64,000 bases of DNA, taken from Oligoflexia bacterium (GTDB taxonomy: Bacteria; Bdellovibrionota; Bdellovibrionia; JABDDW01). The notes under the pieces are model-generated. The model had not been told where the DNA came from. It saw only the letters and a list, made by a program, of their open reading frames with translations, and did no database searches. The DNA lies in contig JADJXN010000014.1 of assembly GCA_016715815.1 (NCBI GenBank), forward strand, positions 171,767 to 235,766, given 5' to 3'. The translations under genes were made by a program, and so were the position numbers. Shown here piece by piece: positions 1-64,000 of this stretch. Numbering within the stretch: the first letter of the stretch is position 1; each line of letters opens with the position of its first letter.

Positions 1-2
1 TG

Positions 3-884
3 CTTGAAAGAATCCTAATGGGGTTTCTTACTGAGGGGCATATTTTACTTGAAGGGGTGCCGGGGCTAGCTAAAACGCTAACAATTCGCAGCATTGCCGA
101 TAGTATAGATTTAAACTTTCAGCGCATTCAATTTACTCCTGATTTATTACCTTCAGATTTAATAGGTACCATGATTTTTAACCAAAAAACTGGTGAGTTT
201 GCAGTTAAAAAGGGCCCTATTTTTACAAATATTGTTTTAGCCGATGAGATAAACCGTGCTCCTGCAAAAGTTCAATCAGCCCTTCTTGAAGCTATGGCGG
301 AAAAACAAGTGACTATTGGAGATGAAACCCACAAGTTACAAGATCCCTTTTTAGTTTTAGCTACCCAAAATCCCCTTGAGCAAGAAGGAACTTATCCACT
401 GCCTGAAGCACAAATGGATAGGTTTATGTTTAAGGTTTTAGTCACTTACCCAACAAAAGATGACGAAATGGAAATTTTATCTCGCATGACAGCTTTTGAT
501 ATGCCAAGTGTAAGTAAGGTTATTGGCGCTCTGGAGCTGAAAAGGGCAAGACAACTTGTAACAAATATTTATATCGACGATAAAGTGAAGCAGTACATTG
601 TTGATATTGTTATGGCCAGCCGCCAGCCAAAAGAGTTTGGCCTTGATTCAATTTCTAATCTTTTGCAAGTGGGTGGCTCACCAAGGGCTACAATTAATTT
701 AACAAAAAGTGCAAAGGCCCATGCTTTTATTAAAGGTCGTGGGTTTGTCACCCCTGAGGATGTCAAAGCCATTGCCTATGATGTGTTACGCCACAGGCTT
801 ATACTTACCTATGAAGCCGAAGCAGAAGAAATTAAATCCGATGCTGTGATTAGGGAAATTTTAAATAAAATTGAAGTTCCTTAA
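3..884 (+). CDS. MoxR-like AAA+ ATPase, 5' end runs off the window (partial)
   Basis: Reading frame open to window edge; Walker A GVPGLAKT, Walker B-like VLADEINRA; followed by DUF58 and VWA (Bat) genes. Confidence 0.85.
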   Translation, partial: LERILMGFLTEGHILLEGVPGLAKTLTIRSIADSIDLNFQRIQFTPDLLPSDLIGTMIFNQKTGEFAVKKGPIFTNIVLADEINRAPAKVQSALLEAMAEKQVTIGDETHKLQDPFLVLATQNPLEQEGTYPLPEAQMDRFMFKVLVTYPTKDDEMEILSRMTAFDMPSVSKVIGALELKRARQLVTNIYIDDKVKQYIVDIVMASRQPKEFGLDSISNLLQVGGSPRATINLTKSAKAHAFIKGRGFVTPEDVKAIAYDVLRHRLILTYEAEAEEIKSDAVIREILNKIEVP

Positions 885-904
885 GGCTTAAAAAGGATCA
901 ACCC

Positions 905-1795
905 ATGTTGCCAAAAGAAATCCTCAAGCAAGTAAAGCTTCTTGAAATTTCCACAAGAAAAATGGTGAATAATCTTTTCGCTGGTGAGTATCACACAGCT
1001 TTTAAAGGTCAAGGGCTTACCTTTTCAGATTTTAGAGAATATGTTCCAGGGGATGATGTTCGTTCCATTAGTTGGAACTTAACTGCTAAAACTGCAAAGC
1101 CCTTTGTGAAACGCTATGAAGAAGAGCGTGAGCTTACTATGCTTTTATGTGTGGATGTCAGTGGTTCAGGTCTTTTTGGAAGTGGGCAATATTTAAAAGG
1201 TGAAGTGTTAGTTAATCTTGCAGCTGTATTATCTTTTGCTGCTCAGAAAAATAATGACCGAGTGGGGTTATTATTATTTTCAGATCAAATTGAGCATTTT
1301 GTAGTGCCTAAAAAAGGCCGCTACCATGTGCATAGAATTTTGCGAGATTTATTGTATTTCAAACCTCAAAGTTTAAAAACAGATTTTAAAGTAGCCTTTG
1401 ACCACATCAGCCATGTATTAACAAAAAAAGCGACTATATTTGTATTAAGCGATTTTTTGTCATCAAATGAGAAAACTCCTGATTATGTTAAATCTTTAAG
1501 GCTTATTGCAAAAAGACATGATGTCATAGCAGTGGTAGTGGAAGATAATGCTGAAAAATCTTTTCCAGAAGTTGGGCTTATAGATTTTGAGGATTCTGAG
1601 ACGGGAGAGATTGTAACCGTTGATACCTCAAGCCATTTTTTTAAAAAAAGCTACGGGCAAAATTATAAAGCGCTCATTCAAGCTCGTGATGAGAAACTTA
1701 AAAAAAGCCAAGTTGAAATTATTAAGGTAGACACATCGCGCGGGTTTATTGACCCACTAATAAAATTCTTTTCATCAAAACACAAAAAGAGATAA
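905..1795 (+). CDS. DUF58-family protein (MoxR partner, VWA-like)
   Basis: Position immediately after MoxR; LLCVDVSGS motif typical of DUF58/VWA-like fold. Confidence 0.75.
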   Translation: MLPKEILKQVKLLEISTRKMVNNLFAGEYHTAFKGQGLTFSDFREYVPGDDVRSISWNLTAKTAKPFVKRYEEERELTMLLCVDVSGSGLFGSGQYLKGEVLVNLAAVLSFAAQKNNDRVGLLLFSDQIEHFVVPKKGRYHVHRILRDLLYFKPQSLKTDFKVAFDHISHVLTKKATIFVLSDFLSSNEKTPDYVKSLRLIAKRHDVIAVVVEDNAEKSFPEVGLIDFEDSETGEIVTVDTSSHFFKKSYGQNYKALIQARDEKLKKSQVEIIKVDTSRGFIDPLIKFFSSKHKKR

Positions 1796-1801
1796 AACTT
1801 T

Positions 1802-2641
1802 ATGCTACCCTGTGAAATAAAATCTGAAAAAGTAATAACCGTTGGGCAAAAAGGTCTTTTTCAGTGCTTGTTAAACCAAGATCAAAAGGGTGGAAAGCAT
1901 TTTGAGTTTCAAGTACTTGATGCTGCTGAATTTACATTGCAATTTTTGGGAGATGCCCAGCTAAAAGAAAATATTTTAGAGCAAGAATTTACCAGCTACA
2001 AAGTGGGGAATTATAATTTTAATAAAATAAATCTTATTATAGATGGCAAAAGTTTACCTGTTTCCCCCATGCAGTTTGAAGTAAAAACTATTATTACAGA
2101 ACCTTCACCTACGCCTTACCCTTTGATAAGTGCGCAAAAAATTGCAGCCCCTTGGTGGTGGTGGGTTATGTGGGGACTTATTTTAGTGGGGAGTTGTGTT
2201 TACGGTTGGATTCAATTTATAAAGTGGAAAAAAAGAAAGTTCGAAGAAGCTAATAGACCAAAAGTTAAAATATTAACGTCTTTTGAAAAATATAAACTTA
2301 ATCTTCAAAAACTTGAATCCCAAGAGTTTCATCTTAAAGGGGAGTATAAACGCTTTGCACTTGATTTAAGCCAAATTATTAAAAAAGCCATAGGAGAAAA
2401 GCTTAGCTTTTTGGCAGATGATTTAACCACTGAGGAGCTTTTTGAAACTTTAGAGAAAAAACATAAAAAATTTTGGGTACCCGTCCAAGGGGTTATGACA
2501 AACGCATTTATCACCCTTGATCAAATAAAATTTGCCAAAACCCCAGCCACCGCTGAGATGTGCATGGCACTACTTGATGCCTCAAGGCTTATTGGAGATG
2601 AGCTTTATAAAGATGAGGTAAAAGTGGAGGCTGTACAATGA
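1802..2641 (+). CDS. hypothetical single-pass membrane protein of the Bat operon
   Basis: ORF in operon context; hydrophobic segment PWWWWVMWGLILVGSCVYGWI; start overlaps preceding stop. Confidence 0.55.
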   Translation: MLPCEIKSEKVITVGQKGLFQCLLNQDQKGGKHFEFQVLDAAEFTLQFLGDAQLKENILEQEFTSYKVGNYNFNKINLIIDGKSLPVSPMQFEVKTIITEPSPTPYPLISAQKIAAPWWWWVMWGLILVGSCVYGWIQFIKWKKRKFEEANRPKVKILTSFEKYKLNLQKLESQEFHLKGEYKRFALDLSQIIKKAIGEKLSFLADDLTTEELFETLEKKHKKFWVPVQGVMTNAFITLDQIKFAKTPATAEMCMALLDASRLIGDELYKDEVKVEAVQ

Positions 2642-3639
2642 GTTTTGCAACGCCTAGTGCCTTTTTACTTTTAATACCAGTTTTAATTATTTTTATTTTA
2701 AGCTTTATTAATTCTCAAAACTCAAAAGCAAGTTTTAAATTTTCAACTGCCCTTGTGCTTAAAAAAACAGCTCAAACCACACGCAGACAATTTGCTTTTT
2801 TACCCTATTTTTTAAAAACCATAAGCATTGTTCTTTTTGTTGTCGCTCTTGCTCGCCCACAAAAAGCAAACACTAAAGTAAATAGAAGTGTTGAGGGTAT
2901 AGATATTGTCATAGCCATGGACGTTTCAGACAGTATGAAGATTGAAGACATGGAGCCTCAAAATAGATTAGGTGCTGCTAAGCAAACCATTAGAGATTTT
3001 ATAAAAGGCAGAGGCAGTGACCGCATTGGTCTTGTGGTTTTTGCAGGGGAGTCTTATACCCGAGTACCACTTACTTTAGATTATAATATAGTTCTTGATT
3101 CACTCTCTGAAGTGGTGACTACAAATTTAAAGCAAGGCACAGCCATTGGTGTAGCCCTTGCCAATGCTGTTGCACGTATTAAAGATTCAACTGCAAAAAG
3201 TAGAGTTATTATTTTACTCACAGATGGAGAAAATAATAGCGGAACCATAGACCCAGCCACCGCCACAGAAATTGCAAAAGGTTATAATATTAAAGCCTAT
3301 ACAATAGCCATTGGAAGAAGTGGACCGGCGCAAATTCCAGAAGAGGTCACAGATTTGTTTGGTAGAAAAATAAAACAGTATCGCCCCATTCAATCAAACG
3401 TAAATTATGATTTATTACAAAAAATTGCAGAAACCACAGGTGGGAAGTTTTTTAAAGCCACAGATACTGATGCACTAAAACAAGTTTTTGCCACCATTGA
3501 TAAATTAGAGAAAACAAAAATTAATTCTACTCAATATGTTAAGTACACAGAAATGTTTGGAACCTATTTGTTAGCAGCCCTAATGCTTTATGTTTTGCAA
3601 TACTTATTGGCTAAAACCATTTTAAGGAGAAACCCCTAA
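2638..3639 (+). CDS. batA: BatA-like von Willebrand factor A domain membrane protein
   Basis: N-terminal TM helices then VWA MIDAS motif DVSDSM, TDGENN; 4-nt overlap with upstream gene. Confidence 0.8.
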   Translation: MSFATPSAFLLLIPVLIIFILSFINSQNSKASFKFSTALVLKKTAQTTRRQFAFLPYFLKTISIVLFVVALARPQKANTKVNRSVEGIDIVIAMDVSDSMKIEDMEPQNRLGAAKQTIRDFIKGRGSDRIGLVVFAGESYTRVPLTLDYNIVLDSLSEVVTTNLKQGTAIGVALANAVARIKDSTAKSRVIILLTDGENNSGTIDPATATEIAKGYNIKAYTIAIGRSGPAQIPEEVTDLFGRKIKQYRPIQSNVNYDLLQKIAETTGGKFFKATDTDALKQVFATIDKLEKTKINSTQYVKYTEMFGTYLLAALMLYVLQYLLAKTILRRNP

Positions 3640-3663
3640 GATGATTAAATTTGCAAATCCAGA

Positions 3664-4707
3664 ATGGTTGCAGTTTTTTTGGGTTTCTTTGGCCTTAGCC
3701 TTTTTTGGCTTTTATATTTTTTCAAGGGCAAAGAAAAATTTGAAGCCATTTTAGTGAAAAAATATCAATACCTAACAACAAGCTTAAGTCGCCCAAGACG
3801 CCAGGCCCAAATTATTTTACAATGCCTTGTTTTGTTTTTTGTTGCTGTGGCTCTTGCGCGTCCGTTGATGGGTTCTCGCCGAACAGAAATTAAGCAAACG
3901 GGCTTGGAGATTATTTTTGCCATAGATGTTTCAAATAGTATGCTTGCTGAAGATGATAAGCCATCACGGCTGGAGCATGCAAAGCATGAGCTCTCACATC
4001 TTCTTGATCTTTTAAGTTCTGATAGAGTGGGTGTGATTGCCTTTGCTGGAAGTGCTGCTCTTATTTCCCCTATGACAACAGATTACAGCGCTATTAAAAT
4101 GTATGTGAATTCTTTAAGCACAACAACTGTCAGCCAACAAGGAACAAATTTTAAAGCCGTTATTGAAGAAGCCATAAGTGCCTTTGAGCGCGGCGGAATG
4201 GAAGGTGCTGATGGCACACAACCAACTCGTGTATTACTTATCGCTTCAGATGGTGAGGATAATGAGCCTGGCGGCATAAGTATGGTCAAAAAGGCTTTAG
4301 ATAAAGGGATAAGAGTTTTTACTTTAGGTTTTGGTTCTTACAAAGGAGCCCCCATTCCCATCCGAGATGATAGGGGTAATTTAAAAGGTTATAAAAAAGA
4401 TGATAGTGGGCAACCAGTACTAAGTGTGCCTAGTGATGAAGGGCTTAGTAAAATTGCAAGAGCTGGCAATGGAGCTTTTTATCACGCTACGTTTGATGAG
4501 GCAGAAGTGAGAAGTTTAATCTCTGATTTTGATAAACTTCAAAAAGCAGATTTTAAAACTCAATTTTCTACAGATTTTGACGAAAAATTCCAAATCCCAC
4601 TATTCTTAGCGTTTATTCTCGCCATTGTTGAAATTTTAGTTGGAGACAAAAAACGATCAGTTTTTTCATGGAAGGGGCGTTTTGCAACAGGAGTGAGCGC
4701 AACATGA
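3664..4707 (+). CDS. batB: BatB-like von Willebrand factor A domain membrane protein
   Basis: TM helices, MIDAS motif DVSNSM, ASDGEDN. Confidence 0.8.
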   Translation: MVAVFLGFFGLSLFWLLYFFKGKEKFEAILVKKYQYLTTSLSRPRRQAQIILQCLVLFFVAVALARPLMGSRRTEIKQTGLEIIFAIDVSNSMLAEDDKPSRLEHAKHELSHLLDLLSSDRVGVIAFAGSAALISPMTTDYSAIKMYVNSLSTTTVSQQGTNFKAVIEEAISAFERGGMEGADGTQPTRVLLIASDGEDNEPGGISMVKKALDKGIRVFTLGFGSYKGAPIPIRDDRGNLKGYKKDDSGQPVLSVPSDEGLSKIARAGNGAFYHATFDEAEVRSLISDFDKLQKADFKTQFSTDFDEKFQIPLFLAFILAIVEILVGDKKRSVFSWKGRFATGVSAT

Positions 4708-5417
4708 AACGACTTTTATTTTTAAGTATATTTTTATGTGCGTTTGCACCACCTTCAATACAAACAAATAACGACGGAGTTAAAAGTTTTGAACAAGAAA
4801 ATTACAACGAAGCTTTTAATAAATTTGTAGAAGCCCTTTCAAAAGCCCCTGAAAATGCTTTGATGCATTTTAATTTAGCAAACACATTTCATAAAAATAA
4901 AGAAACAAAAAAAGCCCTCACTGAACTTGAAGCCGTTGAAGCCATGGGAACAGCAGATGATGAAACAAAATACATGGCTATGTTTAACGCTGGCAATATG
5001 GCCGTTGAGGCAAAAGATTTGCCAAAGGCAATGGATTATTATCAAAAAGCACTTAAATATAAGCCTGATTCCAAAGAAGTAAAAACAAATATTGAGCTAG
5101 CCTTAAAGCAAGAACAGGGCGGCGGTGGTGGTGGTGGCGATAACGATCAAGAGCAAAATCAAGAGGACAAAGATAATAAAGACGGGAAAGACGGAAAAGA
5201 CAATAAAGATAAAAAACAAGACCCCAAAAATAATGAAAACAAAGATGACAAACAGGGCCAAAAAAAGCAGCCGCAACCTTTTAAAAGTAAAGACTTGAAT
5301 GAGAGCGATGTTAGGCGCATTCTAGAAGAGTTAAAGAGACAAGAAAATGAAATCAGAGCAAAGAGCCAAAAAAATAAGCCATCCAAAGAGGAGCCCGCTA
5401 GTGGCAAAGATTGGTAA
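4704..5417 (+). CDS. batC: BatC-like TPR protein with Gly/Lys/Asp-rich low-complexity tail (start taken at internal ATG overlapping batB stop as ATGA)
   Basis: Signal-like N-terminus MKRLLFLSIFLCAF, TPR-like helices, GGGGGGG then KD-rich tract. Confidence 0.7.
   Translation: MKRLLFLSIFLCAFAPPSIQTNNDGVKSFEQENYNEAFNKFVEALSKAPENALMHFNLANTFHKNKETKKALTELEAVEAMGTADDETKYMAMFNAGNMAVEAKDLPKAMDYYQKALKYKPDSKEVKTNIELALKQEQGGGGGGGDNDQEQNQEDKDNKDGKDGKDNKDKKQDPKNNENKDDKQGQKKQPQPFKSKDLNESDVRRILEELKRQENEIRAKSQKNKPSKEEPASGKDW
5104..5290 (+). repeat. simple-sequence/low-complexity tract inside batC (GGN repeats then AAR/GAY-rich)
   Basis: ggcggcggtggtggtggtggc followed by repeated aaagac/aaagat codons. Confidence 0.6.
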
Positions 5418-7335
5418 CATTTTTTTTACTTTCATTTTAGCTTTTTCTTTAAACGCATTAGGCGATATCCGAATCGATGCCACTGTTGACCAAACTGAAG
5501 TGACAACAGAGGACATTATTACTTTAAGCATCACTGTCTCAAGTGATACAGATGTGAGCGATACATCTCCACTTCTTCCAGATCTTAATGGTTTTGAAAT
5601 AATGGGAAGCTTTAACCAGCAACAGATGAGTAGTGTTTTTCAAAATGGAAAGTTTCAAACACATAGAAAAATTATTTATAAATATAAATTAAATCCACAA
5701 CAAACTGGTGAGCTCACTATTGGTAAAGCCAAGCTTGAAGTTAATGGCCAGGTTTTAGAAACAAAACCAATTAAAATTAAAGTACTTGCTGCAGGCTCTG
5801 GGCCAAAAAATCAACAATCACCTCAGTCTCAACAAAAAAGAGGCTATAGCCAACCACAACAACAAGATGATGACAAAAGCGGCTTCCCGCCTGGCTTCCC
5901 AGGTTTTGATGATGAAGACGATCTATTTAACCAACTCTTAAGACGCCGTGGCTTTACTTTAGATAACAAAGGTGGGGTTAAATCAAACCCGCAGCCTGAT
6001 AGAAATGCTTTTTATATAACCGTTGAGGCAAATAAAAAACGAGCCTATGTGGGGGAGCAAGTTATTGCCAAATGGACTCTTTATACTAAAGGAGCCATAC
6101 AATCTTTTGATGCATTAAAGTACCCAGAGCTCAAAGGTTTTTGGAAAGAAGATTTAGAAATTGCCCAAAAACTTAATTTTGAACAAGAAATAATAAACGG
6201 TGTAACCTACAACAAAGCAGTGCTTGTATCTTATGCTCTTTTTCCAATTTCCGCTGGTAAAAAAACAATAGATCAATTTAGAGCCAAAGCTACTGTCATT
6301 GATACCGCTTCTTCAGGGCTTGGTGTTTTTGGCATTGGAAGACCAATGACTTTTGTTAAAGCCAGTGAAGAGCTTCCTATTGATGTAGTGGCTCTTCCAA
6401 CTCAAGGCAGACCTTCTTCTTTTTCAGGTGCCGTTGGAAAATTTAATATTAGTGCTGCATTAAGCTCCCAAGCTGCTAAAGTTAACCAGCCATTAAGTTT
6501 AAAAATAAAATTTTCAGGGCGAGGCAATGTCAAAGCCATCGAGCTTCCGCCATTAAACCTTCCTAACTCGCTTGAAGTTTACGATACTAAAAAAGAAGCC
6601 ATTTATAATAAAACTGGCGATGGCTCTATGGAATTTGAAGTGCTTATTATTCCAAGAAATGCGGGGGATGTTAGTATACCAAGTATTTCTTTAAGCTATT
6701 TTGACCCACAAACAGCTAAATATGTAACCCAATCCACACCTGAGTTTAAGCTTAAAGTTTTACCGGGAGATGGTAATGCCTCATCCGCTGCAAGTGGTTT
6801 GCAATTAGATCCCGCACTTCAAGTGGCAACGGCTAAAGATGTAAGGCCTGTTAAAACAACAGCAGATTTTATTTTGCCACCTAATATTGCAAAAACCATT
6901 TGGGTTTTAATGTTTTTAATTCCCACATTGTGGTTTACCTATAGGGTTAGAAAAATTTTAAATAAAGACAAACTTAATCTAAGACAATTAATTAGAAAAA
7001 AATCTAAACAAAAAATTAAAGAAGCCAAGAAGAAGCTTTCTCTGGGAGACCATAGAAGTTGTGGAGTTGAATTAAATAACGCCATTTTAATGGTGCTTGG
7101 CGAAATTGCAAAAACAGGAGCTGGTGCAAAAACAGTTGAGGAGATTTTAAATTATCTGCCGCAAATTTCAAATGAGCAAAAAGAAAAAATTAATCAGTTT
7201 ATTCAAAAGTGTCACACAATGAGTTTTGCTCCAAAAGAATTAATATCAAAAATTGATCAGAAAATTATTTCAGAGGCGGAAGATTTAGTTGAAGATCTTT
7301 TAAAATACCTAAACACCACGGATGTAAAGTCTTAA
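5401..7335 (+). CDS. batD: BatD-like oxygen-tolerance protein (start placed at GTG 5401 after AGAGGAG RBS; ORF track starts at 5347)
   Basis: Signal peptide IFFTFILAFSLNALG, C-terminal TM helix, operon position after BatA/B/C. Confidence 0.65.
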   Translation: MAKIGNIFFTFILAFSLNALGDIRIDATVDQTEVTTEDIITLSITVSSDTDVSDTSPLLPDLNGFEIMGSFNQQQMSSVFQNGKFQTHRKIIYKYKLNPQQTGELTIGKAKLEVNGQVLETKPIKIKVLAAGSGPKNQQSPQSQQKRGYSQPQQQDDDKSGFPPGFPGFDDEDDLFNQLLRRRGFTLDNKGGVKSNPQPDRNAFYITVEANKKRAYVGEQVIAKWTLYTKGAIQSFDALKYPELKGFWKEDLEIAQKLNFEQEIINGVTYNKAVLVSYALFPISAGKKTIDQFRAKATVIDTASSGLGVFGIGRPMTFVKASEELPIDVVALPTQGRPSSFSGAVGKFNISAALSSQAAKVNQPLSLKIKFSGRGNVKAIELPPLNLPNSLEVYDTKKEAIYNKTGDGSMEFEVLIIPRNAGDVSIPSISLSYFDPQTAKYVTQSTPEFKLKVLPGDGNASSAASGLQLDPALQVATAKDVRPVKTTADFILPPNIAKTIWVLMFLIPTLWFTYRVRKILNKDKLNLRQLIRKKSKQKIKEAKKKLSLGDHRSCGVELNNAILMVLGEIAKTGAGAKTVEEILNYLPQISNEQKEKINQFIQKCHTMSFAPKELISKIDQKIISEAEDLVEDLLKYLNTTDVKS

Positions 7336-8136
7336 AATAGAGAAAAACATTTTAATACTATCTTTTATAAAATGCACTTTGGAATGTTTTGAGTTAATCC
7401 ATTGAACAGGCATTGATTTAACTTTAAAACCTAATTTTTTAGCCCTTAATAAAATTTCCACATCAAAAGCAAAATCATAAGTTTTTAAATTTTCAAACAA
7501 GAGCTTTACTGATTGTTTTTTAAACATTTTAAACCCGCACTGAGTATCCTTAATGCCCTTTAAAACTAATAGTTGAACTAAGAAATTAAAAAACTCCCCT
7601 GCCTTTTGGCGAAAATAATTTTGTCTTTTTATAATTTTACTTTTTATATTTTTTCTATCCCCAATGAGAAGATCAAAGCTTGGGTCAGCCTGGGCTTCAG
7701 CTAAAAAATTAACCACTTCCACAAGAGGGGTGGATAAATCTACGTCCATATAAAACACATATTCGCCAATTGCATTAAGCATCCCAGTTTTTACCGCATA
7801 GCCTTTACCTAAGTGCACATTGTTATAAATAAGTTTAATGTTTGAGCAATCATCAATGGCAGCTTTTGCTACTTTAAAAGTGTCATCATTTGATTTTTCT
7901 ACAACTATCAGGGCTTCCCACCCACTGCCAAAGCGAGAAAAAAAACTTTTTAAATCTAAAATGCATTGTTTAATGCGCGACTGCTCGTTATAGGCGGGGA
8001 TAACGATTGAAAGTAGTGGGGTAACCATGACAGAATTGTTAGCTATGAAGTCACTTATGTCATTAGAAAAAGTTGATATTAAACTTATACTTATACTCTT
8101 GGTTGGTTTTTTGTTTCGAATATTGCTTATAAACAT
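7309..8136 (-). CDS. family 2 glycosyltransferase (polyprenyl-phosphate sugar synthase-like)
   Basis: SIVIPAYNE and YMDVDLS motifs typical of GT2 DPM1/ArnC-like enzymes. Confidence 0.75.
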   Translation of the reverse strand: MFISNIRNKKPTKSISISLISTFSNDISDFIANNSVMVTPLLSIVIPAYNEQSRIKQCILDLKSFFSRFGSGWEALIVVEKSNDDTFKVAKAAIDDCSNIKLIYNNVHLGKGYAVKTGMLNAIGEYVFYMDVDLSTPLVEVVNFLAEAQADPSFDLLIGDRKNIKSKIIKRQNYFRQKAGEFFNFLVQLLVLKGIKDTQCGFKMFKKQSVKLLFENLKTYDFAFDVEILLRAKKLGFKVKSMPVQWINSKHSKVHFIKDSIKMFFSILRLYIRGV

Positions 8137-9439
8137 TAAGCCCCCTCATTTTGATGAAGGGGTAAATGGTTGGTTTGTTGACCAAATATTTTTAAATGGG
8201 TTTTTCAAGTATGATCCTACTAATTACCATGGGCCTTTACATTTTTATATTTTAGCATTTTTTAAACTTTTTTTAGGACGCTCTCTTTTAATGTTACGGC
8301 TAAGTTCTATCCTTTTTGGAGTAGGGGTTGTTTATTTAAGTACTAAAATAATTAAGGAAGATAAAAAAGCCTATCATTTAAGCGCCCTTTTATTAGCACT
8401 TTCCCCTGGTATGATTTTTTTTAGCCGTTATGGCATTCATGAAATGGGATTTTTGTTTTTTTCTCTACTAACTATTTATAGCTACATAAATAAAAAAAAT
8501 AACCTACTTGTCTTTGGCTTTTTGGGAATGCTTTTAATGAAAGAAACATGGATTATTTTTATCTTTTGTTTATTTTTAGCTGTTTATTTCTCTAAAATTA
8601 TTTACCCAATAAAACCTAAGTTTTTACCAACTTTATGTGCAGTTATTTTATTTATATTATTTTACTCTGGTTTTTTTAAAAACCCTCAAGGTGTCATTGA
8701 TTTTTTTAAAACCTTTACCCACTGGTTTCAGACGGGCGTTAGGGGGAATGGCCATGAGAAAGAATTTTTATATTGGTTAAAATTATTTTACCGTTATGAG
8801 CCTTTTGCTGTGGTGGGTATACTTGGTTGTATAAAGTATCTCTTTTTAAAAAATTCAAAATTAAAGTTTATATCTGTGTTTGGCTTGGCACAATTTTTTA
8901 TTTATTCTTTAATACCTTACAAAACACCGTGGTGTGCTGTTCAGCTTTTGTGGCCCTTTTATATAATGGCTGTAGTTTTATTTTTAGATTTTTTTAAGAA
9001 TAAATCATTGCTCTTAAAAACCGCAATGATTACAAGTTTTGTGATTTTAATTGGTTCAACAATGTCAAGGGCCATTAGCTTAAACTATATTCACTATACA
9101 AATGAAGAGGAGCCCTATGTTTACGTTCAAACCTTTAATGATATTAAAAATGTTATGGCAAAAATTCTTAAAATGCCCAAGGATTCATTAACCATTGCCA
9201 TAGCCCTTGAAAGTAATTGGCCCCTACCTTGGCTTTTAGGAGATTATTCAAAGACAACCTATTATGAACCCCAATCTGAGTTAAAAGCTAAGGAAGATGT
9301 AGTTTTTTGCGATGCTTCTTTGTGTGAGGAGCTAAAAAATACAGCATTTAAGGACTATTTTGCCCAAAAAATTAAATTAAGAGCCTCTATGGAAGAGGTT
9401 ATTGTTTATTTCTCTAAGAAAAAGTTTAAAAATAACTAA
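8027..9439 (+). CDS. GT-C type membrane glycosyltransferase (ArnT/PMT-like); true start probably downstream of 8027
   Basis: Polytopic membrane protein; divergent from GT2 gene; ORF 5' end overlaps the GT2 gene on the opposite strand. Confidence 0.6.
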   Translation: MTELLAMKSLMSLEKVDIKLILILLVGFLFRILLINIKPPHFDEGVNGWFVDQIFLNGFFKYDPTNYHGPLHFYILAFFKLFLGRSLLMLRLSSILFGVGVVYLSTKIIKEDKKAYHLSALLLALSPGMIFFSRYGIHEMGFLFFSLLTIYSYINKKNNLLVFGFLGMLLMKETWIIFIFCLFLAVYFSKIIYPIKPKFLPTLCAVILFILFYSGFFKNPQGVIDFFKTFTHWFQTGVRGNGHEKEFLYWLKLFYRYEPFAVVGILGCIKYLFLKNSKLKFISVFGLAQFFIYSLIPYKTPWCAVQLLWPFYIMAVVLFLDFFKNKSLLLKTAMITSFVILIGSTMSRAISLNYIHYTNEEEPYVYVQTFNDIKNVMAKILKMPKDSLTIAIALESNWPLPWLLGDYSKTTYYEPQSELKAKEDVVFCDASLCEELKNTAFKDYFAQKIKLRASMEEVIVYFSKKKFKNN

Positions 9440-9445
9440 ATAAAA

Positions 9446-11683
9446 ATGAAAACATATAAGTACTTTTATTTATTGCTCATAACTGCTGTGTTCCAGCTTG
9501 GCTTTATCTCAACTTCAGAGATCAAGCGCTCAGCTCCTGTGGCTGTTAACCGCTGGGTTGATTTGTCAAAACCTGATTTACAAAAAAAAATCGCAACCTT
9601 TAAAGATCCCCTTGCCAAAGCCTCTGCATTTTATTTTTTAAACCAATATGAGGAGTGCGCAATACAAGCAAAGTTAGTTAGTGCTAAATCTATTATTTAT
9701 GACCAAGCTTTAAACCTACTTCTTCAGTGTGCCTCAAAGGAGCTTGAACAAAAAGGCAATGGTACCAAGGCTGTAGCCTATTTAAATATTTTATTAAAAA
9801 ATAAAAATCAGTTCTCAGCCGCTAATCAAGATCTTTTAAGTGGGTTTCAAATTAATACCCTATTAGCATTGGCAAAAAAAGCGCAATGGAAGCAGGTCCA
9901 AGCAGAACTAAATAAAATTTTTGATGATGAATTTAAATTTAATAAAACTCAAAGGGCCCTAGCTTATGCCACTTTAGGGGATTTAATGATTTATGAAAGA
10001 AAATGGATTGATTCTTTAAAATACTTTGCCCGCTCAAAAGAGCTTGATGAAAAGGCTGATATAGACACTAAAATTAAGAACATACTCTCATTAATTCCTA
10101 AAAATTTTAGGTCTCAGTTTGAATCTTCTTTAAATAATAATTTAAATTTAAGCACTGTGGCTTCAAATTCTAATGGTGATGTTATGCCCTCTACTGAGGA
10201 GCTGGATCTACTTAACCAAGCAAATAACTACTTGGCAAAAAATGACCCGATTTCAGCAACGGAGGCAATGGTTAGTTTATTAAAAAAATACCCAATTTCT
10301 TCAAGATCACGATGGGCGCAAGATAAAATTTTTGAACTTGTTGGAGTTGAGGTTGAAAAAAGTCGGGGCTCGGATGGAAGCTCAGTGGCAAAAAATAAAA
10401 TTGTAAAGTTAATGGGAGAAGTGGATCCAGAGAGAATGTCTGGCTGGGCTTACTCTCTTTTTAATTCTCAATCTTACTCTGATGCAGCTTTTTTATTTGA
10501 AAAATCTTTTGAGCTTACTGATGGGACATCAACAGGTGCAAAAAATCTTTACATGGCGGCTAGAAGTTACCAACTTTCACAGCAATACACTCAGGCAAAA
10601 ACTTTTTATAAACTATTAAGTACCAAGTACTCTACAACGACAGAGTTTGTTGATGGAGCCATTCAGTGGGCATTTGTAAATTATAATGAAAAAGATTATT
10701 CAGAAGCCATTACCCATTTTGAAATGGCACGCTCTAGAAAAATGACTAATCAGCAGGATTTAATTTCTCTATTTTGGCTTTACCAGGCTTATAAAACTAA
10801 AGGGGAGGAGGCTTTAAAAGTAAAGGCTGCTAATGAATTAATTCAAAAATTTCCACTTACTTATTATGGCTTAATTGCCTATTTCGATTTAAACAAAAAA
10901 CTACCACAGTTTGAAAAGGCTAAAAGTAAGTCTTTAAAACTAGAATTATCTCGTGCTGAAAATAAAGCACTCACAAGAGCCAAGGCCTTAATGAAAGTGG
11001 GTTTGCTTGATGAGGCCACTGAGGAGCTTTCAAAAATTCAATCAAGACCACTTTCTCAAGATGAGAATTTGTTTTTGGCTGAAAACTATTCGAAAAATTT
11101 AAATTATCCAAAAGTATTCTCGGTGATGTCTGATATTTTTGATAAAGATCAAAACCTGCGTGATGATGCTTTGGTAAAAACTTTATTTCCAAAAGAATTT
11201 TGGAGCCACGTCAATGACGACAAAAAGCGAAGCCAGTTGGATCCTTACCTACTACTAGCAGTAATGCGTCAAGAAAGTGCATTTAGGCACCAGGCTGTAA
11301 GCCGCAGTGGGGCTTTAGGGCTTTTACAAATGATTCCACCAACAGCAGATGAAGTTAGGCAAGAATTAGGAGTTAAAATTGAAATACCAAATGATATGTA
11401 TGACCCAGGGGTTAATGTCAAATTTTGTGCTTATTATTTAGCAAAACTAATTAAAAAGTTTAATGGTTCCATTCCGCTTGCGCTTGCTGCATATAACGCA
11501 GGACCGACAAGAATTTCTCAGTTTATAAAAGCTCAAAAAGATTTAGTGAAGGATACTTGGGTGGATGAGTTACCAATTTCAGAAACTTCTTTTTATGTGA
11601 AATCCATTTTAAAGAATTACATTATGTATAAGGCGCTCTATGCTGGACAAACGTCTTTGGGTACGCCACCATGGTCTATGTAA
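9446..11683 (+). CDS. soluble lytic transglycosylase (TPR/superhelical N-domain + Slt catalytic domain)
   Basis: Signal peptide; catalytic motif AVMRQESAFRHQAVSRSGALGLLQM, AYNAGP. Confidence 0.8.
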   Translation: MKTYKYFYLLLITAVFQLGFISTSEIKRSAPVAVNRWVDLSKPDLQKKIATFKDPLAKASAFYFLNQYEECAIQAKLVSAKSIIYDQALNLLLQCASKELEQKGNGTKAVAYLNILLKNKNQFSAANQDLLSGFQINTLLALAKKAQWKQVQAELNKIFDDEFKFNKTQRALAYATLGDLMIYERKWIDSLKYFARSKELDEKADIDTKIKNILSLIPKNFRSQFESSLNNNLNLSTVASNSNGDVMPSTEELDLLNQANNYLAKNDPISATEAMVSLLKKYPISSRSRWAQDKIFELVGVEVEKSRGSDGSSVAKNKIVKLMGEVDPERMSGWAYSLFNSQSYSDAAFLFEKSFELTDGTSTGAKNLYMAARSYQLSQQYTQAKTFYKLLSTKYSTTTEFVDGAIQWAFVNYNEKDYSEAITHFEMARSRKMTNQQDLISLFWLYQAYKTKGEEALKVKAANELIQKFPLTYYGLIAYFDLNKKLPQFEKAKSKSLKLELSRAENKALTRAKALMKVGLLDEATEELSKIQSRPLSQDENLFLAENYSKNLNYPKVFSVMSDIFDKDQNLRDDALVKTLFPKEFWSHVNDDKKRSQLDPYLLLAVMRQESAFRHQAVSRSGALGLLQMIPPTADEVRQELGVKIEIPNDMYDPGVNVKFCAYYLAKLIKKFNGSIPLALAAYNAGPTRISQFIKAQKDLVKDTWVDELPISETSFYVKSILKNYIMYKALYAGQTSLGTPPWSM

Positions 11684-11754
11684 GTGTTTGTTTGAAAAGT
11701 AACTTTAAAACGTTGTAAACTATAAAAATACGATGGGGGTTTAATTTACTTAAA

Positions 11755-13065
11755 ATGACAAGATATCTACTTCTTGTATTACCTATTTTTTTAATTAGTT
11801 GTTCAACTTTTAAAAGAGGTGGAAGTTTATCTTCAGAAGATAAAGTCATACAAAATCTCCCAGGCGGGGATTCCACTTCTATGGTAGAAATGGGACAAAT
11901 CCCTATAGAGGTAAATGCCAAAGTAGAGCAATGGATTCAGTATTTTCAAGGTCGGGGTCGGCCCCATTTTGAGCGCTATCTTGAAAGGTCCACCCGCTAT
12001 ACACCTTTAATGAAAAAAATCTTAAAAGAAAACGGTGTGCCTGAGGATTTAATTTACGTTTGCATGATTGAATCTGGTTTTAGTTCAAGAATAAAAAGTA
12101 GGGCAAAGGCCGTTGGCTTTTGGCAGTTTATAAAAGGCACAGGTAACAACTACGGATTAAGAGTGAGCAACATGATTGATGAACGCTATGATCCGGTGAG
12201 AAGTACTGAGGCGGCCTCAGCCTACTTTAAAGGCTTATATAATCTTTTTAATTCTTGGTTTTTAGCTCTGGCTAGTTACAACGTTGGTGAGAACAGAATC
12301 AAAAATCTTGTAATGAAAAACTACACCAGAGACTTTTGGGAAATAGCAAGGCGAAAACAGCTTCCTAGTGAAACTGTTCATTACATCCCAAAGTTTTTAG
12401 CAGCTAGCCTAATTGCAAAAGAGCCTGAAAAATACGGCTTTGTTGGCCTTGATTACCAAGCCCCCATGGTTTTTGATGTGGTTACGGCAAAAGATCCTGT
12501 GGATATGAAGGTTTTAGCTAAGTCTTTAAAAATCGACTATAAGGAATTAAAAGATCTAAACCCTGCTTATAAAACTCAGTATGCTCCACTGCTAGATGGT
12601 GAATCATTTGTGCGTGTGCCACAGGGCTTAGGAGAGGCTGCAAAAATTGCCATTAACGATGCCCTTGTTAAGAACAAGCGTTTTTTAGCAACTTCCAGTG
12701 TGCCAGCAGCTAAAGGTTCTTTTTTAAAGTATAAAGTTCAACGCGGAGACAATCTTAGCAAAATAGCTGAACGATTTGATGTTACTGTTGATGAAATTTT
12801 AAAACTCAACCGAATAAGAAAAAATAAACTTCGCCCAGGTACTATGATTAAAATCCCATCATCGACTGCAAATATTGTAAAAGAGGCCAGTGACACTTCT
12901 GCATTAAAAAAAAAGTCCTCCCTTTTACACATCGTAAAACGGGGTGAAACCTTAATTCATATAGCAAGAAAGTACGGTGTTTCATTGAGCAAACTTGCCC
13001 GTGCAAATGATCTTAATACACGCTCTTATGTTTACTACGGCCAAAAATTATGGCTTCCAAAATAA
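11755..13065 (+). CDS. mltD: membrane-bound lytic transglycosylase D-like with two LysM domains
   Basis: Lipoprotein signal LISCS; CMIESGFS...AVGFWQF, ASYNVGENR; LysM repeats YKVQRGDNLSKIA and HIVKRGETLIHIA. Confidence 0.8.
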   Translation: MTRYLLLVLPIFLISCSTFKRGGSLSSEDKVIQNLPGGDSTSMVEMGQIPIEVNAKVEQWIQYFQGRGRPHFERYLERSTRYTPLMKKILKENGVPEDLIYVCMIESGFSSRIKSRAKAVGFWQFIKGTGNNYGLRVSNMIDERYDPVRSTEAASAYFKGLYNLFNSWFLALASYNVGENRIKNLVMKNYTRDFWEIARRKQLPSETVHYIPKFLAASLIAKEPEKYGFVGLDYQAPMVFDVVTAKDPVDMKVLAKSLKIDYKELKDLNPAYKTQYAPLLDGESFVRVPQGLGEAAKIAINDALVKNKRFLATSSVPAAKGSFLKYKVQRGDNLSKIAERFDVTVDEILKLNRIRKNKLRPGTMIKIPSSTANIVKEASDTSALKKKSSLLHIVKRGETLIHIARKYGVSLSKLARANDLNTRSYVYYGQKLWLPK

Positions 13066-13066
13066 A

Positions 13067-13094
13067 GCGGCGATGCCTTTTAGGTCATCGCCGC
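13067..13094 (+). terminator. stem-loop just after mltD stop (9-bp stem, no clear U-tract)
   Basis: gcggcgatg / catcgccgc inverted repeat. Confidence 0.35.
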
Positions 13095-13349
13095 ATGCTA
13101 AAACTCACATTAAAATTCTCCTGAATTTTCCCTGCCTCGCACCAGATCACTTCTGTTTGAGTCGTCGGGATTAATCTTATAAATAACTATCTATGTGAGG
13201 ATGACTAAAAAAAAGGCCCAGCTAGTTTGAAACGTCTAACATGCGATAGTATTACGTTCAGCATATCGTTTCCCCCTTTGTTATGAGATCTTATCGGAAT
13301 ATTTATGCAATGCATAAATAGGGCAAAGGTGCTGTTTTTGGCAGAGTTG

Positions 13350-13377
13350 TTGCATATTATAAGTTATTGAATATAAT
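13350..13377 (+). promoter_or_regulatory. sigma70-like promoter candidate TTGCAT-16-TATAAT upstream of the 13399 gene
   Basis: ttgcat at 13350-13355 and tataat at 13372-13377. Confidence 0.3.
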
Positions 13378-13398
13378 AAGGAAATAGGGGGTTTTTGA

Positions 13399-13764
13399 GT
13401 GTCTAAGATATTAGCTTTTGTCTTTATAGTGGCCGGTTTTGGCATCATTTTAACCTATCAAAATTGTGGTCAACCTAATAATGTCAATAAAACGCCCCAA
13501 GGCTCCGTTACTATTACAGGAACAGTTGAGAAATCAACCCTTGATGGTTGTAATACCCTCATTGTTTCAGATGAAGACCCTAACAGTAAATTCATCCCCT
13601 TTGGTGTTTCTTCCGATACATTTAAAAACGGTGAAAGAGTTAAAATTCAAGGTTCATTTCCCAATGATGTTTACTCAACTTGCATGGCTGGTGTTATTTT
13701 AAGAGTAGAAAAACTTGAAAAAGTACAAAACAATGTACAAATGTCTCAGCCATTTATTCCTTAA
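13399..13764 (+). CDS. small secreted hypothetical protein (GTG start)
   Basis: ORF with signal peptide, RBS-like aggggg upstream. Confidence 0.5.
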   Translation: MSKILAFVFIVAGFGIILTYQNCGQPNNVNKTPQGSVTITGTVEKSTLDGCNTLIVSDEDPNSKFIPFGVSSDTFKNGERVKIQGSFPNDVYSTCMAGVILRVEKLEKVQNNVQMSQPFIP

Positions 13765-13787
13765 GCCAAAGTGGGGGGCGTAACAGG

Positions 13788-14825
13788 ATGTTGGAATCTA
13801 TGAAGTTTATTAAATCAAGAAATTTGCGTATTTTTACTGCAGTTATAATTTTGTCCTCGTTTTTCATTATTTTTCAAAACTGCAGCCACCCTTCGGATAG
13901 CGGGAGTATTGTTGTTCCAGTAAAAAATAAGCTCTTAGGCTGCTTTGATCAGCTAAATCAAACCTCAGAATGGTCTAATGAAACTGAAGTCATTATTGAT
14001 GGCTATACAGGTAATGCTATGGAGCCACAAATCTCTTCAGATCAGGTGACCTTATTTTTTAATAATAAAACCTCAGATGACCGCCAAATGGACGTACATT
14101 ATGCTGTTAAACAGGCAAATGGTCATTTTTTATATATAGGCCCGTTATCAGGCACAGTTGATAACGATGATCTTGATGGAGTACCCAGCTTAGATTTAAG
14201 TGGTAACTTTTATTTTACCTCTACTAGAACCTACGGAAACAATTTTAGAACACTTTTTGGCGGTTTACTTGTTTTAGACGCAGCAAATTTGTCAAACCCA
14301 CTCTCTGTTATTAACGTAGCAGCAGCTGATACTTCTTTTGGCATGGGGCAAGCTGGCAAGGTAGATATGGATATGTCTGTATCTTGGGACGGCACCCTTG
14401 CAGTTTTATCAAGGGCTACATTTAGCGAGGGAAAAGGTTACCCGGATGAAAGCTACCTTGAAATGTTTAATGTTAATTCTAGACAGCTTTATGCAAACAA
14501 CCAAAGCTTTGAATTTTTAAAAAATGTAAACCTAAGCGGTTGCAGAGTTTATGCTCCCAACTTATCAAGCGATCTTAAAGAACTTTATTACACTATGCTT
14601 GCAGAAAAATCCCCGGGTGATTTTGATTTTAGAGTTGTTGTTTCAAAAAGAAGCCAAATTGCTGAACCTTTTGGTGTGGGGGCAATCATTGAAGCTATTC
14701 CGGCACTCACAACAGCTGAAGGCCCAACTCTAAGCTACAATGATGGTGGTAAAACTTTGTATTATCACCGTAAAGACCCTAATGATGGTGGGCGTTTTAA
14801 AATATATAAAGTTAGTCGACCATAG
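13788..14825 (+). CDS. secreted hypothetical protein
   Basis: ORF with N-terminal hydrophobic signal, no recognised motif. Confidence 0.55.
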   Translation: MLESMKFIKSRNLRIFTAVIILSSFFIIFQNCSHPSDSGSIVVPVKNKLLGCFDQLNQTSEWSNETEVIIDGYTGNAMEPQISSDQVTLFFNNKTSDDRQMDVHYAVKQANGHFLYIGPLSGTVDNDDLDGVPSLDLSGNFYFTSTRTYGNNFRTLFGGLLVLDAANLSNPLSVINVAAADTSFGMGQAGKVDMDMSVSWDGTLAVLSRATFSEGKGYPDESYLEMFNVNSRQLYANNQSFEFLKNVNLSGCRVYAPNLSSDLKELYYTMLAEKSPGDFDFRVVVSKRSQIAEPFGVGAIIEAIPALTTAEGPTLSYNDGGKTLYYHRKDPNDGGRFKIYKVSRP

Positions 14826-15618
14826 TCAGAGAAGTAGCTAAATTATCAAACATACCTTGAACATTTTTTAACAAATTGTTTTCAGAGGCTGCCATCAGAG
14901 GTTCCCCAGTTTCTGCTTTAAAACCAATTAACGGTGTAAAAGCTAGCTTTGCTAAAAGTGGAATATTATTTTTCTCACAATAATTTCTTAAATTTCCTTC
15001 TGGAAAAAGATGATTTGGGTGCCCACAGTTTTCACAAACAAGGGCTGACATATTTTCTACCATTCCCAAAATGGGGACTTTTACTTTTTTAAACATGTCA
15101 ATACAACGGGTGACATCTATTAAAGACATATCCTGAGGGGTGCTTACAATTATTGCGCCATCAAGGGGAATTTTTTGCGCTAATGTCAGCTGCACATCTC
15201 CGGTTCCGGGTGGGAGATCGACGATTAAATAATCAAGCTCACCCCAATTCACATCAAACAAAAACTGAGAGATGGCTTTAAAAAGCATGGGGCCTCGCCA
15301 AATAATGGCTTCATTTTCACTAACCAAAAAACCAAGGGACATGGTGGCGATATCAAATTTAAAAACTGGGTCTATTTTATTTGTGGCGGTTAAATTTGGC
15401 TTGGCTTCTTTTAAGCCTAAAAGGTGGGGAATACTTGGGCCATAAATATCAGCATCAAGAAGGCCAACTTTGAGCCCCTTTTTTTGTAAACTTAAGGCAA
15501 GATTTACAGCCACTGTGGTTTTACCTACACCACCCTTACCAGCACCTACAGCGATGACTTTTTTTATTCCAGGAATTTTTTTTTGCGCATCAAAGGGGTT
15601 TCCACCGTAAACCGACAC
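14812..15618 (-). CDS. apbC: Mrp/ApbC-family Fe-S cluster carrier ATPase
   Basis: Deviant Walker A GAGKGGVGKTT, CxxC (CENCGH). Confidence 0.85.
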   Translation of the reverse strand: MSVYGGNPFDAQKKIPGIKKVIAVGAGKGGVGKTTVAVNLALSLQKKGLKVGLLDADIYGPSIPHLLGLKEAKPNLTATNKIDPVFKFDIATMSLGFLVSENEAIIWRGPMLFKAISQFLFDVNWGELDYLIVDLPPGTGDVQLTLAQKIPLDGAIIVSTPQDMSLIDVTRCIDMFKKVKVPILGMVENMSALVCENCGHPNHLFPEGNLRNYCEKNNIPLLAKLAFTPLIGFKAETGEPLMAASENNLLKNVQGMFDNLATSLTMVD

Positions 15619-15669
15619 AATTAACTCCTTCTTGACTAAAATCAGCTTAACTAATACGACAATAAATCT

Positions 15670-16053
15670 ATGCGCGCCAGCTTCTTTTTAATTATAAATG
15701 CTATAATTCTTTGCTACCTGGTCTTTCGCATTTTTATAAGTGCTAATAGACGCTCACGCCCTAAAACAAAATCTGAAGAGTTTACTGGTGGCGGTTTTAA
15801 GAGAGAATTTTTTGATATTTTTACAACTGCTGCTAATTCAAGGCCCCATGAGAAGTCTCTTAATTGCCACTTTCAGTTTCAGGGTAAAACCTATGATGCC
15901 TACCAAGTGTTAGGGGTGCCCGCTGGAGCCCCATTTCAAGAGTGCAAGCATGCTTATGAGGAATTGGTAAATGAAAAAGAGAGCACTTCATTGGCGTACT
16001 CTAAAGATGTCATTAATGCAGCCCTAAACGCGCTTCAAAGAAGTAAGAGTTAG
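15670..16053 (+). CDS. membrane-anchored protein with degenerate J-domain-like segment
   Basis: N-terminal TM helix; YQVLGVPAGAPFQECKHAYEEL resembles J-domain helix II but no HPD. Confidence 0.45.
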   Translation: MRASFFLIINAIILCYLVFRIFISANRRSRPKTKSEEFTGGGFKREFFDIFTTAANSRPHEKSLNCHFQFQGKTYDAYQVLGVPAGAPFQECKHAYEELVNEKESTSLAYSKDVINAALNALQRSKS

Positions 16054-16132
16054 TAATTTACGCATTGCACAATAAAACTAAAGGGAAGCCCGTTTTCTTG
16101 ACATTTTACGCGCTAAATTTTAAATTTCCTCA

Positions 16133-17494
16133 ATGACAGAAAAGACATCTTTAAACGACATGCAAAAGCTTGTTTCCTTAAGCAAGCGCAGGGGTTTTGT
16201 TTTTCAATCAAGTGAAATTTATGGTGGTATTAACGCCTGCTGGGATTACGGTCCTTTGGGTGTTGAGCTAAAACATAATATCAAGTCTGCTTGGTGGAAT
16301 GCCATGACAAGACGACCTGATATTGATGGTATTGATGCCGCCATTTTGATGCACCCACAAGTATGGAAATCTTCAGGCCATGTTGACGGCTTTACAGACC
16401 CACTAGTTGATTGCAAAAAATGTAAAGCTCGCTTTAGAACAGATAACGAAATTTACTCAAAAGAGAAAAAATGCCCCTCTTGCGGCTCTACAGATCTTAG
16501 TGAGCCTCGCAATTTTAACTTAATGTTTAAAACTTTTATGGGCCCCCTTGAAGATGCAGCAAGTGTTGTTTATCTGCGCCCTGAAACAGCTCAAGGGATT
16601 TATGTAAATTACCAAAACGTGCAAGTTACTGCGCGAAGAAAAATCCCATTTGGTATTGCTCAAATTGGAAAAGCTTTTAGAAATGAAATCACCCCCGGAA
16701 ATTTTATTTTCCGTACCCGCGAGTTTGAACAAATGGAAATGCAATACTTTGTAAAACCCGGCACTGATGAAAAATGGATGTCTGATTGGAAAGAGCGCCG
16801 CATGCAGTGGTACTTAGATCATGGTTTTAAAAAACAAAATTTACAATACCACCAACACGGCGAGGGAGAGCTAGCCCATTATGCAAAAGCAGCCTTTGAT
16901 ATTCAGTATAAATTCCCCTTTGGTTGGCAAGAGCTTGAGGGCATACATAATAGAACAGATTTTGATTTAGGTAGGCATCAACAGGCATCAAAAAAGAATT
17001 TAGAATATTTTGAAGAGGCCACAAAAGAAAAATTTATCCCATATATTATTGAGACAAGTGCGGGCTGCGATAGGTCTTTATTGGCTTGTATGTGTGATGC
17101 CTACGCTGAAGAAGTCACACAAGATGAAGAAACTAAAAAAGAAGAAGTGCGCGTGATAATGCGCTTTCACCCAAAACTAGCTCCTGTGAAAGTAGCATTT
17201 TTACCTTTAAGCAAAAAAGAAGAGCTTTCAAAACCAACACAAAAACTTCAAGAAGAATTTGTAGAAGACATGGTTACTCAATATGATGAATCATCTAGTA
17301 TTGGAAAGCGCTACCGCCGCCAAGATGAAATTGGCACTCCTTTATGTGTTACTATGGATTTTGAAAGCTTAAACGACAAAAAAGTAACTGTACGCCACCG
17401 AGATTCCATGAAGCAAGACCGTGTGGATATGTCACAGCTAAAAGAATATATTCAAAAAAAATTAAAAAACTTTAACAGCGAGGCAGGGGTCTAA
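16133..17494 (+). CDS. glyQS: glycyl-tRNA synthetase, single-chain class II form (start may be the internal Met near 16160)
   Basis: [20 protein letters not shown]-terminus, class II motifs, zinc-finger-like CKKCKARF...CPSCG insert. Confidence 0.9.
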
Positions 17495-20166
17495 TGCAAC
17501 TAACACCGCAAACTTCAACCAGGCGCGAGGAAAAAATGGAAAAAGCAGTTTATTATTTCGGTAACGGAAAAGCTGAAGGCAATTCCAAAATGAAGGAAAT
17601 TTTAGGCGGCAAAGGTGCAAACCTTGCAGAAATGGTTTCCTTAGGTATTCCCGTTCCCCCGGGCTTTACCATTTCTACAGAAGTTTGCAGTGAGTTTTAT
17701 AAATCCGGAAAAGCCATTCCTGAAAAAGTTTGGCAAGATGTTTTAAAAAGTGTTTCTCGTTTAGAAACAGAAATTGGTAAAAAATTTGCAGATCCTACAA
17801 ACCCCTTGTTGGTGAGTGTTCGCTCAGGAGCGCGTGCTTCTATGCCAGGCATGATGGATACAATTTTAAATTTAGGCCTTAATGATGAAACCACAGAAGG
17901 GTTGGCTAAAATTTCTCAAAACCCACGCTTTGCCTATGATAGCTACCGTCGGTTTATTCACATGTATTCCAACGTGGTTATGGGAATGAATGGGAGCATT
18001 TTAGAAACAGAACTTGAAGATTTAAAAGATTCAAAAAAAGTTCACCAAGACACAGAATTAACAGCTGAGGATTTAAAAAAACTTTGTGATGTTTTTAAAA
18101 AGCGTGTGTTCGAATTAACAGGCAAAAAATTTCCCATGGACCCACTTAGCCAACTTAAAGGGGCTGTGAGTGCCGTGTTTGAAAGCTGGAACACACCGCG
18201 GGCAATGACATACCGTAAGTTACATGGCTACCCAGATAGCTGGGGGACAGCTGTTAACGTTCAAGCTATGGTTTTTGGTAACCGCGGGAATGACTCTGCA
18301 ACTGGAGTTGCATTTACAAGGGATCCTTCAACAGGGGAGAAAAGATTTTTTGGAGAGTTTTTAATTAACGCTCAAGGTGAAGATGTTGTGGCGGGAATTA
18401 GAACCCCTGAGCCCATAATCCAGTTAGAAAAAGAAATGCCAAAGGCCTATAAAGAACTTTGTGGAATTTATCAAAAATTAGAGACTCACTACAAAGACAT
18501 GCAGGACATTGAATTTACAATTGAACAAAATAAGCTCTGGATGCTTCAAACAAGAAACGGTAAGCGCTCAGCAAAAGCGGCCATTCAAATTGCAATGGAT
18601 ATGATTAAAGAAGGTCTCATCTCTGAAAAGGAAGCTCTTTTAAGAGTAGACCCACTTCAGCTTGACCAACTTTTACACCCAACCTTAGACCCAAAAGCAA
18701 AAAAGAATGTTTTGGCTAAAGGGCTTCCAGCTTCCCCTGGAGCAGCCACTGGGCAAATTGTATTTACCCCTGAGGATGCTGAGAAATTTTCTGAGCTTGG
18801 AAAAAAATGTATCTTAGTGCGCATTGAAACTTCCCCTGAAGACATTCACGGAATGGTTGTTGCCCAAGGTATTTTAACCACTCGTGGGGGAATGACTTCC
18901 CATGCTGCAGTGGTGGCACGCGGGATGGGTAAATGTTGTGTGGCAGGTTGTGGGGAAATTGATGTTAACTACAACGCTCAAACAATGAGTGTAAAAGGAA
19001 AAACCTTTAAAAAAGGTGACGTTATTACTCTTGATGGCTCCACCGGTGAAGTTTTTGAAGGTGAAATAAAAACCATTGAACCTGAGATTGGCGCGCAATT
19101 CGGTGAGCTTATGAAGTTAAGCGATAAATATAGAAAGCTTGGCATTTTAACCAATGCAGACACACCAAAAGATGCCAAAACTGCCCGTGAATTTGGTGCA
19201 GAAGGAATTGGTCTTTGTAGAACTGAGCATATGTTTTTTGATGCTCAGCGGATTGATGCCGTTCGTGAAATGATAGTGGCAGATAATCGCGAAGACCGTG
19301 AAAAAGCACTTACTAAGTTATTGCCAATGCAAAAAGGAGATTTCTTAGAGATTTTTAAACAAATGCAAGGCTACCCTGTAACTATAAGATTACTTGACCC
19401 ACCTTTGCATGAGTTTGTTCCTCAAACTGATGAGGAAATTAAGCACTTAAGCGAAAAACTTGACCTAGATTTTAATAAACTTAAATCTAAAGTTAAATCA
19501 TTGCATGAGTTTAACCCAATGCTTGGCCATCGTGGTTGCAGGCTAGCGGTTACCTACCCTGAAATCTATGCTATGCAGGCAAGAGCCATTGCAGAGGCAG
19601 CCGCTGAGCTTAAATCTCAAGGGGTAAAAGTCATTGTAGATATTATGATCCCATTAATAAATACAGAAAAAGAATTAGCATTAATGCGCCAACTTGTTGA
19701 AAAGGAAGTTTTGGCAACACAAAGTAGGCTTAATATTAAATTTGATTATACAATAGGCACCATGATTGAGCTCCCAGGAGCCGCTCTGGTGGCTGATGAC
19801 ATAGCTAAACAGGCTGATTTTTTTAGCTTTGGAACAAACGATCTTACTCAAACCACCTTGGGGCTTAGCCGCGATGATTCTGGCAAATTTTTACCAACTT
19901 ATGTGGAAAAAGGCCTTTTTAGTGCAGACCCCTTTGTGAGTGTTGATCAAAAAGCAGTGGGAAAATTAATTAAATTAGCAGTTGATTTAGGGCGCAAAAC
20001 CAAATCAAATCTAAAGATAGGTGTTTGTGGGGAACATGGGGGAGATCCTGCTAGTGTAGAGTTCTTCCATAGGGTAGGGCTAAGCTATGTGAGCTGTTCA
20101 CCCTATCGTGTACCTATTGCGCGCCTAGCAGCTGCTCGAGCTGCCATAAAAGAAGAGGGGCATTAA
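17494..20166 (+). CDS. ppdK: pyruvate, phosphate dikinase
   Basis: PEP-utilising His motif GGMTSHAAVVARGMG, ATP-grasp N-domain, C-terminal TIM barrel GLCRTEH. Confidence 0.9.
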   Translation: MQLTPQTSTRREEKMEKAVYYFGNGKAEGNSKMKEILGGKGANLAEMVSLGIPVPPGFTISTEVCSEFYKSGKAIPEKVWQDVLKSVSRLETEIGKKFADPTNPLLVSVRSGARASMPGMMDTILNLGLNDETTEGLAKISQNPRFAYDSYRRFIHMYSNVVMGMNGSILETELEDLKDSKKVHQDTELTAEDLKKLCDVFKKRVFELTGKKFPMDPLSQLKGAVSAVFESWNTPRAMTYRKLHGYPDSWGTAVNVQAMVFGNRGNDSATGVAFTRDPSTGEKRFFGEFLINAQGEDVVAGIRTPEPIIQLEKEMPKAYKELCGIYQKLETHYKDMQDIEFTIEQNKLWMLQTRNGKRSAKAAIQIAMDMIKEGLISEKEALLRVDPLQLDQLLHPTLDPKAKKNVLAKGLPASPGAATGQIVFTPEDAEKFSELGKKCILVRIETSPEDIHGMVVAQGILTTRGGMTSHAAVVARGMGKCCVAGCGEIDVNYNAQTMSVKGKTFKKGDVITLDGSTGEVFEGEIKTIEPEIGAQFGELMKLSDKYRKLGILTNADTPKDAKTAREFGAEGIGLCRTEHMFFDAQRIDAVREMIVADNREDREKALTKLLPMQKGDFLEIFKQMQGYPVTIRLLDPPLHEFVPQTDEEIKHLSEKLDLDFNKLKSKVKSLHEFNPMLGHRGCRLAVTYPEIYAMQARAIAEAAAELKSQGVKVIVDIMIPLINTEKELALMRQLVEKEVLATQSRLNIKFDYTIGTMIELPGAALVADDIAKQADFFSFGTNDLTQTTLGLSRDDSGKFLPTYVEKGLFSADPFVSVDQKAVGKLIKLAVDLGRKTKSNLKIGVCGEHGGDPASVEFFHRVGLSYVSCSPYRVPIARLAAARAAIKEEGH

Positions 20167-20168
20167 GT

Positions 20169-23100
20169 TTGAAAATAAAAAAGCTAGAGCTTTTAGGCTT
20201 TAAGAGCTTTAAAGATAAAACAGTCATTAATTTTGACCACGGCATAACTGGCATTGTGGGCCCTAATGGCTGCGGAAAATCAAATATTGTTGATGCGCTT
20301 TTATGGGTTATGGGTGAGCAAAGCGCAAAGCATTTACGCGGTTCTTCCATGGAAGATGTTATCTTTAGTGGTAGTCAAAACTTTGCACCGCTTGGTATGG
20401 CAGAGGTTTCTTTAACCTTAGAAAATGACGGTGGGCCCTTCCCGGCAAAATGGGCTAAAAACACAGAGCTTATGATTACTCGCCGCCTTCACCGAAGTGG
20501 TGAGAGCGAGTATTTTATTAACAAAGAAGAAGCAAGGCTTAAAGATATTGTAGATATTTTTATGGATACCGGCGCTGGCTCAAAAGGGTTTTCCATTATT
20601 GAGCAAGGCCAAATCGGAAAAATTATTACAGCAAAGCCAGAAGATCGCCGCACTCTTATTGAAGAAGCTGCAGGGATTACAAAATTTAAAGTTAGAAAGC
20701 GTGAATCACAAAGAAAGCTAGAAAGCACTGAGCAAAATTTAGTGCGCTTAAACGATATTATTGGTGAGCTTAAACGCCAGTTAGAGAGCCTACAAAGACA
20801 AGCCAAAAGAGCAGAGCGCTATAAAGAAATTAAAACCCAAGCACAGGATTTAGATTTATGGATAAGTGCTAAAAAATATGAAGAGCTATCCGTATTGGCC
20901 CAACAATTAACTTCAAGTCTTGAAGAAAAAAAATTATCTGAGCAAGAAGCGCAAACACGATTAGCCACACTCACAGCAGATCTTCAAAATTTAAAGTTAG
21001 AGCTTTTAGAACATGAGAGAAAAGTAACAGCAGAGCAGGGCGCTTTTTTTGAACTACAATCAGAAATCCAACGTAAAGAATCAGATATTAAACTTCTTAA
21101 TTTTGAAATTGAATCTACAAAAAGAAATGAAGAGGTTACTAGGACCTTACAGGCTGAGGTTAATGCAAGAGAAGAAATTTTATCAAGAGACCTTGATCAA
21201 ACAAAAGCTCAATTAACTCATGCAACTGAAGAGCTAGAAACATTACAAAAAGATTCTTTAACAAAAACAGAAAAAAGCTTACAGGCCCAACTAGATGCCA
21301 ATCAAATTGATGAAAATATCACGCAAAATAGACGGGAATTAATTTCTTCAACACAAAGTTTAACAGCAGTTGAAGTTAAAAAGGCAGCACTGACTCAACA
21401 AAATTCAGATTTAAAATCAAGATTAGAGTCTTTAACAGCAGTTTATGAAGAGCTTCGCTCAAAAGATCAAGAATTTATGCAAGCACGCACCAAGGCTTAC
21501 AACGCTCTTGAGAGCCAACGTCAAATGCAGCTTTCCATCATGAAGGATGTAGAAAACTTCCAAGAGAATTTAAATAACCTTAAAGAAGAGGTTTCTCAAA
21601 AGCGAAACCTTGTAGAATCTTTAAAAGATGAACACAACAAAGTTGCAAGCCGCCTTTATGGGCTTGAGGCTGTGAGTTCTAATTTTGAAGGCCTTCAAGA
21701 GGGTGTAAGAAACGTAATGATGTGGCAGCGTGAAAGGCTGCAACCCCTTGCTGATGGCGGTTTTGAGCTTGTTGCCGATGTGATTGAAGTACCCCGTGAG
21801 TATGAGTTAGCCATGGAAGCAGCCCTTGGGGATAGGCTTCAAACTGTTTTATCAATGGAACATTCTAGATCCTTAAGAGCTGTAGATATTTTAAAAGAGA
21901 AAAAGGGTGGAAGAGGACATTTTTTAAGCGCTGATCTTTTAAATGAGCGCCCAGAAGAACTAAATACTCAACTTGTTGGTGAGCAAGGAGTACGGGGGCT
22001 ATTAACAGATTTAGTAAAATGTCCTGATAGGCATCAAAAAGTTTTAGCACAAATTATGGACGGCGTTGTAGTTGTTGACTCACTTCGCACAGCCCTTAAG
22101 CTTCGTAGCCAATATAGTGGTTACACTTTTGTCACAGCCGAGGGCGATGTACTAAACCGTGATGGAAGCCTCACCGGCGGTAGTAGCGAGAGTGCAGATT
22201 CAGGAATATTAAGAACAAAAAGAGAAATTAAAGAGTTAAGTCTTTTGCGTGATGAAGCCTCAGGGAAATTGGCGCTTGCCATTGCTACTTTAGAAAAAGT
22301 TGAACAAAAACTAGCAAGTGTCAGTAAAGATTTAGAAGCTGCTCAAAAACAAAGCTTTGAGCAGGAAATCCTCATTCATGACCGCAAAAAAGATTTAGAG
22401 CGAGCTGAGTTTGAATTAAAAAATGTCAGCGAGGCTCTTAAGCGCCAAGTAAGAGAAGTAGAAGTGGTTCAAAACCAACTTAATGTGGTGAGTGAGCAGT
22501 TATTAATCTGTGAAACCACTATTAATGATTTAAATACCAAAAAAATCCAGTTAGAAGGCCAAATTGCTCAAAATGAGCAAATACTTTTAGGTTTAAAATC
22601 CCAGCTTAGCAATTTAAGTTTGCAAGCCACTGAAGCGCAAGTCAGAGTGGCTGCAAAAGAACAAGCCGTGGAGAGTTTAAAATCCCAACTGTCACGCTTA
22701 GAAGCATCAGTGGCAGATGTTCAGAACCAACTTTTAAGAATGAAAGATGATAGCGTTAAAAACTCAAGCACACTTGAAACACTTGTTGTGCAAGTGGAGC
22801 AAGCAAAAGCTGATTTTAATACAAAACTTGATGCCTTTAAGGCGGCAGATTTAAATCTTAAAGTCGTAAGAGATCAATTTGAAATTAAATCAAACCAAGT
22901 GCGTGAGCTTGAAATACAATCGGGCCAATTGCAATCAACTAAAAACACACTTCAAAATGAAATGGCGGATGCACAATTAAAGGCTTCTCAAGCAGATTTG
23001 AATAAAAAATATTTGGCAGATCAAATTTTAGAGCGCTACATGCTTTCAATGGATGATGTTGTGGTTCAATTTGCTAACCGTGAAGGTAACCTTGAAGAGG

Positions 23101-23735
23101 CACAAGCAACGCTGGATGATTTAAGAGACAAAATTAAAAAAATTGGCGAGGTTAATTTAACAGCCATTCAAGAATATGAAGAGCTTTCCACCCGTTATGA
23201 GTTTTTAACAAAGCAACAACAAGATTTGCTTGGCGCTATTGAAAGCCTAAGAAAAGTAATTGATAGAATTAACCGCATTTGCCACCGCCGCTTTAGAGAA
23301 ACCTTTGAGGCTGTGAATGAGCGCTTTAAAAAAGTTTTTCCAGTTTTATTTGGTGGTGGGGAAGCACAACTTATTTTGCTTGAAGACCCTGAATCAGGTG
23401 AGCCAGGGGTTGAAATTATGGCGCGTCCTCCAGGTAAAAAGCTTCAAAGTGTAACACTTTTATCAGGTGGCGAAAAAGCACTCACAGCAGTTAGTTTAAT
23501 TTTTGCCATTTTCCTATTTAAACCCTCACCATTTTGTCTTCTAGATGAGGTTGATGCTCCTTTAGATGATGCTAACGTTTATCGTTTCAATGACCTTGTT
23601 CGTGAAATGGCAAAACGCAGCCAAATTATTTTAGTAACACACAACAAACACACCATGGAAATTAATAACACTCTGTATGGTGTTACTATGGAAGACCCCG
23701 GCGTTTCCAAAATGGTTTCTGTAAAACTGAACTGA
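20169..23735 (+). CDS. smc: chromosome segregation protein SMC (TTG start)
   Basis: Walker A GPNGCGKSN, long coiled coils, hinge, signature LSGGEKALTAVSL, Walker B CLLDEVDAPLD. Confidence 0.9.
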   Translation: MKIKKLELLGFKSFKDKTVINFDHGITGIVGPNGCGKSNIVDALLWVMGEQSAKHLRGSSMEDVIFSGSQNFAPLGMAEVSLTLENDGGPFPAKWAKNTELMITRRLHRSGESEYFINKEEARLKDIVDIFMDTGAGSKGFSIIEQGQIGKIITAKPEDRRTLIEEAAGITKFKVRKRESQRKLESTEQNLVRLNDIIGELKRQLESLQRQAKRAERYKEIKTQAQDLDLWISAKKYEELSVLAQQLTSSLEEKKLSEQEAQTRLATLTADLQNLKLELLEHERKVTAEQGAFFELQSEIQRKESDIKLLNFEIESTKRNEEVTRTLQAEVNAREEILSRDLDQTKAQLTHATEELETLQKDSLTKTEKSLQAQLDANQIDENITQNRRELISSTQSLTAVEVKKAALTQQNSDLKSRLESLTAVYEELRSKDQEFMQARTKAYNALESQRQMQLSIMKDVENFQENLNNLKEEVSQKRNLVESLKDEHNKVASRLYGLEAVSSNFEGLQEGVRNVMMWQRERLQPLADGGFELVADVIEVPREYELAMEAALGDRLQTVLSMEHSRSLRAVDILKEKKGGRGHFLSADLLNERPEELNTQLVGEQGVRGLLTDLVKCPDRHQKVLAQIMDGVVVVDSLRTALKLRSQYSGYTFVTAEGDVLNRDGSLTGGSSESADSGILRTKREIKELSLLRDEASGKLALAIATLEKVEQKLASVSKDLEAAQKQSFEQEILIHDRKKDLERAEFELKNVSEALKRQVREVEVVQNQLNVVSEQLLICETTINDLNTKKIQLEGQIAQNEQILLGLKSQLSNLSLQATEAQVRVAAKEQAVESLKSQLSRLEASVADVQNQLLRMKDDSVKNSSTLETLVVQVEQAKADFNTKLDAFKAADLNLKVVRDQFEIKSNQVRELEIQSGQLQSTKNTLQNEMADAQLKASQADLNKKYLADQILERYMLSMDDVVVQFANREGNLEEAQATLDDLRDKIKKIGEVNLTAIQEYEELSTRYEFLTKQQQDLLGAIESLRKVIDRINRICHRRFRETFEAVNERFKKVFPVLFGGGEAQLILLEDPESGEPGVEIMARPPGKKLQSVTLLSGGEKALTAVSLIFAIFLFKPSPFCLLDEVDAPLDDANVYRFNDLVREMAKRSQIILVTHNKHTMEINNTLYGVTMEDPGVSKMVSVKLN

Positions 23736-23740
23736 TTTAT

Positions 23741-24760
23741 ATGGAATTCACTTTACAGGGTTTTACCCAAACACAACTCATAATGTTTGTTCTTTTGTTA
23801 GGGCTTTTATTTTTCAGCCTATTTTTTATTTTTAGGCTTAAAAAATCTTCATTAAAACAAGACAGCACTTCTTTAAAACCAAAGCCCCTTAGTCTTAAAA
23901 GCATACTTAACCAAAAATTAGATGAGCTTATTTTAAAAACAAAAACACTTGACCCCCAGTTTTTAGATTCCCTTGAGGAGCTTCTTTACACCAGTGATTT
24001 AGGCCCAAAAACAGTAGATAAGCTTTTAACTCATGTGCGTGCTGAACTATCTCGTGGAGAGCTTAAAGACCCATTAAAGGTTAAAACCATAATATCGCAA
24101 AAAATATTTGAAACTCTAAACGTCAATGTCCAATCCCAAATTAAAACAAAACCCCATGTTATTTTAATTGTAGGTGTTAACGGTGTTGGTAAAACCACAT
24201 CTATTGGAAAGCTAGCCTACCATTACAGCCAACAAGGTAAAAAAACAATGGTTGTAGCGGCAGACACATTTAGGGCTGCAGCTGGAGATCAGCTAAACAT
24301 TTGGGCAAAAAGGGCTGAGGTGAGTATTTATACATCAACTCAAACACAAGATCCTGCAGCAGTGGCCTACCAGGGCTTAGAAAAGGCAATAAAGGAGCAG
24401 TCAGATGTTGTGATTATTGATACTGCTGGGCGCCTTCATAACAAAGAAAATCTTATGGAAGAATTAAAAAAAGTAAAACGAGTTATTCAAAAGATTTTGC
24501 CTGAGGCTCCTCATCAGATCCTTCTTGTTATTGATGCCAATAGTGGTCAAAACGCTTTGGTACAAGCTCGCCAATTTAATGAGGCACTTAAACTTACAGG
24601 ACTTGTAGTCACAAAACTTGATGGCACTGCTAAAGGTGGAATTATTGTGGGCATTGCCGATGAGTTGGGCGTTTTGCCTAGTTATATTGGAGTAGGGGAA
24701 AAGATAACTGATTTTAAGATTTTTTCAGCACAAGAGTTTTCAAAGGCATTGATTTTCTAA
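23741..24760 (+). CDS. ftsY: signal recognition particle receptor FtsY
   Basis: NG domain motifs GVNGVGKTTS, DTAGR, TKLDGTAKGG. Confidence 0.9.
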   Translation: MEFTLQGFTQTQLIMFVLLLGLLFFSLFFIFRLKKSSLKQDSTSLKPKPLSLKSILNQKLDELILKTKTLDPQFLDSLEELLYTSDLGPKTVDKLLTHVRAELSRGELKDPLKVKTIISQKIFETLNVNVQSQIKTKPHVILIVGVNGVGKTTSIGKLAYHYSQQGKKTMVVAADTFRAAAGDQLNIWAKRAEVSIYTSTQTQDPAAVAYQGLEKAIKEQSDVVIIDTAGRLHNKENLMEELKKVKRVIQKILPEAPHQILLVIDANSGQNALVQARQFNEALKLTGLVVTKLDGTAKGGIIVGIADELGVLPSYIGVGEKITDFKIFSAQEFSKALIF

Positions 24761-24806
24761 GACGACTATTAGTATAAAAATAAATGTAAGGGAAAAGGGG
24801 TGCCAA

Positions 24807-25511
24807 ATGAAAAAACACAGCTTTTTATTTTTATTACCATTAGTTTTAGTAGCGGCATGCAAAAAAGAAATTTTTGGCCGCTTAGATGTGGCAAAGGAAT
24901 TTATTGTCAATAACCGTGTTGAAAAAGGTGGTTGGTTTTCTGATGATAAATATGAACTACAACCCGTGCCAGCAGGTAACTGGAAGGCAAGCCTAAAATT
25001 TGAAGATGATGTTAATGTTTGGCTTCTAATTGAAGATGGTTTTAGTAAAAAAGTTTCCCCCTTTAAACTCACTCAAGAGTTAAAAGATGCTTTTCAAAGT
25101 GAAACTGCAAATGGAGTTTATAATTTAAATAGCAAAGACTCTGGCCAACCATTAGATGTAAAAATAGATATTAAAACAAATGTTACCTATAGTGAGAGGC
25201 GCTGGGATAGAGAAACCTGCCAAGAATATGTGCCCTATCAGGTACAAGTTTGTAACACCAATCCCAATGGCCAAACAACGTGTCACTGGGAGACAAGATA
25301 CCACTACGTGCAAGGTGATAGAGAAGTTGAGTATTATTTAAAATGGGTTGATAAAAGCATTGCCACAGAATTTTTTGTAGCTACAAGAGAGGAAGCTGTA
25401 GCACGCATGCCGCTTCAGGATCGTGAACAATTTAAGATCACAACCTATCGTGGCCCTTGTCGTCTAGGTTATTATCCACCGTACCCAACATACCCACGGC
25501 AAAACTACTAA
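24807..25511 (+). CDS. hypothetical lipoprotein
   Basis: Lipobox LVLVAAC after signal peptide. Confidence 0.55.
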   Translation: MKKHSFLFLLPLVLVAACKKEIFGRLDVAKEFIVNNRVEKGGWFSDDKYELQPVPAGNWKASLKFEDDVNVWLLIEDGFSKKVSPFKLTQELKDAFQSETANGVYNLNSKDSGQPLDVKIDIKTNVTYSERRWDRETCQEYVPYQVQVCNTNPNGQTTCHWETRYHYVQGDREVEYYLKWVDKSIATEFFVATREEAVARMPLQDREQFKITTYRGPCRLGYYPPYPTYPRQNY

Positions 25512-25604
25512 CAAGAGAGAGTTTTAGTAGTTTACTTAGCTAAGTTCATACCTAAGTCGAGCTTTTAACTTAAGTAGGATTTTTAAAAAGTCGATAACTT
25601 ATGC

Positions 25605-27263
25605 ATGAACTTGTATGAGCATCTTGTGCTTTTATCTCTAGGTATCTGCTTTTTTATGTATGGAATGCAGCTTGCCGCTGACAATTTGCAAATTCTAATG
25701 GCAGAGCGCTTAAGACTCTTAATGGCTCAGCTCGCAAAACATAAAGTATTAGCCATTCTTAGTGGTATTCTCATTACCGTAATACTGCAGTCATCAGGTG
25801 CTGTCACTGTTATGCTTGTTAATTTAGCTAGTGCAGGGGTTGTAACCCTTCAGCAAGTTATGGGTGTAATAGTTGGAACCGCTGTTGGTACAACGGTAAC
25901 TGTGCAGCTTATTAGTTTTAAAATTACACAATACGCTCCCTATTTTTTAATTTTTGGTTTTTGCTTCTACTTCTTTCCAAATAAAAAACGCCTTAAAGAA
26001 ATTGGTAGTGTGTTCTTTGGTTTTGGTCTTATTTTTTACGGCCTACTTTTAATGGGAAGATCTGTTGAAGATGTTAAGCAAATAACAGAATTTCAAAATG
26101 TATTTAAATATCTTTCAGAAAATCCGTTTGTTGCCTTTATAGCAACTACCATTTTTACCTCTTTCATACATTCAAGTGCAGTCACTGTGGGTTTAGCAAT
26201 GACCCTTGTTGCGGGGGGAGTTATTTCTCTTCTTGATAGTATGTACTGGGTGGCAGGTGCTAATCTTGGAACCACCTCTACAGCACTTCTTGCAAGTTTT
26301 AACTCTAAGCATGCAGGTCGCCTTGTGGCTTGGGCTCACTTTTTTTACAAAGCTGCAAGTGTTGTGGTTTTTTTAATATTCGCTAAGCCCTTTGAAGGCT
26401 TAATGCTTCAATTAACATCTCAGCCAACACATCAAGTAGCAAACTCGCACACGTTGTTTAATATTTTTTCTGCTATTGTTTTTTACCCTTTTATTAATCT
26501 GGGCTCTACTATTATTGAAAAAATATTCCCTAAACCCACAAGTGAAAAAGAATTTGGTGCTAAATATTTAGACGTTAAAGCCTTTTCAGAGCCACACTTG
26601 GCTTATGCTAATGCTGTAAGAGAGCTTTTAAGAATGGTAGATTACACCTATGAAATGGTAAAGCTTTCTATTACAAGTTTTGAAAGAGATAGTCTTGATT
26701 TAATTGATGAAATTAAAAACATAGATAAAAAAGTAGACACCCTTAACCGCGAAATAAAACTATACTTAATAAGACTTGCTGATGAAAGTCTATCCAAAGC
26801 ACAAAAAACACGAGTTGTTAGCATGATAGCCCTTGTCAGTGACATTGAAAATATAGGGGATGTTATAGATAAAAATGTCTTAGTACTTGCAAGGAAAAAA
26901 TATAACCTCAAACTCACTTTTAGTGACCAAGGGTGGAGTGATGTTAAACTTTTCCATGAAAAGGTAATTAAAAACTTTGAAATGGCTGTTTCAGCTTTTA
27001 GCCTTGCTAGCCGAGAGCTTGCAGAAAAAGTTATTCAAAATAAGCATGAGATTAGAGTGCTTGAGCAAAAAATGCGCGAGGCACACATCCAAAGGCTTCA
27101 TTTAAAATTTCAGGAATCTTTTAACACTAGTAATATTCATCTTGATTTACTTTCAGCCTATAGAAGAGTGAATAGCTATGTTTGTAACCTTGCGTACCCA
27201 GTGCTCTTTTCAGATCCAAAATCTTTTGAAAGTGACATGGTCAAAACTAAATTCGAATCCTAA
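25605..27263 (+). CDS. Na+/phosphate cotransporter family protein with C-terminal PhoU-like domain
   Basis: Duplicated membrane repeat (QSSGAVTV / HSSAVTVG) and C-terminal helical PhoU-like region. Confidence 0.7.
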   Translation: MNLYEHLVLLSLGICFFMYGMQLAADNLQILMAERLRLLMAQLAKHKVLAILSGILITVILQSSGAVTVMLVNLASAGVVTLQQVMGVIVGTAVGTTVTVQLISFKITQYAPYFLIFGFCFYFFPNKKRLKEIGSVFFGFGLIFYGLLLMGRSVEDVKQITEFQNVFKYLSENPFVAFIATTIFTSFIHSSAVTVGLAMTLVAGGVISLLDSMYWVAGANLGTTSTALLASFNSKHAGRLVAWAHFFYKAASVVVFLIFAKPFEGLMLQLTSQPTHQVANSHTLFNIFSAIVFYPFINLGSTIIEKIFPKPTSEKEFGAKYLDVKAFSEPHLAYANAVRELLRMVDYTYEMVKLSITSFERDSLDLIDEIKNIDKKVDTLNREIKLYLIRLADESLSKAQKTRVVSMIALVSDIENIGDVIDKNVLVLARKKYNLKLTFSDQGWSDVKLFHEKVIKNFEMAVSAFSLASRELAEKVIQNKHEIRVLEQKMREAHIQRLHLKFQESFNTSNIHLDLLSAYRRVNSYVCNLAYPVLFSDPKSFESDMVKTKFES

Positions 27264-27423
27264 TCGTCTTAAATTATCTTAAAACTTAAAAAATTAATTA
27301 CTTATCTTAAATAATTATTATATGTAACTCAGTCATTGTACCCGCCTAAGTAGAATACAATGAAGCTTAATTGGAATAGCCCATGCAATTGCCCAATTTG
27401 GGTAAAAAACATAAGGGGGGAAT

Positions 27424-29079
27424 ATGATTAAGGGGTTAATCATTTATTTAATGCTCACAGTCTCTGTGAGTACATTTGCTCAAGCAAAAGATCTCAAAGA
27501 CTATTGGGAAGAAACAAAATTAAGTGCCACAGCTTTAAAGCATTTAATAAACAATGACAACTGCTACCAATCTGAAGACCAATACTTGGCTTGTTTGGCA
27601 GCTATACAAAAAATGGCTGAGGCTGAATTTAGCCAAGCATCTTTTGTAACAGGAACCTATTTATCAAGGCATTGGTTGGACTTGGTTTCAGTTGTAAAAA
27701 TGTGGCCAGGCATTAGCCTTATTCAGCCCGCCGAGATTGATAGAACAAAGGGTAAGATTAAAACCTGGCGTGAATTAAAAGCTCAAAAAACTGAAATAAA
27801 CAAAAGCTTTTTAGAATATTACAAATCTAATAGAAAAATAAACTTCCAAACTATTCATGACTACTTTTTGCCTCTGATAACTAAACATGAAATGCATAAG
27901 TATAAAGTAGCAGCAATTATTAATGCTTATAACGGCGTTATTTTTGACCCACATACCTACATTATTCCATTAAAGTTTTATGAAGATAGACAAAAAGCTA
28001 AAGAAACAAAGTTTTCTGGTGTGGGCATAATGTATGAAACTTTGGAAGGGAAACTTTATATTAAGAGGGTCCTTCCCAATAGCCCTGCAGCAAAAGCGGG
28101 AATTAAACCTAAAGATATTGTGACTCAATTAAATGAGTTATCAACGGGGGAGCTTTTTCAAACTGAAATTTCAGGAAAAATCAGAGGGCCCGAGGGAACT
28201 GAAATTGAGCTCACAATTGAACGACAAGAAACTCAGCTTAAGTTAAAAGTTACCAGAGGTGCTGTAGCGTACCCAAATGTGACGGTAAAAAAATATTCTG
28301 ACTACGGTTACATAGCGCTTGAAAACTTTGCAGATGATTCAGGTTGCTCAACTATGGCAGAGGCAATAAAAACTTTTGAGACTCAAAAAGTAAAAGGACT
28401 TGTTTTTGATCTTCGCGGTAATGGTGGGGGAATGATCTCCCAAGCAAACTGTATTATTGGTCTTTTTATAGGTAAAGGTAAAGTAGCTTATAAAGAAAGA
28501 TACTTAGATGAAAACAGTGACTTTAAAGAGTACAAAACTGAAAATGAAAAAGTAACTGATTTACCGCTAACAGTGCTTATTGATGGTAACTCAGCTAGTG
28601 CTTCTGAACTTGTGGCAATTGCTCTTCAAGATTACAAGCGTGGCTGGGTCTTGGGGGAGAGAAGTTTTGGTAAAGGTACAACGCAATCTGGTTTAGGCTT
28701 TATGTTAGCAGAAGAGGATATGCCTGTTACAGGCTTTCCTTTGCTAGCCTCCGTCAGTGGTATTTTAATGTTTACAACTCAATCTAAATTTTATTCTCCA
28801 AATGGATACACTAATCAGTTGGCAACTGTTGTGCCAGATTTTGAAGTGCCAACTTTTGAAAATGCCACAGAGGAAGACCGTTTTTATTTAAGGGAAGCTG
28901 ACCTTTATGCAAACGCCTTAAAAACAGACAACGAGCCTCGAAGTACTTTAAGGCCAGAAGAAGTGTCTAAGTTAAAACTTTGTTTAGAACCTAACATGAA
29001 AAACAATAAAAACTTATTTGATGAGGATTATCAAATCACCTACGCAGTGGAACTGCTAAAATGTGATGAGGCTATTTAA
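27424..29079 (+). CDS. S41-family C-terminal processing peptidase with PDZ domain
   Basis: Signal peptide; PDZ-like GIKPKDIV; S41 motif DLRGNGGG; catalytic Ser-region FGKGTTQS. Confidence 0.8.
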   Translation: MIKGLIIYLMLTVSVSTFAQAKDLKDYWEETKLSATALKHLINNDNCYQSEDQYLACLAAIQKMAEAEFSQASFVTGTYLSRHWLDLVSVVKMWPGISLIQPAEIDRTKGKIKTWRELKAQKTEINKSFLEYYKSNRKINFQTIHDYFLPLITKHEMHKYKVAAIINAYNGVIFDPHTYIIPLKFYEDRQKAKETKFSGVGIMYETLEGKLYIKRVLPNSPAAKAGIKPKDIVTQLNELSTGELFQTEISGKIRGPEGTEIELTIERQETQLKLKVTRGAVAYPNVTVKKYSDYGYIALENFADDSGCSTMAEAIKTFETQKVKGLVFDLRGNGGGMISQANCIIGLFIGKGKVAYKERYLDENSDFKEYKTENEKVTDLPLTVLIDGNSASASELVAIALQDYKRGWVLGERSFGKGTTQSGLGFMLAEEDMPVTGFPLLASVSGILMFTTQSKFYSPNGYTNQLATVVPDFEVPTFENATEEDRFYLREADLYANALKTDNEPRSTLRPEEVSKLKLCLEPNMKNNKNLFDEDYQITYAVELLKCDEAI

Positions 29080-29081
29080 GA

Positions 29082-30317
29082 ATGTTTAAAAAACTAGCGT
29101 TAATTTTATTAAGTATACTTTTATTTAATTCCAATGCTTCTTGGGCTACTGTTAATAAAAAATGTAATGTTTTATTTAGCATGTTTAACGTTCAAAATTT
29201 TATAAAACCGGATCCAACAGCATCAAATAAAAGTGTGCCCAAAGATGAAGCTAATCTTATTGCTAAAGCACAAAACCTTTCAAAGGCCATAGCAAAGTTA
29301 AATAAAAACAAAGGCCCTGATTTTATGGGCTTTGCTGAGATTGGTGGGCTTGAACATCTCCAATTATTACTTGAGCAGCCTGAAATGAAAAAGCGTGGTT
29401 ACAAGTATGTGGCTGTAAATGAAATTGATGCTGAAACCTCTCAGGCAAAAAGAATCATTCGTGTGGGATTTATTAGTAAGCTTAAAATTTTAAAAAAACC
29501 TAAGTCCCATGTTTATTGGGATCAAACGGATCCGCTTTGGGGAAATAGTAAATCAAGACCCATTTTAGAAGTTGTGCTTGAAATGCCAAATGGTGAGCCA
29601 GTGATTGTTTTTATTAATCATTGGGCCAGTAAACTTAAAGGTCAGTGGTCCATGTTAAGAAGGTATCAGGCAGGAGTATTTTTAAGAGAAAAGGTAGAAA
29701 AAATTCTAAATAAAAACCCAGATGCAAATATTATGATCATGGGAGATTTTAATACAGATCCTTCTTCAGTGGAAATTTTAACAGGCCTTCGTGCAACTCC
29801 AAACCCGGCGGATCCAGGATCTTCATACATAATAAATGAGAAGGAACTTTTATATAATCTGCATGATACTTTGGGCTCAAGGCGAGCTGACACAAAAGCC
29901 TTTAAGAAAAGATATCCGGAGGCCACAGGTGAGCAGTGGAAAAAGTTTTATGAAAAACTGGGCCGTAAATATGGCACTTACTATGACAGCACCAACCAAG
30001 TGTGGATGAATTTTAGGTTTGATATTTATAAATTCAGAGAAAAAAATCCTAATGCCACAAAAAAGGAGCTAGAAAACTTTTATGCAGATTTAGCAGAAAA
30101 ATATGCGGAAAACGTAGCCTCTAAACAAAACAATTGGGATGTTTTAGATCAAATTTTAGTTTCTAAAAACATGCTTCTTTATTTAGTAGAGAAAAGCTAC
30201 AAGCCCGTTCACACAAAACCATTTACAGATACCAAAGGGCACCCCAATGAATTTAACAATAAAACTAACAAAGGTCTTTCAGACCATTTACCCATTATTG
30301 TTGAATTTAGTTTTTAA
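29082..30317 (+). CDS. secreted endonuclease/exonuclease/phosphatase (EEP) family hydrolase
   Basis: Signal peptide; EEP-like motifs IMIMGDFNTDP and C-terminal SDHLPIIVEF. Confidence 0.65.
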   Translation: MFKKLALILLSILLFNSNASWATVNKKCNVLFSMFNVQNFIKPDPTASNKSVPKDEANLIAKAQNLSKAIAKLNKNKGPDFMGFAEIGGLEHLQLLLEQPEMKKRGYKYVAVNEIDAETSQAKRIIRVGFISKLKILKKPKSHVYWDQTDPLWGNSKSRPILEVVLEMPNGEPVIVFINHWASKLKGQWSMLRRYQAGVFLREKVEKILNKNPDANIMIMGDFNTDPSSVEILTGLRATPNPADPGSSYIINEKELLYNLHDTLGSRRADTKAFKKRYPEATGEQWKKFYEKLGRKYGTYYDSTNQVWMNFRFDIYKFREKNPNATKKELENFYADLAEKYAENVASKQNNWDVLDQILVSKNMLLYLVEKSYKPVHTKPFTDTKGHPNEFNNKTNKGLSDHLPIIVEFSF

Positions 30318-32381
30318 TTATTTGTATTGGTCAATCTGGCCAGCTCCATTGTAAACAGAAGGTGGCTTAATTGTGGGTGTTACTTGTGGGAAGCCCTCAT
30401 TAAAAAACTTAGAGGTTGGCTTAAAATTAGGCTGAGTTATAAATTCCCCTCTATCAAAAATAAGAACTTGAATGTCCCCATGCTCAGAAATAACTGCAAT
30501 AGAGTGGGACCAATTACTAAACCCACCTTTATTAAACTCTTGTTCTTTTAAAGACAAAGTTCCCACCTGAACATTTCTATTATTTCTCTCATCTCCATGG
30601 AAGTGACCGTGTACTGAGCCCTCTGTACCGCGCACAAAAGAGTTTATTGAACCCCTTGCACCATTTGCACCCTTATCACCATGTTCTGAAATTTCAACGG
30701 GTCTATGTTCTGGACCTACTTTGAATGAACCTTGAGGAAAAACAACCCTTTTATATTTATTTACTTTAGCTCCGCCATTAATTCCATTTAATAAAGCATA
30801 CTCAAATGGGTCTTGTCCTTTGGTGGCAGCTAATGCAAGCTCATTGTAAAGCTGTGCTGTATGGGGATAGCGCATGTAACTACCGCTTTGAAGCCACTTA
30901 ACCAACCAGTCAGGGTGATTTGAGCGCACCATAACAACATCAATATATGGATCAATTTCTAAAATGGCGTTAATGGTGTTAGCCATTTTGCCAATGCTTT
31001 TTGCAATATCAAGTTTTCCTTCGCTTGCAAGTTTTGCAAGTAAAATGCTTTTATCCTTATTATGATGGTTTAAAGGAACGCCATCCCATGCATCATGAAG
31101 CACAATTTTTAAGCGCTTATTGGTATTACCAGTGTACTTTCTGTATTTTTTAATTAAAGGCACTAGTTCTTGAAGAATATATTGTTCTGTTACCCCTTCA
31201 TGCAAATCTCCAAGTACAATTGTATCTGTATGTACTTTTAGGGTATTGGCAGCTGTATGTAAAATACCGTCATCAATAAAACCTTTTAATTCTGGCAAAA
31301 ATTCCAAATGTCTTGGGTGAAAGTTTCCTGCTATATCAAGACCAAAGTTTGATTTTGTATATTGAGTTTTTTCTAAATAAAGAGCGCCAACTACATGGTC
31401 GTTAGCTGCAATGCTATCTGTTCTTTTTGAAACATAAAGCTTTCCGGCATAGTTAGGATCTGTAATTGCCCCTGTTGTGTATAAATAGTGGGGGAATAAT
31501 GTATTATCTTTTGTTGGGACAGACTTTGTTCTTAACTGAGGAGAGGCAATGATTTGGCTGGTTCCGCGTTCCCACAAACGTTCAAGGCCCATAAGAGTAT
31601 TGATTTGTTTTGCCATAATTTTAGTATTATTTATGTTCCAATACTCGTTAAGTCTCACTTCATCTATAGACAAAAACACACGCTTGTTTTCTGAATCTAG
31701 TTTTTCTAAATATGGATCAAGTGCATAGGTTTCAAGGTTAACTACTTGAATAATAATTATAGCATCTTTTCTTTCTGCTAATGCCAAAAGCGCGTCCATC
31801 GCATCTTTATTAACATAGGCACCATTCACTGCTGATGTTACAATAACCCCACCCTTTGCTTGCTTAACGGCTTGCTCAATTCTTTTTCTTTTTTTAGGGC
31901 TTGAAAGCTCAGAATAAACTGCGTTTTTAACTGACTTATGTGTTTTTAAAACTAGCCTGTAAAGCTCGGTTCTGCTTTCAAACATTTTTCCAGGGCCTAT
32001 TAGTTTTTCAAAATCAATTTCAAGACCAGTTAGTTTAAAAATATAATTCATATCCTCAGCAAGGGGGGTTACGCCTTTATCTTTAGAAAATTCTGCATAA
32101 CTATCTACAATATCTTTTTTGGCTGATTCAAAAGCATCTGGATTTTTTTCTCTTACTTTATTTATTATTTCTGCAGAAGATGTTTGGGAAATATTTTCTA
32201 TACCAACTTCACTTGGCTCTTCAATGCCAAATAATTTTAAAAGATCTGATCTTGAATGGTTAATCTCAATATTTTCAACATGCACATCAGTAATTTGAGC
32301 AAGCCTTTTTGCACACTGGGGGAGCGCAAAACTTTTATGAGTGGCAATTAAAATTAAAGCTACTATTGCTAAATATTTCAA
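30318..32381 (-). CDS. secreted large protein with C-terminal metallophosphoesterase-like motifs
   Basis: Signal peptide; ordered motifs LGDLHEG, HDAWDG, RSNHPDW, HGHFHG resembling calcineurin-like phosphoesterases. Confidence 0.5.
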   Translation of the reverse strand: MKYLAIVALILIATHKSFALPQCAKRLAQITDVHVENIEINHSRSDLLKLFGIEEPSEVGIENISQTSSAEIINKVREKNPDAFESAKKDIVDSYAEFSKDKGVTPLAEDMNYIFKLTGLEIDFEKLIGPGKMFESRTELYRLVLKTHKSVKNAVYSELSSPKKRKRIEQAVKQAKGGVIVTSAVNGAYVNKDAMDALLALAERKDAIIIIQVVNLETYALDPYLEKLDSENKRVFLSIDEVRLNEYWNINNTKIMAKQINTLMGLERLWERGTSQIIASPQLRTKSVPTKDNTLFPHYLYTTGAITDPNYAGKLYVSKRTDSIAANDHVVGALYLEKTQYTKSNFGLDIAGNFHPRHLEFLPELKGFIDDGILHTAANTLKVHTDTIVLGDLHEGVTEQYILQELVPLIKKYRKYTGNTNKRLKIVLHDAWDGVPLNHHNKDKSILLAKLASEGKLDIAKSIGKMANTINAILEIDPYIDVVMVRSNHPDWLVKWLQSGSYMRYPHTAQLYNELALAATKGQDPFEYALLNGINGGAKVNKYKRVVFPQGSFKVGPEHRPVEISEHGDKGANGARGSINSFVRGTEGSVHGHFHGDERNNRNVQVGTLSLKEQEFNKGGFSNWSHSIAVISEHGDIQVLIFDRGEFITQPNFKPTSKFFNEGFPQVTPTIKPPSVYNGAGQIDQYK

Positions 32382-33451
32382 TTTCCACCTCCGGTTGCTT
32401 TAAGTAAGGCTAATGCACATTTTTCAGCTTTTGTTTTTGCTTTTTTAGAATGACCTAATACTTCTGCCTGTGTTGCGCGTCTAAATGTTCCATTAGAAGT
32501 AACAACTGCAAAGCGTGGGCGCCCAGAAGCATCAACATCTTTTTGATAGCCTGTATTAATTAGTGCAAATTTAATTCTATATTGTTTCCCTTGAGCATAT
32601 TTTTGAAATACTTTTGCAACCCTATCTAAGGTTTCTTGGTTATCTTCAGCAAAAACTAAAAAGTGGTAGGGTTCTTGTTTTGTGCCATCTGGGTTTAAAA
32701 CAACATCTTTTTCAGTTAGTGCTACTCTTCCTAAGCGGTCAATAAATTCTTCAAGTACGGCTGATTTTGCTAAATGTCTTTGTTCAACGCTGTAGTGCAA
32801 AGTAAATCTGTCAAATTCTGGCTTTGGTAAACCCATTATCCAATCAAGGTTGGGCATATTTTTAATATGGCCATCATTGATGAGTTGCTTAAAAAAGTTT
32901 CTCCATTCATTTTTAGTTTGTCCACGCATGGTGATGAAGCCCACATTTTTTGCATTTTCAGCATCACTTAAAACATGCTCGAAAAGTCCCCAAGCCTTGC
33001 CTTTCCAGTTTCCGCCTCTGGTTTTGCGAGCCTTAGCGTATTCCTCTAAAAGATAGTTCTCACCTTTTTCGCCTGGGAAATAAAATTTAAAAGAATCTTC
33101 TGTGCGTACATAGTAGTGGGCCGGTTCTATAACACGGCCGTCTTGCAGGGTTATTTTTTTACCAACAATGCCTTGTTCATCATAATTTTTTGCTAAATAG
33201 GGTTTAAGGCGCTCATCATAATCAGCCCAGCTCACTTGCACTTTATCTGGTATGGCTAGTTTTTCTTGAAACAAACTGCTTCTTCTAACAACGCGGTAAA
33301 GCTCAACTGTCCCTTGAAATGAGCCTTTAAACTCTTCTCTGTTTTCAACAATGGTATTATCAAAATCAAAGAAGTAAACTTTTGAAGCAAAGCTTACATC
33401 GCATATTAATGCGCTGAGCAATATGAATAGAACCTTCGTTTTTACTATCAT
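32378..33451 (-). CDS. secreted HAD-like hydrolase (putative phosphatase)
   Basis: Signal peptide followed by HAD motif I-like FFDFDNTIVEN; start overlaps upstream stop (ATGA). Confidence 0.5.
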   Translation of the reverse strand: MIVKTKVLFILLSALICDVSFASKVYFFDFDNTIVENREEFKGSFQGTVELYRVVRRSSLFQEKLAIPDKVQVSWADYDERLKPYLAKNYDEQGIVGKKITLQDGRVIEPAHYYVRTEDSFKFYFPGEKGENYLLEEYAKARKTRGGNWKGKAWGLFEHVLSDAENAKNVGFITMRGQTKNEWRNFFKQLINDGHIKNMPNLDWIMGLPKPEFDRFTLHYSVEQRHLAKSAVLEEFIDRLGRVALTEKDVVLNPDGTKQEPYHFLVFAEDNQETLDRVAKVFQKYAQGKQYRIKFALINTGYQKDVDASGRPRFAVVTSNGTFRRATQAEVLGHSKKAKTKAEKCALALLKATGGGN

Positions 33452-33749
33452 CCCATCCCTCTAAACTTTAGTTTTCAGGCCAAAAAGTTAAAAACTTTAT
33501 GACTTTTGTTGAGTTTTAAAGTTAGCAAGGCAAGACCAGTACAAGCTCTATGCCAAATGAGGTGGGCTTTATCTTGAGTTGAGGGCAAAAGATTATCTGA
33601 ATAGTAAAAATTTCAAGAATTTTTACAAATCCTGAAAATGCTAATTTCTCAAATAATTAAAGGTAAATAATGCTTGGCACAATTATTCTGAGCTCTTGAC
33701 TAGTTAAACCATAAAACGTTAACTTATTGTTAAGGAGAGGTCGACTAAC

Positions 33750-34037
33750 ATGAGGGTCTTTGACGTAACAATTGCGGGTATTCCGCTCAAACTAAAGTCT
33801 GAAAAAGATCCAGAATTGGTTAAAAAGCTTATAGCTTATGTCGATAAAAAAGTATTAGAAGCACTGCCAGCCACAAAAAGTGGGTCGCTACAAAATGCAG
33901 CGTTACTTGCAACATTGAACATGGCAGAGGAACTTTTCGAGCTAAAAGGAAAAGCTCTGACACAGCTTGAAAAGTTTGAAAAAAAGACCATTCGTCTTAT
34001 AGACGAGCTAGAGTCTTCAAGAGCGGGTAAAGCTTAA
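33750..34037 (+). CDS. zapA: cell division protein ZapA
   Basis: Small coiled-coil protein; N-terminus VTIAGIPLKLKSEKDPE typical of ZapA. Confidence 0.7.
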   Translation: MRVFDVTIAGIPLKLKSEKDPELVKKLIAYVDKKVLEALPATKSGSLQNAALLATLNMAEELFELKGKALTQLEKFEKKTIRLIDELESSRAGKA

Positions 34038-34039
34038 TA

Positions 34040-34207
34040 AAAAGCGCCGCCGTTTAAATTTGGTATTGAGATTAAATGATTTTGGTAAACATAAAGACTT
34101 CATTTTCTCGTTTTTAGGCATCGCCTAAAAATCTTTTATTTCCTACCAAGTTTTATTTTTGTCGGAGCCTAAATTTTATGCTTTCAAAAAATGTATGGCG
34201 CTCCAAG
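34040..34207 (+). ncRNA. candidate 6S RNA (ssrS) position between zapA and 5-FCL gene; speculative
   Basis: Conserved zapA-ssrS-ygfA synteny; 5' agcgcc can pair with 3' ggcgct; internal hairpin tttaggc/gcctaaa; no covariance model run. Confidence 0.2.
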
Positions 34208-34759
34208 ATGCTTGAGACGCGCTCACAATTAGGGCCTGACAAGGCAGCCGAATTTAACCGGCAAATATGCAAAAACCTTCTTTTTGTTTTTGCAGAAGCA
34301 GGTGTGTCTAAAACCCGCCAAACCTGGGCAAGTTATAAAAGCTTTAAATGGGAAGCAGATCCAAACCTTGCAGTTTTAGAAACCTTTGAAATTATAGATT
34401 GGGCTTTTCCACGCTTAAATGAATGCGACTTATTAGATTTTTATATACCTCAAAAATCTGATGCGTTGTGGGTGAAAAACAAATGGGGAATATGGGAGCC
34501 AGACCCCCGAACTTCAAAAAAAATTGAAATAAAAAATTTTAACGGAATTTTAGTGCCAGGCCTTGCTTTTGACAAACAAGGCAGAAGGCTTGGTTACGGT
34601 AAAGGTTACTACGACAAAGCCTTAAGCGGCTTTAAGGGGCTTAAGGTGGGGATTAGCTATTCCCTGCAAGTAGCAGGAGAAAGTCTCCCCAATGAAACAA
34701 ATGATGTTTTGATGGACTTAGTTGTTACAGAAAGTGAAACCATCAAAACCAAACATTAA
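34178..34759 (+). CDS. 5-formyltetrahydrofolate cyclo-ligase (start may be the internal Met near 34208)
   Basis: Signature GYGKGYYD and PGLAFD. Confidence 0.85.
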   Translation: MLSKNVWRSKMLETRSQLGPDKAAEFNRQICKNLLFVFAEAGVSKTRQTWASYKSFKWEADPNLAVLETFEIIDWAFPRLNECDLLDFYIPQKSDALWVKNKWGIWEPDPRTSKKIEIKNFNGILVPGLAFDKQGRRLGYGKGYYDKALSGFKGLKVGISYSLQVAGESLPNETNDVLMDLVVTESETIKTKH

Positions 34760-34774
34760 ATGTGAGGAGAGTGA

Positions 34775-36292
34775 ATGGATATTTTAAGTTTAATACTACT
34801 AGCTGCAGGAGTTCTTGCAGGATGCGGTGTTGGTTTTGGAATTAAAAAATACCTAGACGCCAAAAAACTAAAAGCAGCTGATGAAGTTGCAAGGCAAACC
34901 ATTGCAAAAGCAAAAGAGCAAGCCAATGTAATAGACATGCAAGCAAAAAGGCGAGCCCAGCAAATTGAACAAAATGCTCAAAGCCAAATGGATAGAGAAA
35001 ACAGACGAAGAGAAAATGAGGCCCGCGAGCTAGAGCGAAGATTAAAAGACAAGGAAAGTCAGTTTGAACAAAAAATTCAAAACCTAGATCATAAAGAAAA
35101 GCGTGTGAAAGAGCATGAGGAAAAGCTTCACTTAACAGAAAAGCAGCTTCAGGAAAAATTAGAGCACATTTCTTCTCTCACCCGTGAAGAAGCTAAAAAA
35201 ACATTGATTGATTCTTTGGAGGGTGAGGCAAAACTTGATGCTGCTAAAAACATAAAAATCATTGAAGAAGAAGCAAAACAAGAGGCGGAAAAAAGATCTA
35301 AAAAAATTATTGCTCTTGCCATTGCTCGTTATGCTGGAGAGTACAGCTCTGAGAGAACAGTTTCAGTGATTCAACTTCCTAATGAAGAAATGAAGGGGCG
35401 CCTCATAGGACGTGAGGGAAGAAACATTAGAGCTCTTGAAGCAGTGACTGGTATGGATTTAATTATTGATGATACCCCTGAAGCCGTTATTATTTCAGGT
35501 TTTGACCCTGTAAGGCGTGAGATTGCAAAAATGACCATTGAAGGTCTTATGCAAGACGGGCGTGTGCACCCATCAAGAATTGAAGAGCTGGCTGAAAAAT
35601 CAAAACAAATGCTTTTTAAAACAATTAAAGATGATGGTGAAAAGGCAATGTTTGATTTAGGAGTGCATGGAGTTCATCCGGAACTTGTGAGACTTATTGG
35701 CTCTTTAAAATATAGAACAAGTTATACACAAAGTAACTACGCTCACTCAATAGAAGTTGGCTTTTTGGCTGGCATGATGGCTGCTGAATTAGGTCAAAAC
35801 GTAAAAGCAGCACGTCGAGCCGGAGTTTTACATGATTTAGGTAAAGCCCTTGATCATAACATTGAGGGAAGCCATGCCGTTATTGGGGCCGAGTATGCTA
35901 AAAAGTACGGAGAGCCTGCAGATATTGTTCATGCCATTCGAGCGCACCATGAGGATGAAAAACCAAATTCAATATTAGCTCATTTAGTGCAAGCCTCAGA
36001 TGCACTCTCAGGTGCAAGACCGGGTGCAAGGCGAGAAGTAATGCAAACCTATGTGAACCGCCTTGAGGATTTAGAAACCATTGGAAATAGTTTTGATGGT
36101 GTTATTAGAACTTTTGCTATTCAAGCAGGCCGTGAAATTAGAGTTGTGGTTGATAGCGAAAAGGTTACTGATGAGCAAAGCATAATGCTTAGCCGTGATA
36201 TTGCTCGTAAAATTGAAAAAGAAATGACTTACCCTGGGCAAATTAAAGTTACTGTTTTAAGAGAAACCCGTGCTGTGGAGCACGCTCGCTGA
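34775..36292 (+). CDS. rny: ribonuclease Y
   Basis: N-terminal TM anchor, coiled coil, KH domain ([15 protein letters not shown]), HD domain (HSIEV...GVLHDLGK). Confidence 0.9.
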
Positions 36293-36355
36293 GGTACGCC
36301 GTTCCTTTTTGCATATGCAAAAAGGAACGGACTACCCAAAAAGGAACGGCGTACC
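36293..36355 (+). promoter_or_regulatory. structured repeat element between rny and tyrS: anti-SD-like arm plus two copies of an SD-like repeat (alternative hairpins)
   Basis: ggtacgccgttccttttt ... gcaaaaaggaacgg ... aaaaaggaacggcgtacc; perfect 32-nt palindrome 36299-36330 and 18-bp long-range complement 36293-36310/36338-36355. Confidence 0.45.
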
Positions 36356-36356
36356 T

Positions 36357-37562
36357 ATGATGGCAGCTGAAGAACAATTAAGGCAGTTAAAAAAAGGAAT
36401 CGTTGATCTGGTTTCTGAAAAAGAGCTTTTAGAAAAGCTTACAAAATCAGTTAAAACGGGTAGGCCTTTAAGAATTAAAGCGGGTTTTGACCCTTCAGCC
36501 CCAGATTTGCACTTAGGCCATGCTGTTTTAATAAATAAAATGCGCCAGTTTCAACTCTTAGGCCATGAAGTTATTTTCTTAATTGGGGATATTACCGGTA
36601 TGGTAGGGGATCCTTCAGGAAAAAATGAAACCAGAAAGCCATTAACCAAAGAAGAAGTAAAAGAAAATGGTAAAACCTATGCCCGACAAATTTTTAAATT
36701 ACTAGACCCTAAAAAAACTATTGTTGAGTATAATTCCACATGGTTTGAAAAATTTAACGTTTTTGATTTATTTAAACTTGCCGGCCAATACACTGTGGCA
36801 CGTATGCTTGAGCGAGATGATTTTAGTAAACGCTATAAAAGTAATAACCCTATAAGTATTCATGAGTTTTTATACCCGCTACTTCAAGGTTATGACAGTG
36901 TTGCTTTAAAGTCTGATGTGGAACTTGGCGGAAATGACCAGCGCTTTAATTTGCTTGTTGGAAGAGATATGCAAAAATCTTACGGCCAAGAGCCGCAAGT
37001 GATTATGACAGTGCCATTATTAGAAGGTCTTGATGGCGTTAATAAAATGTCTAAGAGTTTAAATAACTACATTGGCATTGAAGAGCCAGCGCGTGAAATT
37101 TTTGGTAAAACCATGCGTTTAAGCGATGAGCTTATGATGAAGTATTATGAGCTTTTAACAGATTTTACCCCTGATGAGTTAACTGATTTAAAAAATAAAA
37201 TGTCAAATGGTGCTCTTAACCCCCGAGATGTAAAAGTAAGTTTGGCTAAAATTTTTGTTGAAAGATTTCATAGTAAAGCTGCTGCTGAAGATGCTGCGAA
37301 AGAATTTTTTGAAGTGTTTTCAAATAAAGGTATGCCCTCTGAAATTCCTGAATGGAAAACCTCAGCCATTGATAATTTATGGATATGTAAACTGATGGTT
37401 GAAGCAGGGCTTGCGCCTTCAACAAGTGAGGCGCGCCGCCTGATTGATGGTGGAGCAGTGGAAAAAGATGGGGAAAAGATTAAGGACAATAAGTTTTCTT
37501 TAAATTTAAAATCAGGTGAAAATTTTGTTTTAAAAGCCGGTAAAAGAAATTTGCAAAAATAA
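36357..37562 (+). CDS. tyrS: tyrosyl-tRNA synthetase (start placed at MMAAEEQ; ORF track extends to 36270)
   Basis: Class I HIGH variant [14 protein letters not shown] motif, C-terminal S4-like domain. Confidence 0.9.
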
Positions 37563-37582
37563 TTGTAATTTAAAGGTGATAC

Positions 37583-37960
37583 GTGAAAGTTAAATTTATA
37601 CCTCAAAACATTGAATGTGAAATCGCACCTGGTGAGAGTGTTCTTGATGTTGCAAGAAAAAATAATGTCTTTATAAAATCAGTTTGTGGTGGGGTGCCAA
37701 GCTGTTCTGAGTGTAGGGTTAAAGTTGTAGGTGGTGGGCATAATATTTTACCCCCTAATTTTAAAGAAAAATCCCTTATTGGCTCCGCCTATTTTATTGA
37801 TCAGTCTCGCCTTAGTTGCCAAATAAAATGCATGGGAGATGTGACTGTGGATTTGACAGAGCAAATTGAAAAAGAAAAACTTTTAGGCGAGAGCGGCAAA
37901 AAGCTAGCTTTTAGATCCACTGTAAATCCTGACCCGGATTTAGATTTTAAAAAGAAATAA
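37583..37960 (+). CDS. 2Fe-2S ferredoxin-like protein (GTG start)
   Basis: Cys pattern CGGVPSCSEC ... RLSCQ. Confidence 0.7.
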   Translation: MKVKFIPQNIECEIAPGESVLDVARKNNVFIKSVCGGVPSCSECRVKVVGGGHNILPPNFKEKSLIGSAYFIDQSRLSCQIKCMGDVTVDLTEQIEKEKLLGESGKKLAFRSTVNPDPDLDFKKK

Positions 37961-37961
37961 T

Positions 37962-38624
37962 TTAGTAAGGATCAATTTTAAATATTTTATTCTCTGTTGG
38001 GGAATAAATTGCATTGAGTATTGAAAGGGTGGGATCAGCCTGTGCTGCTTGAACTAAAAGCTCTCCAATAGATTTTAATTTTTCTTTTGAAAAACCAAGT
38101 TCTTGTTCGAAAACAAAAACATCGCGTAGGGGAATTCCCTCTTTATATTCTAAAAGTAAAACACCTTTTGAGGTATCTATATCAAAAACCTGTGGCAGAT
38201 CTGGATCTGCATTATGCATTCTAAGATTTGTTTGAAAATTTATTTCGCCTTTAATTATTTTTGCTACTCTTAAATTGTTTTTTTGATCAGCTGAGTTTAC
38301 TAAATAAACACTTCCAATTTTACCTTGCCCGAGTATTTCAAGAACTTTTAGAGTTGTATTATTAAACTCAATCTCTGTCCCTATAGGGAGCAACCCCTTT
38401 TTTAATTTTGCCTCTCTTGAGAGTTCAAACCATTTTTTAACCTGTCTATCTACAGTGGTAAGTGGGTCAGCATCAGGGGCAAGCTTTGAAACTGATTTTA
38501 CACAAAATGGAATCCTTGGTTTTTTAGGGGGTTGTTGGGCAAAGCCCAAATTGGGCATAGCAATGCCTAAAAAGCATACAAGTAGTTGAAATATAAAGGT
38601 TTTAAGGGCTTTTAAAGCGATCAT
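37962..38624 (-). CDS. secreted protein resembling a protein-kinase N-lobe only (kinase-like fragment)
   Basis: Signal peptide; Gly-rich loop-like LGQGKIGSVYLV and VAKIIK; no catalytic loop or DFG before the stop. Confidence 0.45.
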   Translation of the reverse strand: MIALKALKTFIFQLLVCFLGIAMPNLGFAQQPPKKPRIPFCVKSVSKLAPDADPLTTVDRQVKKWFELSREAKLKKGLLPIGTEIEFNNTTLKVLEILGQGKIGSVYLVNSADQKNNLRVAKIIKGEINFQTNLRMHNADPDLPQVFDIDTSKGVLLLEYKEGIPLRDVFVFEQELGFSKEKLKSIGELLVQAAQADPTLSILNAIYSPTENKIFKIDPY

Positions 38625-38654
38625 GCCTTATGTAAGGTTCAATTTTTATTCCAT

Positions 38655-39650
38655 TTATACACGCATTAAGCTTGCGCCCCAGGTGAAGCCTGAACCAAAA
38701 GCGACCATGGCCACAAGTTGGCCTGGTTTTAAAAGGCCGGCGCGTTTGGCTTCATCCATCCCAATGGGAAGAGTGCCTGCGGTAGTGTTGCCATATTTTT
38801 GAATAGTATTAAGTGTTTTATCTTGGGGGATGCCAAGTTGTTCAAGAACCATTTGGTTAATTCTCATGTTTGCTTGGTGGGCTAATACAAAATCAATGTC
38901 TTTAGGTTTAACATCAATACTATGGCAGGCTTCAACTAAAACCTCACACATGCGAGTGACTGCATGTTTAAAAACAAAGCGTCCGTCCATGACAGGGAAA
39001 AAAGATTTATCTGTTACTGTTTCGTCTTTATCTAATCTATTAGGGTAGTCATTGCTTGAGGGGCGTTGAACCATTAATTTTTCTGCATATTCACCTTCAG
39101 AATGAAGCTTATGAACTAAAAGCCCTTCACCTGGTTTTGAAGGCTCAACTACTACAGCTCCAGCACCATCACCAAATAAAACTGAAACGTCTCGCCCTTC
39201 TGGAGATTTATCAAGGCCTGTGGAGTGAATTTCACTTCCAACAACTAACACGCATTTATACATGCCAGATTTCACCCACGCATCAGCAATACTTAAGGCA
39301 TATAAAAAACCACTACAAGCATTACGTACATCAAGGGCGGGAATTGTTCTCTCGGGGCAGAGCATTTTTTGAAGTAACACGCCACTTCCGGGAAAATAAT
39401 AATCTGGTGTGATAGTGGCAAAAACAATCGCATCAACATCACTAGCTTTTTTGCCAGCATCTTTTAAGGCTTCAAGGGCGGCTTTGTGGGCCATGCCACT
39501 AGTGGTTTCCCCCTCTGTGATCCAGTAGCGTTGTATAATACCGGAGCGTTGCTGGATCCATTCATCAGAAGTATTTAATTTTGTCTCAAGGTCTTTATTG
39601 GTAACTAGCTTTGAGGGAATATATTTTCCAACACCGGTTATTTTTGACAT
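38655..39650 (-). CDS. fabH: 3-oxoacyl-ACP synthase III
   Basis: Active-site Cys region NACSGFLYAL, C-terminal AFGSGFTWGA. Confidence 0.9.
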   Translation of the reverse strand: MSKITGVGKYIPSKLVTNKDLETKLNTSDEWIQQRSGIIQRYWITEGETTSGMAHKAALEALKDAGKKASDVDAIVFATITPDYYFPGSGVLLQKMLCPERTIPALDVRNACSGFLYALSIADAWVKSGMYKCVLVVGSEIHSTGLDKSPEGRDVSVLFGDGAGAVVVEPSKPGEGLLVHKLHSEGEYAEKLMVQRPSSNDYPNRLDKDETVTDKSFFPVMDGRFVFKHAVTRMCEVLVEACHSIDVKPKDIDFVLAHQANMRINQMVLEQLGIPQDKTLNTIQKYGNTTAGTLPIGMDEAKRAGLLKPGQLVAMVAFGSGFTWGASLMRV

Positions 39651-39662
39651 CCATATCCTCTT

Positions 39663-39989
39663 TTAGGCTGAAAATGAGCTTCCGCAGCCACAACTTTTTT
39701 TAGCATTCGGATTAATAAAGTTAAAACCTGTGCCTTGTAGGCCATCAGAAAAATCAATGGTTGTGTTCATTACATAGAGATAACTTTTAGGGTCCACAAC
39801 AAGTTTTACGCCAAAGTGTTCAAATATCTTATCGTTGTCGTTCTTAGCGTTATCAAAATCAAGCTTATAAGACATTCCAGAACAGCCACCACCCACAACT
39901 TGAACGCGAAGAAAGCTCTCTTCTTTCTCATTTTTACTTGAAATGAGTCTTTTTACTTCAGCAGCAGCTTTTTCAGTTAAGTGAATCAT
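39663..39989 (-). CDS. IscA/HesB-family iron-sulfur cluster insertion protein
   Basis: Conserved Cys in GGGCSGMSY and C-terminal CGCGSSF. Confidence 0.85.
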   Translation of the reverse strand: MIHLTEKAAAEVKRLISSKNEKEESFLRVQVVGGGCSGMSYKLDFDNAKNDNDKIFEHFGVKLVVDPKSYLYVMNTTIDFSDGLQGTGFNFINPNAKKSCGCGSSFSA

Positions 39990-40084
39990 GGGTTTCTTAT
40001 AGCTAAATTGACATGATTTGTCTAGGTAAAGAGAGATTACACTTGCCCCGTGGGCTTTGTTTTAATAGGCTTACGCTTACTTAT

Positions 40085-41221
40085 ATGTATTTTGATAACC
40101 ACGCCACAACCCCAGTTGATCCACAGGTATTAGATGCTATGTTGCCTTATTTTAAAGAGCAATATGGTAACCCCGCCAGTGGAAATCACAAAAAGGGTTG
40201 GGATGCATTAAGTGCTTTAGAAGCGGCTAGAAAGCAAGTTGGTCAAATTATAGGGGCAAATGCTCAAGAAATTACCTTCACAAGTGGTGCCACCGAAAGT
40301 AACAATATTGCCCTTTTAGGTTTTGCTAGAGCTAATAAAGACTCAGGTAACCACGTAATAGTGAGTCAAATTGAGCATAAATCTGTTAAAGACACCGCTT
40401 TAAAACTAAAATCCGAAGGCTTTGATGTTAGTTTTGTAGAGTGCAACTCAAGTGGAATTGTAAGTGTTGAGAGCATTGAAAAAGTCATTACACCAAAAAC
40501 TATTCTTATATCCCTTCAGGCAGTTAATAATGAAATTGGTACAATTCAACCCCTTGAGGAAGTTGCAAAGTTAGCTGAGAAAAAAAATATCACACTTCAT
40601 ACTGATTTAAGTCAGGCGCTAACGACACTAAGTATAGATAAAAATAAAATACCCTTTGATTTAGCTACATGGACTGCACATAAAATGTATGGTCCCAAGG
40701 GGATTGGGGCACTTTTTGTTAGACAAAAATCTCCAAGAATTAAAATTGAACCACTCTTATTTGGCGGAGGGCATGAGAGAGGTTTACGCTCTGGAACTTT
40801 AAATATGCCAGCAATTATAGGTTTTGCCAAAGCTACGCAACTTGCTATTGAGAACAGAAATAAAGATTATGAGCATTTAAAAAATTTAAGAGATTTTATT
40901 TGGAAAAATTTAAGTCAAAAATTAAACGGATTAAAACTCAGTGGGGATTTAAACCAAAGACTAGCCAATAATTTAAACTTTGTTTTACCTGAAAATGTGA
41001 ATATGGAAGCTTTTTTAAAAAAAATATCTCCACTTTGTATTAGTACGGGCTCTGCCTGCACAACAGCTCAAATTGCAATTAGCCACGTATTAAAAGCCAT
41101 TGGGCGAACAGACCAAGAAGCTCAAAGAAGTGTGAGAATTGGCCTTGGAAGACAAAATACCTTTGAAGAAGCACAAAAAGCTGTAGATTTAATTGTTGAT
41201 GCCTGCTCTTTGAGAGCGTAA
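40085..41221 (+). CDS. cysteine desulfurase (class V aminotransferase; start placed at MYFDNHATTP, ORF track starts 40013)
   Basis: FDNHATTPVD N-terminus, PLP-Lys region TAHKMYGPKG, active-site Cys loop STGSACT. Confidence 0.85.
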   Translation: MYFDNHATTPVDPQVLDAMLPYFKEQYGNPASGNHKKGWDALSALEAARKQVGQIIGANAQEITFTSGATESNNIALLGFARANKDSGNHVIVSQIEHKSVKDTALKLKSEGFDVSFVECNSSGIVSVESIEKVITPKTILISLQAVNNEIGTIQPLEEVAKLAEKKNITLHTDLSQALTTLSIDKNKIPFDLATWTAHKMYGPKGIGALFVRQKSPRIKIEPLLFGGGHERGLRSGTLNMPAIIGFAKATQLAIENRNKDYEHLKNLRDFIWKNLSQKLNGLKLSGDLNQRLANNLNFVLPENVNMEAFLKKISPLCISTGSACTTAQIAISHVLKAIGRTDQEAQRSVRIGLGRQNTFEEAQKAVDLIVDACSLRA

Positions 41222-41233
41222 GTTGACCTTTAT

Positions 41234-42247
41234 ATGAAGATAGCCTTATTTCACGACTCTTTACTTCCCCCAAAAAACTACGGTGGAATTGAAAGAATTG
41301 TTGTCACTTTATCTGAAGAGTATGTGCGTCTGGGCCATGATGTTTGGGTTGTGTGTCGAGCTGGATCAAAGCTTTCGGAGCCTGTAAAAGTTATTGAAAT
41401 TCCAAAAAATTGGAACGGAAAAAATATTGAAGACATTATTCCCTCAGAGATTGAATTTATTCACTCGCACCAACCGCTAGTGGTAGAGCCAAAGCGGCCG
41501 TATTTAGTAACCATTCATGGTAATGGGCATTTAAAAGAAAAATATTTAGCAAACACAAATTTTTTGAGCCAAAGCCATGCTAAAAACCACAACTCCAAAA
41601 TCTTTGTTTTTAACGGGGTGGACCCAAAACGCTATAACTTTTTAGATCAAAAAGAAGATTATTATTTATTTTTAGCTAAAACCACCTGGAGAGTTAAAAA
41701 TTTAAAAACTGCTCTAAACTTCGCTAAAGATTTAAAAGTAAAATTAAAAATCATTGGCGGTAATGGCCCTTCAAATGAATTTGTTGAATATTTAGGTTTT
41801 GTTGATGATAAAATTAAAAACCAAGTTTTATCTAAAGCAAAAGCCCTTATTTACCCAACTAATTGGGATGAGCCTTGCGCAGCAGCACCCCTTGAAGCTT
41901 TAGCCTGTGGTACACCCGTTATAGCTACAAAAAATGGTTGTATGCCTGAAATGGTTGAGGATGGTATAACTGGAGTTCTTTGTGATAATTATTCTCAACT
42001 ACTAGCGGCGCCGGAGAAGTTAAAAACTGTTAGTTACACAAAGTGCCGTCAAAATGTAGAGCAATACTTTAGTGTGCAAAGAATGGCTGAGGATTATTTG
42101 AGTCTTTTTGGTGAAATTATTAAAAAGGGAAAACTAGTTTCAGAGACAGATTTACCAAGATATAATTTTAAAAAAGAGAGTGTTAAATATTTATTTAAAC
42201 CAACAATAAAGAATAAATTACAATTTTCCCTTTTAGGGAAAATTTAA
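41234..42247 (+). CDS. glycosyltransferase (GT-B fold, GT4-like)
   Basis: C-terminal EPCAAAPLEALACGTPVIAT resembles GT4 E-x7-E region. Confidence 0.6.
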   Translation: MKIALFHDSLLPPKNYGGIERIVVTLSEEYVRLGHDVWVVCRAGSKLSEPVKVIEIPKNWNGKNIEDIIPSEIEFIHSHQPLVVEPKRPYLVTIHGNGHLKEKYLANTNFLSQSHAKNHNSKIFVFNGVDPKRYNFLDQKEDYYLFLAKTTWRVKNLKTALNFAKDLKVKLKIIGGNGPSNEFVEYLGFVDDKIKNQVLSKAKALIYPTNWDEPCAAAPLEALACGTPVIATKNGCMPEMVEDGITGVLCDNYSQLLAAPEKLKTVSYTKCRQNVEQYFSVQRMAEDYLSLFGEIIKKGKLVSETDLPRYNFKKESVKYLFKPTIKNKLQFSLLGKI

Positions 42248-42261
42248 GAAAGAGAAGAGCT

Positions 42262-43212
42262 TTGAAGGTTATTGTTACAGGTGGAGCAGGTTTTATTGGA
42301 AGCCATCTTTGTTTAAGGCTTTTAGAAGCAGGCCAAGAAGTTATAGCTATTGATGATTTAAGCTTAGGGCAAAAAAAATATCTGGACCCATGTTTTAAAT
42401 TTAAAAAATTTAAATTTGTAAAAGAAGATTTAACAAAATTTAATAGAATTAAAAAATTTTTTAAAAATGTACATAGAGTTTGGCATTTAGCCGCCAATTC
42501 AGACATTTTAGCAGGGGCTAAATCAACAGATAGAGATTTAAAAATTGGAACCATTGCAACTTATAATGTTTTAGAAGCTGCAAGACTAAATAAAGTTAAG
42601 GAATTTGTTTTTTCATCAACAAGTGCTATTTATGGTGAGGCTGAGATTAAACCAACCCCTGAAAACTATGGCCCACTTTTACCAATTAGTTTTTACGGTG
42701 CAAGTAAACTTGCCTGCGAGGCTTTAGCTACAGCGTTTTCCCATAATTTTGAAATGAAGGTTTGGATTTACCGCTTTGCCAACATAGTTGGCCCGCATAC
42801 AACTCATGGAGTAATTCATGATTTTATTAAAAAACTGAAAAAAAATCCAAGAGAGCTTGCCATTTTAGGTAATGGCCAGCAGGCAAAAAGTTATTTACAC
42901 GTGAATGATTGCATAAATGCCATGATCTTTGGTTTAGAAAATGTATCTAATGAGGTTAATTTATTTAACCTTGCATCAAGTGGTGTTTGCCAAGTAGATA
43001 AAATTGCAGATTATGTCATTCAGGCTATGGGTCTAAAGGCCCAGAAGAAGTACTCAGGTGGAATTCAGGGTTGGAAAGGTGATGTGGCTCAGGTTAAAAT
43101 ATCAGCTGAGAAACTTCACAACTTAGGCTTTAAGCCCACGTATGACAGTGAAGCGGCAGTAAAACTTGCGATAAGTGAAATTTTAAACGATAAAAAATAT
43201 GGAATGAATTAA
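42262..43212 (+). CDS. NAD-dependent sugar epimerase/dehydratase (SDR family)
   Basis: Rossmann motif VTGGAGFIGSHL; YxxxK present (YGASKLACE). Confidence 0.8.
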   Translation: MKVIVTGGAGFIGSHLCLRLLEAGQEVIAIDDLSLGQKKYLDPCFKFKKFKFVKEDLTKFNRIKKFFKNVHRVWHLAANSDILAGAKSTDRDLKIGTIATYNVLEAARLNKVKEFVFSSTSAIYGEAEIKPTPENYGPLLPISFYGASKLACEALATAFSHNFEMKVWIYRFANIVGPHTTHGVIHDFIKKLKKNPRELAILGNGQQAKSYLHVNDCINAMIFGLENVSNEVNLFNLASSGVCQVDKIADYVIQAMGLKAQKKYSGGIQGWKGDVAQVKISAEKLHNLGFKPTYDSEAAVKLAISEILNDKKYGMN

Positions 43213-43943
43213 TGCATAAACCACAAGTTGTCATTTTAGCAGGGGGACTGGGAACACGTTTAGGAGATATAACAAAAGAAATTCCTAAACCAATGGTTTT
43301 AGTTTCTGGAAAGCCATTTTTAGAATGGCAAATTGAGCATTTAAAAAAGCATGGTTTTACAAAAATTCTTCTTTTAACAGGTTATAAATCAGAACAGATT
43401 AAAAGTTATTTTGATAACGGTAAAAAATGGGGTGTTGAAATTGAATATAGTGTTGAAAAAGATCAAATGGGTACAGGTGGCGCTCTTTTACAAGCAAGGT
43501 ATCAACTAGAGGGAGATTTTTTATTATTATTTGGAGATAGTTTTTTACCGGTGGATTACCAGGGTATGCTAGCCATGCTTGACCACAATACCGATGTTGT
43601 CATGGCCGTTTATAATAATAAAGAAGACACAGGCGTTCCGTTTAATGTTTCTATAAATACAAACTTTTTTGTAGATACTTATTATAAAGAAGGGCTCTCT
43701 CTTCCAAAGCCTGAAAAGCCTTTAAAATATGTTGAAGCAGGCGCTTATTTAGTAAGAAAAAATGTGATCGCAGGGCAATCTTTAAAGTATTGTTCTTTTG
43801 AAGCTGAAATTTTAAAAGGTGTAATTAAAATGCATCGGATGAAGGCTTGGATTTCAGATTCGCGCTTTTATGATATTGGAACACCTGAGAGATTAAAATT
43901 ATTTGAAAGGAAGATTCGTGATTATTTCCCGAACGCCCTTTAG
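43212..43943 (+). CDS. sugar-1-phosphate nucleotidyltransferase (heptose/mannose-1-P guanylyl/cytidylyltransferase-like)
   Basis: N-terminal VVILAGGLGTRL nucleotide-binding motif. Confidence 0.75.
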   Translation: MHKPQVVILAGGLGTRLGDITKEIPKPMVLVSGKPFLEWQIEHLKKHGFTKILLLTGYKSEQIKSYFDNGKKWGVEIEYSVEKDQMGTGGALLQARYQLEGDFLLLFGDSFLPVDYQGMLAMLDHNTDVVMAVYNNKEDTGVPFNVSINTNFFVDTYYKEGLSLPKPEKPLKYVEAGAYLVRKNVIAGQSLKYCSFEAEILKGVIKMHRMKAWISDSRFYDIGTPERLKLFERKIRDYFPNAL

Positions 43944-44889
43944 ATTAAGTTTTGCCGGTGGTGGTTCAGATCTTGCTTCTTTTTACCAAAATCAAGAAGG
44001 GGCTGTGATTTCAACAGCCATTAATAAATACATGCACATTACTGTTAATAAGCGTTTTGATAACACCATACGCTTGAGTTATTCAAAAACAGAAATTTGC
44101 CAAAATGTAGATGAAATTGAACATAAAATTTTTAAGCACGTATTACAAAAATATGCCCCAGAGGGGGGGCTTGAGATTATTTCCATGGCTGATATTCCAT
44201 CAGGCACAGGGCTTGGTTCAAGCTCAAGCTTTACAGTAGCCCTCCTTCATGCTCTTAAAGGGTATAAAGGGATAATGGCTACTCAAGATGTGTTGGCAGA
44301 AGAAGCTTGTGATATTGAAATTGAAAAACTTCATGAGCCCATTGGCAAACAAGACCAATACATTGCTGCTTTTGGAGGGTTACAATTTATTCGCTTTTTG
44401 CCAAACGGAAAAGTTTTTGTTGAGCCTGTTGTATGCCTTGATAGTACAAAAAAAGAGCTTGAGGCAAGTTGTATGATGTTTTTTACAGGTCTCACTCGTG
44501 ATGCAAAAACCATTTTAAGCGAGCAAAAAACCAATACCACTGCAAAAACAGAGGTTTTAAAAGAAATGGTTAGTCATGCCCATGAGCTGAAAAAAATCTT
44601 AGAACAGGGTAAAGACTTAAAGCGCTTTGGTGAAATTTTAAACCAATCTTGGGAGCTTAAAAAAACCATGGCTTCAAACGTAAGTAACCCTCAAATAGAC
44701 CAGTGGTATGGCCAAGCTCTAGAAGCAGGGGCTTTGGGGGGTAAAATTTTAGGTGCTGGTGGCGGGGGCTTTCTTATGTTATTTTGCGAGCCTAAAAAGC
44801 AAATGAGGGTCAAAGAGGCATTAAAAAGCTTAAAAGTTTTTAATACCCAATTAGAGCCTCAAGGTAGTAGAATTATTTTTGTTGGTTAA
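43903..44889 (+). CDS. GHMP-family sugar kinase (D-glycero-D-manno-heptose 7-phosphate kinase-like); start may be GTG 43918
   Basis: GHMP ATP-binding motif PSGTGLGSSSS; context with SIS isomerase and nucleotidyltransferase. Confidence 0.75.
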   Translation: MKGRFVIISRTPFRLSFAGGGSDLASFYQNQEGAVISTAINKYMHITVNKRFDNTIRLSYSKTEICQNVDEIEHKIFKHVLQKYAPEGGLEIISMADIPSGTGLGSSSSFTVALLHALKGYKGIMATQDVLAEEACDIEIEKLHEPIGKQDQYIAAFGGLQFIRFLPNGKVFVEPVVCLDSTKKELEASCMMFFTGLTRDAKTILSEQKTNTTAKTEVLKEMVSHAHELKKILEQGKDLKRFGEILNQSWELKKTMASNVSNPQIDQWYGQALEAGALGGKILGAGGGGFLMLFCEPKKQMRVKEALKSLKVFNTQLEPQGSRIIFVG

Positions 44890-44912
44890 TTTTTTTAAAG
44901 GCAAGGTTAGTT

Positions 44913-45482
44913 TTGGAAGTAAAAGATTTTACAGAGAAATACTTAGAAGAAGCCCATAAGATTTTTGATATTTATAAAGGCCCTGAATTTGCCAAAGCCA
45001 TGGATTTAATGTGGCAGGCCTATAATGACAACAAACAGGTTTTTATTTTTGGCAATGGCGGATCAGCAGGCACCGCTCAGCACATGGTTAATGATCTTTC
45101 TAAAGGCACAAGCGTTGAGGGTAAAAAAAGGCTTCGTGTGATTGGTTTGGCAGATAATATGAGTTTATTAACAGCCTATGCTAATGATTGTGGGTATGAA
45201 GTAGTATTTGAGGAGCAATTAAAAAATTTATTAAACCCTGGGGATATTTGTATTGCTATTTCAGCAAGTGGGAATTCCCCAAATGTTGTTAAAGCGGTAG
45301 AGTATGCTCGTAAAAATAGCGCTAAAGTTATTGGCCTTGTTGGTTTTAGTGGTGGCAAACTAAAACCTTTAAGTGATGTTGCCATTTATTTTGAAACATA
45401 TAATTACGGAATTTGTGAAGATGCTCAGCTTATGTTTTCTCATTTAAGCTCACAATTTTTACATCAAAGAATTAAAGGTTAA
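44913..45482 (+). CDS. gmhA: SIS-domain phosphoheptose isomerase
   Basis: FGNGGSAGTAQH and ISASGNSPNV SIS motifs. Confidence 0.75.
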   Translation: MEVKDFTEKYLEEAHKIFDIYKGPEFAKAMDLMWQAYNDNKQVFIFGNGGSAGTAQHMVNDLSKGTSVEGKKRLRVIGLADNMSLLTAYANDCGYEVVFEEQLKNLLNPGDICIAISASGNSPNVVKAVEYARKNSAKVIGLVGFSGGKLKPLSDVAIYFETYNYGICEDAQLMFSHLSSQFLHQRIKG

Positions 45483-45851
45483 ATGCTTTACGGGGAAGAA
45501 ATAATTAAAAATGCCAAGCTTGAAGCCTTTGATAATAGAACAACCCATAGACGCTATTGGGTAGAGTTTGATTGCCCCGAGTTTACTTGCGTTTGTCCCA
45601 AAAGTGGGTTTCCTGATTTTGCGACGATCAAAATCCGCTACTCTCCTGATAAAAAATGTGTGGAATTAAAAAGTCTAAAACTTTATATCAATGGTTTTCG
45701 GGATAAAAAAGTATTCCACGAAGATGTAACCAACAACATTATGGATGATTTAATAATGCTCCTTGACCCTTGGGAAATTGAAGTGATTGGGGACTTTAAT
45801 GTTCGAGGGAACATTAAAACCGTTATCAAAGCGCACCACAAAAAGGGCTGA
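45483..45851 (+). CDS. queF: NADPH-dependent 7-cyano-7-deazaguanine reductase
   Basis: QueF motif EFTCVCPKSGFPDF and downstream E(S/L)K...H region. Confidence 0.85.
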   Translation: MLYGEEIIKNAKLEAFDNRTTHRRYWVEFDCPEFTCVCPKSGFPDFATIKIRYSPDKKCVELKSLKLYINGFRDKKVFHEDVTNNIMDDLIMLLDPWEIEVIGDFNVRGNIKTVIKAHHKKG

Positions 45852-45962
45852 TCAGAGTCATTTTTACACCACATGCAAACTCCTGTAATTGTTAAATAAG
45901 TTTTAAAGTTGGCAAAGCCTTTGCTATAAACACTCTCGTTAACCAAAAGAAAAGCCTACCAA

Positions 45963-46847
45963 ATGGGAGGAAAAATGAAAACATTTTTAATTTTAACAGT
46001 TTTACTAAGTACACAGTTAAGTTTTGCTAGCGATTGTAGCTCTCGCCGCGGTTCAAGTGGAGGGGGTGCTGTAATTGGCGGAATTATTGGTGGCATTATT
46101 GGCCATCAAATTGGCAGTGGCCGCGGAAATGACGTAGCCACAGTTGTTGGTGCCATTGGTGGGGCTATCATTGGTGGAGAACTTGGTTGTGAGATGGAAG
46201 AGCGAGAGATGCAAGAGATTTCAAGAGTACATAGAGAGTACGCTTGGAGTAATGAGCCCTACGCGCGCCGCTGGAGTACAAACCGCTTTGATGGCGAAAT
46301 TAGCTATGGCCGTCGTGGACATTATTCTTACAACCGCAACCGTTTAAACTGCCGCGAGTATACAAGTGTAGTTCGCTATTATGGCCGTACAGAAACAACT
46401 TATGGAGTTGTTTGCCAATACCCAGATGGGTCTTATAGAGATGTTGAAAGCCGTAGTGTGACTTATATTTCTGATGAGTACCCAGCTCCTAGAAAACCAA
46501 ATTATAATAGAGGCAGAAGTAGTTACCAAAGGCCATACAGAGCTGGTGTTTTAACTGAAGCAGAATTTTTTGATGTAAAAAGTAGTGTTGATCGTGAATC
46601 AAGCGATTACTATAAAGTTGAGGTAATTAAAACACGGGTGAGATACTTAAATTCCATCAATAAACAAATTACTCTGGGACAAACTGCTGTATTAGTAAGT
46701 ACAATTAGTAGCGACTATTATAAACTTCAAGCTGTAAAAGCATTAAAGCCAGTTATATTGCCAAATAGCGGTAGTTATGACGATGTTGTGAGTACAATTA
46801 GTAGCCAATACTATAGAAGTGAGGCTTTAAAAGTACTTTTAAATTAA
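45963..46847 (+). CDS. secreted glycine-zipper protein with C-terminal triple YYK repeat
   Basis: Signal peptide, GGxIGGIIGGIIG glycine zipper, three SxYYKxxAxKxL repeats. Confidence 0.6.
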   Translation: MGGKMKTFLILTVLLSTQLSFASDCSSRRGSSGGGAVIGGIIGGIIGHQIGSGRGNDVATVVGAIGGAIIGGELGCEMEEREMQEISRVHREYAWSNEPYARRWSTNRFDGEISYGRRGHYSYNRNRLNCREYTSVVRYYGRTETTYGVVCQYPDGSYRDVESRSVTYISDEYPAPRKPNYNRGRSSYQRPYRAGVLTEAEFFDVKSSVDRESSDYYKVEVIKTRVRYLNSINKQITLGQTAVLVSTISSDYYKLQAVKALKPVILPNSGSYDDVVSTISSQYYRSEALKVLLN

Positions 46848-48460
46848 ACATAAACCCAAAAGCCCTTCATGACGGTGTTTCTCTCTAAGGGGAACTCAAA
46901 ATCAAGTGGAGGGTGGGTTTTTTCAATACGAATATAGCTTAGGCCGGCATCAAGAGCGGCCTTTTCTATTTTTAAAGCTACATCAGAGCTTTCAAGGCCC
47001 TCATCATTAAAAGTAAGTAATAACCTGCCTTCTTGTTCTAAGCATAAAAAGGCATTTTTTAATAATTCTTCAATTTGCTCACTTAATTTAAAAGTGCCAT
47101 GCTTTCCTCTGGAAAATGTGGGGGGATCAATAATAATTAAATCAAATTTTCTTTTTCTGCGTACACAAGCTTGTAGGAAAAACAAACTATCAGCGGTGAA
47201 GAATTCATATTTGTCAGGGTCTAAATCATTAAGCTTAAAATTATTTTTACCCCACTCTAAAGAGCTTTGTGAGGTATCAACACTGACAACTTCAGCTGCA
47301 CCACCAAGGGCTGCACATAAGCTAAACCCGCAGGTGTAGCTAAAAAAATTGGCTACTTTTTTCCCATGTGTTGATTGCAGAATTTCTAGTCTGTGATCTC
47401 TTTGATCTAAAAATAAACCAGCACTCATGCCTTGGGCGTGGCGCATATCAAAATTTATGTCATTTTCTTTTATTTGCCACTGTAGTGGCATATTAGTTGA
47501 TGCTTGAATATTTATTTTAGTTTCTTCATTTAGGTTTTTTATATTTCCTCTTTCTTGCATTTGCCTAATAAACCAATATTTGGTGTTTGAAACGTTCATA
47601 AAAAAATCAATCAAACTTTCAGATAGGCTTTCATTGGTTTGGGAATAATTCATGATTTGTAAAACATCACCAAGTTTTTCAATGCAGAGTTTATTTTTCT
47701 CAAACCATTCACGATGCATAAGCCTATAGGAATTAGTTTTTTCAAAAAATAAAAAACGGCGGCGATCTAAGCTTATTAAAAACTGCATGGCAAGTGTGCG
47801 ATCTGCTTTATGAAGATTTAAAAATTTTTTTTCTAATTCTTGATCCATTAAAAATGCTTGCGGCAAGGGGGAATTAATTTTTGTTTTATCTATTTGAAGT
47901 TCATAAGAGTGTAACATAAGCCTTGGGTACGCAGCTCCCCCGTGAAGTGGATCACCTAAAATGGGAATGCCAGAAGCCTCAGCGTGAATTCTGATTTGAT
48001 GGGTTTTGCCGGAGTGAATTTCAGCCTCATATATAAAACCTAAAGAATTTTTGCCTATTTTAGCAAATGTGGTGTGGCTATTATTTTCCCCTTTAACTAA
48101 GCCAAATTTATGATTACCTGTTTTTTCTATGCGGCCTTCATAGGACCAAAGGTTTTGCTTAAATTCATTCTCAGAGATTAAAACATATTTCTTAACACTC
48201 TCTTTGAGCTTATTACTCCAAGGCTCAACCCCCTCAGCATTTGTGGTGCAAAGAAGACACCCTGATGTGGTGTTATCAAGCCTGTGTACGGCCCAAAGCT
48301 TTTCACCCAAAAGCTTTTCACAAACCTCTGTAAAGCCAAGCGTTGCACCACTGTCAGGCGTATGGGTAGACATGCCTGCAGGCTTGTCTAAAATAATGGC
48401 AGATTCGAAGCTGCGTAGAATCATATTTATTTTCTCTGTAATATTAGAAAGATACTGCAC
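46844..48460 (-). CDS. fusion protein: RluA-family pseudouridine synthase (N) + RlmI-like class I SAM methyltransferase (C)
   Basis: N-terminal HRLDNTTSGCLL (PUS catalytic Asp motif); C-terminal GLFLDQRDHR, SYTCGFS, IIIDPPTF. Confidence 0.75.
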   Translation of the reverse strand: MQYLSNITEKINMILRSFESAIILDKPAGMSTHTPDSGATLGFTEVCEKLLGEKLWAVHRLDNTTSGCLLCTTNAEGVEPWSNKLKESVKKYVLISENEFKQNLWSYEGRIEKTGNHKFGLVKGENNSHTTFAKIGKNSLGFIYEAEIHSGKTHQIRIHAEASGIPILGDPLHGGAAYPRLMLHSYELQIDKTKINSPLPQAFLMDQELEKKFLNLHKADRTLAMQFLISLDRRRFLFFEKTNSYRLMHREWFEKNKLCIEKLGDVLQIMNYSQTNESLSESLIDFFMNVSNTKYWFIRQMQERGNIKNLNEETKINIQASTNMPLQWQIKENDINFDMRHAQGMSAGLFLDQRDHRLEILQSTHGKKVANFFSYTCGFSLCAALGGAAEVVSVDTSQSSLEWGKNNFKLNDLDPDKYEFFTADSLFFLQACVRRKRKFDLIIIDPPTFSRGKHGTFKLSEQIEELLKNAFLCLEQEGRLLLTFNDEGLESSDVALKIEKAALDAGLSYIRIEKTHPPLDFEFPLERNTVMKGFWVYV

Positions 48461-48671
48461 TTGGGCTATATTGTCTTTAAGGTTTTTTTTAAAAATCTTA
48501 AATATTTCTTAAATTTTGCTTTACCTGGTTTGGATTATTCTTTCTAATAATTGTAGGGGAAGTTTTTAACTTAGAAACTGCAGGGAGAGGGGTTTACGAG
48601 AAAAGTTTGGATAGAACTAGCTCGGTGCCCATGGATGGGCAATCTCTCTATAATAAAATAAACCAAGGTAC

Positions 48672-49151
48672 ATGACCAAAAAGCAAATCCAAGATAATAA
48701 AGAGTTAGTATTTCAAAAAGTAGGCATTTTTGTTGATGCTGAAAATATTGAAACCTCAGGACTAAAACACCACGGCGGAAGAACTGATTATAAAAAAATT
48801 CTTGAAAACGTTGGTGATAGAGAAATTTTAAGAATTATTTATTACAAGCCTGAGTTTAAAGAAATGTCTGAGGATTTTATTTCCTTTTGGAAAAGCCTAG
48901 GTGGGGAGATTAAGCGCCCAGCTAAAAATGCAGATTGCTTTTTAATTATTGATGCAGTCACCATGGCAGAAAAGCTAGATGTAGCTATAATTTTAGGTGG
49001 TGATAAAGACTACATGCCTTTAATTTGGTATTTAAAATCCAGAGGCTGCCGTGTGGAGATTTGGTCTTGGCCAGAAGCTACAAGCCAAGACATGAAAGAA
49101 GCTGCTGATATTTTTATTCCGTTAAATAAATCATTTATTTTTGCTAGATAA
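48672..49151 (+). CDS. NYN/LabA-like domain protein (PIN-like predicted RNase)
   Basis: VGIFVDAENI ... LIIDAVTMAEK ... ILGGDKDYMPL acidic motif pattern of NYN domains. Confidence 0.7.
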   Translation: MTKKQIQDNKELVFQKVGIFVDAENIETSGLKHHGGRTDYKKILENVGDREILRIIYYKPEFKEMSEDFISFWKSLGGEIKRPAKNADCFLIIDAVTMAEKLDVAIILGGDKDYMPLIWYLKSRGCRVEIWSWPEATSQDMKEAADIFIPLNKSFIFAR

Positions 49152-49157
49152 TATTAA

Positions 49158-49415
49158 TTAGTTTGGCTTTTTAGTAAGTACAAGCCAGGTATGCCCAAAC
49201 TGTTCAACTGCCAATTGGTTTGCCCAATTTTTTAAAGGGCTTTGCTCTGATATTTTTTTAAAAAGTGCTATGAGCTCTGTTAACTCTTCACCTTGTTTAA
49301 GGGCAATGGCAAAGTTTTGAGCAGCCTCTGTGTCAGTCTTTGGCTTAAGAGTATTAGCCAAGGATATGTTTGCTGTAATTATAACGCTAAGAAAGAATGT
49401 AAATTGGTATTTCAT
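49158..49415 (-). CDS. small secreted hypothetical protein
   Basis: ORF with signal peptide only. Confidence 0.35.
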   Translation of the reverse strand: MKYQFTFFLSVIITANISLANTLKPKTDTEAAQNFAIALKQGEELTELIALFKKISEQSPLKNWANQLAVEQFGHTWLVLTKKPN

Positions 49416-49529
49416 ATGCTTTACTTATTGTAATGAATTAGACTCTTAAAGGGAGGCCAGAGGTGAATTGTGGCCTAAAATCTTGACTTAAGCATGAGTC
49501 TAGTCCAGATTCTTAAGATTCTCTCAAAT

Positions 49530-49606
49530 GCGGCAGTAGCTCAATTGGATAGAGCATCAGACTTCGGATCTGAGGGTTGAGGGTTCAAGTCCTTCCTGCC
49601 GCGCCA
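49530..49606 (+). tRNA. tRNA-Arg, anticodon TCG, with encoded CCA
   Basis: Hand-folded cloverleaf: acceptor GCGGCAG/CTGCCGC, D-stem GCTC/GAGC, anticodon stem TCAGA/TCTGA, loop CTTCGGA, T-loop TTCAAGT, discriminator G, CCA. Confidence 0.9.
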
Positions 49607-50020
49607 ATCAATAAGCCCTTTATAAGCTTGGTTTAGCTCATCCAAAGTCATTATAGAAAGTTTTGAATTTTTAAAGCATGTAATACCAAAAAGTTTTTTT
49701 GAATCTGTCATTTCTAAGTGGTGAGCGTTAATTTCGTAATGCTCCATGAGTTGTAAAACATAAACATCAGATTCTAATTTTTGACTTGGAATGTAAAATG
49801 AGCACACAATCTTTCTTCTAGCAACAGCTAGATCTGCATCAAATCCGGGGCTTTGTTTAACCCCATTTATAATCCAGCCTTTTTCAGCAGAAACGCTTTC
49901 TAGTACTTCTTTATTTAAAATTTTTGCGTAAAGCTCGCCTCTTTTAACTTGGGTAAGAGGTAAACTGTCTAATGCAAGTGAATGCTGAGCTACCAATAAA
50001 AGAATAATTAAAATTTTCAT
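49541..50020 (-). CDS. secreted hypothetical protein; last 22 codons are antisense to the tRNA
   Basis: ORF with signal peptide; C-terminal tail WRGRKDLNPQPSDPKSDALSN is the reverse complement of the tRNA. Confidence 0.45.
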   Translation of the reverse strand: MKILIILLLVAQHSLALDSLPLTQVKRGELYAKILNKEVLESVSAEKGWIINGVKQSPGFDADLAVARRKIVCSFYIPSQKLESDVYVLQLMEHYEINAHHLEMTDSKKLFGITCFKNSKLSIMTLDELNQAYKGLIDWRGRKDLNPQPSDPKSDALSN

Positions 50021-50038
50021 AAATTTTTAGTCCTTACT

Positions 50039-50758
50039 TTAAAAAGGTTGTGGGAGATCTAAAACTACAAGCACATTAAATTTTCCGTTAAAAGTAATAT
50101 CATAATTAGGGAACTTTCCAGAGGCCAATGTTCTTATCTCTAAAGTTTTATATTTTTCATAATAAGGCTTTATATCAACATTAGTTGTATGAAAGTGAAG
50201 TCTTTGGGTGTCTCTTATAAAATCTTTTTCTATTATGGCGTCTGCAAGAGGGATGTCTTCAAGAACTTCCCCGTTTTTGTCTCTAAAAATTAAAGAGACA
50301 TGAACATCTTTTAAAAAATTTAAATCATTAGGGTTTGAAGGGCCTAAAATATTTAAATTTTTCTTTTCTCTTTCAATCACTTCTAAATAACCGGCAGTAA
50401 GCTGCACAGATTTAACTAATTTTAAAACTTCTTCATCTGTCCAAGTGGAGCCTGGCTTTATAGGAATGTCATTTCTTACTGGTAGTGGTGGGATAAGAGC
50501 CTTTGCCATTGAAAGTGATAAGTTTATAGGCATCTCAAGGATTTCCCCAAAAAGGGGAATCCAACCCAAAAGTGTTCCTGTAAATTTTCTAATAAAGCTT
50601 TTTTGAACTTTAACGGGTTCAACATCACCTTGAATATTTAAACTAATGGCATTGAATTTAAGCTTTTTTGATCCTGCAATAGGGGTAATTTCATTTGTGT
50701 TTTTACACCCAAACGAAAATAAAACTACAAGAGATAAAAAGAGCTTTGCAAAATGCAT
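50039..50758 (-). CDS. hypothetical lipoprotein
   Basis: Lipobox LFSFGC. Confidence 0.55.
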   Translation of the reverse strand: MHFAKLFLSLVVLFSFGCKNTNEITPIAGSKKLKFNAISLNIQGDVEPVKVQKSFIRKFTGTLLGWIPLFGEILEMPINLSLSMAKALIPPLPVRNDIPIKPGSTWTDEEVLKLVKSVQLTAGYLEVIEREKKNLNILGPSNPNDLNFLKDVHVSLIFRDKNGEVLEDIPLADAIIEKDFIRDTQRLHFHTTNVDIKPYYEKYKTLEIRTLASGKFPNYDITFNGKFNVLVVLDLPQPF

Positions 50759-50779
50759 GGTGTCATATAAAAGGTTTTT

Positions 50780-52042
50780 GTGGGGAAAAACAACATTAAA
50801 ATTATTTTTTGTGCACTTATTTTTGCTGCTTTCAACTTAAAGGCAGATACTTCCACTCTTCCCAAAGGGGTGCGTGCTTTTGTTTATAAGCACATGAATG
50901 CGCAAGTGGGCGGTAAGTATGGGGAATCAGGTGCGCTTGGGAGTTATGATTTAAATGAAAAACTAACGCTAGATACTGTTTCTGGGTTATCTAAAAAAGT
51001 TGGTGAAGTTGTTACGCAAATTAAAAATACAAGCCCTGATATTTTTAATCACCTTGAAATTGGAAGTGTAAACATTAATGCAAAAATTGATGTCTCTGCC
51101 AATGCCTTTGCTTTAGCGTATGGAATTACAGATAAAATAATGGTTGCAGTGGCAGCTCCCTACTTAAATGCTAAAGTAAATCTTAAAGGTGGCTATTATG
51201 ATTCGGGCCAATTAAAACAAGCAGCAAATAGTTTAAGCCTCATGGAGGCAGATCCAAAAAATGCGGGGAATAAAGAAAACCTATCCATTATTAGGCAATT
51301 TATTAACCAGCTCCCAACACTAGAGTCCGCAAATCTTCAAGATATTTTAGTAAATTATTATGGTTATAAGCCTTTGGGTACCTGGGAAGGCTCAGGTTTT
51401 GGTGATGCATTATTTTTTATTCAATACCGCTATTTTGAAACTTCCTATTATAAAACAGCACTTAAACTTCAGGCAGATATTCCAACGGGTGGTACAAAAG
51501 ATCCGGATAACCTTGTAGCCATACCAATTACTAATGGCTATTGGGGAACAAGCCTTGAAAGCCTTAATGATTTTTTGCCATTTAGTTATGACAATTTTAT
51601 TATTTCACTTAATTCTAGGTTTAAATACAACTGGCCAACTCAAACAACAGTGAGGCTCGCGCCAAATAAAAGTTTTCCCTTAACTAACCAAAAAGAAACA
51701 CTAATGTGGGAGCCTGGCTCTGTTTGGTACTTGTCTTCTGCTCTGGATTTAAAGACAAATAATAAGTTTTTAGGAGCTTACGCTCAATACACATACTCTT
51801 TAAAGCTAGAAGATATTTATAGGGGTAAAAAAGCAGATTATGATTACAGCATTTTATCTCATAATTCAAACAGCCAAGCCCATGTGATGGAATTGGGGTT
51901 ATATTTTTCAACAGTGGGGTTTTATTTAAGCCAAAAATTTCCAATACCTTTTAAAGGTAGCATTTCTTATAGCCAAGTATTAGCTGGGGTGAACTCTGAG
52001 CTTATTCAGCTATGGAACCTGGGGGTGGAGATGTATTTTTGA
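50780..52042 (+). CDS. putative outer-membrane beta-barrel protein
   Basis: Signal peptide, alternating amphipathic segments, C-terminal aromatic residue (VEMYF). Confidence 0.55.
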   Translation: MGKNNIKIIFCALIFAAFNLKADTSTLPKGVRAFVYKHMNAQVGGKYGESGALGSYDLNEKLTLDTVSGLSKKVGEVVTQIKNTSPDIFNHLEIGSVNINAKIDVSANAFALAYGITDKIMVAVAAPYLNAKVNLKGGYYDSGQLKQAANSLSLMEADPKNAGNKENLSIIRQFINQLPTLESANLQDILVNYYGYKPLGTWEGSGFGDALFFIQYRYFETSYYKTALKLQADIPTGGTKDPDNLVAIPITNGYWGTSLESLNDFLPFSYDNFIISLNSRFKYNWPTQTTVRLAPNKSFPLTNQKETLMWEPGSVWYLSSALDLKTNNKFLGAYAQYTYSLKLEDIYRGKKADYDYSILSHNSNSQAHVMELGLYFSTVGFYLSQKFPIPFKGSISYSQVLAGVNSELIQLWNLGVEMYF

Positions 52043-52160
52043 GGAAAAACCAAAGTCTAGCTGTTCAAAGTAAGATTAATCGCAGTGTAAAGATTGCAGT
52101 ATCAAAATAAACAAAATCTATTTACTATATTACTTGTGCCCCCTTAAAAAGGTTTATTAA

Positions 52161-52823
52161 ATGCTAGATATTCAAACTTTATTAATGGAAGAGCTGGTCC
52201 AGTTTTTGGCTAATGGTTGCCAAAATGATGTTTTGCAAAGGCTGAGTAGTGGTTTTTTAGAACTTGGCTTTTCTAAAACAATCATTTTTCTTAAAACATC
52301 ATCTAGTAATGGTGAGTTAAAGCAAGTATTCCCTAATGAATTTGATTTTAAATTAAATTTTAAACCAAATTTAATTGAAAAAGAAAAAGAGCATTATTTT
52401 ATAGAAAAGCCTGCGGCATTTGGTGCAAACCAAGCTTTTGTTGTGATGCCTTTGAGTTGTAAAACCGCTTGCTTTGGCGCTTTAGTACTTCAGGCAGATG
52501 AAAAAACATTACAACGCTGGAGCGGAGATTATAAAAAAATTGGTTATGTATTTTCTTTATTTATGCAAAGTCTTGATTTAATTCAAAAGCAAAATTTAGC
52601 AGAGAATAAAAAGCTAAAAACCAAACTTTGCCTATTACATTTAAGTGATAAGCAAAGCACTATTGTAGAGCTATTATTGAATGGTAGGAGTAATAAGGAA
52701 ATTGCAAAATCTATTAACTTAACAGAGCAGGCAATTAAGTATCATGTTGGTAATATGCTTTCTAAATTCCAGTGTAAGAATAGAAAAGAGCTAAGATCAA
52801 AAATAAATGAGCTAATTGTTTAA
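52161..52823 (+). CDS. LuxR-family HTH transcriptional regulator with N-terminal putative ligand-binding domain
   Basis: C-terminal LuxR/GerE HTH: LSDKQSTIVELLLNGRSNKEIAKSINLTEQAIKYHVGNMLSKF. Confidence 0.7.
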   Translation: MLDIQTLLMEELVQFLANGCQNDVLQRLSSGFLELGFSKTIIFLKTSSSNGELKQVFPNEFDFKLNFKPNLIEKEKEHYFIEKPAAFGANQAFVVMPLSCKTACFGALVLQADEKTLQRWSGDYKKIGYVFSLFMQSLDLIQKQNLAENKKLKTKLCLLHLSDKQSTIVELLLNGRSNKEIAKSINLTEQAIKYHVGNMLSKFQCKNRKELRSKINELIV

Positions 52824-53203
52824 CCATTTCCTTCTTTGAGCTCACGCTCTTGAATTTCAAAGGCTTCAAGTAATTCTGTTGCTGTATTAAAATCAAATTT
52901 CTTAATAACACTTTTATAAAGTTTTTTATTATTCATGTATTGCTCTATAAGAATAAGTATTGAGGTGCGGTGGGGGTCAAAATTAAAAGTCAGTTTTGCT
53001 ACTCTTAAGGTTTCATAAACTAGTTCTTCAGTTTGAGGCTGTTTAGCCGCTTCTCTAATTAAATTAAGGTATTCATCATGTTGCTTTAGTTGTGTAGTTT
53101 GCTTTGTTATTTTTTTCATTTTTAAAATTAATGCAGGTGTAAGATCAACTTGAGCATTTGAAAAGTTAAACAAAAGTAAAATTGCTAAGAATATTTTTGT
53201 CAT
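52820..53203 (-). CDS. small secreted helical protein, translationally coupled to upstream gene
   Basis: Signal peptide; 4-nt start/stop overlap with the 53200..54222 gene. Confidence 0.5.
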   Translation of the reverse strand: MTKIFLAILLLFNFSNAQVDLTPALILKMKKITKQTTQLKQHDEYLNLIREAAKQPQTEELVYETLRVAKLTFNFDPHRTSILILIEQYMNNKKLYKSVIKKFDFNTATELLEAFEIQERELKEGNG

Positions 53204-54222
53204 ATATTTTCCTTATGTACCATAACCCCAATAAGCTCATAGTCATCGGTTTTTCTTTTTCGAGTTGATTGAATAATGGGGTTGGGTGTAACTAAATCAC
53301 TCACGTAGCGAATTTGGTTATTTCTCTCAACTTTAATTTCAGTATGTACCACCTTTGTTGGTCGGCCATTAACATATTTTCTATAGAGCAATATGGCCCC
53401 ATTGGGAGCATCATCTATGTTTTTAATTTTAGGGTAAAGATTGATAAAACCTCTGTTTTCAAAATGCTCTACTTTGGCATAGCTATGCTCACTACTATGC
53501 CAACTATTTTTTTCTTCTTGTGTGACAAACTCGCTGCAAAATAAAACATCCTTAACATGTTTATAGCAGTAACCCTTGGATTTACTTAAATCAGCATAGT
53601 TTGGCTTATGCAGTCTTTTTGCTTCACTACTTAGTGATCTTTCTAAACAAGGAATAATTTTATCTAATTTTTTTGTTTTTTTATGCTTTTGAACTACCTT
53701 TTCTGGTTGAGCTTTTGGGATAGTAGTTTTATTAATTATTTCTGGCTTATTAATATGGCTTTCAATTCTTGCTGTAGCCTCAACAATGGGGGCAGCTTGC
53801 TTTTGCGAAATCACTTGAGTGGATTTTGTGCAATTTGTACAGCTTTCTATGGGTTTGAGCTCTTCAAAATATGTTTGTTTTTGCAAAGTAAGATCAGTGT
53901 ATAGTTTTACAAAATGATTTTGTTTGGCATCTTTAACATTATGGTAAACCCAAGCCACTTTACCTTTTAAATTTCTATTTGGAGATGTGGTTATTTTTAA
54001 TTTAATACCATAGTTGCCAGAGTTTAATTGAACATAATCTAAAATTTCACCCTCAGTCTCTGCAGGCAACGGGCTCTCTTTTAAAACAACACTTGAGTCT
54101 ATAAAATTGGCTTCAGAACGTGCATTAACAGGGTTTAATATTTTAACGTAAGTAGGGCGCACACTTGCTTGTGAAAAATTACTCGCGAAAAAAAATAATA
54201 TTAAAAACACCAAGTGTTTCAC
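53200..54222 (-). CDS. secreted protein with C-terminal Cys/His hydrolase-like region (putative peptidase/amidase)
   Basis: Signal peptide; C-terminal GYCYKHVKDV ... VVHTEIKV resembling Cys-His catalytic arrangement; unverified. Confidence 0.5.
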   Translation of the reverse strand: MKHLVFLILFFFASNFSQASVRPTYVKILNPVNARSEANFIDSSVVLKESPLPAETEGEILDYVQLNSGNYGIKLKITTSPNRNLKGKVAWVYHNVKDAKQNHFVKLYTDLTLQKQTYFEELKPIESCTNCTKSTQVISQKQAAPIVEATARIESHINKPEIINKTTIPKAQPEKVVQKHKKTKKLDKIIPCLERSLSSEAKRLHKPNYADLSKSKGYCYKHVKDVLFCSEFVTQEEKNSWHSSEHSYAKVEHFENRGFINLYPKIKNIDDAPNGAILLYRKYVNGRPTKVVHTEIKVERNNQIRYVSDLVTPNPIIQSTRKRKTDDYELIGVMVHKENI

Positions 54223-54266
54223 AGATTTACTATCGGTTTAAAATAATAAATCTGTGAGTAGTTTAA

Positions 54267-55712
54267 CTACTTAATTACTATGCTTATTGTTTGTGGTTGG
54301 TTTTGCATTACAACTTTGGTCATGCCTACTCGACCATCAGCAAGTTTTGCTGAAACAATATACTCACCTGGGTCTAGTACTTTAAAAAACACACCAAAGT
54401 TATTTGTCCTAAGTGGCATTTCTTTTTTAAGATGCTTTATTTTATCCACTGCAATGGCTGCCACAAGTGGTGCTCTTTGAAGCTGGTTGAGGCCGTCCAC
54501 AACTTGCACCTTTAGCATGTTTTTGCCTGAACGATTCATAAAATATGTCCATGCCTTGCGGTGTTTTAACAAAGTGGGCTCTCTTAAGCTATAAGAAGGG
54601 TGAAAGTCTTGGTTAACTTCAAAAGTGTAGCTGAGTGTTCCGTAAGCTGCGTACATAAAATCCATGGAGCTTCCGTCAACGCCGTAAAGAATTTCCCAGG
54701 GTGCGCCGGGCTTGTAGTTACCACGGCCATCATCTCTAGGGAGAAGGCTTGCTAACTCATTAGCTACTTTTTTAATTAAAGCATTTTCAGAAGTTAAATC
54801 TCCGTAGCAGCCGTATGGGTGTAAAACAAGCTCACTATAAGAATGGTAAGATAAATATGCTGTTGGGCGCACGTGGTCTGTTAATGTATTAAAAGCTTTT
54901 ACTTCTGGTTCACTGGCAGCAGTGGCTCCTCGGTAAGTGTCTGAGCCTTGGCTGCCTGATGAGCCATTGCACTCCCCCCAGCGGTAATTATAATTTCTGT
55001 TTATATCTACCCCATGCACTCCATCAAGAGAGGAGCGAGCGTTTTTTCTCCACATGCTATTTGATGTCCAAACAATGTTTGAGCCATCAGGGTTAAGCAT
55101 GGGTATAACCCAAATATTCCAATTTTTTAAAATTTCTTGTCCCTGCGGGGTTTGTGCATTTTTTAAAACGGTTTCAGCAACATCAAAGACAACCTCAGGG
55201 GTCATGATTTCGCGGGCATGGTGAAGGCCATCAATGATAATGGTTGGTTTTTGAAAATACTCTGCAGAGTTATAATCTAAAGTAGTGGAAACAAGCATGG
55301 CTAAAACCGGGCGGCCCTGGTTTGATTTACCAAGTTCAATCACACGACTTAGTTGTGGATAAGCTTGATTTAGTGCACTTAATTTTGAAGTTAATGTTGT
55401 TGGGTTTAAAAAACGCTGATCAGGAGAAAAATCTGTCCTAACCATTTGGCCATCAAAGCCTTTTTCTTTTAAAAAGCTAAGGCCCTTTGTGGTGGTAATA
55501 ACCTCAATGGTTCTTTGAGCTTCGTTAATACCGGCGATATCAAACTCATACTTATTAAGCATGTTAACAACGTTTCTAACCTGCGTGGCTGTAACGTTAT
55601 TTGGAACCTTAATTTTATATCTTATTTGTGGTTCATTTTTTAACTGAGGCGCAAGTGCCGTTTGAGCGTTAAAGCCTAAAAGTAAAACCAAAAGAATGAT
55701 AATATTTTTCAT
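54267..55712 (-). CDS. secreted M14-family zinc carboxypeptidase
   Basis: Zn-binding motif GLHHAREIMTPE (HxxE) and downstream His region. Confidence 0.8.
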   Translation of the reverse strand: MKNIIILLVLLLGFNAQTALAPQLKNEPQIRYKIKVPNNVTATQVRNVVNMLNKYEFDIAGINEAQRTIEVITTTKGLSFLKEKGFDGQMVRTDFSPDQRFLNPTTLTSKLSALNQAYPQLSRVIELGKSNQGRPVLAMLVSTTLDYNSAEYFQKPTIIIDGLHHAREIMTPEVVFDVAETVLKNAQTPQGQEILKNWNIWVIPMLNPDGSNIVWTSNSMWRKNARSSLDGVHGVDINRNYNYRWGECNGSSGSQGSDTYRGATAASEPEVKAFNTLTDHVRPTAYLSYHSYSELVLHPYGCYGDLTSENALIKKVANELASLLPRDDGRGNYKPGAPWEILYGVDGSSMDFMYAAYGTLSYTFEVNQDFHPSYSLREPTLLKHRKAWTYFMNRSGKNMLKVQVVDGLNQLQRAPLVAAIAVDKIKHLKKEMPLRTNNFGVFFKVLDPGEYIVSAKLADGRVGMTKVVMQNQPQTISIVIK

Positions 55713-55788
55713 GTTGTTCCCCCTAATATTAAGTCTAGGTAGGTATTAAAACATTGGTCAAGCATTGTTTTAAGACTGCCGATAATTT

Positions 55789-56235
55789 ATGTGCATGCAG
55801 AGCTTTCGTGTTGAAATAAAAAATCGTTGTTGGGTTGAGGCTAGCTTTAAGCTTGATGAGTATAAAAACGTGCTATCAGTTGATTGGCATGCGCAAGGGA
55901 GTTTTGATTTAATTCAAGAATGTGAGAAATTCTTTAAACTTGCACTTCAAAAGAACCTGGAGAGTTTAAGTGTGGTGGGTGTTAAAACAGCACAACTCAT
56001 GCTTAATGAGCTTTTAGATAAAGCTAAAGGCGTTTATAAGAGTGTAGATGATATAGAAATTTGCCATTGTAGAAAAATAAACAGGTCTGAAATAATAGAT
56101 GCTATTTTATTAGGCGCCCACACGCCTGAGAAGGTCAAAAAATGGACCACCGCAAGTTCGGGTTGCGGAACTTGCCGCTCTGATGTAGATAAGCTCATAA
56201 ATGAGCTTATCAAAAGAGATGTTAGCAAAAGTTAA
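55789..56235 (+). CDS. BFD-like [2Fe-2S]-binding domain protein
   Basis: CHCRKINRSEI ... SGCGTCR four-Cys BFD pattern. Confidence 0.55.
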   Translation: MCMQSFRVEIKNRCWVEASFKLDEYKNVLSVDWHAQGSFDLIQECEKFFKLALQKNLESLSVVGVKTAQLMLNELLDKAKGVYKSVDDIEICHCRKINRSEIIDAILLGAHTPEKVKKWTTASSGCGTCRSDVDKLINELIKRDVSKS

Positions 56236-56515
56236 CGAAATTATTGAATCAGACATTCGCCCCATGCTTTTAGGCGATGGTGGGGATATCCAAGTTATAG
56301 ATTTACGTGATGACGGCTTTTTAGAACTACGTGTGTCTGGCCAATGTGTGCACTGTGCTTCTTTACCACTTACCATGACCTTTGCTATTGAGGAGCGCTT
56401 AAAGACAGCATTTCCTGAAATAAAAGGTGTGGTGCAGTTAAAAGATTTGGATGATGAAGGTGAGCTTGTTGGTGAGCAGGCATTGGACGATGTTGTGGGG
56501 AAGACGTGTCATTAA
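56201..56515 (+). CDS. Nfu/NifU C-terminal-domain Fe-S scaffold protein (start may be ATG 56219)
   Basis: LLGDGGDIQVIDL and CVHCAS (CxxC) Nfu motifs. Confidence 0.75.
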   Translation: MSLSKEMLAKVNEIIESDIRPMLLGDGGDIQVIDLRDDGFLELRVSGQCVHCASLPLTMTFAIEERLKTAFPEIKGVVQLKDLDDEGELVGEQALDDVVGKTCH

Positions 56516-56844
56516 AAGAGCAAATTTTAAATTTAAAAAAATCAAAGTCTGAAGAAGATAGAAAAAAGTGTGTCGAGCTTCTTAAAACCTATTTATTCCT
56601 TTCTGTAAACTTCACTGTTGTTATTTTTTAAAGATTATTTTCTTGACGTGTTTTTTGGTTTACAGGTTTTGATTCCAGACGATCTTAAATACTAAAAATA
56701 TCAAAAAAACTTATCTGAATCTGTTTTTAACTCTTAAATCTCAAATTAATTCGTTTAATAAGATATTAATTTCTCATCTCAGATGTTCTCAAAATGAGCA
56801 GTGAAAAAACCATGTTATAAAAGCCTTAAACTAAGGGGGTCTTA

Positions 56845-57165
56845 ATGCAAAAAGAATTTTTAGAACTTCACCAAAAAGCCATCAACATTGCCCAAAGCTT
56901 TCACAAAGCAGAATCAGATCTGATTGATATACTTCAAAAAATAGATCAACAAAAAATATTTTTAAAACTAGGTTTTGCCAGCCTTTTTGACTATGCGTTG
57001 AAAGCGTTAAAGCTCTCAGAAGCTAATAGTTCAAACTTTATAACTGTTGCCAGAAAATCAAAAACAATCCCTGAGCTAAAAGAAGCTATTAAGGAAGGTA
57101 GACTTAGTGTCTCAAAGGCAAGAAAGATAACTCCTGTGTTAACCCCAGAAAACAAAGACGTTTAG
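56845..57165 (+). CDS. DUF222-like N-terminal segment of HNH endonuclease (ends at in-frame TAG)
   Basis: Helical segment resembling DUF222; same frame as the following HNH ORF, separated by a single TAG. Confidence 0.5.
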   Translation: MQKEFLELHQKAINIAQSFHKAESDLIDILQKIDQQKIFLKLGFASLFDYALKALKLSEANSSNFITVARKSKTIPELKEAIKEGRLSVSKARKITPVLTPENKDV

Positions 57166-57171
57166 TTAAAT

Positions 57172-57723
57172 ATGGCTGAGGTGTTGCCAAAGGCAAAGCT
57201 AGAAAAGGAGATTGCCAAGGTTTTACCTGAAAAGGCGGTTCAAGAAAGAACAAGCTATGTCAGCCCTGAAAGAATCAAACTTACAGTTGGCTTATCTGAA
57301 AGAGCCCATGAGCTACTTAAAAGGGTTCAAGATTTGGAGTGTCAAAGAAGAAGAGCCTCTATTAATTTTGAGCAAACAATTGAGGCGGCTTTGGAGTTAT
57401 ACATAAAAAAGCTTGATCCAGTGGAGAAAGCAAAAGCACGGTTTGAATCTGAAGTTAAAACCACTGACGCGGCTGCTTCTGTCCCGGGACACATAGTGGG
57501 TTTGTATGGGTTTACAAGGGTGAGGTTGCCTCAAAGGTTAAAACACCAAATTTTTCTAAGAGACAAGGGGGAGTGTCAGCATAGAGATCAAAGTGGAAAT
57601 AAGTGCCACAACTCTAGATGGACTGAGGTTCATCACAAAACTCCGGTGAGCCATGGTGGGCAAAATGAATTAAATAACCTCACTACACTTTGTTTCGGGC
57701 ACCATAAACTTATGCATTTATAA
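57172..57723 (+). CDS. HNH endonuclease domain protein
   Basis: HNH motif CQHRDQSGNKCHN ... EVHHKTPVSHGGQNELNNLTTLCFGHH. Confidence 0.75.
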   Translation: MAEVLPKAKLEKEIAKVLPEKAVQERTSYVSPERIKLTVGLSERAHELLKRVQDLECQRRRASINFEQTIEAALELYIKKLDPVEKAKARFESEVKTTDAAASVPGHIVGLYGFTRVRLPQRLKHQIFLRDKGECQHRDQSGNKCHNSRWTEVHHKTPVSHGGQNELNNLTTLCFGHHKLMHL

Positions 57724-57987
57724 TTTTTTAGATTTCAAAAACTCTTCAAGAAGTGGGGCAATCTTTCGTCTGCAGCTCCCACCACAAGGGCCAACACCGG
57801 CAGTGGTTTTGTCATAAATTTCATTAAGTGTACAAGCACCTTCTTGCATGGCTTTTACAATTTCATCTTTAGGGATTTGATTGCAAAAGCAAATAATTTC
57901 TTTTTGAGATTTTTTATTCATTTTACTAAACGTCTTATTCTGTGAAGTGTTTGCTTGGATGCCTTGCTTCTTACTTTGATCACTCAT
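57718..57987 (-). CDS. BFD-like [2Fe-2S]-binding protein
   Basis: CFCNQIPKDEI ... GPCGGSCR four-Cys BFD pattern. Confidence 0.7.
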   Translation of the reverse strand: MSDQSKKQGIQANTSQNKTFSKMNKKSQKEIICFCNQIPKDEIVKAMQEGACTLNEIYDKTTAGVGPCGGSCRRKIAPLLEEFLKSKKL

Positions 57988-58961
57988 GAACCAAAAATTT
58001 TCTCAAAAGCACCCAAGACTTTTGCTTTTATTTCAACATAAGTGCCGTTCATTGTAGTGCCTGATGCAAACTCATGCCCACCACCACCAAGGCTTTGTGC
58101 AAGTTGGCTCACGCTATACATGCCCTTACTTCTAAAACTAATTTTAAACTGGCTAGGAGCATCTTCTCTAAACAATGCTGCGGCTTCAATGCTTTCAATA
58201 TCCATCACCATATCAATAATGTCTCGGGTCTCATCAGCCTCAAGGCCTAAGCGGTCCAAATCTTTTTTCTGAACGCGGACAATGGCCAATCTTCCATCAA
58301 ACTCATAATCAATATTAGTTAAAATATGGGCCAAAAATTTTAATTTTACAGGAGAGTGATTTCCAAAAAGATGACGATGCACTTTTTGAGCATCAATCTG
58401 ATGTTTTAAAAGCTCTGCCGCAATAAGATGCGGCGTGGGGCTGTTACGAACATATTTAAAATAATTAGTATCAAAAATAATGCTTGTATATAAAGGCATT
58501 GCAATTTGGCTGTCAAAGTCAACACGCAAAGCCTTAATAAGCTCAAAAACTATTTGGCCTGTGGAACTAGCATTTACGTCAATAATATTTTTTTCTGGAT
58601 CAAGGGGATGGCGCTTTAATGCAGAATGATGGTCCACAAAACAAATATTTTTTGAATGGGTTTTAAAAGAATTCCACAGCTCAAGTAAAAGCTCAGGATC
58701 ATTGGTATCAAAAATTAAAACAAGATCAACTCCTTCAAGAGAAGAGCGCAAAGTATTGGGTGTTTCTAAAATACCGTTTTCATCTAAAAAAAGATATTTT
58801 CTAGGAAGCCGGTCCGGGTTTACTATGCGAACTCTTTTGCCTATCTTCTTTAATGCCCAGTAAAATGAAAATTGGCAACCAAGGCCATCCCCATCAGGCT
58901 GGGTGTGGGTGCTTAGCACTATGTTTTGACTAGTCTTAATTAAATCAACAACATGTTTCAT
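57984..58961 (-). CDS. nrnA: DHH/DHHA1 phosphoesterase (NrnA-like nanoRNase/pAp phosphatase)
   Basis: HTQPDGDGLG, FDTND, VDHH motifs; C-terminal GGGH. Confidence 0.8.
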   Translation of the reverse strand: MKHVVDLIKTSQNIVLSTHTQPDGDGLGCQFSFYWALKKIGKRVRIVNPDRLPRKYLFLDENGILETPNTLRSSLEGVDLVLIFDTNDPELLLELWNSFKTHSKNICFVDHHSALKRHPLDPEKNIIDVNASSTGQIVFELIKALRVDFDSQIAMPLYTSIIFDTNYFKYVRNSPTPHLIAAELLKHQIDAQKVHRHLFGNHSPVKLKFLAHILTNIDYEFDGRLAIVRVQKKDLDRLGLEADETRDIIDMVMDIESIEAAALFREDAPSQFKISFRSKGMYSVSQLAQSLGGGGHEFASGTTMNGTYVEIKAKVLGAFEKIFGS

Positions 58962-59108
58962 GGATACTATTGTGGGGCTTAAATGCAGTGTTAATCAAGA
59001 AAAACCAAGTAAAACCAAAGGCTTAAAAGATTCTTTTTAAGATGTGCAAACCCTACTAAGTATGCTAAATTACTGCGTTTTAAAAAATAAAAAAGGAGTT
59101 TTAAAGTC

Positions 59109-59594
59109 ATGGCAGAAGATACAGTACCGATGACATTGGCAGGTAAAAAGAAGCTTGAGGAAGAACTAAAAAACCTACTTTCTGTAGAAAGACCACAGGT
59201 GATTAAAGCCATTGAAGTTGCAAGAGAACAGGGTGATTTAAGTGAGAACGCTGAGTATGATTCCGCAAAGGAGCGCCAGGCTTTTATTGAAGGCCGCATA
59301 CAAGAAATTAATTCCAAATTAGCAAGGGCTCAAGTGATTGACCCAGCAAAAATTAAAAGTGACAAAATTGTCTTTGGAGCAACTGTCGTGCTTGAAGATG
59401 CTGCAAGTGGAAATGGTAAAAAAATTAAATACCAAATTGTTGGAGTTGATGAGGCAGACGCGCAACACGGAAAAATTTCAATTAATTCCCCCATTGCAAG
59501 AGCGCTTATTGGAAAAGCTGAGGGCGAGATTGTTTCTGTAAATACCCCCGGTGGAATAAAAGAATTTGAAGTTTTAGAATTTTCATTTCAATAA
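59109..59594 (+). CDS. greA: transcription elongation factor GreA
   Basis: N-terminal coiled-coil with acidic tip (DLSENAEYDSAKERQ) and C-terminal FKBP-like domain. Confidence 0.9.
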   Translation: MAEDTVPMTLAGKKKLEEELKNLLSVERPQVIKAIEVAREQGDLSENAEYDSAKERQAFIEGRIQEINSKLARAQVIDPAKIKSDKIVFGATVVLEDAASGNGKKIKYQIVGVDEADAQHGKISINSPIARALIGKAEGEIVSVNTPGGIKEFEVLEFSFQ

Positions 59595-59600
59595 ATAAAA

Positions 59601-60413
59601 ATGGCAAAAAAATCTGGCTACCTACACGGCTATTCTAAAAAAGAGCAACAGCGACTTTACAAACAGGCCCGCTTTTTAGAAAAGTATGTTTATAACGGGG
59701 TTAATTTAAAAAAAAATAAAAACCTCATAGAAGTTGGTTGTGGTGTAGGGGCTCAAACAGAAATCCTTTTAGAACACTTCCCTAAATTAAAGATCACTTG
59801 TGTTGATGCATCATTTGAGCAACTAAAACAGGCAGAAAAACATCTCAAAAAACAAATCAAAAAAAATAAAGTTGATCTTAGTTTGCAAAATGCAATGCAA
59901 ATGGATTTTAAAAATAATACTTTTGACAGCTCCTTTTTATGTTGGTTTTTAGAGCATGTCCCAAACCCTGTTAAAGTGTTAAAAGAAGTTTACAGAGTCA
60001 TGAAAAAGGGTGGAGTTATTTATTGCACTGAGGTGAAGAACTCATCATTTTTTGTTGATCCCTATAGCCCCACCATTTTAAATTACTGGTTTCATTTTAA
60101 TGATGTTCAGTGGCTTATGGGTGGGGATCCTTTTTCTGGGGCAAAGCTTGGAAATTGGTTAAAAAGTGCAGGTTTTAAAAAAATTGAAACTAAAGTAGTT
60201 TCTTTGTTTTTAGATTCTAGAGATAAAAAAACAAGAGCTGCCTTTTTAAACGAATGGACGGCTCTCATGCTAAGTGGAGTGCCAGCCCTTTTAAAAGAAA
60301 AAAGAATCACGCATAGGCTTGTAAAAGAATTAAAAAGAGAAATTACCATACTTAAGAAAACAAAAAACAGTGTGTTTTACTTTGCCTTTGTACAGGCTAG
60401 GGCTGTTAAGTGA
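59601..60413 (+). CDS. class I SAM-dependent methyltransferase
   Basis: Motif I LIEVGCGVGAQT. Confidence 0.75.
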   Translation: MAKKSGYLHGYSKKEQQRLYKQARFLEKYVYNGVNLKKNKNLIEVGCGVGAQTEILLEHFPKLKITCVDASFEQLKQAEKHLKKQIKKNKVDLSLQNAMQMDFKNNTFDSSFLCWFLEHVPNPVKVLKEVYRVMKKGGVIYCTEVKNSSFFVDPYSPTILNYWFHFNDVQWLMGGDPFSGAKLGNWLKSAGFKKIETKVVSLFLDSRDKKTRAAFLNEWTALMLSGVPALLKEKRITHRLVKELKREITILKKTKNSVFYFAFVQARAVK

Positions 60414-60787
60414 GCCAGCTTTTATTGCTAAAAGAAGAACTCTTGCAAAGAGGGGATCTTGAGCTTGAGCTTGAAAAGATATTGCAAAAATTTTACACAG
60501 TAATGGCAAATGATTCCATGATTGGCTTTTTTTTTCAGGGAAAAGACCTAAACAAAATTGTTAATGGGCAAAAAGAGCTCTTACTAACAGCCATGGGGAT
60601 AAAACCTACTTACACAGGGCGCCCTGTAAACCAAGCCCACATGAATTTACCCCCCATACTTGAGGGGCATTTTAACAGACGCCTTGTAATTTTAGAGCAA
60701 ACCCTTAATGAATTTAAATTACGTAAAGATACTGTTCAGAATTGGATAGGGTTTGAAAAAAAATTTGCAAATGTTATAGTCAAATAA
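60410..60787 (+). CDS. truncated (2/2) haemoglobin-like protein
   Basis: FY...GFFF ... PTYTGRP ... QAHMNL ... HF pattern of truncated globins. Confidence 0.55.
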   Translation: MSQLLLLKEELLQRGDLELELEKILQKFYTVMANDSMIGFFFQGKDLNKIVNGQKELLLTAMGIKPTYTGRPVNQAHMNLPPILEGHFNRRLVILEQTLNEFKLRKDTVQNWIGFEKKFANVIVK

Positions 60788-60789
60788 GC

Positions 60790-61185
60790 ATGGAAAACCT
60801 GATTGAATATACCCAAAACTCTTATGATTTTAAAATAACTGTGAAGCCAGCTTATTTACCCGAAAAGTCTAGCCCAGAAGATAATAATTATTTTTTTATT
60901 TATAAAATAAAAATTAAAAATGAAAGTGCAAAACCTGCAAAGCTTATTTCCCGCCACTGGATTATTACAGATGGTAGGGGGCGTGTGGAGCAAGTAGAGG
61001 GTCCAGGTGTCGTGGGAGAGCAGCCAGTAATAGGTGCTGGTGAAGAGTTTGAGTATGTCAGTGCTTGCCCATTAAGCACTCCAACTGGTAATATGAGAGG
61101 TACATATACAATGCAGGCACTTGACGGTATTAAATTTAAAATAACAATACCGGTATTTTTCTTAAGAACAGAGGTTTATCACTAA
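60790..61185 (+). CDS. apaG: ApaG (DUF525) protein
   Basis: ISRHWIITDGRGRVEQVEGPGVVGEQP and GTYTM motifs. Confidence 0.8.
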   Translation: MENLIEYTQNSYDFKITVKPAYLPEKSSPEDNNYFFIYKIKIKNESAKPAKLISRHWIITDGRGRVEQVEGPGVVGEQPVIGAGEEFEYVSACPLSTPTGNMRGTYTMQALDGIKFKITIPVFFLRTEVYH

Positions 61186-61187
61186 AA

Positions 61188-61841
61188 ATGCTGAGGCTAA
61201 AAACAGATCCTAAAGATATTGTAAGCGGCACTACTCACCTTGTGGGAGCTTTTTTGTCTGTTTTTGCTATTTACTATTTAACACTGATTGCAAACTCCAC
61301 TGGTAGCTTTAAACATTGGGCAAGTTTTTTAACTTTTGGTATTTCTATGCTTTTATTATATCTCTCAAGCACAATTTATCATCTTGTGCCTGAATCCCAC
61401 AAAACGAGTCTCATTTTTAAGCGCGTAGATCACATGATGATTTATGTGTTTATTGCTGGTTCTAGTACACCCATAAGTCTTATTGCAGTTGGTGGGAAAT
61501 TAGGGTTTGGTATTTTTTTAGGAATTTGGATTTGTGCTGCTCTAGGCTGTTTACAGAAAATATTTTGGATTCATGCACCTAGATGGTTTTCAACTTTATT
61601 GTATGTTTTAATGGGATGGGCTTTTGGTTTTGTAACAGTCCCTTTAATTAAGCAGCTTTCAATGCAAGGGTTTTTATGGCTTTTAAGTGGTGGAGTTGCT
61701 TATACCGTGGGAGCTTTAATTTACGCTTTTAAATGGCCAGATTTTTCAAATAAATGGTTTGGTTTTCATGAGCTGTTTCATCTTTTTGTAATGTTGGGTA
61801 GCTTTTGCCACTTTTGGACAATTATTTTTTACCTAAAATAA
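61188..61841 (+). CDS. hemolysin III / PAQR-family membrane protein
   Basis: Seven predicted TM helices with conserved His positions (HLVG, YHLVPE, HELFHLF). Confidence 0.7.
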   Translation: MLRLKTDPKDIVSGTTHLVGAFLSVFAIYYLTLIANSTGSFKHWASFLTFGISMLLLYLSSTIYHLVPESHKTSLIFKRVDHMMIYVFIAGSSTPISLIAVGGKLGFGIFLGIWICAALGCLQKIFWIHAPRWFSTLLYVLMGWAFGFVTVPLIKQLSMQGFLWLLSGGVAYTVGALIYAFKWPDFSNKWFGFHELFHLFVMLGSFCHFWTIIFYLK

Positions 61842-62314
61842 AAGTGGAAAATTTTTTAAAATCAAAAATTATTACCCCCCTTGTTTTACAATTAAGACAA
61901 GGTGTGACGCTTAAGAAGCTTTCTTTAAGTTTTGCGTTGGGGGCTACTATTGGAATAATTCCCATATTAGGACCTGCTACACCACTTTGTATTTTGGTGG
62001 GTTTGTTGTTTAAACTAAATCATGTTGCATTACAAGTGGGTAACTATGCTGTTTATGGTTTTCAAATAATTGGAATACCGTTTTTTTTAAAATTTGGAGA
62101 TATTTTATTTAACAAGCCGCCATTTTCTTTAAGCCCAAGCCAAATTAAATCAGAGATAGAAATTTTAGGAGTATTGGATTTTATGCAAAAATTTGCGACT
62201 TCAATTTTGCATGGTAGTTTTTTATGGCTTATGCTGAGCCCTATTTTTATTAGTGCATTTTATTTTATTGCTTATTTTTTAATTAAAAAATGGGGATTTA
62301 AAATTGAGAATTAA
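61805..62314 (+). CDS. hypothetical small membrane protein
   Basis: ORF with several hydrophobic helices; 5' end overlaps upstream gene. Confidence 0.5.
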   Translation: MPLLDNYFLPKIKVENFLKSKIITPLVLQLRQGVTLKKLSLSFALGATIGIIPILGPATPLCILVGLLFKLNHVALQVGNYAVYGFQIIGIPFFLKFGDILFNKPPFSLSPSQIKSEIEILGVLDFMQKFATSILHGSFLWLMLSPIFISAFYFIAYFLIKKWGFKIEN

Positions 62315-62993
62315 TAAATTTCTAACTGAGTCAGGTTTTTGTTCAAGGCGCCAAGCGGATAAACTTATTACTGAGAAACAAGTTAAAATAAATAATAATG
62401 TAGCCTCTCTTGGGGATCAGGTTGGGGAGGGGGATCAAGTTTTTGTTAATGGAAAGCTTGTTGAAAATAAAAACAAAAGAATTTATATTATGTATAACAA
62501 GCCCCGCGGTATTGTGTGCACTACAGATACCAACGAGAAAGACAATATTATTGATGCAATAAAATTTAGGCAAAGAATATTCCCCATTGGCAGGCTAGAT
62601 AAGGACTCTACAGGGCTCATTTTTTTGACCAATGACGGAAATATTGTTAATAAAATTCTACGAGCAGAAAATGGCCATGAAAAGGAGTATTGGGTAAATG
62701 TAGATAAACCCTTTGATGAAGACTTTTTAAAAATAATGTCTCAAGGAGTAGACATTGGTGGCTACATTACTAAGCCCTGCAAACTTAAAAGAGTAAATAA
62801 AAGCACATTTTTAATTACACTCACTGAAGGTAAGAATCGGCAAATTAGGAGAATGTGCGAAAGTTTAAATTACAAAGTACGCCACTTAAAACGCTTGCGC
62901 ATTATGAATGTGTTACTGGGAGATCTTAAAGAAGGTAGGTGGAAAGAAATAGAACCAAAGGATTTAAAAAAAATTTTTGAGTTAGTAAATTAG
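62304..62993 (+). CDS. RsuA/RluF-type pseudouridine synthase with S4 domain
   Basis: S4 N-terminus INKFLTESGFCSRRQADKLI; catalytic motif PIGRLDKDSTGLIFLTNDG. Confidence 0.85.
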   Translation: MRINKFLTESGFCSRRQADKLITEKQVKINNNVASLGDQVGEGDQVFVNGKLVENKNKRIYIMYNKPRGIVCTTDTNEKDNIIDAIKFRQRIFPIGRLDKDSTGLIFLTNDGNIVNKILRAENGHEKEYWVNVDKPFDEDFLKIMSQGVDIGGYITKPCKLKRVNKSTFLITLTEGKNRQIRRMCESLNYKVRHLKRLRIMNVLLGDLKEGRWKEIEPKDLKKIFELVN

Positions 62994-63316
62994 GGAATCC
63001 TTACAACCACATCTTCACTGCCATCAGGGATGCATTGACAACTTAGTCGAGATTGTGCAGTTTTACCCGAGGCATTTTCAAGTTGGTCTTGTTCATCACT
63101 GGTCATGGCGCTGCAGGTATTAAACCCCTTTTCAACAATAACATGGCAGGTAGAGCAAGCAATATTACCACCGCAAACATGCTCCAAATCTACTCCGTGA
63201 GTTAAAGCGATATCTAAAACACTTCCAGGTTGGCCAGTTTCACCGTATGGAAATTTTGAAGGGTCTACATCAACGGTAATGTTGTTGGGCATGAAGGTGA
63301 TTTTATAGTTTTTCAT
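62990..63316 (-). CDS. 2Fe-2S ferredoxin (adrenodoxin/ISC Fdx type)
   Basis: CGGNIACSTCHV and LSCQ cysteine pattern. Confidence 0.8.
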   Translation of the reverse strand: MKNYKITFMPNNITVDVDPSKFPYGETGQPGSVLDIALTHGVDLEHVCGGNIACSTCHVIVEKGFNTCSAMTSDEQDQLENASGKTAQSRLSCQCIPDGSEDVVVRIP

Positions 63317-63327
63317 AGGGCTCCTAA

Positions 63328-63684
63328 TTAATGTTTCTCAGGACCTTTTTCGTAAATACTGTTTTCAACAATATTAAAATAGGTTCTTAGGAGCAGATCA
63401 TATGTATCTTGATCAAGGTTTTCAAGAAATTCCATTTTAGATTGTAAACTTGACTTGGCTATAAAATCAGAAAGAATTTTTTGTATCTTCTGAACATTTT
63501 CAAAAGAGAAAAAGTCAATTTCCTCAGTAGGTCTACTTAACACTCTGCGAATATCTTCATTATCAAAAAGCAAATGAAGACCCTGTGCGGACTGGTTAAA
63601 TAAGTACTCCACCTCATTTAATTGATTTTTATCAATATAGACCATCCCCCTTGCCTCCTTGCAAAGTTTATCCCCTATCTTCAT
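63328..63684 (-). CDS. hypothetical protein
   Basis: ORF only; no motif recognised. Confidence 0.45.
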   Translation of the reverse strand: MKIGDKLCKEARGMVYIDKNQLNEVEYLFNQSAQGLHLLFDNEDIRRVLSRPTEEIDFFSFENVQKIQKILSDFIAKSSLQSKMEFLENLDQDTYDLLLRTYFNIVENSIYEKGPEKH

Positions 63685-63751
63685 TTTAAAGTTTTTAAAA
63701 ATAATGAATCAATAGAAAAAATGTAAGATAAGTCTAGAAGGTCTCTCGACC

Positions 63752-64000
63752 TTAGCCCGCCTTTTTGGTCTCGCTAAAGCTTTGTGGCTCAAGCTGTGCG
63801 TGGAGTGGTAACTCGGGTTGAAAGTGGTGAGCTTGGGCAAAGGATTTTGGCTTAATCACAACTTGGGTGCTACACAATAAATCATGAAGTGCTAGCCTAT
63901 CTTTTCTTACAAGTGGGAGTAAAAAGCCAATGCCATATGTCCAACTGCTTAAAAGGTAAGAAAGAGATCTCCAATAAGACTCTTTAAGTGTAAGTGGCTT
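63752..64000 (-). CDS. 3' end of a gene continuing beyond the window (partial, not in ORF track)
   Basis: Hand translation of minus strand gives an open frame from window edge to TAA at 63752-63754. Confidence 0.3.
   Translation of the reverse strand, partial: KPLTLKESYWRSLSYLLSSWTYGIGFLLPLVRKDRLALHDLLCSTQVVIKPKSFAQAHHFQPELPLHAQLEPQSFSETKKAG

What the first reader, a model, noticed from the sequence alone, without database searches (positions are those of the whole stretch)
48672..54222. Accessory-looking block around tRNA-Arg(TCG): NYN protein, antisense-overlapping secreted gene, outer-membrane protein, LuxR solo
A hand-folded tRNA-Arg (49530-49606) sits between an NYN/LabA-like predicted RNase and a run of signal-peptide proteins of unknown function. 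One of these is a minus-strand ORF whose last 22 codons are antisense to the tRNA. The lipoprotein and outer-membrane protein genes are divergent with only ~21 bp between their starts, followed by a LuxR-type regulator with an uncharacterised N-terminal domain. tRNA genes are frequent integration sites, yet no integrase or direct repeat of the tRNA 3' end was found, so this could be an old or unconventional island encoding a surface/envelope module under LuxR-type control.
Basis: partly seen in the sequence, partly recalled or inferred. Interest (0 to 1): 0.5.

Follow-up and report, generated by a model that had tools for sequence, protein, structure and literature searches.

The report
tRNA-flank rearrangement, not an island

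Summary
Every observation is confirmed: tRNA-Arg(TCG) at 49530-49606, the NYN protein, an ORF whose last 22 codons are antisense to the tRNA, divergent lipoprotein and barrel genes 21 bp apart, a LuxR-type regulator, no integrase and no tRNA repeat.

The island reading mostly fails. I assembled a 20-kb scaffold from the nearest available relative, about 75% identical in DNA.
- It is collinear with the window from 38750 to 49606, the last base of the tRNA.
- It then diverges. The window has 432 bp holding as159. The relative has 5.85 kb with four unrelated genes.
- Collinearity resumes at the lipoprotein and barrel genes (52% and 69% aa identity).
- It diverges again after the barrel gene. The window has LuxR; the relative has a PilZ response regulator.

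NYN, sp85, the tRNA and the envelope pair are therefore positionally conserved. Only as159 and the LuxR-to-sp340 stretch vary. Codon usage matches the rest of the window.

as159 is a real gene that NCBI did not annotate. It belongs to a small family of secreted two-cysteine proteins. It has lost its own end and reads 20 extra codons into the tRNA antisense strand.

Ordinary overall, with two modest curiosities.

The parts
48672..49151 (+). NYN/LabA-like domain protein (159 aa). Positionally conserved core gene, not part of any variable segment.
   Evidence: Pfam NYN 2.3e-19. NCBI accession MBK9295149.1, named 'NYN domain-containing protein'. 90% aa identity and the same position in the relative.
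49158..49415 (-). sp85, an 85-aa protein with a predicted signal peptide and unknown function. Conserved in position.
   Evidence: NCBI locus tag IPM57_12055. An 84-aa orthologue, 55% identical, sits between NYN and the tRNA in the relative. Codon score 0.21.
49530..49606 (+). tRNA-Arg (anticodon TCG) with an encoded CCA end. Its last base is the synteny breakpoint.
   Evidence: ARAGORN and Rfam at 69.4 bits. The relative's tRNA differs at 4 positions, which form 2 compensatory stem pairs. blastn collinearity ends at 49606.
49541..50020 (-). as159, a real gene that NCBI did not annotate, encoding a small secreted two-cysteine protein. Residues 1-139 are the family domain. Residues 140-159 are read-through into the tRNA antisense strand.
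   Evidence: Codon score 0.35-0.40 against a training mean of 0.36. Five homologues, four full-length at 142-149 aa and 33-57% identical, end 3-8 residues after the aromatic residue aligned to W139. The sequence is absent from the 15-billion-protein collection, and the NCBI locus-tag series leaves it no slot. Its start is 18 bp downstream of lipo239 on the same strand.
49541..49606 (.). 66-nt sense/antisense overlap between the as159 3' end and the 3' two-thirds of the tRNA gene. The junction is TGG (W139) on one strand and CCA on the other.
   Evidence: Direct reading. The tail peptide matches only spurious antisense-tRNA ORFs in other genomes (P0057-P0065).
50039..50758 (-). lipo239, partner lipoprotein of the barrel. 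The Cys18 lipidation site is invariant across the family and is followed by an E-x-[IL]-x-P motif.
   Evidence: Family alignment. Orthologue 52.5% identical in the relative. Adjacent to the barrel gene in 23 of 25 loci. No Pfam, NCBIfam or PDB match. The structure model was unusable, pLDDT 47.
50759..50779 (.). 21-bp divergent intergenic region. Its first ~20 nt (GGTGTCATATAAAAG...) are conserved in the relative's 44-bp spacer.
   Evidence: Other divergent pairs have 140-175 bp here.
50780..52042 (+). omp420, an outer-membrane beta-barrel with the COG4313/FapF (12-stranded) fold and about 150 extra, mostly helical residues. It has the conserved N-terminal LPKGVR motif and a terminal Phe.
52161..52823 (+). 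LuxR/GerE-type helix-turn-helix regulator with an unassigned N-terminal 150 residues. Lineage-variable and not linked to the pair elsewhere.
   Evidence: GerE 6.9e-14. The only whole-length hit is a weak match to LasR, E 1e-3. No homologue in the relative's scaffold or in any of the 42 metagenome loci.
52820..54222 (-). sp127 (weak DUF4476 match) and sp340, two proteins with predicted signal peptides. They overlap by 4 nt and lie 44 bp downstream of the M14 carboxypeptidase gene (54267-55712), so all three are probably one operon.
   Evidence: This stretch has the lowest G+C in the block: 0.318 over 52161-54222.

Best explanation
This is a chromosomal stretch of an uncultured Bdellovibrionota-type bacterium (NCBI: 'Oligoflexia bacterium' MAG). 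Conserved and lineage-variable segments alternate along it, and the 3' end of a functional tRNA-Arg(UCG) gene is one rearrangement junction.

Shown:
- The left flank, through NYN, sp85 and the tRNA, is collinear with the nearest relative up to the tRNA's last base.
- Between the tRNA and the lipoprotein gene, this genome has 432 bp (as159). The relative has 5.85 kb with four unrelated genes.
- The lipoprotein and barrel genes are orthologous and collinear again.
- After the barrel gene the two genomes differ again.

Inferred:
- A deletion or other illegitimate recombination in this lineage joined the 3' end of as159 directly to the tRNA border. Selection forbids loss of any tRNA base, so the tRNA border is the limit.
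- The event removed the last 3-8 native codons and the stop codon of as159. Translation now continues for 20 codons on the antisense strand of the tRNA, to the first in-frame stop.
- as159 is probably co-transcribed with lipo239. The two are 18 bp apart on the same strand, and AAGGA lies 10 nt upstream of the as159 ATG.
- The lipoprotein and the COG4313/FapF-type barrel most likely form one outer-membrane channel complex. By analogy with that fold class, it would pass hydrophobic small molecules or an unfolded polypeptide. The lipoprotein would act as its plug, cap or cargo.
- The LuxR-type gene is merely a neighbour in this genome.
For: Collinearity. blastn gives 73-75% identity over window 38750-49606, ending at the tRNA's last base in 6 of the 7 contigs that carry the relative's NYN gene (the seventh ends before the tRNA), and resumes at 50406-52038 at 69%. 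The relative's scaffold was chained through 99.9-100% identical overlaps.

Protein identities to the relative: QueF 93%, NYN 90%, fused pseudouridine synthase/methyltransferase 79%, barrel 69.5%, sp85 55%, lipoprotein 52.5%.

Variable segments. The relative's 313-aa and 246-aa proteins (the two I tested) have no homologue in the 64-kb window. Earlier, ORFs of L003, which include its 525-aa protein and S9 peptidase, matched the window only at the lipoprotein-barrel pair.

as159. Its codon score equals that of known genes. Family members end 3-8 residues after the position of W139. W139 is TGG, the antisense of CCA. The tail matches only antisense-tRNA artefact ORFs.

No island hallmarks: no integrase, no tRNA repeat, no phage or plasmid match.

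Against: - Only one relative lineage could be compared. The direction of the change (deletion here or insertion there) is not established, and I could not find where synteny resumes to the right of the barrel gene.
- The junction rests on the MAG assembly. The independent short-read contig L001 starts 2 nt beyond the tRNA end, so it does not span the junction.
- G+C to the right of the tRNA is low for this window (1.7th percentile). That fits foreign origin for at least the LuxR-sp340 part.
- No physical or functional evidence links the lipoprotein to the barrel, and the lipoprotein could not be modelled (pLDDT 47).
- The window's lipobox (S-F-G-C) is atypical.
Confidence: 0.7

Rival explanations
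1. A degraded genomic island integrated at the tRNA. An element carrying as159, the envelope pair, LuxR, sp127 and sp340 would have integrated at the 3' end of tRNA-Arg. Its integrase and its downstream attachment-site repeat would since have decayed.
For: Synteny with the relative breaks exactly at the tRNA 3' end. G+C of 49607-54222 is 0.330, against a window mean of 0.366 (sd 0.017). LuxR, sp127, sp340 and as159 have no counterpart in the relative's scaffold.
Against: The lipoprotein and barrel genes, in the middle of the supposed island, are orthologous and lie on the same side of the same tRNA in the relative. They are a widely conserved pair. There is no integrase and no tRNA-derived repeat within the 14 kb to the window's right end or the 49 kb to its left. 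Codon usage and tetranucleotide composition are normal. There are no phage or plasmid matches. At most, the sub-segment 52161-54222 (or as far as 55712) could be a separate acquisition.
Confidence: 0.15
2. Assembly artefact. The metagenome-assembled contig would be mis-joined at the tRNA, so the as159-tRNA fusion would not exist in any cell.
For: The independent short-read contig L001 starts at window position 49608, 2 nt beyond the tRNA end. This is where a branch in the assembly graph would be expected. Every Logan contig of the relative that carries the NYN gene ends within about 2.2 kb of the tRNA.
Against: In the relative, the same tRNA is followed on the same side by the orthologous lipoprotein and barrel genes. 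So the tRNA-to-pair neighbourhood is ancestral. The join keeps as159 in frame, and the conserved aromatic residue is supplied by the TGG/CCA triplet.
Confidence: 0.07
3. Functional overlap. The tRNA-antisense tail of as159, or antisense transcription across the tRNA, would be selected, for example to couple tRNA-Arg(UCG) levels to expression of the lipo239-as159 operon.
For: as159 lies 18 bp downstream of lipo239 on the same strand. Its transcript must therefore cross the whole tRNA gene before reaching any hairpin.
Against: None of the five as159 homologues has the tail. The two whose contigs I could read (L053, L054) carry no tRNA gene next to the homologue. The tail sequence is the generic translation of antisense tRNA seen in spurious ORFs.
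Confidence: 0.05

Closest known systems
COG4313 / Phenol_MetA_deg (PF13557) outer-membrane channels, e.g. Pput2725 (PDB 4rl8) and SphA
   Different: The window protein has no Pfam or PDB sequence match. It is about 150 residues longer, with helices at 64-91 and 144-193. By topology these fall in extracellular loops 1 and 2, which is my inference. It has a near-obligate adjacent lipoprotein gene. No lipoprotein is mentioned in the COG4313 structure paper (0 occurrences).
FapF, the Pseudomonas functional-amyloid secretion channel (PDB 5o65)
   Different: The neighbouring genes in the window and in the other loci read carry no Pfam Fap domain. The model shows no N-terminal coiled-coil. Sequence identity is 9-13%.
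tRNA-linked genomic islands and integrative elements
   Same: The variable DNA begins exactly at the 3' end of a tRNA gene, and G+C is somewhat lower.
   Different: No integrase, no direct repeat of the tRNA end and host-like codon usage. The central genes are syntenic in the relative. The variable piece next to the tRNA is only 432 bp in this genome.
LuxR 'solo' regulators of the quorum-sensing type
   Same: C-terminal GerE/LuxR helix-turn-helix. No adjacent LuxI or receiver domain.
   Different: No match to any Pfam family, so none to the autoinducer-binding domain, in the N-terminal 150 residues. The only whole-length hit is a weak LasR alignment, E 1e-3. Not conserved next to the envelope pair.
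Spurious ORFs antisense to tRNA genes
   Same: The last 20 residues (RGRKDLNPQPSDPKSDALSN) are the standard translation of antisense tRNA. They match such ORFs in other genomes at 64-84% identity.
   Different: Here the tail is attached to a genuine conserved gene. The first 139 residues have real homologues and normal codon usage.

Membership tests
tRNA gene | Cloverleaf detected by independent tRNA models, with a defined anticodon | tested here: met
   ARAGORN tRNA-Arg(tcg). Rfam RF00005 at 69.4 bits against a gathering score of 29. Two compensatory stem changes against the relative's copy.
tRNA-integrated genomic island | Integrase or recombinase gene at one end | tested here: not met
   No integrase, recombinase or transposase domain in the predicted proteins I scanned between 37962 and 61841. 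The only nuclease-type gene nearby is an HNH endonuclease pseudogene at 56845-57723.
tRNA-integrated genomic island | Direct repeat of the tRNA 3' end at the far border | tested here: not met
   The 17-mer and 26-mer of the tRNA 3' end, with up to 3 mismatches, are unique in the 64 kb. No tRNA fragment in the permissive Rfam search. A far border beyond position 64000 cannot be excluded.
tRNA-integrated genomic island | Composition unlike the host genome | tested here: inconclusive
   G+C is 0.330, the 1.7th percentile. Tetranucleotide distance is at the 81st percentile, and the codon scores of all genes fall within the range of the window's long genes.
tRNA-integrated genomic island | Present or absent as one unit in related genomes | tested here: not met
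   The relative keeps the lipoprotein and barrel genes to the right of the same tRNA. It lacks as159 and LuxR, and has four other genes between the tRNA and the pair.
COG4313 / Phenol_MetA_deg (PF13557) | Match to the family's sequence profile | tested here: not met
   The window protein has no Pfam hit at E up to 0.1 and no NCBIfam hit. A profile of 49 relatives finds no PDB sequence. Only 2 of 49 relatives hit PF13557, best E 9e-5.
COG4313 / Phenol_MetA_deg (PF13557) | 12-stranded barrel fold | tested here: met
FapF amyloid secretion channel | Encoded in a fapABCDEF operon, with an N-terminal coiled-coil for trimerisation | tested here: not met
   The neighbours are a lipoprotein and unrelated genes in every locus. 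There is no long helix between the signal peptide and strand 1 in the model.
Bacterial lipoprotein (lipo239) | Signal peptide ending in a lipobox with an invariant Cys | tested here: met
   Cys18 is invariant in 12 aligned partners. Most have a canonical L/V-S/A-G/S/A-C lipobox. The window's S-F-G-C is atypical. Lipidation itself cannot be tested here.
Quorum-sensing LuxR family | N-terminal autoinducer-binding domain plus C-terminal GerE helix-turn-helix | tested here: not met
   GerE is met (6.9e-14). Residues 1-150 match no Pfam family, so the autoinducer-binding domain is not detected. The LasR alignment is weak, E 1e-3.
NYN domain nucleases | Match to the PF01936 profile over its full length | tested here: met
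   2.3e-19, covering profile positions 1-144 of 145. Catalytic activity was not tested.

The most novel reading that the evidence does not exclude
The lipoprotein and the COG4313/FapF-fold barrel would be an undescribed two-component outer-membrane machine of Bdellovibrionota-type, mostly predatory, bacteria. It could be a lipoprotein-gated channel for hydrophobic or prey-derived molecules. Alternatively, it could be a dedicated exporter that places the lipoprotein or a polypeptide on the cell surface. The two genes are almost always kept on opposite strands: 18 loci are head-to-head and 5 are tail-to-tail, and where I measured the tail-to-tail spacing the stop codons overlap by 4 nt.
Probability: 0.3. 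Interest if true: 0.55.

Novelty: new variant of a known kind. Interest (0 to 1): 0.3.

Why it matters
- It removes a false lead: a tRNA next to unknown secreted proteins is not an island unless comparison with relatives says so.
- as159 is a clean example of a real gene that standard annotation missed, plausibly because it overlaps a tRNA. It also preserves a rearrangement scar at single-base resolution.
- The lipoprotein and barrel genes form a well-defined, uncharacterised family pair. Some members come from lineages with cultivable relatives (Bacteriovorax). This gives envelope biologists a concrete target among the many unknown proteins of predatory bacteria.

Tried and rejected
- Genome-contig scan with the 538-aa fusion protein.
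- Word-indexed homologue search for as159. It found nothing and briefly suggested an orphan. The full HMMER scan overturned that.
- Word-indexed search for lipo239. It found only two proteins, so the structure model was poor (pLDDT 47) and I did not use it for fold search.
- The afdb50 fold library was unavailable.
- My early reading that the pair had moved to a different neighbourhood in the relative was wrong. Chaining the contigs showed it is still downstream of the same tRNA.
- I looked for orthologues of the downstream genes (BFD to HlyIII) in 90% clusters, to find where synteny resumes. None was found.
- Phage, plasmid, PHROG and PADLOC searches were negative.
- The sigma-70 promoter and terminator scan gave no more sites than shuffled sequence.
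- Rejected: NYN as part of a defence or mobile module. It has only weak PADLOC hits and is syntenic in the relative.
Full report
**Source and observation**

The window comes from a metagenome-assembled genome that NCBI labels 'Oligoflexia bacterium' (locus tags IPM57_120xx, a 332-kb contig). Its overall G+C is 0.366.

- tRNA-Arg(TCG) lies at 49530-49606 on the plus strand (ARAGORN; Rfam 69.4 bits). It is the only tRNA in the window.
- The 159-aa protein at 48672-49151 matches Pfam NYN at 2.3e-19.
- A 159-codon minus-strand ORF (49541-50020, here called as159) has its last 21 sense codons and its stop inside the tRNA.
- A 239-aa lipoprotein gene (50039-50758, minus) and a 420-aa barrel gene (50780-52042, plus, GTG start) are head-to-head with 21 bp between them.
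- A 220-aa protein (52161-52823) has a GerE/LuxR helix-turn-helix at residues 161-211 and nothing recognisable in its first 150 residues.
- No integrase domain was found in the genes I scanned between 37962 and 61841. The tRNA 3' end has no second copy in the 64 kb, even with 3 mismatches.

**The decisive comparison**

The first searches returned only distant relatives of the barrel gene, in apparently different neighbourhoods. That suggested a mobile pair, which turned out to be wrong.

The NYN protein's 90% cluster contained a second member from other samples (P0067). Its contigs (L055-L061) could be chained to L062 and to L003/L005 through 99.9-100% identical overlaps. This gave a 20,247-bp scaffold of the nearest available relative.

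The two sequences compare as follows:
- They are collinear at 73-75% DNA identity from window position 38750 to 49606. That covers FabH, the heptose-synthesis genes, QueF, the fused pseudouridine synthase/methyltransferase, NYN, sp85 and the tRNA.
- Position 49606 is the last base of the tRNA.
- The two tRNAs differ at four positions, which form two compensatory stem pairs. Both therefore look functional.
- Past the CCA end there is no similarity.
- Similarity resumes at window 50406-52038, the lipoprotein and barrel genes. It is 69% in DNA, 52.5% for the lipoprotein and 69.5% for the barrel protein.

Between the tRNA and the lipoprotein stop codon, the window has 432 bp, which is as159. The relative has 5,851 bp holding a 313-aa protein, a 246-aa barrel-like protein, a 525-aa protein and an S9 peptidase. 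The 313-aa and 246-aa proteins have no homologue in the window. ORFs of L003, which include the 525-aa protein and the S9 peptidase, matched the window only at the lipoprotein-barrel pair.

After the barrel gene, the window has the LuxR-type gene. The relative has a convergent PilZ response regulator.

The block is therefore a mosaic. NYN, sp85, the tRNA and the lipoprotein-barrel pair are positionally conserved. as159 and the LuxR-sp127-sp340 stretch are lineage-variable.

**Composition**

- Codon-usage log-odds for all block genes are 0.21-0.47. This is within the range of 32 long genes elsewhere in the window (mean 0.36, minimum 0.20).
- G+C to the right of the tRNA (49607-54222) is 0.330, the 1.7th percentile of same-size windows. 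Most of the drop comes from 52161-54222, at 0.318.
- The tetranucleotide distance is ordinary, at the 81st percentile.
- There is no DNA match to phages or plasmids and no PHROG or defence-system signal.
- Taken together, a separate old acquisition of the LuxR-sp340 part is possible. A single island from the tRNA onwards is not.

**The overlapping gene as159**

A word-indexed search found nothing. A full HMMER scan of 1.84 billion representatives then found five true homologues (P0053 to P0056 and P0058; four are full-length at 142-149 aa, P0054 is a 114-aa partial; 33-57% identical in the alignment). They have signal peptides and two invariant cysteines.

These homologues end 3-8 residues after an aromatic residue that aligns with W139 of as159. 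Codon 139 is TGG, the exact antisense of the tRNA's CCA. Residues 140-159 (RGRKDLNPQPSDPKSDALSN) are unique to this genome. They match only ORFs that are plainly translations of antisense tRNA in other genomes (P0057-P0065).

The as159 codon score (0.35-0.40) equals that of known genes, and the other five frames score negative.

The exact sequence is absent from the 15-billion-protein collection. In the NCBI record the locus tags run 12055 (sp85), then 12065 (lipoprotein), which leaves only 12060, for the tRNA. So as159 is a real gene that the annotation omitted, plausibly because it overlaps the tRNA.

as159 starts 18 bp after the lipo239 stop on the same strand. AAGGA lies 10 nt upstream of its ATG, so it is probably co-transcribed with lipo239.

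My reading, which is an inference, is that a deletion or other illegitimate recombination joined as159 to the tRNA border, possibly through the shared TGG/CCA triplet. The event removed the gene's native end and its stop codon.

The homologues whose contigs could be read (L053, L054) carry no tRNA gene next to them. The overlap is therefore not a family trait.

One caveat applies. The independent short-read contig L001 starts at window position 49608, so it does not span the junction. However, the relative has the same tRNA-to-pair order, which argues against a chimeric join.

**The envelope pair**

*Barrel.* The barrel protein models confidently (pLDDT 87.3, pTM 0.80).
- Foldseek agrees, with E about 5e-13 and a target-normalised TM-score of 0.75-0.80.
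- Both references are 12-stranded barrels. Pput2725 has an N-terminal segment that occludes the lumen and is proposed to take up hydrophobic molecules (PMC4493636).
- The window protein has no Pfam, NCBIfam or PDB sequence match.
- 2 of 49 relatives reach PF13557 at 9e-5, so this is a divergent branch of that superfamily.
- It carries about 150 extra residues, with helices at 64-91 and 144-193. By barrel topology these fall in the first two extracellular loops, which is my inference.

*Partner lipoprotein.* The partner has an invariant lipidation cysteine followed by an E-x-[IL]-x-P motif and usually ends in Phe. It matches no known family. It could not be modelled (pLDDT 47).

*Linkage.* I used 42 metagenome loci plus the earlier ones.
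- 23 of 25 distinct loci with a barrel score of at least 400 bits have the partner gene adjacent on the opposite strand.
- 18 of these are head-to-head and 5 are tail-to-tail. Where I measured the tail-to-tail spacing, the stop codons overlap by 4 nt.
- The two exceptions have 151 bp or less of upstream flank, so a partner there cannot be ruled out.
- Seven more distant barrels with ample flank on both sides have no recognisable partner.
- The divergent spacer is usually 140-175 bp. The 21 bp here and the 44 bp in the relative are unusually short, and they share a conserved 20-nt stretch.
- No LuxR, NYN, as159, sp127 or sp340 homologue lies near the pair in any of the distinct loci from other bacteria. 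tRNAs occur there only incidentally.

I infer a two-protein outer-membrane channel complex. Its substrate and the lipoprotein's role are unknown.

**Comparison with known systems**

- The region fails four of the classic island criteria: integrase, flanking repeat, unit presence or absence, and atypical codon usage.
- It shares with islands only the breakpoint at the tRNA 3' end.
- The barrel works like, and folds like, COG4313/FapF channels. It fails sequence-profile membership and lacks the Fap operon context.
- The LuxR-type protein is not a demonstrable quorum-sensing LuxR.

**Verdict**

The island interpretation is mostly refuted, although the tRNA end is a genuine rearrangement junction. 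Two things are worth keeping: an unannotated gene fused into the antisense strand of a tRNA, and a conserved, uncharacterised lipoprotein and barrel pair. Overall interest is modest.

Noticed in passing
window 56845-57723 (+): An HNH endonuclease gene split by an in-frame TAG at 57166-57168, where the intact copy has Trp. It is 76% identical over 341 aa to an intact paralogue (MBK9294380.1) on another contig of the same MAG. This is a multi-copy, possibly mobile, HNH gene, and this copy looks like a pseudogene.
   Followed up: partly
window 46844-48460 (-): A single 538-aa protein fuses an RluA-type pseudouridine synthase domain (residues 22-162) to an RlmI/RlmK-like class I SAM-dependent RNA methyltransferase domain (residues 250-495). 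The fusion is conserved in the relative (536 aa, 79% identity).
   Followed up: no
window 45963-46847 (+) and 52820-53203 (-): Two secreted proteins near the block carry DUF4476-like sequence. In p294 it appears as a tandem 93-bp repeat (46695-46833) together with a glycine zipper. The relative's counterpart of p294 is only 149 aa and 39% identical, so this is another fast-changing secreted protein in an otherwise collinear stretch.
   Followed up: no
loci L009, L015, L016, L020, L027: In one, mostly marine, subgroup the lipoprotein and barrel genes are tail-to-tail, with stop codons overlapping by exactly 4 nt. In none of the 23 loci with an adjacent partner are the two genes on the same strand. 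That is unusual for presumed partners.
   Followed up: partly
window 50759-50779 and L003 4825-4868: The first ~20 nt next to the lipoprotein start (GGTGTCATATAAAAG.TTTTT) are conserved between the window and the relative, although the spacers are only 21 and 44 bp. The stretch contains a TATAAA box and could be a shared promoter or operator. The ATG start of the relative's barrel gene aligns with an ATT codon in the window.
   Followed up: no
alignment A1 (barrel family), helical insertion: 15 of 49 family members give weak Pfam RhoGAP hits (best E 0.0015, well below the curated threshold). I did not map the hits, though the helical insertions are the likeliest region. Probably spurious, but it recurs.
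   Followed up: no
L001 (Logan contig from SRR11674018) = window 49608-52673: The independent short-read contig of this same sequence starts 2 nt past the tRNA end. The relative's Logan contigs also tend to end near the tRNA. This suggests an assembly-graph branch at the tRNA, from several tRNA copies that share the 3' end or from strain variation in what follows it.
   Followed up: no
window 53200-55712 (-): The M14 zinc carboxypeptidase gene (54267-55712, Pfam 2.7e-59), sp340 and sp127 are spaced like one operon: a 44-bp gap, then a 4-nt overlap. sp127 in turn overlaps the end of the LuxR-type gene by 4 nt, tail-to-tail. sp340 has no Pfam, NCBIfam or PDB match at all.
   Followed up: no

Follow-up and report, generated by a model that had tools for sequence, protein, structure and literature searches.

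The 64,000-nucleotide stretch of an Oligoflexia bacterium genome analyzed here (GCA_016715815.1 JADJXN010000014.1:171767-235766; hereafter the window) contains three minus-strand open reading frames between positions 52820 and 55712, as a first-pass annotation of the sequence had reported. These encode an M14 carboxypeptidase, a 340-aa two-domain protein and a 127-aa helical protein (Table 1). NCBI annotates the 340-aa frame as a 336-aa protein (IPM57_12085, Oligoflexia bacterium MAG). Read by eye, the N-termini of all three proteins resemble signal peptides, with a K/H n-region, a hydrophobic core and an A-x-A-type site (SQA/S, SNA/Q and ALA/P across the three). The M14 gene is followed on the same strand, after a gap of 44 nt without a clear terminator, by the gene for the 340-aa protein. 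The ATG of the 127-aa frame in turn shares 4 nt with the TGA of the 340-aa frame, and this previously reported overlap can be read directly as ATGA at 53200-53203. PADLOC returned no defence-system match.

Table 1. Features of the carboxypeptidase, hydrolase and partner genes in the window (positions counted from its first nucleotide).
Feature	Position	Strand	Remarks
M14 carboxypeptidase gene (481 aa)	54267..55712	-	Pfam PF00246 match; upstream neighbour, lineage-specific, outside the conserved cassette
15-bp RNA hairpin, M14/hydrolase intergenic region	54220..54256	-	GTG start codon of the 340-aa gene forms the end of its 3' arm
Gene for 340-aa secreted two-domain protein	53200..54222	-	GTG start; signal peptide, SH3b-like domain, Cys-x-x-Cys linker, Tae3-like Cys/His domain
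Signal-peptide-like N-terminus, aa 1-20	54163..54222	-	MKHLVFLILFFFASNFSQA, followed by S; from sequence reading; residues 5-12 helical in the model
N-terminal beta-rich SH3b-like domain, aa ~22-110	53893..54159	-	Probable peptidoglycan-binding module
Cys128-x-x-Cys131 linker motif	53830..53841	-	Preceded by T-E-A/G in most relatives
C-terminal papain-like domain, aa ~175-340	53203..53700	-	NlpC/P60-CHAP superfamily, Tae3-like
Cys219 codon	53566..53568	-	Predicted nucleophile; invariant in 78/78; first residue of helix 219-229
His293-Thr-Glu295 codons	53338..53346	-	His293 predicted general base; family consensus G-H-x-E-I-K; strand 287-300
Asp309 codon (Y-V-S-D)	53296..53298	-	Candidate third polar residue; putative role
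Gene for 127-aa secreted helical partner	52820..53203	-	ATG start; downstream of the hydrolase gene, translationally coupled
Asp76 codon of partner (motif D-P-x-x)	52976..52978	-	Invariant in the partner family
Gly125-Asn126-Gly127 codons of partner	52823..52831	-	Near-invariant C-terminal end of the partner family (alignment A3)

The product of the first gene matches Pfam Peptidase_M14 at 201.6 bits against a cutoff of 21.6 (E 2.7e-59), in agreement with its first-pass assignment. Its closest solved relatives are carboxypeptidase T (E 3.7e-35) and carboxypeptidases A and B, and its HHARE, YHSYSEL and YTFEV segments line up with the motifs that carboxypeptidase T uses for zinc binding and catalysis (HxxE, the second His and the catalytic Glu). 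The protein shares the M14 family and these aligned motifs with the three carboxypeptidases but differs from them at both ends, with a pro-like segment added at the N-terminus and an extension of ~100 aa at the C-terminus. The protein resembles general M14A enzymes rather than the murein peptidases MpaA or M14C, and with the MpaA model it scored 16.7 bits against a cutoff of 157. The hairpin that follows the gene lies 10 nt after the M14 stop codon both in the window and in a close relative, locus L001. In the window it has an MFE of -23.8 kcal/mol over a 91-nt stretch (z -4.4), and its equivalent in L001 comprises 17 bp with a compensatory A-U to G-C change (z -6.1). We rejected a hairpin at the start codon as a feature of the family, since it is conserved only in this close relative and a few other loci.

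The 340-aa protein has no match in Pfam, NCBIfam, PADLOC or PDB sequences, and Pfam and NCBIfam matches are equally absent from 36 relatives and from the Bdellovibrio bacteriovorus members of its family. Word-indexed searches with the 340-aa and 127-aa queries returned self-matches only, and the hydrolase family was detected only by exhaustive phmmer search. Alignment A1 comprises 37 of its sequences, and residue conservation was scored on 78 aligned members; as a profile query, A1 retrieved just two proteins. No match was obtained for the family with sequence models of NlpC/P60, CHAP or Tae proteins (Pfam NLPC_P60, CHAP, Tae4 etc.), and the profile of 37 members found no PDB chain at E <= 10 in a set that included Tae3. 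The family has motifs of its own, namely CYRYVK, DAPKGAVLVY and GHxEIKT.

An AlphaFold model built with the 37 remote homologues reached a pLDDT of 80.9 and contains two domains, whereas a model from the single sequence (pLDDT 42) was unusable. The modeled N-terminal domain is an SH3-like beta-barrel that structurally matches SH3b wall-binding domains, and it is probably a peptidoglycan-binding module; the Pfam models SH3_3, SH3_4 and SH3_5 do not match it. In the linker that follows, Cys131 is invariant across the A1 sequences and Cys128 nearly so, and the Cys-x-x-Cys stretch is poorly modeled (mean pLDDT 48-57 for residues 111-130). The C-terminal domain is predicted to adopt an alpha+beta papain-like fold. 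A Foldseek search of the PDB with the model gave no significant match, and in model comparisons the closest fold was that of the interbacterial toxin Tae3. Among the weak fold matches were papain-like toxin/immunity pairs, the deamidase TecA and transglutaminase.

The first-pass annotation had noted a Cys and His arrangement reminiscent of papain-like hydrolases in this C-terminal region and had proposed fold prediction with a check of the catalytic residues. Both analyses agree with the idea: in the predicted fold Cys219 opens a helix, the placement expected of a nucleophilic Cys, and His293 is part of a strand. All 78 aligned members retain Cys219, among them proteins without the linker cysteines, so it must be more than a disulfide partner. 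Within the 62-member subclade of the window protein, His293 and Glu295 are each 100% conserved. The remaining 16 members carry Asp and Gln together at these two positions, and they retain both Cys219 and the partner gene. Candidates for a third, His-orienting residue are Glu295 and Asp309, the latter conserved in 89-94% of members and placed by the model just after strand 303-307. The 340-aa protein is predicted to be catalytically active through Cys219 and His293.

Several features point to the cell wall as the site of this activity. Six SLT lytic transglycosylases also carry the N-terminal domain, as do NlpC/P60 proteins, and proteins of Sphingomonas and Novosphingobium join the C-terminal domain to two LysM repeats. 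We infer, with good support, that the substrate of the hydrolase is peptidoglycan. The modeled protein appears to share with NlpC/P60 and CHAP hydrolases both a superfamily fold (a Cys at a helix N-terminus and a His on a strand) and a modular combination with SH3b domains. It differs from them in failing the Pfam NLPC_P60, CHAP and SH3 models, in its own motifs and in its association with a new partner family. Examples of such hydrolases, and of their protein inhibitors or adaptors, are phage endolysins, LytE-IseA and MepS-NlpI.

The 127-aa partner founds a new helical family ending in Gly-Asn-Gly, with Gly125 and Gly127 at least 90% conserved. It has no detectable relative in Pfam, in the PDB or among known immunity proteins; the sole PDB matches to a profile of its family were coiled proteins and designed helical repeats, and Tai3 was not among them. 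A DUF4476 match to the 127-aa protein (E 0.0095) fell below the cutoff and was rejected as a chance match because it is weak and occurs in 1 of 35 family members. The partner is acidic and the enzyme basic in most pairs and at the family median, though not in the window, where the partner has a pI of 8.9.

We searched for related loci with A2, a 7-sequence sub-alignment of A1. Of the 39 Bdellovibrionota loci with a readable downstream region, 36 have the partner gene immediately after the hydrolase gene, a pairing well beyond chance, and the paired loci span Bdellovibrio, Halobacteriovorax and Oligoflexia. Across 38 loci the distance from the hydrolase stop codon to the partner ranges from -44 to +13 nt, with the same 4-nt overlap in 15. 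Strain Bd16 carries two cassette loci, so that a genome can hold more than one copy, and the hydrolase family is nearly confined to this one predatory phylum. The sequence motifs of the partner follow the two hydrolase subclades. Taken with the 4-nt overlap and the signal-peptide-like N-terminus, this adjacency suggests that the partner is co-expressed with the enzyme and reaches the same compartment. In a mirror-tree-style comparison, the divergence of partner and hydrolase correlates (Spearman 0.68-0.76) much as that of the two hydrolase domains does (0.75), which is evidence of co-inheritance and is uninformative as to which domain the partner contacts.

The M14 gene does not follow this pattern. 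It adjoins the cassette only in the window and in one close relative (L001-L004) and is absent at the ~45 other loci, and the conserved unit is therefore one of two genes, not three. The whole neighbourhood of L001 is syntenic with the window (NifU, BFD, HNH and DHH), so that the shared adjacency there reflects relatedness rather than selection. The first-pass proposal of a secreted three-gene module holds for the hydrolase and its coupled partner, a functional coupling that is kept across the phylum, and is not supported for the M14 carboxypeptidase as a third member.

Comparison with characterized systems provides two precedents for such a pair. Tae3, a type VI secretion system (T6SS) amidase effector of Ralstonia pickettii, is neutralized by Tai3, a periplasmic protein of the same operon that places a loop in the active-site cleft (PDB 4HZ9/4HZB; PMC6099711). 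The likeness to the predicted functions of the window pair lies in a small papain-like Cys/His peptidoglycan amidase with an adjacent periplasmic neutralizer. In sequence, however, the window hydrolase shows no similarity to Tae3 even by family profile, and the partner is unrelated to Tai3. Unlike T6SS-delivered Tae3, the hydrolase also begins with a putative Sec signal peptide and includes an SH3b-like domain and a CxxC linker, and a scan of nine neighbouring proteins found no T6SS component.

In predatory bacteria, wall-degrading enzymes cross the producer's own periplasm, and self-lysis must be avoided. B. bacteriovorus protects itself against its secreted DD-endopeptidase Bd3459 with Bd3460, a signal-peptide-bearing protein encoded just downstream that stays periplasmic and blocks the active site (PMC4686830). 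The Bd3459/Bd0816 and Bd3460 system thus shares phylum and gene order with the window pair, but it consists of a PBP4-type serine endopeptidase and an ankyrin-repeat inhibitor, whereas the window encodes a papain-like Cys/His enzyme and a short helical protein with a putative inhibitory function. Bd3459/Bd3460 is the only self-protection pair for predators that our literature search found, and the same search found no paper on the present Bdellovibrio hydrolase family.

The explanation that we favour, at about even chances, is that the cassette encodes a secreted wall hydrolase acting through Cys219 and His293 together with a cognate inhibitor or self-protection partner, with the M14 carboxypeptidase as a separate enzyme. 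The first gene of the cassette would yield a Sec-exported peptidoglycan hydrolase held on the wall by its SH3b-like domain, and the compact Cys/His domain would cut the stem peptide or the cross-link at a peptide or amide bond. The translationally coupled second gene would supply a Sec-exported helical protein produced together with the enzyme; made side by side, the two would meet in the periplasm of the producer. There the partner would most likely bind the enzyme and shield the producer's own wall, and the enzyme would act after release or export. Both the binding and its inhibitory effect are presumed, the gene arrangement being what suggests an inhibitor or immunity role. The upstream carboxypeptidase would be a separate secreted enzyme, adjacent by happenstance in this lineage.

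The same enzyme-plus-inhibitor mechanism could instead serve remodeling of the producer's own wall, growth or division rather than attack on prey or competitors. The phylum-wide distribution of the cassette raises this possibility. Its presence in all major Bdellovibrionota lineages, its multiple copies and its chromosomal, vertical inheritance fit a housekeeping role, but the near-confinement to a predatory phylum and the toxin as closest fold do not, and we consider it less likely than not.

A wall hydrolase might alternatively be paired with a partner that is not an inhibitor but a periplasmic chaperone, an export or targeting adaptor, an activator or a regulator, acting in folding, secretion or localization. 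We consider this unlikely. The obligate, vertically inherited pairing is compatible with such a role, as is the missing charge complementarity of the window pair. The partners of the window and L001 are also 58% identical where the enzymes are 42% identical, which is unusual for a fast-evolving immunity protein. The Asp/Gln subclade, which lacks the predicted catalytic His, keeps the partner; this counts against a pure inhibitor of catalysis, and should these members prove inactive, blocking catalysis could not be the partner's whole function. Against a non-inhibitor, the partner evolves faster than the enzyme family-wide (mean pairwise identity 29%, versus 39% and 48% for the enzyme domains), no chaperone-like or adaptor family was detected for it, and the documented coupled, downstream, signal-peptide-bearing small proteins (the Tai proteins and Bd3460) are inhibitors.

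It is very doubtful that the Cys/His domain is a protein-directed papain-fold enzyme (a 'Tox-PL'-kind protease, deamidase or transglutaminase) or that it processes its own partner, for example at Gly-Asn-Gly. In UniRef the B. bacteriovorus homologues bear the name 'Tox-PL domain-containing protein', the weak fold matches include enzymes of these kinds, and the partner's invariant C-terminal tripeptide otherwise lacks an explanation. The label is not reproduced by current Pfam, however, which gives no Tox-PL or other match. Tox-PL1 (PF15644) has a papain-like fold and a dedicated family, Imm35, proposed as a peptidase inhibitor, but its signature is NC-H-DxQ and it occurs in T7SS, Rhs or MuF architectures (PMC3482391), whereas the window protein combines a signal peptide and SH3b-like domain with the signature C...HxE...SD. 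Moreover, the cell wall is indicated by the top fold matches and by every fusion partner (SH3b-like, LysM and SLT).

Least probable of all is a single functional unit of all three genes, for instance with the carboxypeptidase trimming stem peptides after endopeptidase cleavage: the shared strand, the short terminator-free gap and a hairpin that could tie hydrolase translation to M14 translation in the window and L001 speak for it, but the M14 gene is missing from the remaining loci, its adjacency in L001 follows from synteny, and its product is nearest to carboxypeptidases T, A and B, far below the MpaA cutoff.

The favoured hydrolase-inhibitor reading can be extended, more speculatively and with low probability, to a Sec-dependent, T6SS-independent counterpart of Tae/Tai that predatory Bdellovibrionota would direct against prey walls. 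The partner, as an inhibitor of a new class, might then plug the Cys/His cleft with its invariant free C-terminal Gly-Asn-Gly, mimicking the D-amino-acid end of the stem peptide, and the Asp/Gln paralogues might be non-hydrolytic wall binders that still need the partner. Such a cassette would form a second self-protection system, structurally unrelated to Bd3459/Bd3460.

These observations identify a second, directly testable candidate self-protection pair that is distributed phylum-wide, and of which neither the enzyme domain nor the partner is represented in current family databases. The nearest structural relative of the enzyme is a type VI toxin, though B. bacteriovorus, which carries the hydrolase family, is reported to lack a T6SS (PMC7174725). 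Because homologues occur in cultured, genetically tractable strains of B. bacteriovorus, the hypothesis can be checked quickly. If correct, it would add one family to the peptidoglycan hydrolases and another to their inhibitors, and it would show a single toxin fold delivered by different secretion routes. Should the partner prove to have another role, the obligate pairing would still define an accessory function for a wall enzyme.

The conserved unit at this locus is a two-gene cassette formed by the genes for a 340-aa putative hydrolase and a 127-aa partner protein. Reading of the open reading frames confirmed that three genes follow one another on the minus strand at the positions first proposed, and that the start of the partner gene overlaps the hydrolase stop by 4 nt, where the sequence reads ATGA. 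Signal-peptide-like N-termini can be read by eye on all three products. The NCBI entries for the hydrolase and partner are hypothetical proteins IPM57_12085 and IPM57_12080, on a 332-kb contig of an Oligoflexia bacterium MAG, and the G+C content of the region (29-44%) matches its surroundings. A LuxR/GerE-type regulator gene converges on the partner gene and overlaps its stop.

Features of the hydrolase-partner cassette and its neighborhood in the window
Feature	Position	Strand	Description
Two genes past the LuxR gene	50039-52042		239 aa and 420 aa
LuxR/GerE-type regulator gene	52161-52823	+	
Partner gene	52820-53203	-	127 aa
Hydrolase gene	53200-54222	-	340 aa, GTG start
Linker Cys-x-x-Cys motif	53830-53841	-	
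RNA hairpin	54220-54256	-	15 bp
M14 gene	54267-55712	-	481 aa
BFD-like and NifU-like genes	55789-56515	+	35-nt mutual overlap
HNH-motif gene	56845-57723	+	106 + 183 aa
In-frame TAG of HNH-motif gene	57163-57165	+	

The first-pass annotation had identified the upstream gene as an M14 zinc carboxypeptidase and had joined it to the cassette in a three-gene module. The first of these claims is borne out by Pfam (Peptidase_M14, E 2.7e-59), and the HxxE, second His, and catalytic Glu motifs all align with solved relatives. Because carboxypeptidase T is the nearest solved structure (E 3.7e-35), followed by carboxypeptidases A and B, and the murein-peptide amidase model MpaA scores 16.7 bits, below its cutoff of 157, the sequence points to a general M14A-like secreted carboxypeptidase. 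The module did not survive comparison across genomes: the M14 gene adjoins the cassette only in the window and in loci L001-L004, from a relative whose synteny with the window spans the whole neighborhood, including the NifU, BFD, HNH, and DHH genes. The M14 gene is thus not part of the conserved unit.

Several features of this neighborhood merit description in their own right. An RNA hairpin (z -4.4) begins 10 nt past the M14 stop, and its 3' arm ends in the GTG start of the hydrolase gene. An equivalent 17-bp hairpin in L001 (~5974-6014; z -6.1) carries an A-U to G-C compensatory change, and start-overlapping stems resembling it occur in few other loci (L041, L027, and L037). This element could act by start-codon occlusion, by translational coupling to M14, or as an attenuator. 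The BFD-like [2Fe-2S] protein and NifU-like genes, divergent from the M14 gene, also lie beside the cassette in L001. The HNH-motif gene is interrupted by an in-frame stop in the window and intact in L001 (300 aa, equivalent position), making a pseudogene or assembly error likely. The two genes past the LuxR gene have no Pfam match; the first encodes a lipoprotein-like protein with a lipobox (FSFGC) and the second a signal-peptide protein whose C-terminus (...VEMYF) is typical of outer-membrane beta-barrels.

The hydrolase has no sequence match in Pfam, NCBIfam, PADLOC, or PDB. An exhaustive phmmer search returned 61 relatives, the closest (in L001) at 42% identity and most at 25-35%. An alignment of 37 family sequences reveals a shared plan of signal peptide, beta-rich N-terminal domain, linker with T-E-A...C-x-x-C, and C-terminal domain with the motifs C-Y-R-Y-V-K, D-A-P-K-G-A-V-L-V-Y, G-H-I-E-I-K-T, and Y-V-S-D-F. 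The linker Cys-x-x-Cys, preceded by T-E-A/G in most relatives, is conserved within a poorly modeled region and could be a disulfide loop, metal site, or processing site. Structure prediction was unusable from the single sequence (pLDDT 42) and reached pLDDT 80.9 with the alignment. In the resulting model, Cys219 starts helix 219-229 and His293 lies within strand 287-300, a predicted papain-like arrangement that agrees with the one noticed at first pass. Among 78 aligned members, Cys219, Lys224, Pro273, and Gly275 vary little or not at all. Cys219 persists even where the linker cysteines are missing, which is evidence against a role confined to structural disulfide bonding.

Both domains keep company with peptidoglycan-related modules. 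Twenty proteins share only the N-terminal SH3b-like domain with the hydrolase; six of these contain an SLT lytic transglycosylase domain (P0033, P0036, P0040, P0042, P0052, and P0062) and two contain NlpC/P60 (P0051 and P0048, one passing the Pfam threshold and the other a weak match). The C-terminal domain occurs within 540-580-aa proteins in nine Sphingomonas and Novosphingobium genomes (L042-L050), and the one sphingomonad protein scanned against Pfam, from L042, has two LysM repeats. These fusions associate both domains with wall-binding or wall-cleaving modules; the rival reading of the hydrolase is as a protein-directed papain-fold enzyme. The partner family is absent from the sphingomonad loci. 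In the two inspected, L042 and L046, the Cys/His-domain gene is followed by one for a ~300-aa, lipobox-bearing lipoprotein-like product, perhaps a cognate protein of another kind.

With one genome taken per species, hydrolase-family loci number 45; they are spread over Bdellovibrio (among them L014, L019, and L025 of cultured B. bacteriovorus), other Bdellovibrionales, Halobacteriovorax, and Bacteriovoracaceae, in addition to the nine sphingomonads. A partner HMM match lies directly downstream in 36 of the 39 Bdellovibrionota loci with a readable downstream region, and the remaining three (L036-L038) share only the C-terminal domain with the hydrolase. The intergenic gap ranges from -44 to +13 nt across 38 fetched loci, 15 of which have the 4-nt overlap. 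In five distant metagenomic loci, the gene directly 3' of the hydrolase gene specifies a product of 117-161 aa with a signal peptide; like the window partner, these products contain D-P-(S/H/T)-x and end in G-N-G. All aligned partners share one Asp (Asp76 in the window partner), and nearly all end in Gly-x-Gly. It has no relative in Pfam or PDB, and its sole matches, to designed helical repeats, suggest a helical protein. The partner evolves fastest (mean identity 29%, versus 39% and 48% for the two hydrolase domains), and its divergence tracks that of the hydrolase (Spearman 0.68-0.76) about as closely as one hydrolase domain tracks the other (0.75). One family member, UXR65184.1 from B. bacteriovorus strain kdesi (146 aa, L025:4461-4901), is labeled 'phosphoenolpyruvate carboxylase' in GenBank and UniRef, evidently a misannotation.

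The best-supported mechanism, by analogy, pairs the enzyme with a cognate inhibitor or self-protection protein in the periplasm. The first gene would encode a Sec-exported wall hydrolase with SH3b-like and Tae3-like Cys/His domains, and the second a small helical protein, translated and exported together with the hydrolase, that we infer to inhibit it. Two precedents support this reading. Tai3, the immunity protein for the type VI amidase effector Tae3, shares an operon with its target and inserts a loop into the effector's cleft (PMC6099711). B. bacteriovorus offers the second case: downstream of the gene for its secreted endopeptidase Bd3459 lies the gene for Bd3460, a protein with a signal peptide that blocks the endopeptidase in the predator's periplasm (PMC4686830). 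The cassette may work in a like mode, though the hydrolase differs from Tae3 in domain combination and secretion route. A housekeeping role, rather than one in predation, is an alternative for the cassette as a whole.

Two observations temper the inhibitor reading: charge complementarity is missing in the window pair, and the candidate active site varies. His293 and Glu295 are each 100% conserved in the 62-member subclade that holds the window protein, whereas the remaining 16 of 78 members, all Bdellovibrio-type, jointly swap them for Asp/Gln (G-D-x-Q-I-K-T-D; L007, L010, L017, L023-L025, L027-L029, L032-L034, P0007, P0022, P0023, and P0026). Both types occur in B. bacteriovorus genomes, and partner motifs follow the subclades (DPSEAA...EGNG with His/Glu, DPTQYA...SGNG with Asp/Gln). 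The Asp/Gln members, judging from these substitutions, could be pseudo-enzymes or have altered chemistry. They retain Cys219 and the downstream partner, which would be odd were the partner solely a blocker of catalysis; the rival reading makes it a chaperone, adaptor, or activator.

Pfam holds no model for either protein, a literature search found no paper on the hydrolase family, and by sequence the cassette belongs to no described family; the partner family is new. Current Pfam does not reproduce the 'Tox-PL' label that UniRef gives Bdellovibrio homologues, and the published Tox-PL signature is unlike that of the hydrolase family. The existence of cultured, tractable relatives makes the cassette hypothesis directly testable.

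What the first reader, a model, noticed from the sequence alone, without database searches (positions are those of the whole stretch)
56845..57723. DUF222-like + HNH endonuclease reading frame interrupted by a single in-frame TAG
ORFs 56845..57165 and 57172..57723 are in the same frame and separated only by TAG-TTA-AAT before the next ATG. The first resembles the helical N-terminal region that precedes HNH domains in single-chain DUF222-HNH endonucleases; the second has a complete HNH motif. It may be a recently inactivated gene, a sequencing error, two-piece expression, or stop-codon readthrough. About 330 bp of AT-rich non-coding DNA lies upstream, which is unusual in this dense window.
Basis: seen in the sequence. 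Interest (0 to 1): 0.45.

Follow-up and report, generated by a model that had tools for sequence, protein, structure and literature searches.

The report
Stop-codon-broken selfish HNH nuclease gene
A single amber stop codon replaces an invariant tryptophan in an otherwise intact DNA-binding HNH nuclease gene carried on a small inserted cassette in a Bdellovibrio-like bacterium, so it is most likely an ordinary, freshly killed copy of a multi-copy selfish gene.

Summary
ORF A (56845-57165, 106 aa) and ORF B (57172-57723, 183 aa) share one frame and are separated only by TAG-TTA-AAT.

More than 100 homologues from Bdellovibrionota/Oligoflexia assemblies are single chains of about 265-390 aa spanning both ORFs. 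The TAG sits on a Trp that is invariant in all 103 aligned homologues, one of only 8 invariant columns. The change is therefore TGG to TAG, with the A at 57164. In a confident model the Trp lies inside a helix of a ParB/KorB-type DNA-binding domain, not in a linker.

Apart from the stop, the copy shows no decay: 1 deviation in 53 highly conserved columns, against a family median of 2. TAG is a genuine stop in this organism.

The gene and its 329-bp AT-rich leader form a cassette of about 1.2 kb inserted between nfu and bfd. Two related genomes have an empty site there (137-220 bp). The family is multi-copy, with up to 9 copies per assembly at varying sites, and about 8% of full-length copies are broken. 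One of those carries another lone TAG five codons upstream.

Best reading: a recent nonsense mutation. An assembly error or minority allele is not excluded, because no independent assembly covers the base. "DUF222" membership is below threshold. Interest is low.

The parts
56447..57733 (+). Inserted cassette (leader + nuclease gene), about 1.2-1.29 kb, between the conserved nfu and bfd genes
   Evidence: DNA similarity to the closest relative L075 (84% NrnA identity) covers window 54216-56446 and 57734-60420 but not the segment between them. Relatives L083/L084 and L085 have bfd and nfu only 220 and 137 bp apart with no nuclease gene.
56516..56844 (+). 329-bp AT-rich leader of the nuclease gene
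   Evidence: It contains no ORF of note and is about 28% GC. It carries the two family-typical upstream motifs at family-typical distances. There is no RNA structure signal (z=+0.5) and no Rfam match.
56643..56654 (+). Distal conserved motif TTGACGTGTTTT (-35-like), 202 nt before the ATG
   Evidence: A TTGACnnnnTT motif lies 174-235 nt upstream of the ORF in 35 of 38 family loci examined, from many assemblies. The window segment matches JAKFYE01 copies at the equivalent position (blastn E 0.001). Its function as a promoter or operator is inferred, not shown.
56813..56821 (+). Proximal extended -10-like element TGTTATAAA, preceded by AAAAAACCA
   Evidence: An AAAACCnRTGnTAnnn block about 25-40 nt before the start codon recurs across family loci from different genomes. 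The promoter role is inferred. The simple sigma-70 scan found nothing because there is no -35 box.
56845..57165 (+). ORF A: N-terminal 106 codons of the nuclease gene (long helix + ParB/KorB-type HTH), ending in the premature TAG
57163..57165 (+). Premature amber codon TAG. Ancestral TGG (Trp107), so the mutated base is A at 57164
   Evidence: The codon aligns with a Trp invariant in 103 of 103 homologues, one of 8 invariant columns. The nearest homologues have TGG there. The Trp lies in helix 104-113 of the model, in a block with pLDDT about 98.
57172..57723 (+). ORF B: the remaining 183 codons (end of the DNA-binding domain, helical middle region, variable linker, HNH domain). NCBI annotates it on its own as 'HNH endonuclease'
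   Evidence: P0001 is 100% identical. The Pfam HNH match covers residues 143-175. All invariant HNH and zinc residues are retained. No Shine-Dalgarno sequence precedes ATG 57172.
57598..57696 (+). HNH catalytic core (Pfam PF01844 match)
   Evidence: PDB sequence matches to McrA, IscB and Cas8-HNH cover the HNH region only.
57718..57723 (.). Palindromic TTATAA in which the nuclease gene's stop codon and the stop codon of convergent bfd overlap; right edge of the insert
57920..57936 (-). Inverted-repeat partner (16 of 17 nt) of 57155-57171, the 17-mer that contains the TAG
   Evidence: pair I5. A pair this good arises in 4 of 300 Markov simulations of the 1.6-kb region. The partner lies in a 45-nt segment of the bfd 5' region that is absent from L075. 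Any link to the origin of the mutation is speculative.

Best explanation
This is one gene, not two. It encodes a single-chain nuclease of about 292 aa: an N-terminal ParB/KorB-type helix-turn-helix DNA-binding domain, a helical middle region, a variable linker and a C-terminal HNH (McrA-like) domain.

The gene, with its own AT-rich promoter-bearing leader, is a cassette of about 1.2 kb inserted between the convergent housekeeping genes nfu and bfd of an Oligoflexia/Bdellovibrionota bacterium. It belongs to a large chromosomal family that is multi-copy and variable in location. That behaviour resembles a selfish or homing nuclease gene, much as the REP13E12/DUF222-HNH repeats do in mycobacteria.

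In this copy a single G-to-A transition (TGG to TAG, base 57164) turned the invariant Trp107 inside the DNA-binding domain into an amber stop. Translation from the good ribosome-binding site therefore ends after 106 residues, and the full-length nuclease is no longer made. Everything else is still intact, so the inactivation is recent.

Shown: the single-chain homology, the identity of the lost residue, the position inside a fold, the lack of other decay, the use of TAG as a real stop, the empty sites, the multi-copy distribution and the other broken copies.

Inferred: that the stop is real rather than an assembly error, that it abolishes function, and that the family is self-mobile.
For: - Homologues are single chains. 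173 hits were found, and those listed are 263-387 aa covering 84-100% of the joined sequence. A profile search finds 2,797 cluster representatives at E<=1e-30, and the top 150 all span profile positions about 4-293 in one protein.
- The TAG aligns with a Trp invariant in 28 of 28 and 103 of 103 homologues. Homologue DNA has TGG at that codon.
- In the AlphaFold model of homologue P0003 (pLDDT 93.3) the Trp sits in helix 104-113, where pLDDT is about 98. The only flexible linker is around residues 206-224. The N-terminal domain matches ParB, KorB and Spo0J.
- The window copy deviates at 1 of 53 columns conserved at 90% or more. The family median is 2.
- TAG ends 4 of 45 long ORFs in the window. 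The TAG of the M14 peptidase gene aligns exactly with the TAA of its orthologue. The only tRNA in the window is Arg-TCG.
- Other copies are broken too. L040 has a lone in-frame TAG, L070 a frameshift, and L056 and L057 have lost the HNH part.
- The site is empty in L083/L084 and L085. L075 has a different island in the same slot.
- 70 loci fall in 26 assemblies, up to 9 per assembly, and many sit at contig ends. Paralogues share DNA that extends into the leader.
- Published work on Peredibacter reports 10-13 HNH endonucleases per genome, some at strain-specific sites (PMC13147790).
Against: - The base itself could not be verified. The Logan assembly of run SRR11674018 matches the window at 100% on both sides (52654-56901 and 57593-61092) but breaks inside the gene, so 57163-57165 is covered by one assembly only. 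No closely related allele exists in the databases searched.
- Complete lack of secondary decay is also what an artefact, or a still-functional split gene, would show.
- An ATG lies 6 nt after the stop, so the C-terminal piece could be made by reinitiation.
- A second family member has an amber codon only five codons away. That is mildly unexpected for random hits, at roughly 4% by position.
Confidence: 0.62

Rival explanations
1. Assembly or consensus error, or a minority allele. The organism's real gene has TGG and is intact, and the A at 57164 comes from low coverage, a read error or strain heterogeneity in the metagenome bin.
For: - The window is from a metagenome-assembled genome (P0001 source).
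- The independent Logan assembly of the same run is fragmented into 3.5-4.2 kb contigs and has a 691-bp gap exactly over the middle of this gene. That fits low coverage or local heterogeneity.
- The gene shows no other decay.
- A single transition accounts for the stop.
Against: - The two assemblies agree at 7,748 of 7,748 flanking bases, so the base-level error rate is low.
- Real single-lesion copies exist in the family. One is a lone TAG in L040, from an assembly not labelled as a MAG.
- Broken copies (about 5 of 62) are more frequent than the expected rate of stop-creating assembly errors.
Confidence: 0.2
2. Functional two-piece expression. Ribosomes terminate at TAG and reinitiate at ATG 57172, giving a 106-aa HTH fragment and a 183-aa HNH fragment that work together or separately. 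The HTH fragment might act as a repressor, or the HNH fragment as a less specific nuclease.
For: - ATG 57172 is only 6 nt after the stop and in the same frame.
- Short-range termination-reinitiation is established in bacteria (general knowledge).
- Both parts keep all conserved residues.
- NCBI's pipeline calls ORF B a gene.
Against: - No homologue is split here or anywhere else as a rule.
- The break removes an invariant Trp and cuts a helix within the DNA-binding domain rather than the real linker at about 206-224.
- There is no Shine-Dalgarno sequence before ATG 57172.
- That Met position is simply a common Leu/Met variant in the family.
Confidence: 0.1
3. Programmed or tolerated amber readthrough. 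A suppressor tRNA or leaky termination gives a low level of full-length nuclease, perhaps keeping a toxic enzyme scarce.
For: - A second family member (L040) carries a lone TAG five codons upstream in an otherwise intact gene.
- Both lesions are amber codons.
Against: - TAG is used as an ordinary stop in this organism and matches the orthologue's stop position.
- There is no suppressor tRNA in the window.
- 60 or so other copies and thousands of homologues have a plain Trp or Glu codon at these positions.
- TGG and GAG can each reach only amber or opal (TGG), or amber (GAG), by a single step. The shared codon type is therefore weak evidence.
Confidence: 0.04

Closest known systems
REP13E12 / DUF222-HNH repeat genes of Mycobacterium tuberculosis and other Actinobacteria (Pfam PF02720 + PF01844)
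   Same: - The protein is a single chain with a helical, HTH-containing N-terminal region followed by a C-terminal HNH domain.
- Copies are chromosomal and multi-copy, at variable positions.
- It is treated as a repetitive or mobile-like element of unknown mechanism (PMC10589994, citing Gordon et al. 1999).
- ORF A aligns weakly to DUF222 positions 22-89.
   Different: - Similarity is below Pfam's threshold (14.9 against 24.4 bits). Only 2 of 103 family members reach E<0.01.
- The proteins here are shorter, about 290 aa.
- The family is confined to Bdellovibrionota/Oligoflexia assemblies.
- tblastn against the plasmid and phage record collections found no relatives.
Multi-copy HNH endonucleases reported in Peredibacter and other Bdellovibrio-like organisms
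   Same: The phylum is the same. The paper reports 10-13 HNH endonuclease genes per genome, some at strain-specific sites (PMC13147790). This matches the up to 9 copies per assembly and the varying contexts seen here.
   Different: The paper gives no domain analysis, cassette structure or mechanism. Whether its genes belong to this exact family was not tested here.
Free-standing HNH homing endonuclease genes (for example phage I-HmuI-type or mob genes) and McrA-type HNH restriction nucleases
   Same: - It is a small stand-alone gene with its own promoter, inserted between host genes.
- Presence/absence polymorphism with an empty site is seen.
   Different: - The DNA-binding module is ParB/KorB-like, not the NUMOD or AP2 type (general knowledge), nor McrA's own N-terminal domain.
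- No relatives were found in phage, plasmid or IMG/VR collections.
- Cleavage specificity and homing are untested.
- PADLOC shows only generic HNH hits.
ParB/KorB/Noc HTH DNA-binding domain
   Different: There is no ParB N-terminal CTPase domain and no dimerisation domain. Here the HTH domain is fused to a nuclease.

Membership tests
HNH endonuclease (Pfam PF01844) | Match to the HNH profile above the gathering score | tested here: met
   ORF B scores 28 bits against a 21.4-bit cut-off, E 2.4e-6. 102 of 103 family members match.
HNH endonuclease (Pfam PF01844) | Catalytic His-His / Asn / His motif and Cys/His zinc ligands present | tested here: met
   R239, D240, C244, C254, H263 and H264 are invariant. 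N278, C283, H286, H287 and H291 are near-invariant. All are retained in the window copy.
HNH endonuclease (Pfam PF01844) | Metal-dependent DNA cleavage | not testable with these tools
   This needs a biochemical assay. The full-length protein is not encoded intact in this copy.
DUF222 (Pfam PF02720) / REP13E12-type proteins | Match to the DUF222 profile above the gathering score (24.4 bits) | tested here: not met
   ORF A scores 14.9 bits, E 0.016, over profile positions 22-89 of 306. The joined protein does not list DUF222 at all. Only 2 of 103 family members reach E<0.01.
DUF222 (Pfam PF02720) / REP13E12-type proteins | N-terminal helical domain followed by a C-terminal HNH domain in one chain; multi-copy in the chromosome | tested here: met
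   Architecture. Copy number and variable sites. This is an analogy of organisation, not proof of homology.
ParB/KorB-type HTH DNA-binding domain | Fold match of the HTH and flanking helices to solved ParB/KorB/Spo0J/Noc DNA-binding domains | tested here: met
   [not shown]
ParB/KorB-type HTH DNA-binding domain | Sequence match to Pfam HTH_ParB above threshold | tested here: inconclusive
   9 of 103 members hit PF17762, with best E 0.0012. The window's ORF A does not.
Homing / self-mobile nuclease gene | Presence/absence polymorphism at a conserved site, with an empty site in relatives | tested here: met
   L083/L084 and L085 have bfd and nfu 220 and 137 bp apart with no insert. The window has a 1.2-kb insert and L075 a 3.3-kb island there.
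Homing / self-mobile nuclease gene | The nuclease cleaves the empty target site and is copied in by repair | not testable with these tools
   No conserved target sequence, target-site duplication or terminal inverted repeat was found in the window. Insertion contexts differ between loci.
Programmed stop-codon readthrough / recoding | The stop is conserved at the same codon among homologues | tested here: not met
   103 of 103 homologues have Trp at this codon. Only one other locus (L040) has a TAG, and it is at a different codon.
Programmed stop-codon readthrough / recoding | Suppressor tRNA, or reassignment of TAG, in the organism | tested here: inconclusive
   TAG acts as a normal stop and there is no suppressor tRNA in the 64-kb window. 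The rest of the genome was not available.

The most novel reading that the evidence does not exclude
The family may be an undescribed kind of small mobile cassette in predatory Bdellovibrionota. It would consist of a unit of about 1.2 kb: a conserved bipartite upstream control region (a TTGAC motif about 200 nt upstream plus an extended -10 element) and a ParB-HTH-HNH nuclease. Such a unit would insert itself at the ends of convergent genes. The recurrent lone amber codons at residues 102-107 would then reflect either a regulated low-level readthrough switch for a toxic nuclease or a templated (inverted-repeat-driven) mutational hotspot, rather than random decay.
Probability: 0.07. Interest if true: 0.6.

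Novelty: new member of a known kind. Interest (0 to 1): 0.2.

Why it matters
As it stands this is mainly an annotation point. The database entry that calls the 183-aa ORF B an 'HNH endonuclease' describes the tail of a broken gene, and it should be marked as a pseudogene or checked against reads.

The wider context is mildly useful. It documents, with an empty site and copy-number data, that Bdellovibrionota carry a large, uncharacterised family of ParB-HTH-HNH nuclease cassettes that behave like selfish elements. It also gives a concrete, testable locus for asking how such HNH genes move and how hosts silence them.

Tried and rejected
- **Structured RNA or riboswitch in the 329-bp leader:** rejected for this copy. 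There is no Rfam hit at gathering score or at E<=1. The fold energy is no better than shuffles (z=+0.5).
- **Whole-leader sequence homology:** an nhmmer profile built from 35 family leaders gives no significant hit in the window (best on-target E 5.7). Only two short, position-conserved motifs are claimed.
- **Canonical sigma-70 promoter or terminator:** the consensus scan found nothing on the + strand.
- **Two-gene module with the small convergent downstream ORF:** the 89-aa bfd here and the 78-aa ORF next to P0007 are unrelated.
- **Second copy in the window:** none.
- **Phage, plasmid or viral origin:** no tblastn hits in the phage or plasmid collections and none in IMG/VR.
- **Defence-system membership:** PADLOC shows only generic HNH-domain hits.
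- **Transposon-like ends:** no terminal inverted repeats or target-site duplications flank the insert. The REP-like palindrome that flanks copies in another genome is absent from the window.
- **Independent confirmation of the TAG:**
  - The exact-pattern scan of JGI metagenomes found nothing.
  - Exact-protein look-ups of ORF A, ORF B and Nfu found nothing.
  - The Logan contigs recovered through the neighbouring genes stop short of the TAG on both sides.
- **Coordinate error:** one search dropped the start codon of a minus-strand gene. It was repeated correctly.
  - The afdb50 fold library was unavailable.

Full report
**1. The observation**

The sequence and ORF table confirm the description. 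ORF A runs from 56845 to 57165 (106 aa). An AAGGGGG ribosome-binding site lies 5 nt before its ATG, and it ends with TAG at 57163-57165.

After TTA AAT, ORF B starts at ATG 57172 in the same frame and runs to TAA at 57721-57723 (183 aa). ORF B has a Pfam HNH match above threshold (E 2.4e-6). ORF A matches DUF222 only below threshold (E 0.016, 14.9 bits against a 24.4-bit cut-off).

Upstream lie 329 bp (56516-56844) with no ORF of note, at about 28% GC against 36.6% for the window.

**2. One gene or two**

The joined sequence was searched against 5.8 billion proteins and gave 173 hits.

- The only 100% hit is the 183-aa ORF B on its own. NCBI annotates it as 'HNH endonuclease' on a 332-kb contig of an Oligoflexia MAG.
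- Every other listed hit is a single protein of 263-387 aa. Nearly all cover 84-100% of the joined query (three cover 65-68%), at 38-57% identity.
- A profile search of 1.84 billion cluster representatives finds 2,797 relatives at E<=1e-30. The best 150 all span profile positions about 4-293 in one chain.

In alignments of 28 and of 103 homologues, the TAG falls on a tryptophan that is invariant. It is one of only eight invariant columns; most of the others are the Arg-Asp, Cys and His-His positions of the HNH domain. The nearest homologues have TGG at that codon.

The lesion is therefore a single G-to-A transition at 57164.

**3. Where the stop falls in the protein**

The joined window protein could not be submitted for structure prediction. 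I modelled full-length homologue P0003 instead (56% identical), using the 103-sequence alignment. The model has mean pLDDT 93.3.

- Trp107 sits in helix 104-113, in a block with pLDDT of about 98.
- The only flexible segment is around residues 206-224, just before the HNH domain.

The stop therefore cuts a folded domain, not a linker.

Pfam scans of all 103 members give HNH in 102, HTH_ParB in 9 and DUF222 in only 2. 'DUF222-like' is thus a remote resemblance of organisation. 'ParB-type HTH + HNH' is the better description.

**4. Whether TAG is a real stop here**

- TAG ends 4 of 45 long ORFs in the window (TAA 31, TGA 10).
- The TAG of the M14 peptidase gene lines up exactly with the TAA of its orthologue in a related genome.
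- The only tRNA in the window is Arg-TCG.

Nothing suggests reassignment. The rest of the genome was not available.

**5. State of decay**

Apart from the stop, the window copy deviates from the family at 1 of 53 columns conserved at 90% or more (S166C). The family median is 2. All catalytic and zinc-binding residues are present. The inactivation is therefore very recent, or else not real.

**6. Genomic context: an inserted cassette**

Neighbouring genes were used to find related genomes.

| Relative | NrnA identity | Arrangement at the bfd-nfu slot |
|---|---|---|
| L085 | 68% | greA-nrnA-bfd directly facing nfu, 137-bp spacer, no nuclease gene |
| L083/L084 | 62% | same arrangement, 220-bp spacer, no nuclease gene |
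| L075/L076 | 84% | 3.3-kb island with four genes, including a distant HNH protein (26% identical) in the opposite orientation |

- DNA similarity between the window and L075 covers 54216-56446 and 57734-60420 but not the segment between them. The leader plus nuclease gene (about 56447-57733) is therefore an insertion into a variable slot.
- The window's Nfu has a 15-residue C-terminal tail that L075 lacks. This tail is probably read into the insert (inference).
- At the other edge, the nuclease and bfd stop codons overlap in a palindromic TTATAA.

**7. The family**

A scan of one genome per species returned 70 loci in 26 assemblies. Almost all are Bdellovibrionota/Oligoflexia, with up to 9 copies per assembly, and many lie at contig ends.

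- Contexts differ. One copy sits inside the dcw cluster between ftsI and murE.
- Paralogues within one genome share 70-86% DNA identity, and this extends 100-300 bp upstream of the ATG.
- Two short motifs recur across genomes. One is TTGACnnnnTT, 174-235 nt upstream, in 35 of 38 loci; in the window it is at 56643-56654, position -202. The other is an AAAACCnRTGnTAnnn block resembling an extended -10 promoter, about 25-40 nt upstream; in the window this is TGTTATAAA at 56813-56821.
- The leader is therefore best read as the cassette's own control region. This is an inference; no transcription data exist.
- It is not a structured RNA in this copy, and a whole-leader profile is not significant in the window.
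- No relatives occur in phage, plasmid or IMG/VR collections. PADLOC and PHROGs recognise only the generic HNH domain.
- A 2026 paper on Peredibacter notes 10-13 HNH endonucleases per genome, some at strain-specific sites (PMC13147790).
- The REP13E12/DUF222/HNH repeats of M. tuberculosis are the classic analogue (PMC10589994).

**8. Broken copies are part of the family's biology**

About 62 loci are long enough to judge.

- L040 has a single in-frame TAG (GAG to TAG), five codons before the Trp, in an otherwise intact gene.
- L070 has one frameshift.
- L056 and L057 have lost the HNH part.

With the window copy, about 8% are defective, and most carry a single lesion. This is what one expects for young pseudogenes of a dispensable, possibly harmful, nuclease.

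**9. Whether the TAG could be an artefact**

I tried to find independent sequence for the base.

- Logan contigs from run SRR11674018 are 100% identical to window 52654-56901 and 57593-61092. Neither covers the 691 bp that include the TAG.
- Exact-protein and exact-DNA look-ups found nothing else.
- The perfect agreement over 7.7 kb argues for a low error rate. The break inside the gene leaves room for low coverage or strain heterogeneity.

I put the artefact or minority-allele reading at about 0.2.

**10. Other rivals**

*Reinitiation at ATG 57172.* This is mechanically plausible because the ATG lies 6 nt after the stop. However, there is no Shine-Dalgarno sequence, the split cuts a helix and removes an invariant residue, and that Met is an ordinary Leu/Met variant in the family. 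A selected two-piece enzyme is unlikely, at about 0.1.

*Programmed readthrough.* This has only the L040 coincidence in its favour, at about 0.04.

**11. An unexplained detail**

The 17-mer containing the TAG (57155-57171, AAGACGTTTAGTTAAAT) has a 16-of-17 inverted copy at 57920-57936, in the 5' region of bfd.

- A pair this good arises in only 4 of 300 simulations of the 1.6-kb region.
- The partner lies in a 45-nt segment absent from the L075 orthologue.
- With TGG the match would be 15 of 17, so the mutation improves the palindrome. That is what a template-switch ('quasi-palindrome') mutation would do.

This was noticed after the fact and is offered only as a hypothesis for the origin of the G-to-A change.

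**12. Verdict**

It is most likely an ordinary, recent nonsense mutation in one copy of a multi-copy, selfish-looking ParB-HTH-HNH nuclease cassette.

It is a new, broken member of a known kind of element. Its main practical consequence is an annotation correction. Interest is low, at 0.2. The family itself, with its conserved upstream architecture and clear empty site, is a modestly attractive system for studying how HNH genes spread in predatory bacteria.

Noticed in passing
window 57155-57171 and 57920-57936: A 17-nt inverted repeat (16 of 17 matches) has one arm that contains the premature TAG. The other arm lies in a 45-nt segment of the bfd 5' region that is absent from the closest relative. 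A pair this good arises in about 1.3% of simulations. The G-to-A change improves the match, which suggests a template-switch origin.
   Followed up: partly
L040:5286-5288 (Bdellovibrionota bacterium FG-2): Another family member carries a single in-frame TAG (GAG to TAG), only five codons upstream of the position hit in the window, in an otherwise intact gene. This may be coincidence (roughly 4% by position) or a hotspot.
   Followed up: partly
L075:4082-7395 versus window 56447-57733; empty sites at L083:7205-7426 and L085:7199-7337: The bfd-nfu intergenic slot is a variable hotspot. It is empty in two relatives, holds the 1.2-kb cassette in the window, and holds a 3.3-kb four-gene island with a distant (26% identical) HNH gene in the opposite orientation in the closest relative.
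   Followed up: yes
L025, L028, L033, L034, L036, L041, L050, L051, L056 (assembly JAKFYE01), also L012 and L062: In one Bdellovibrionales MAG the cassettes are flanked by a perfect REP-like palindrome, ACCTGTCGCGCGACAGGT. It appears upstream as TTACCTGTCGCGCGACAGGTGA and downstream as its reverse complement. Tandem hairpin repeats (AACTAAAAGGTGCCTACCACCTTTTG) also occur. The palindrome is absent from the window.
   Followed up: partly
L001/L002:5400-7094: A 53%-identical family member (P0007), with a 600-bp upstream gap, sits on the opposite strand inside the otherwise conserved dcw cell-division cluster, between ftsI and murE. The same metagenome's contig L083 has the empty bfd-nfu site.
   Followed up: no
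about 174-235 nt upstream of the ORF in 35 of 38 family loci; window 56643-56654: A TTGACnnnnTT motif lies at a conserved distance of about 200 nt from the start codon across many genomes. It is often followed 14-15 nt later by TAAAnT. It could be a second promoter, an operator for the protein's own HTH domain, or a recognition site.
   Followed up: partly
window 57718-57723: The stop codons of the convergent nuclease gene and bfd overlap in the palindrome TTATAA, so there is no intergenic DNA or terminator between them.
   Followed up: no
window 56455-56515: The Nfu protein here has a C-terminal tail of about 15 residues (…LDDEGELVGEQALDDVVGKTCH) that the orthologue in L075 lacks. It is probably created by reading into the inserted DNA.
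   Followed up: no
L045 (WWE3 MAG), L059 (Aenigmatarchaeota MAG), L071 (Cloacimonadota MAG), L072 (UBP17): A few family loci sit on contigs binned to unrelated phyla, including an archaeon. This points to mis-binning of Bdellovibrionota contigs or to horizontal transfer.
   Followed up: no
window 57172-57723 (P0001): The public annotation lists only the 183-aa C-terminal fragment, as 'HNH endonuclease'. ORF A is not in the protein databases searched, and the locus is apparently not flagged as a pseudogene.
   Followed up: partly
window 56901/56902 and 57592/57593: The Logan assembly of run SRR11674018 breaks at both of these points, leaving the middle 691 bp of the nuclease gene unassembled. 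This could reflect low coverage, a close paralogue or strain variation in the sample.
   Followed up: no
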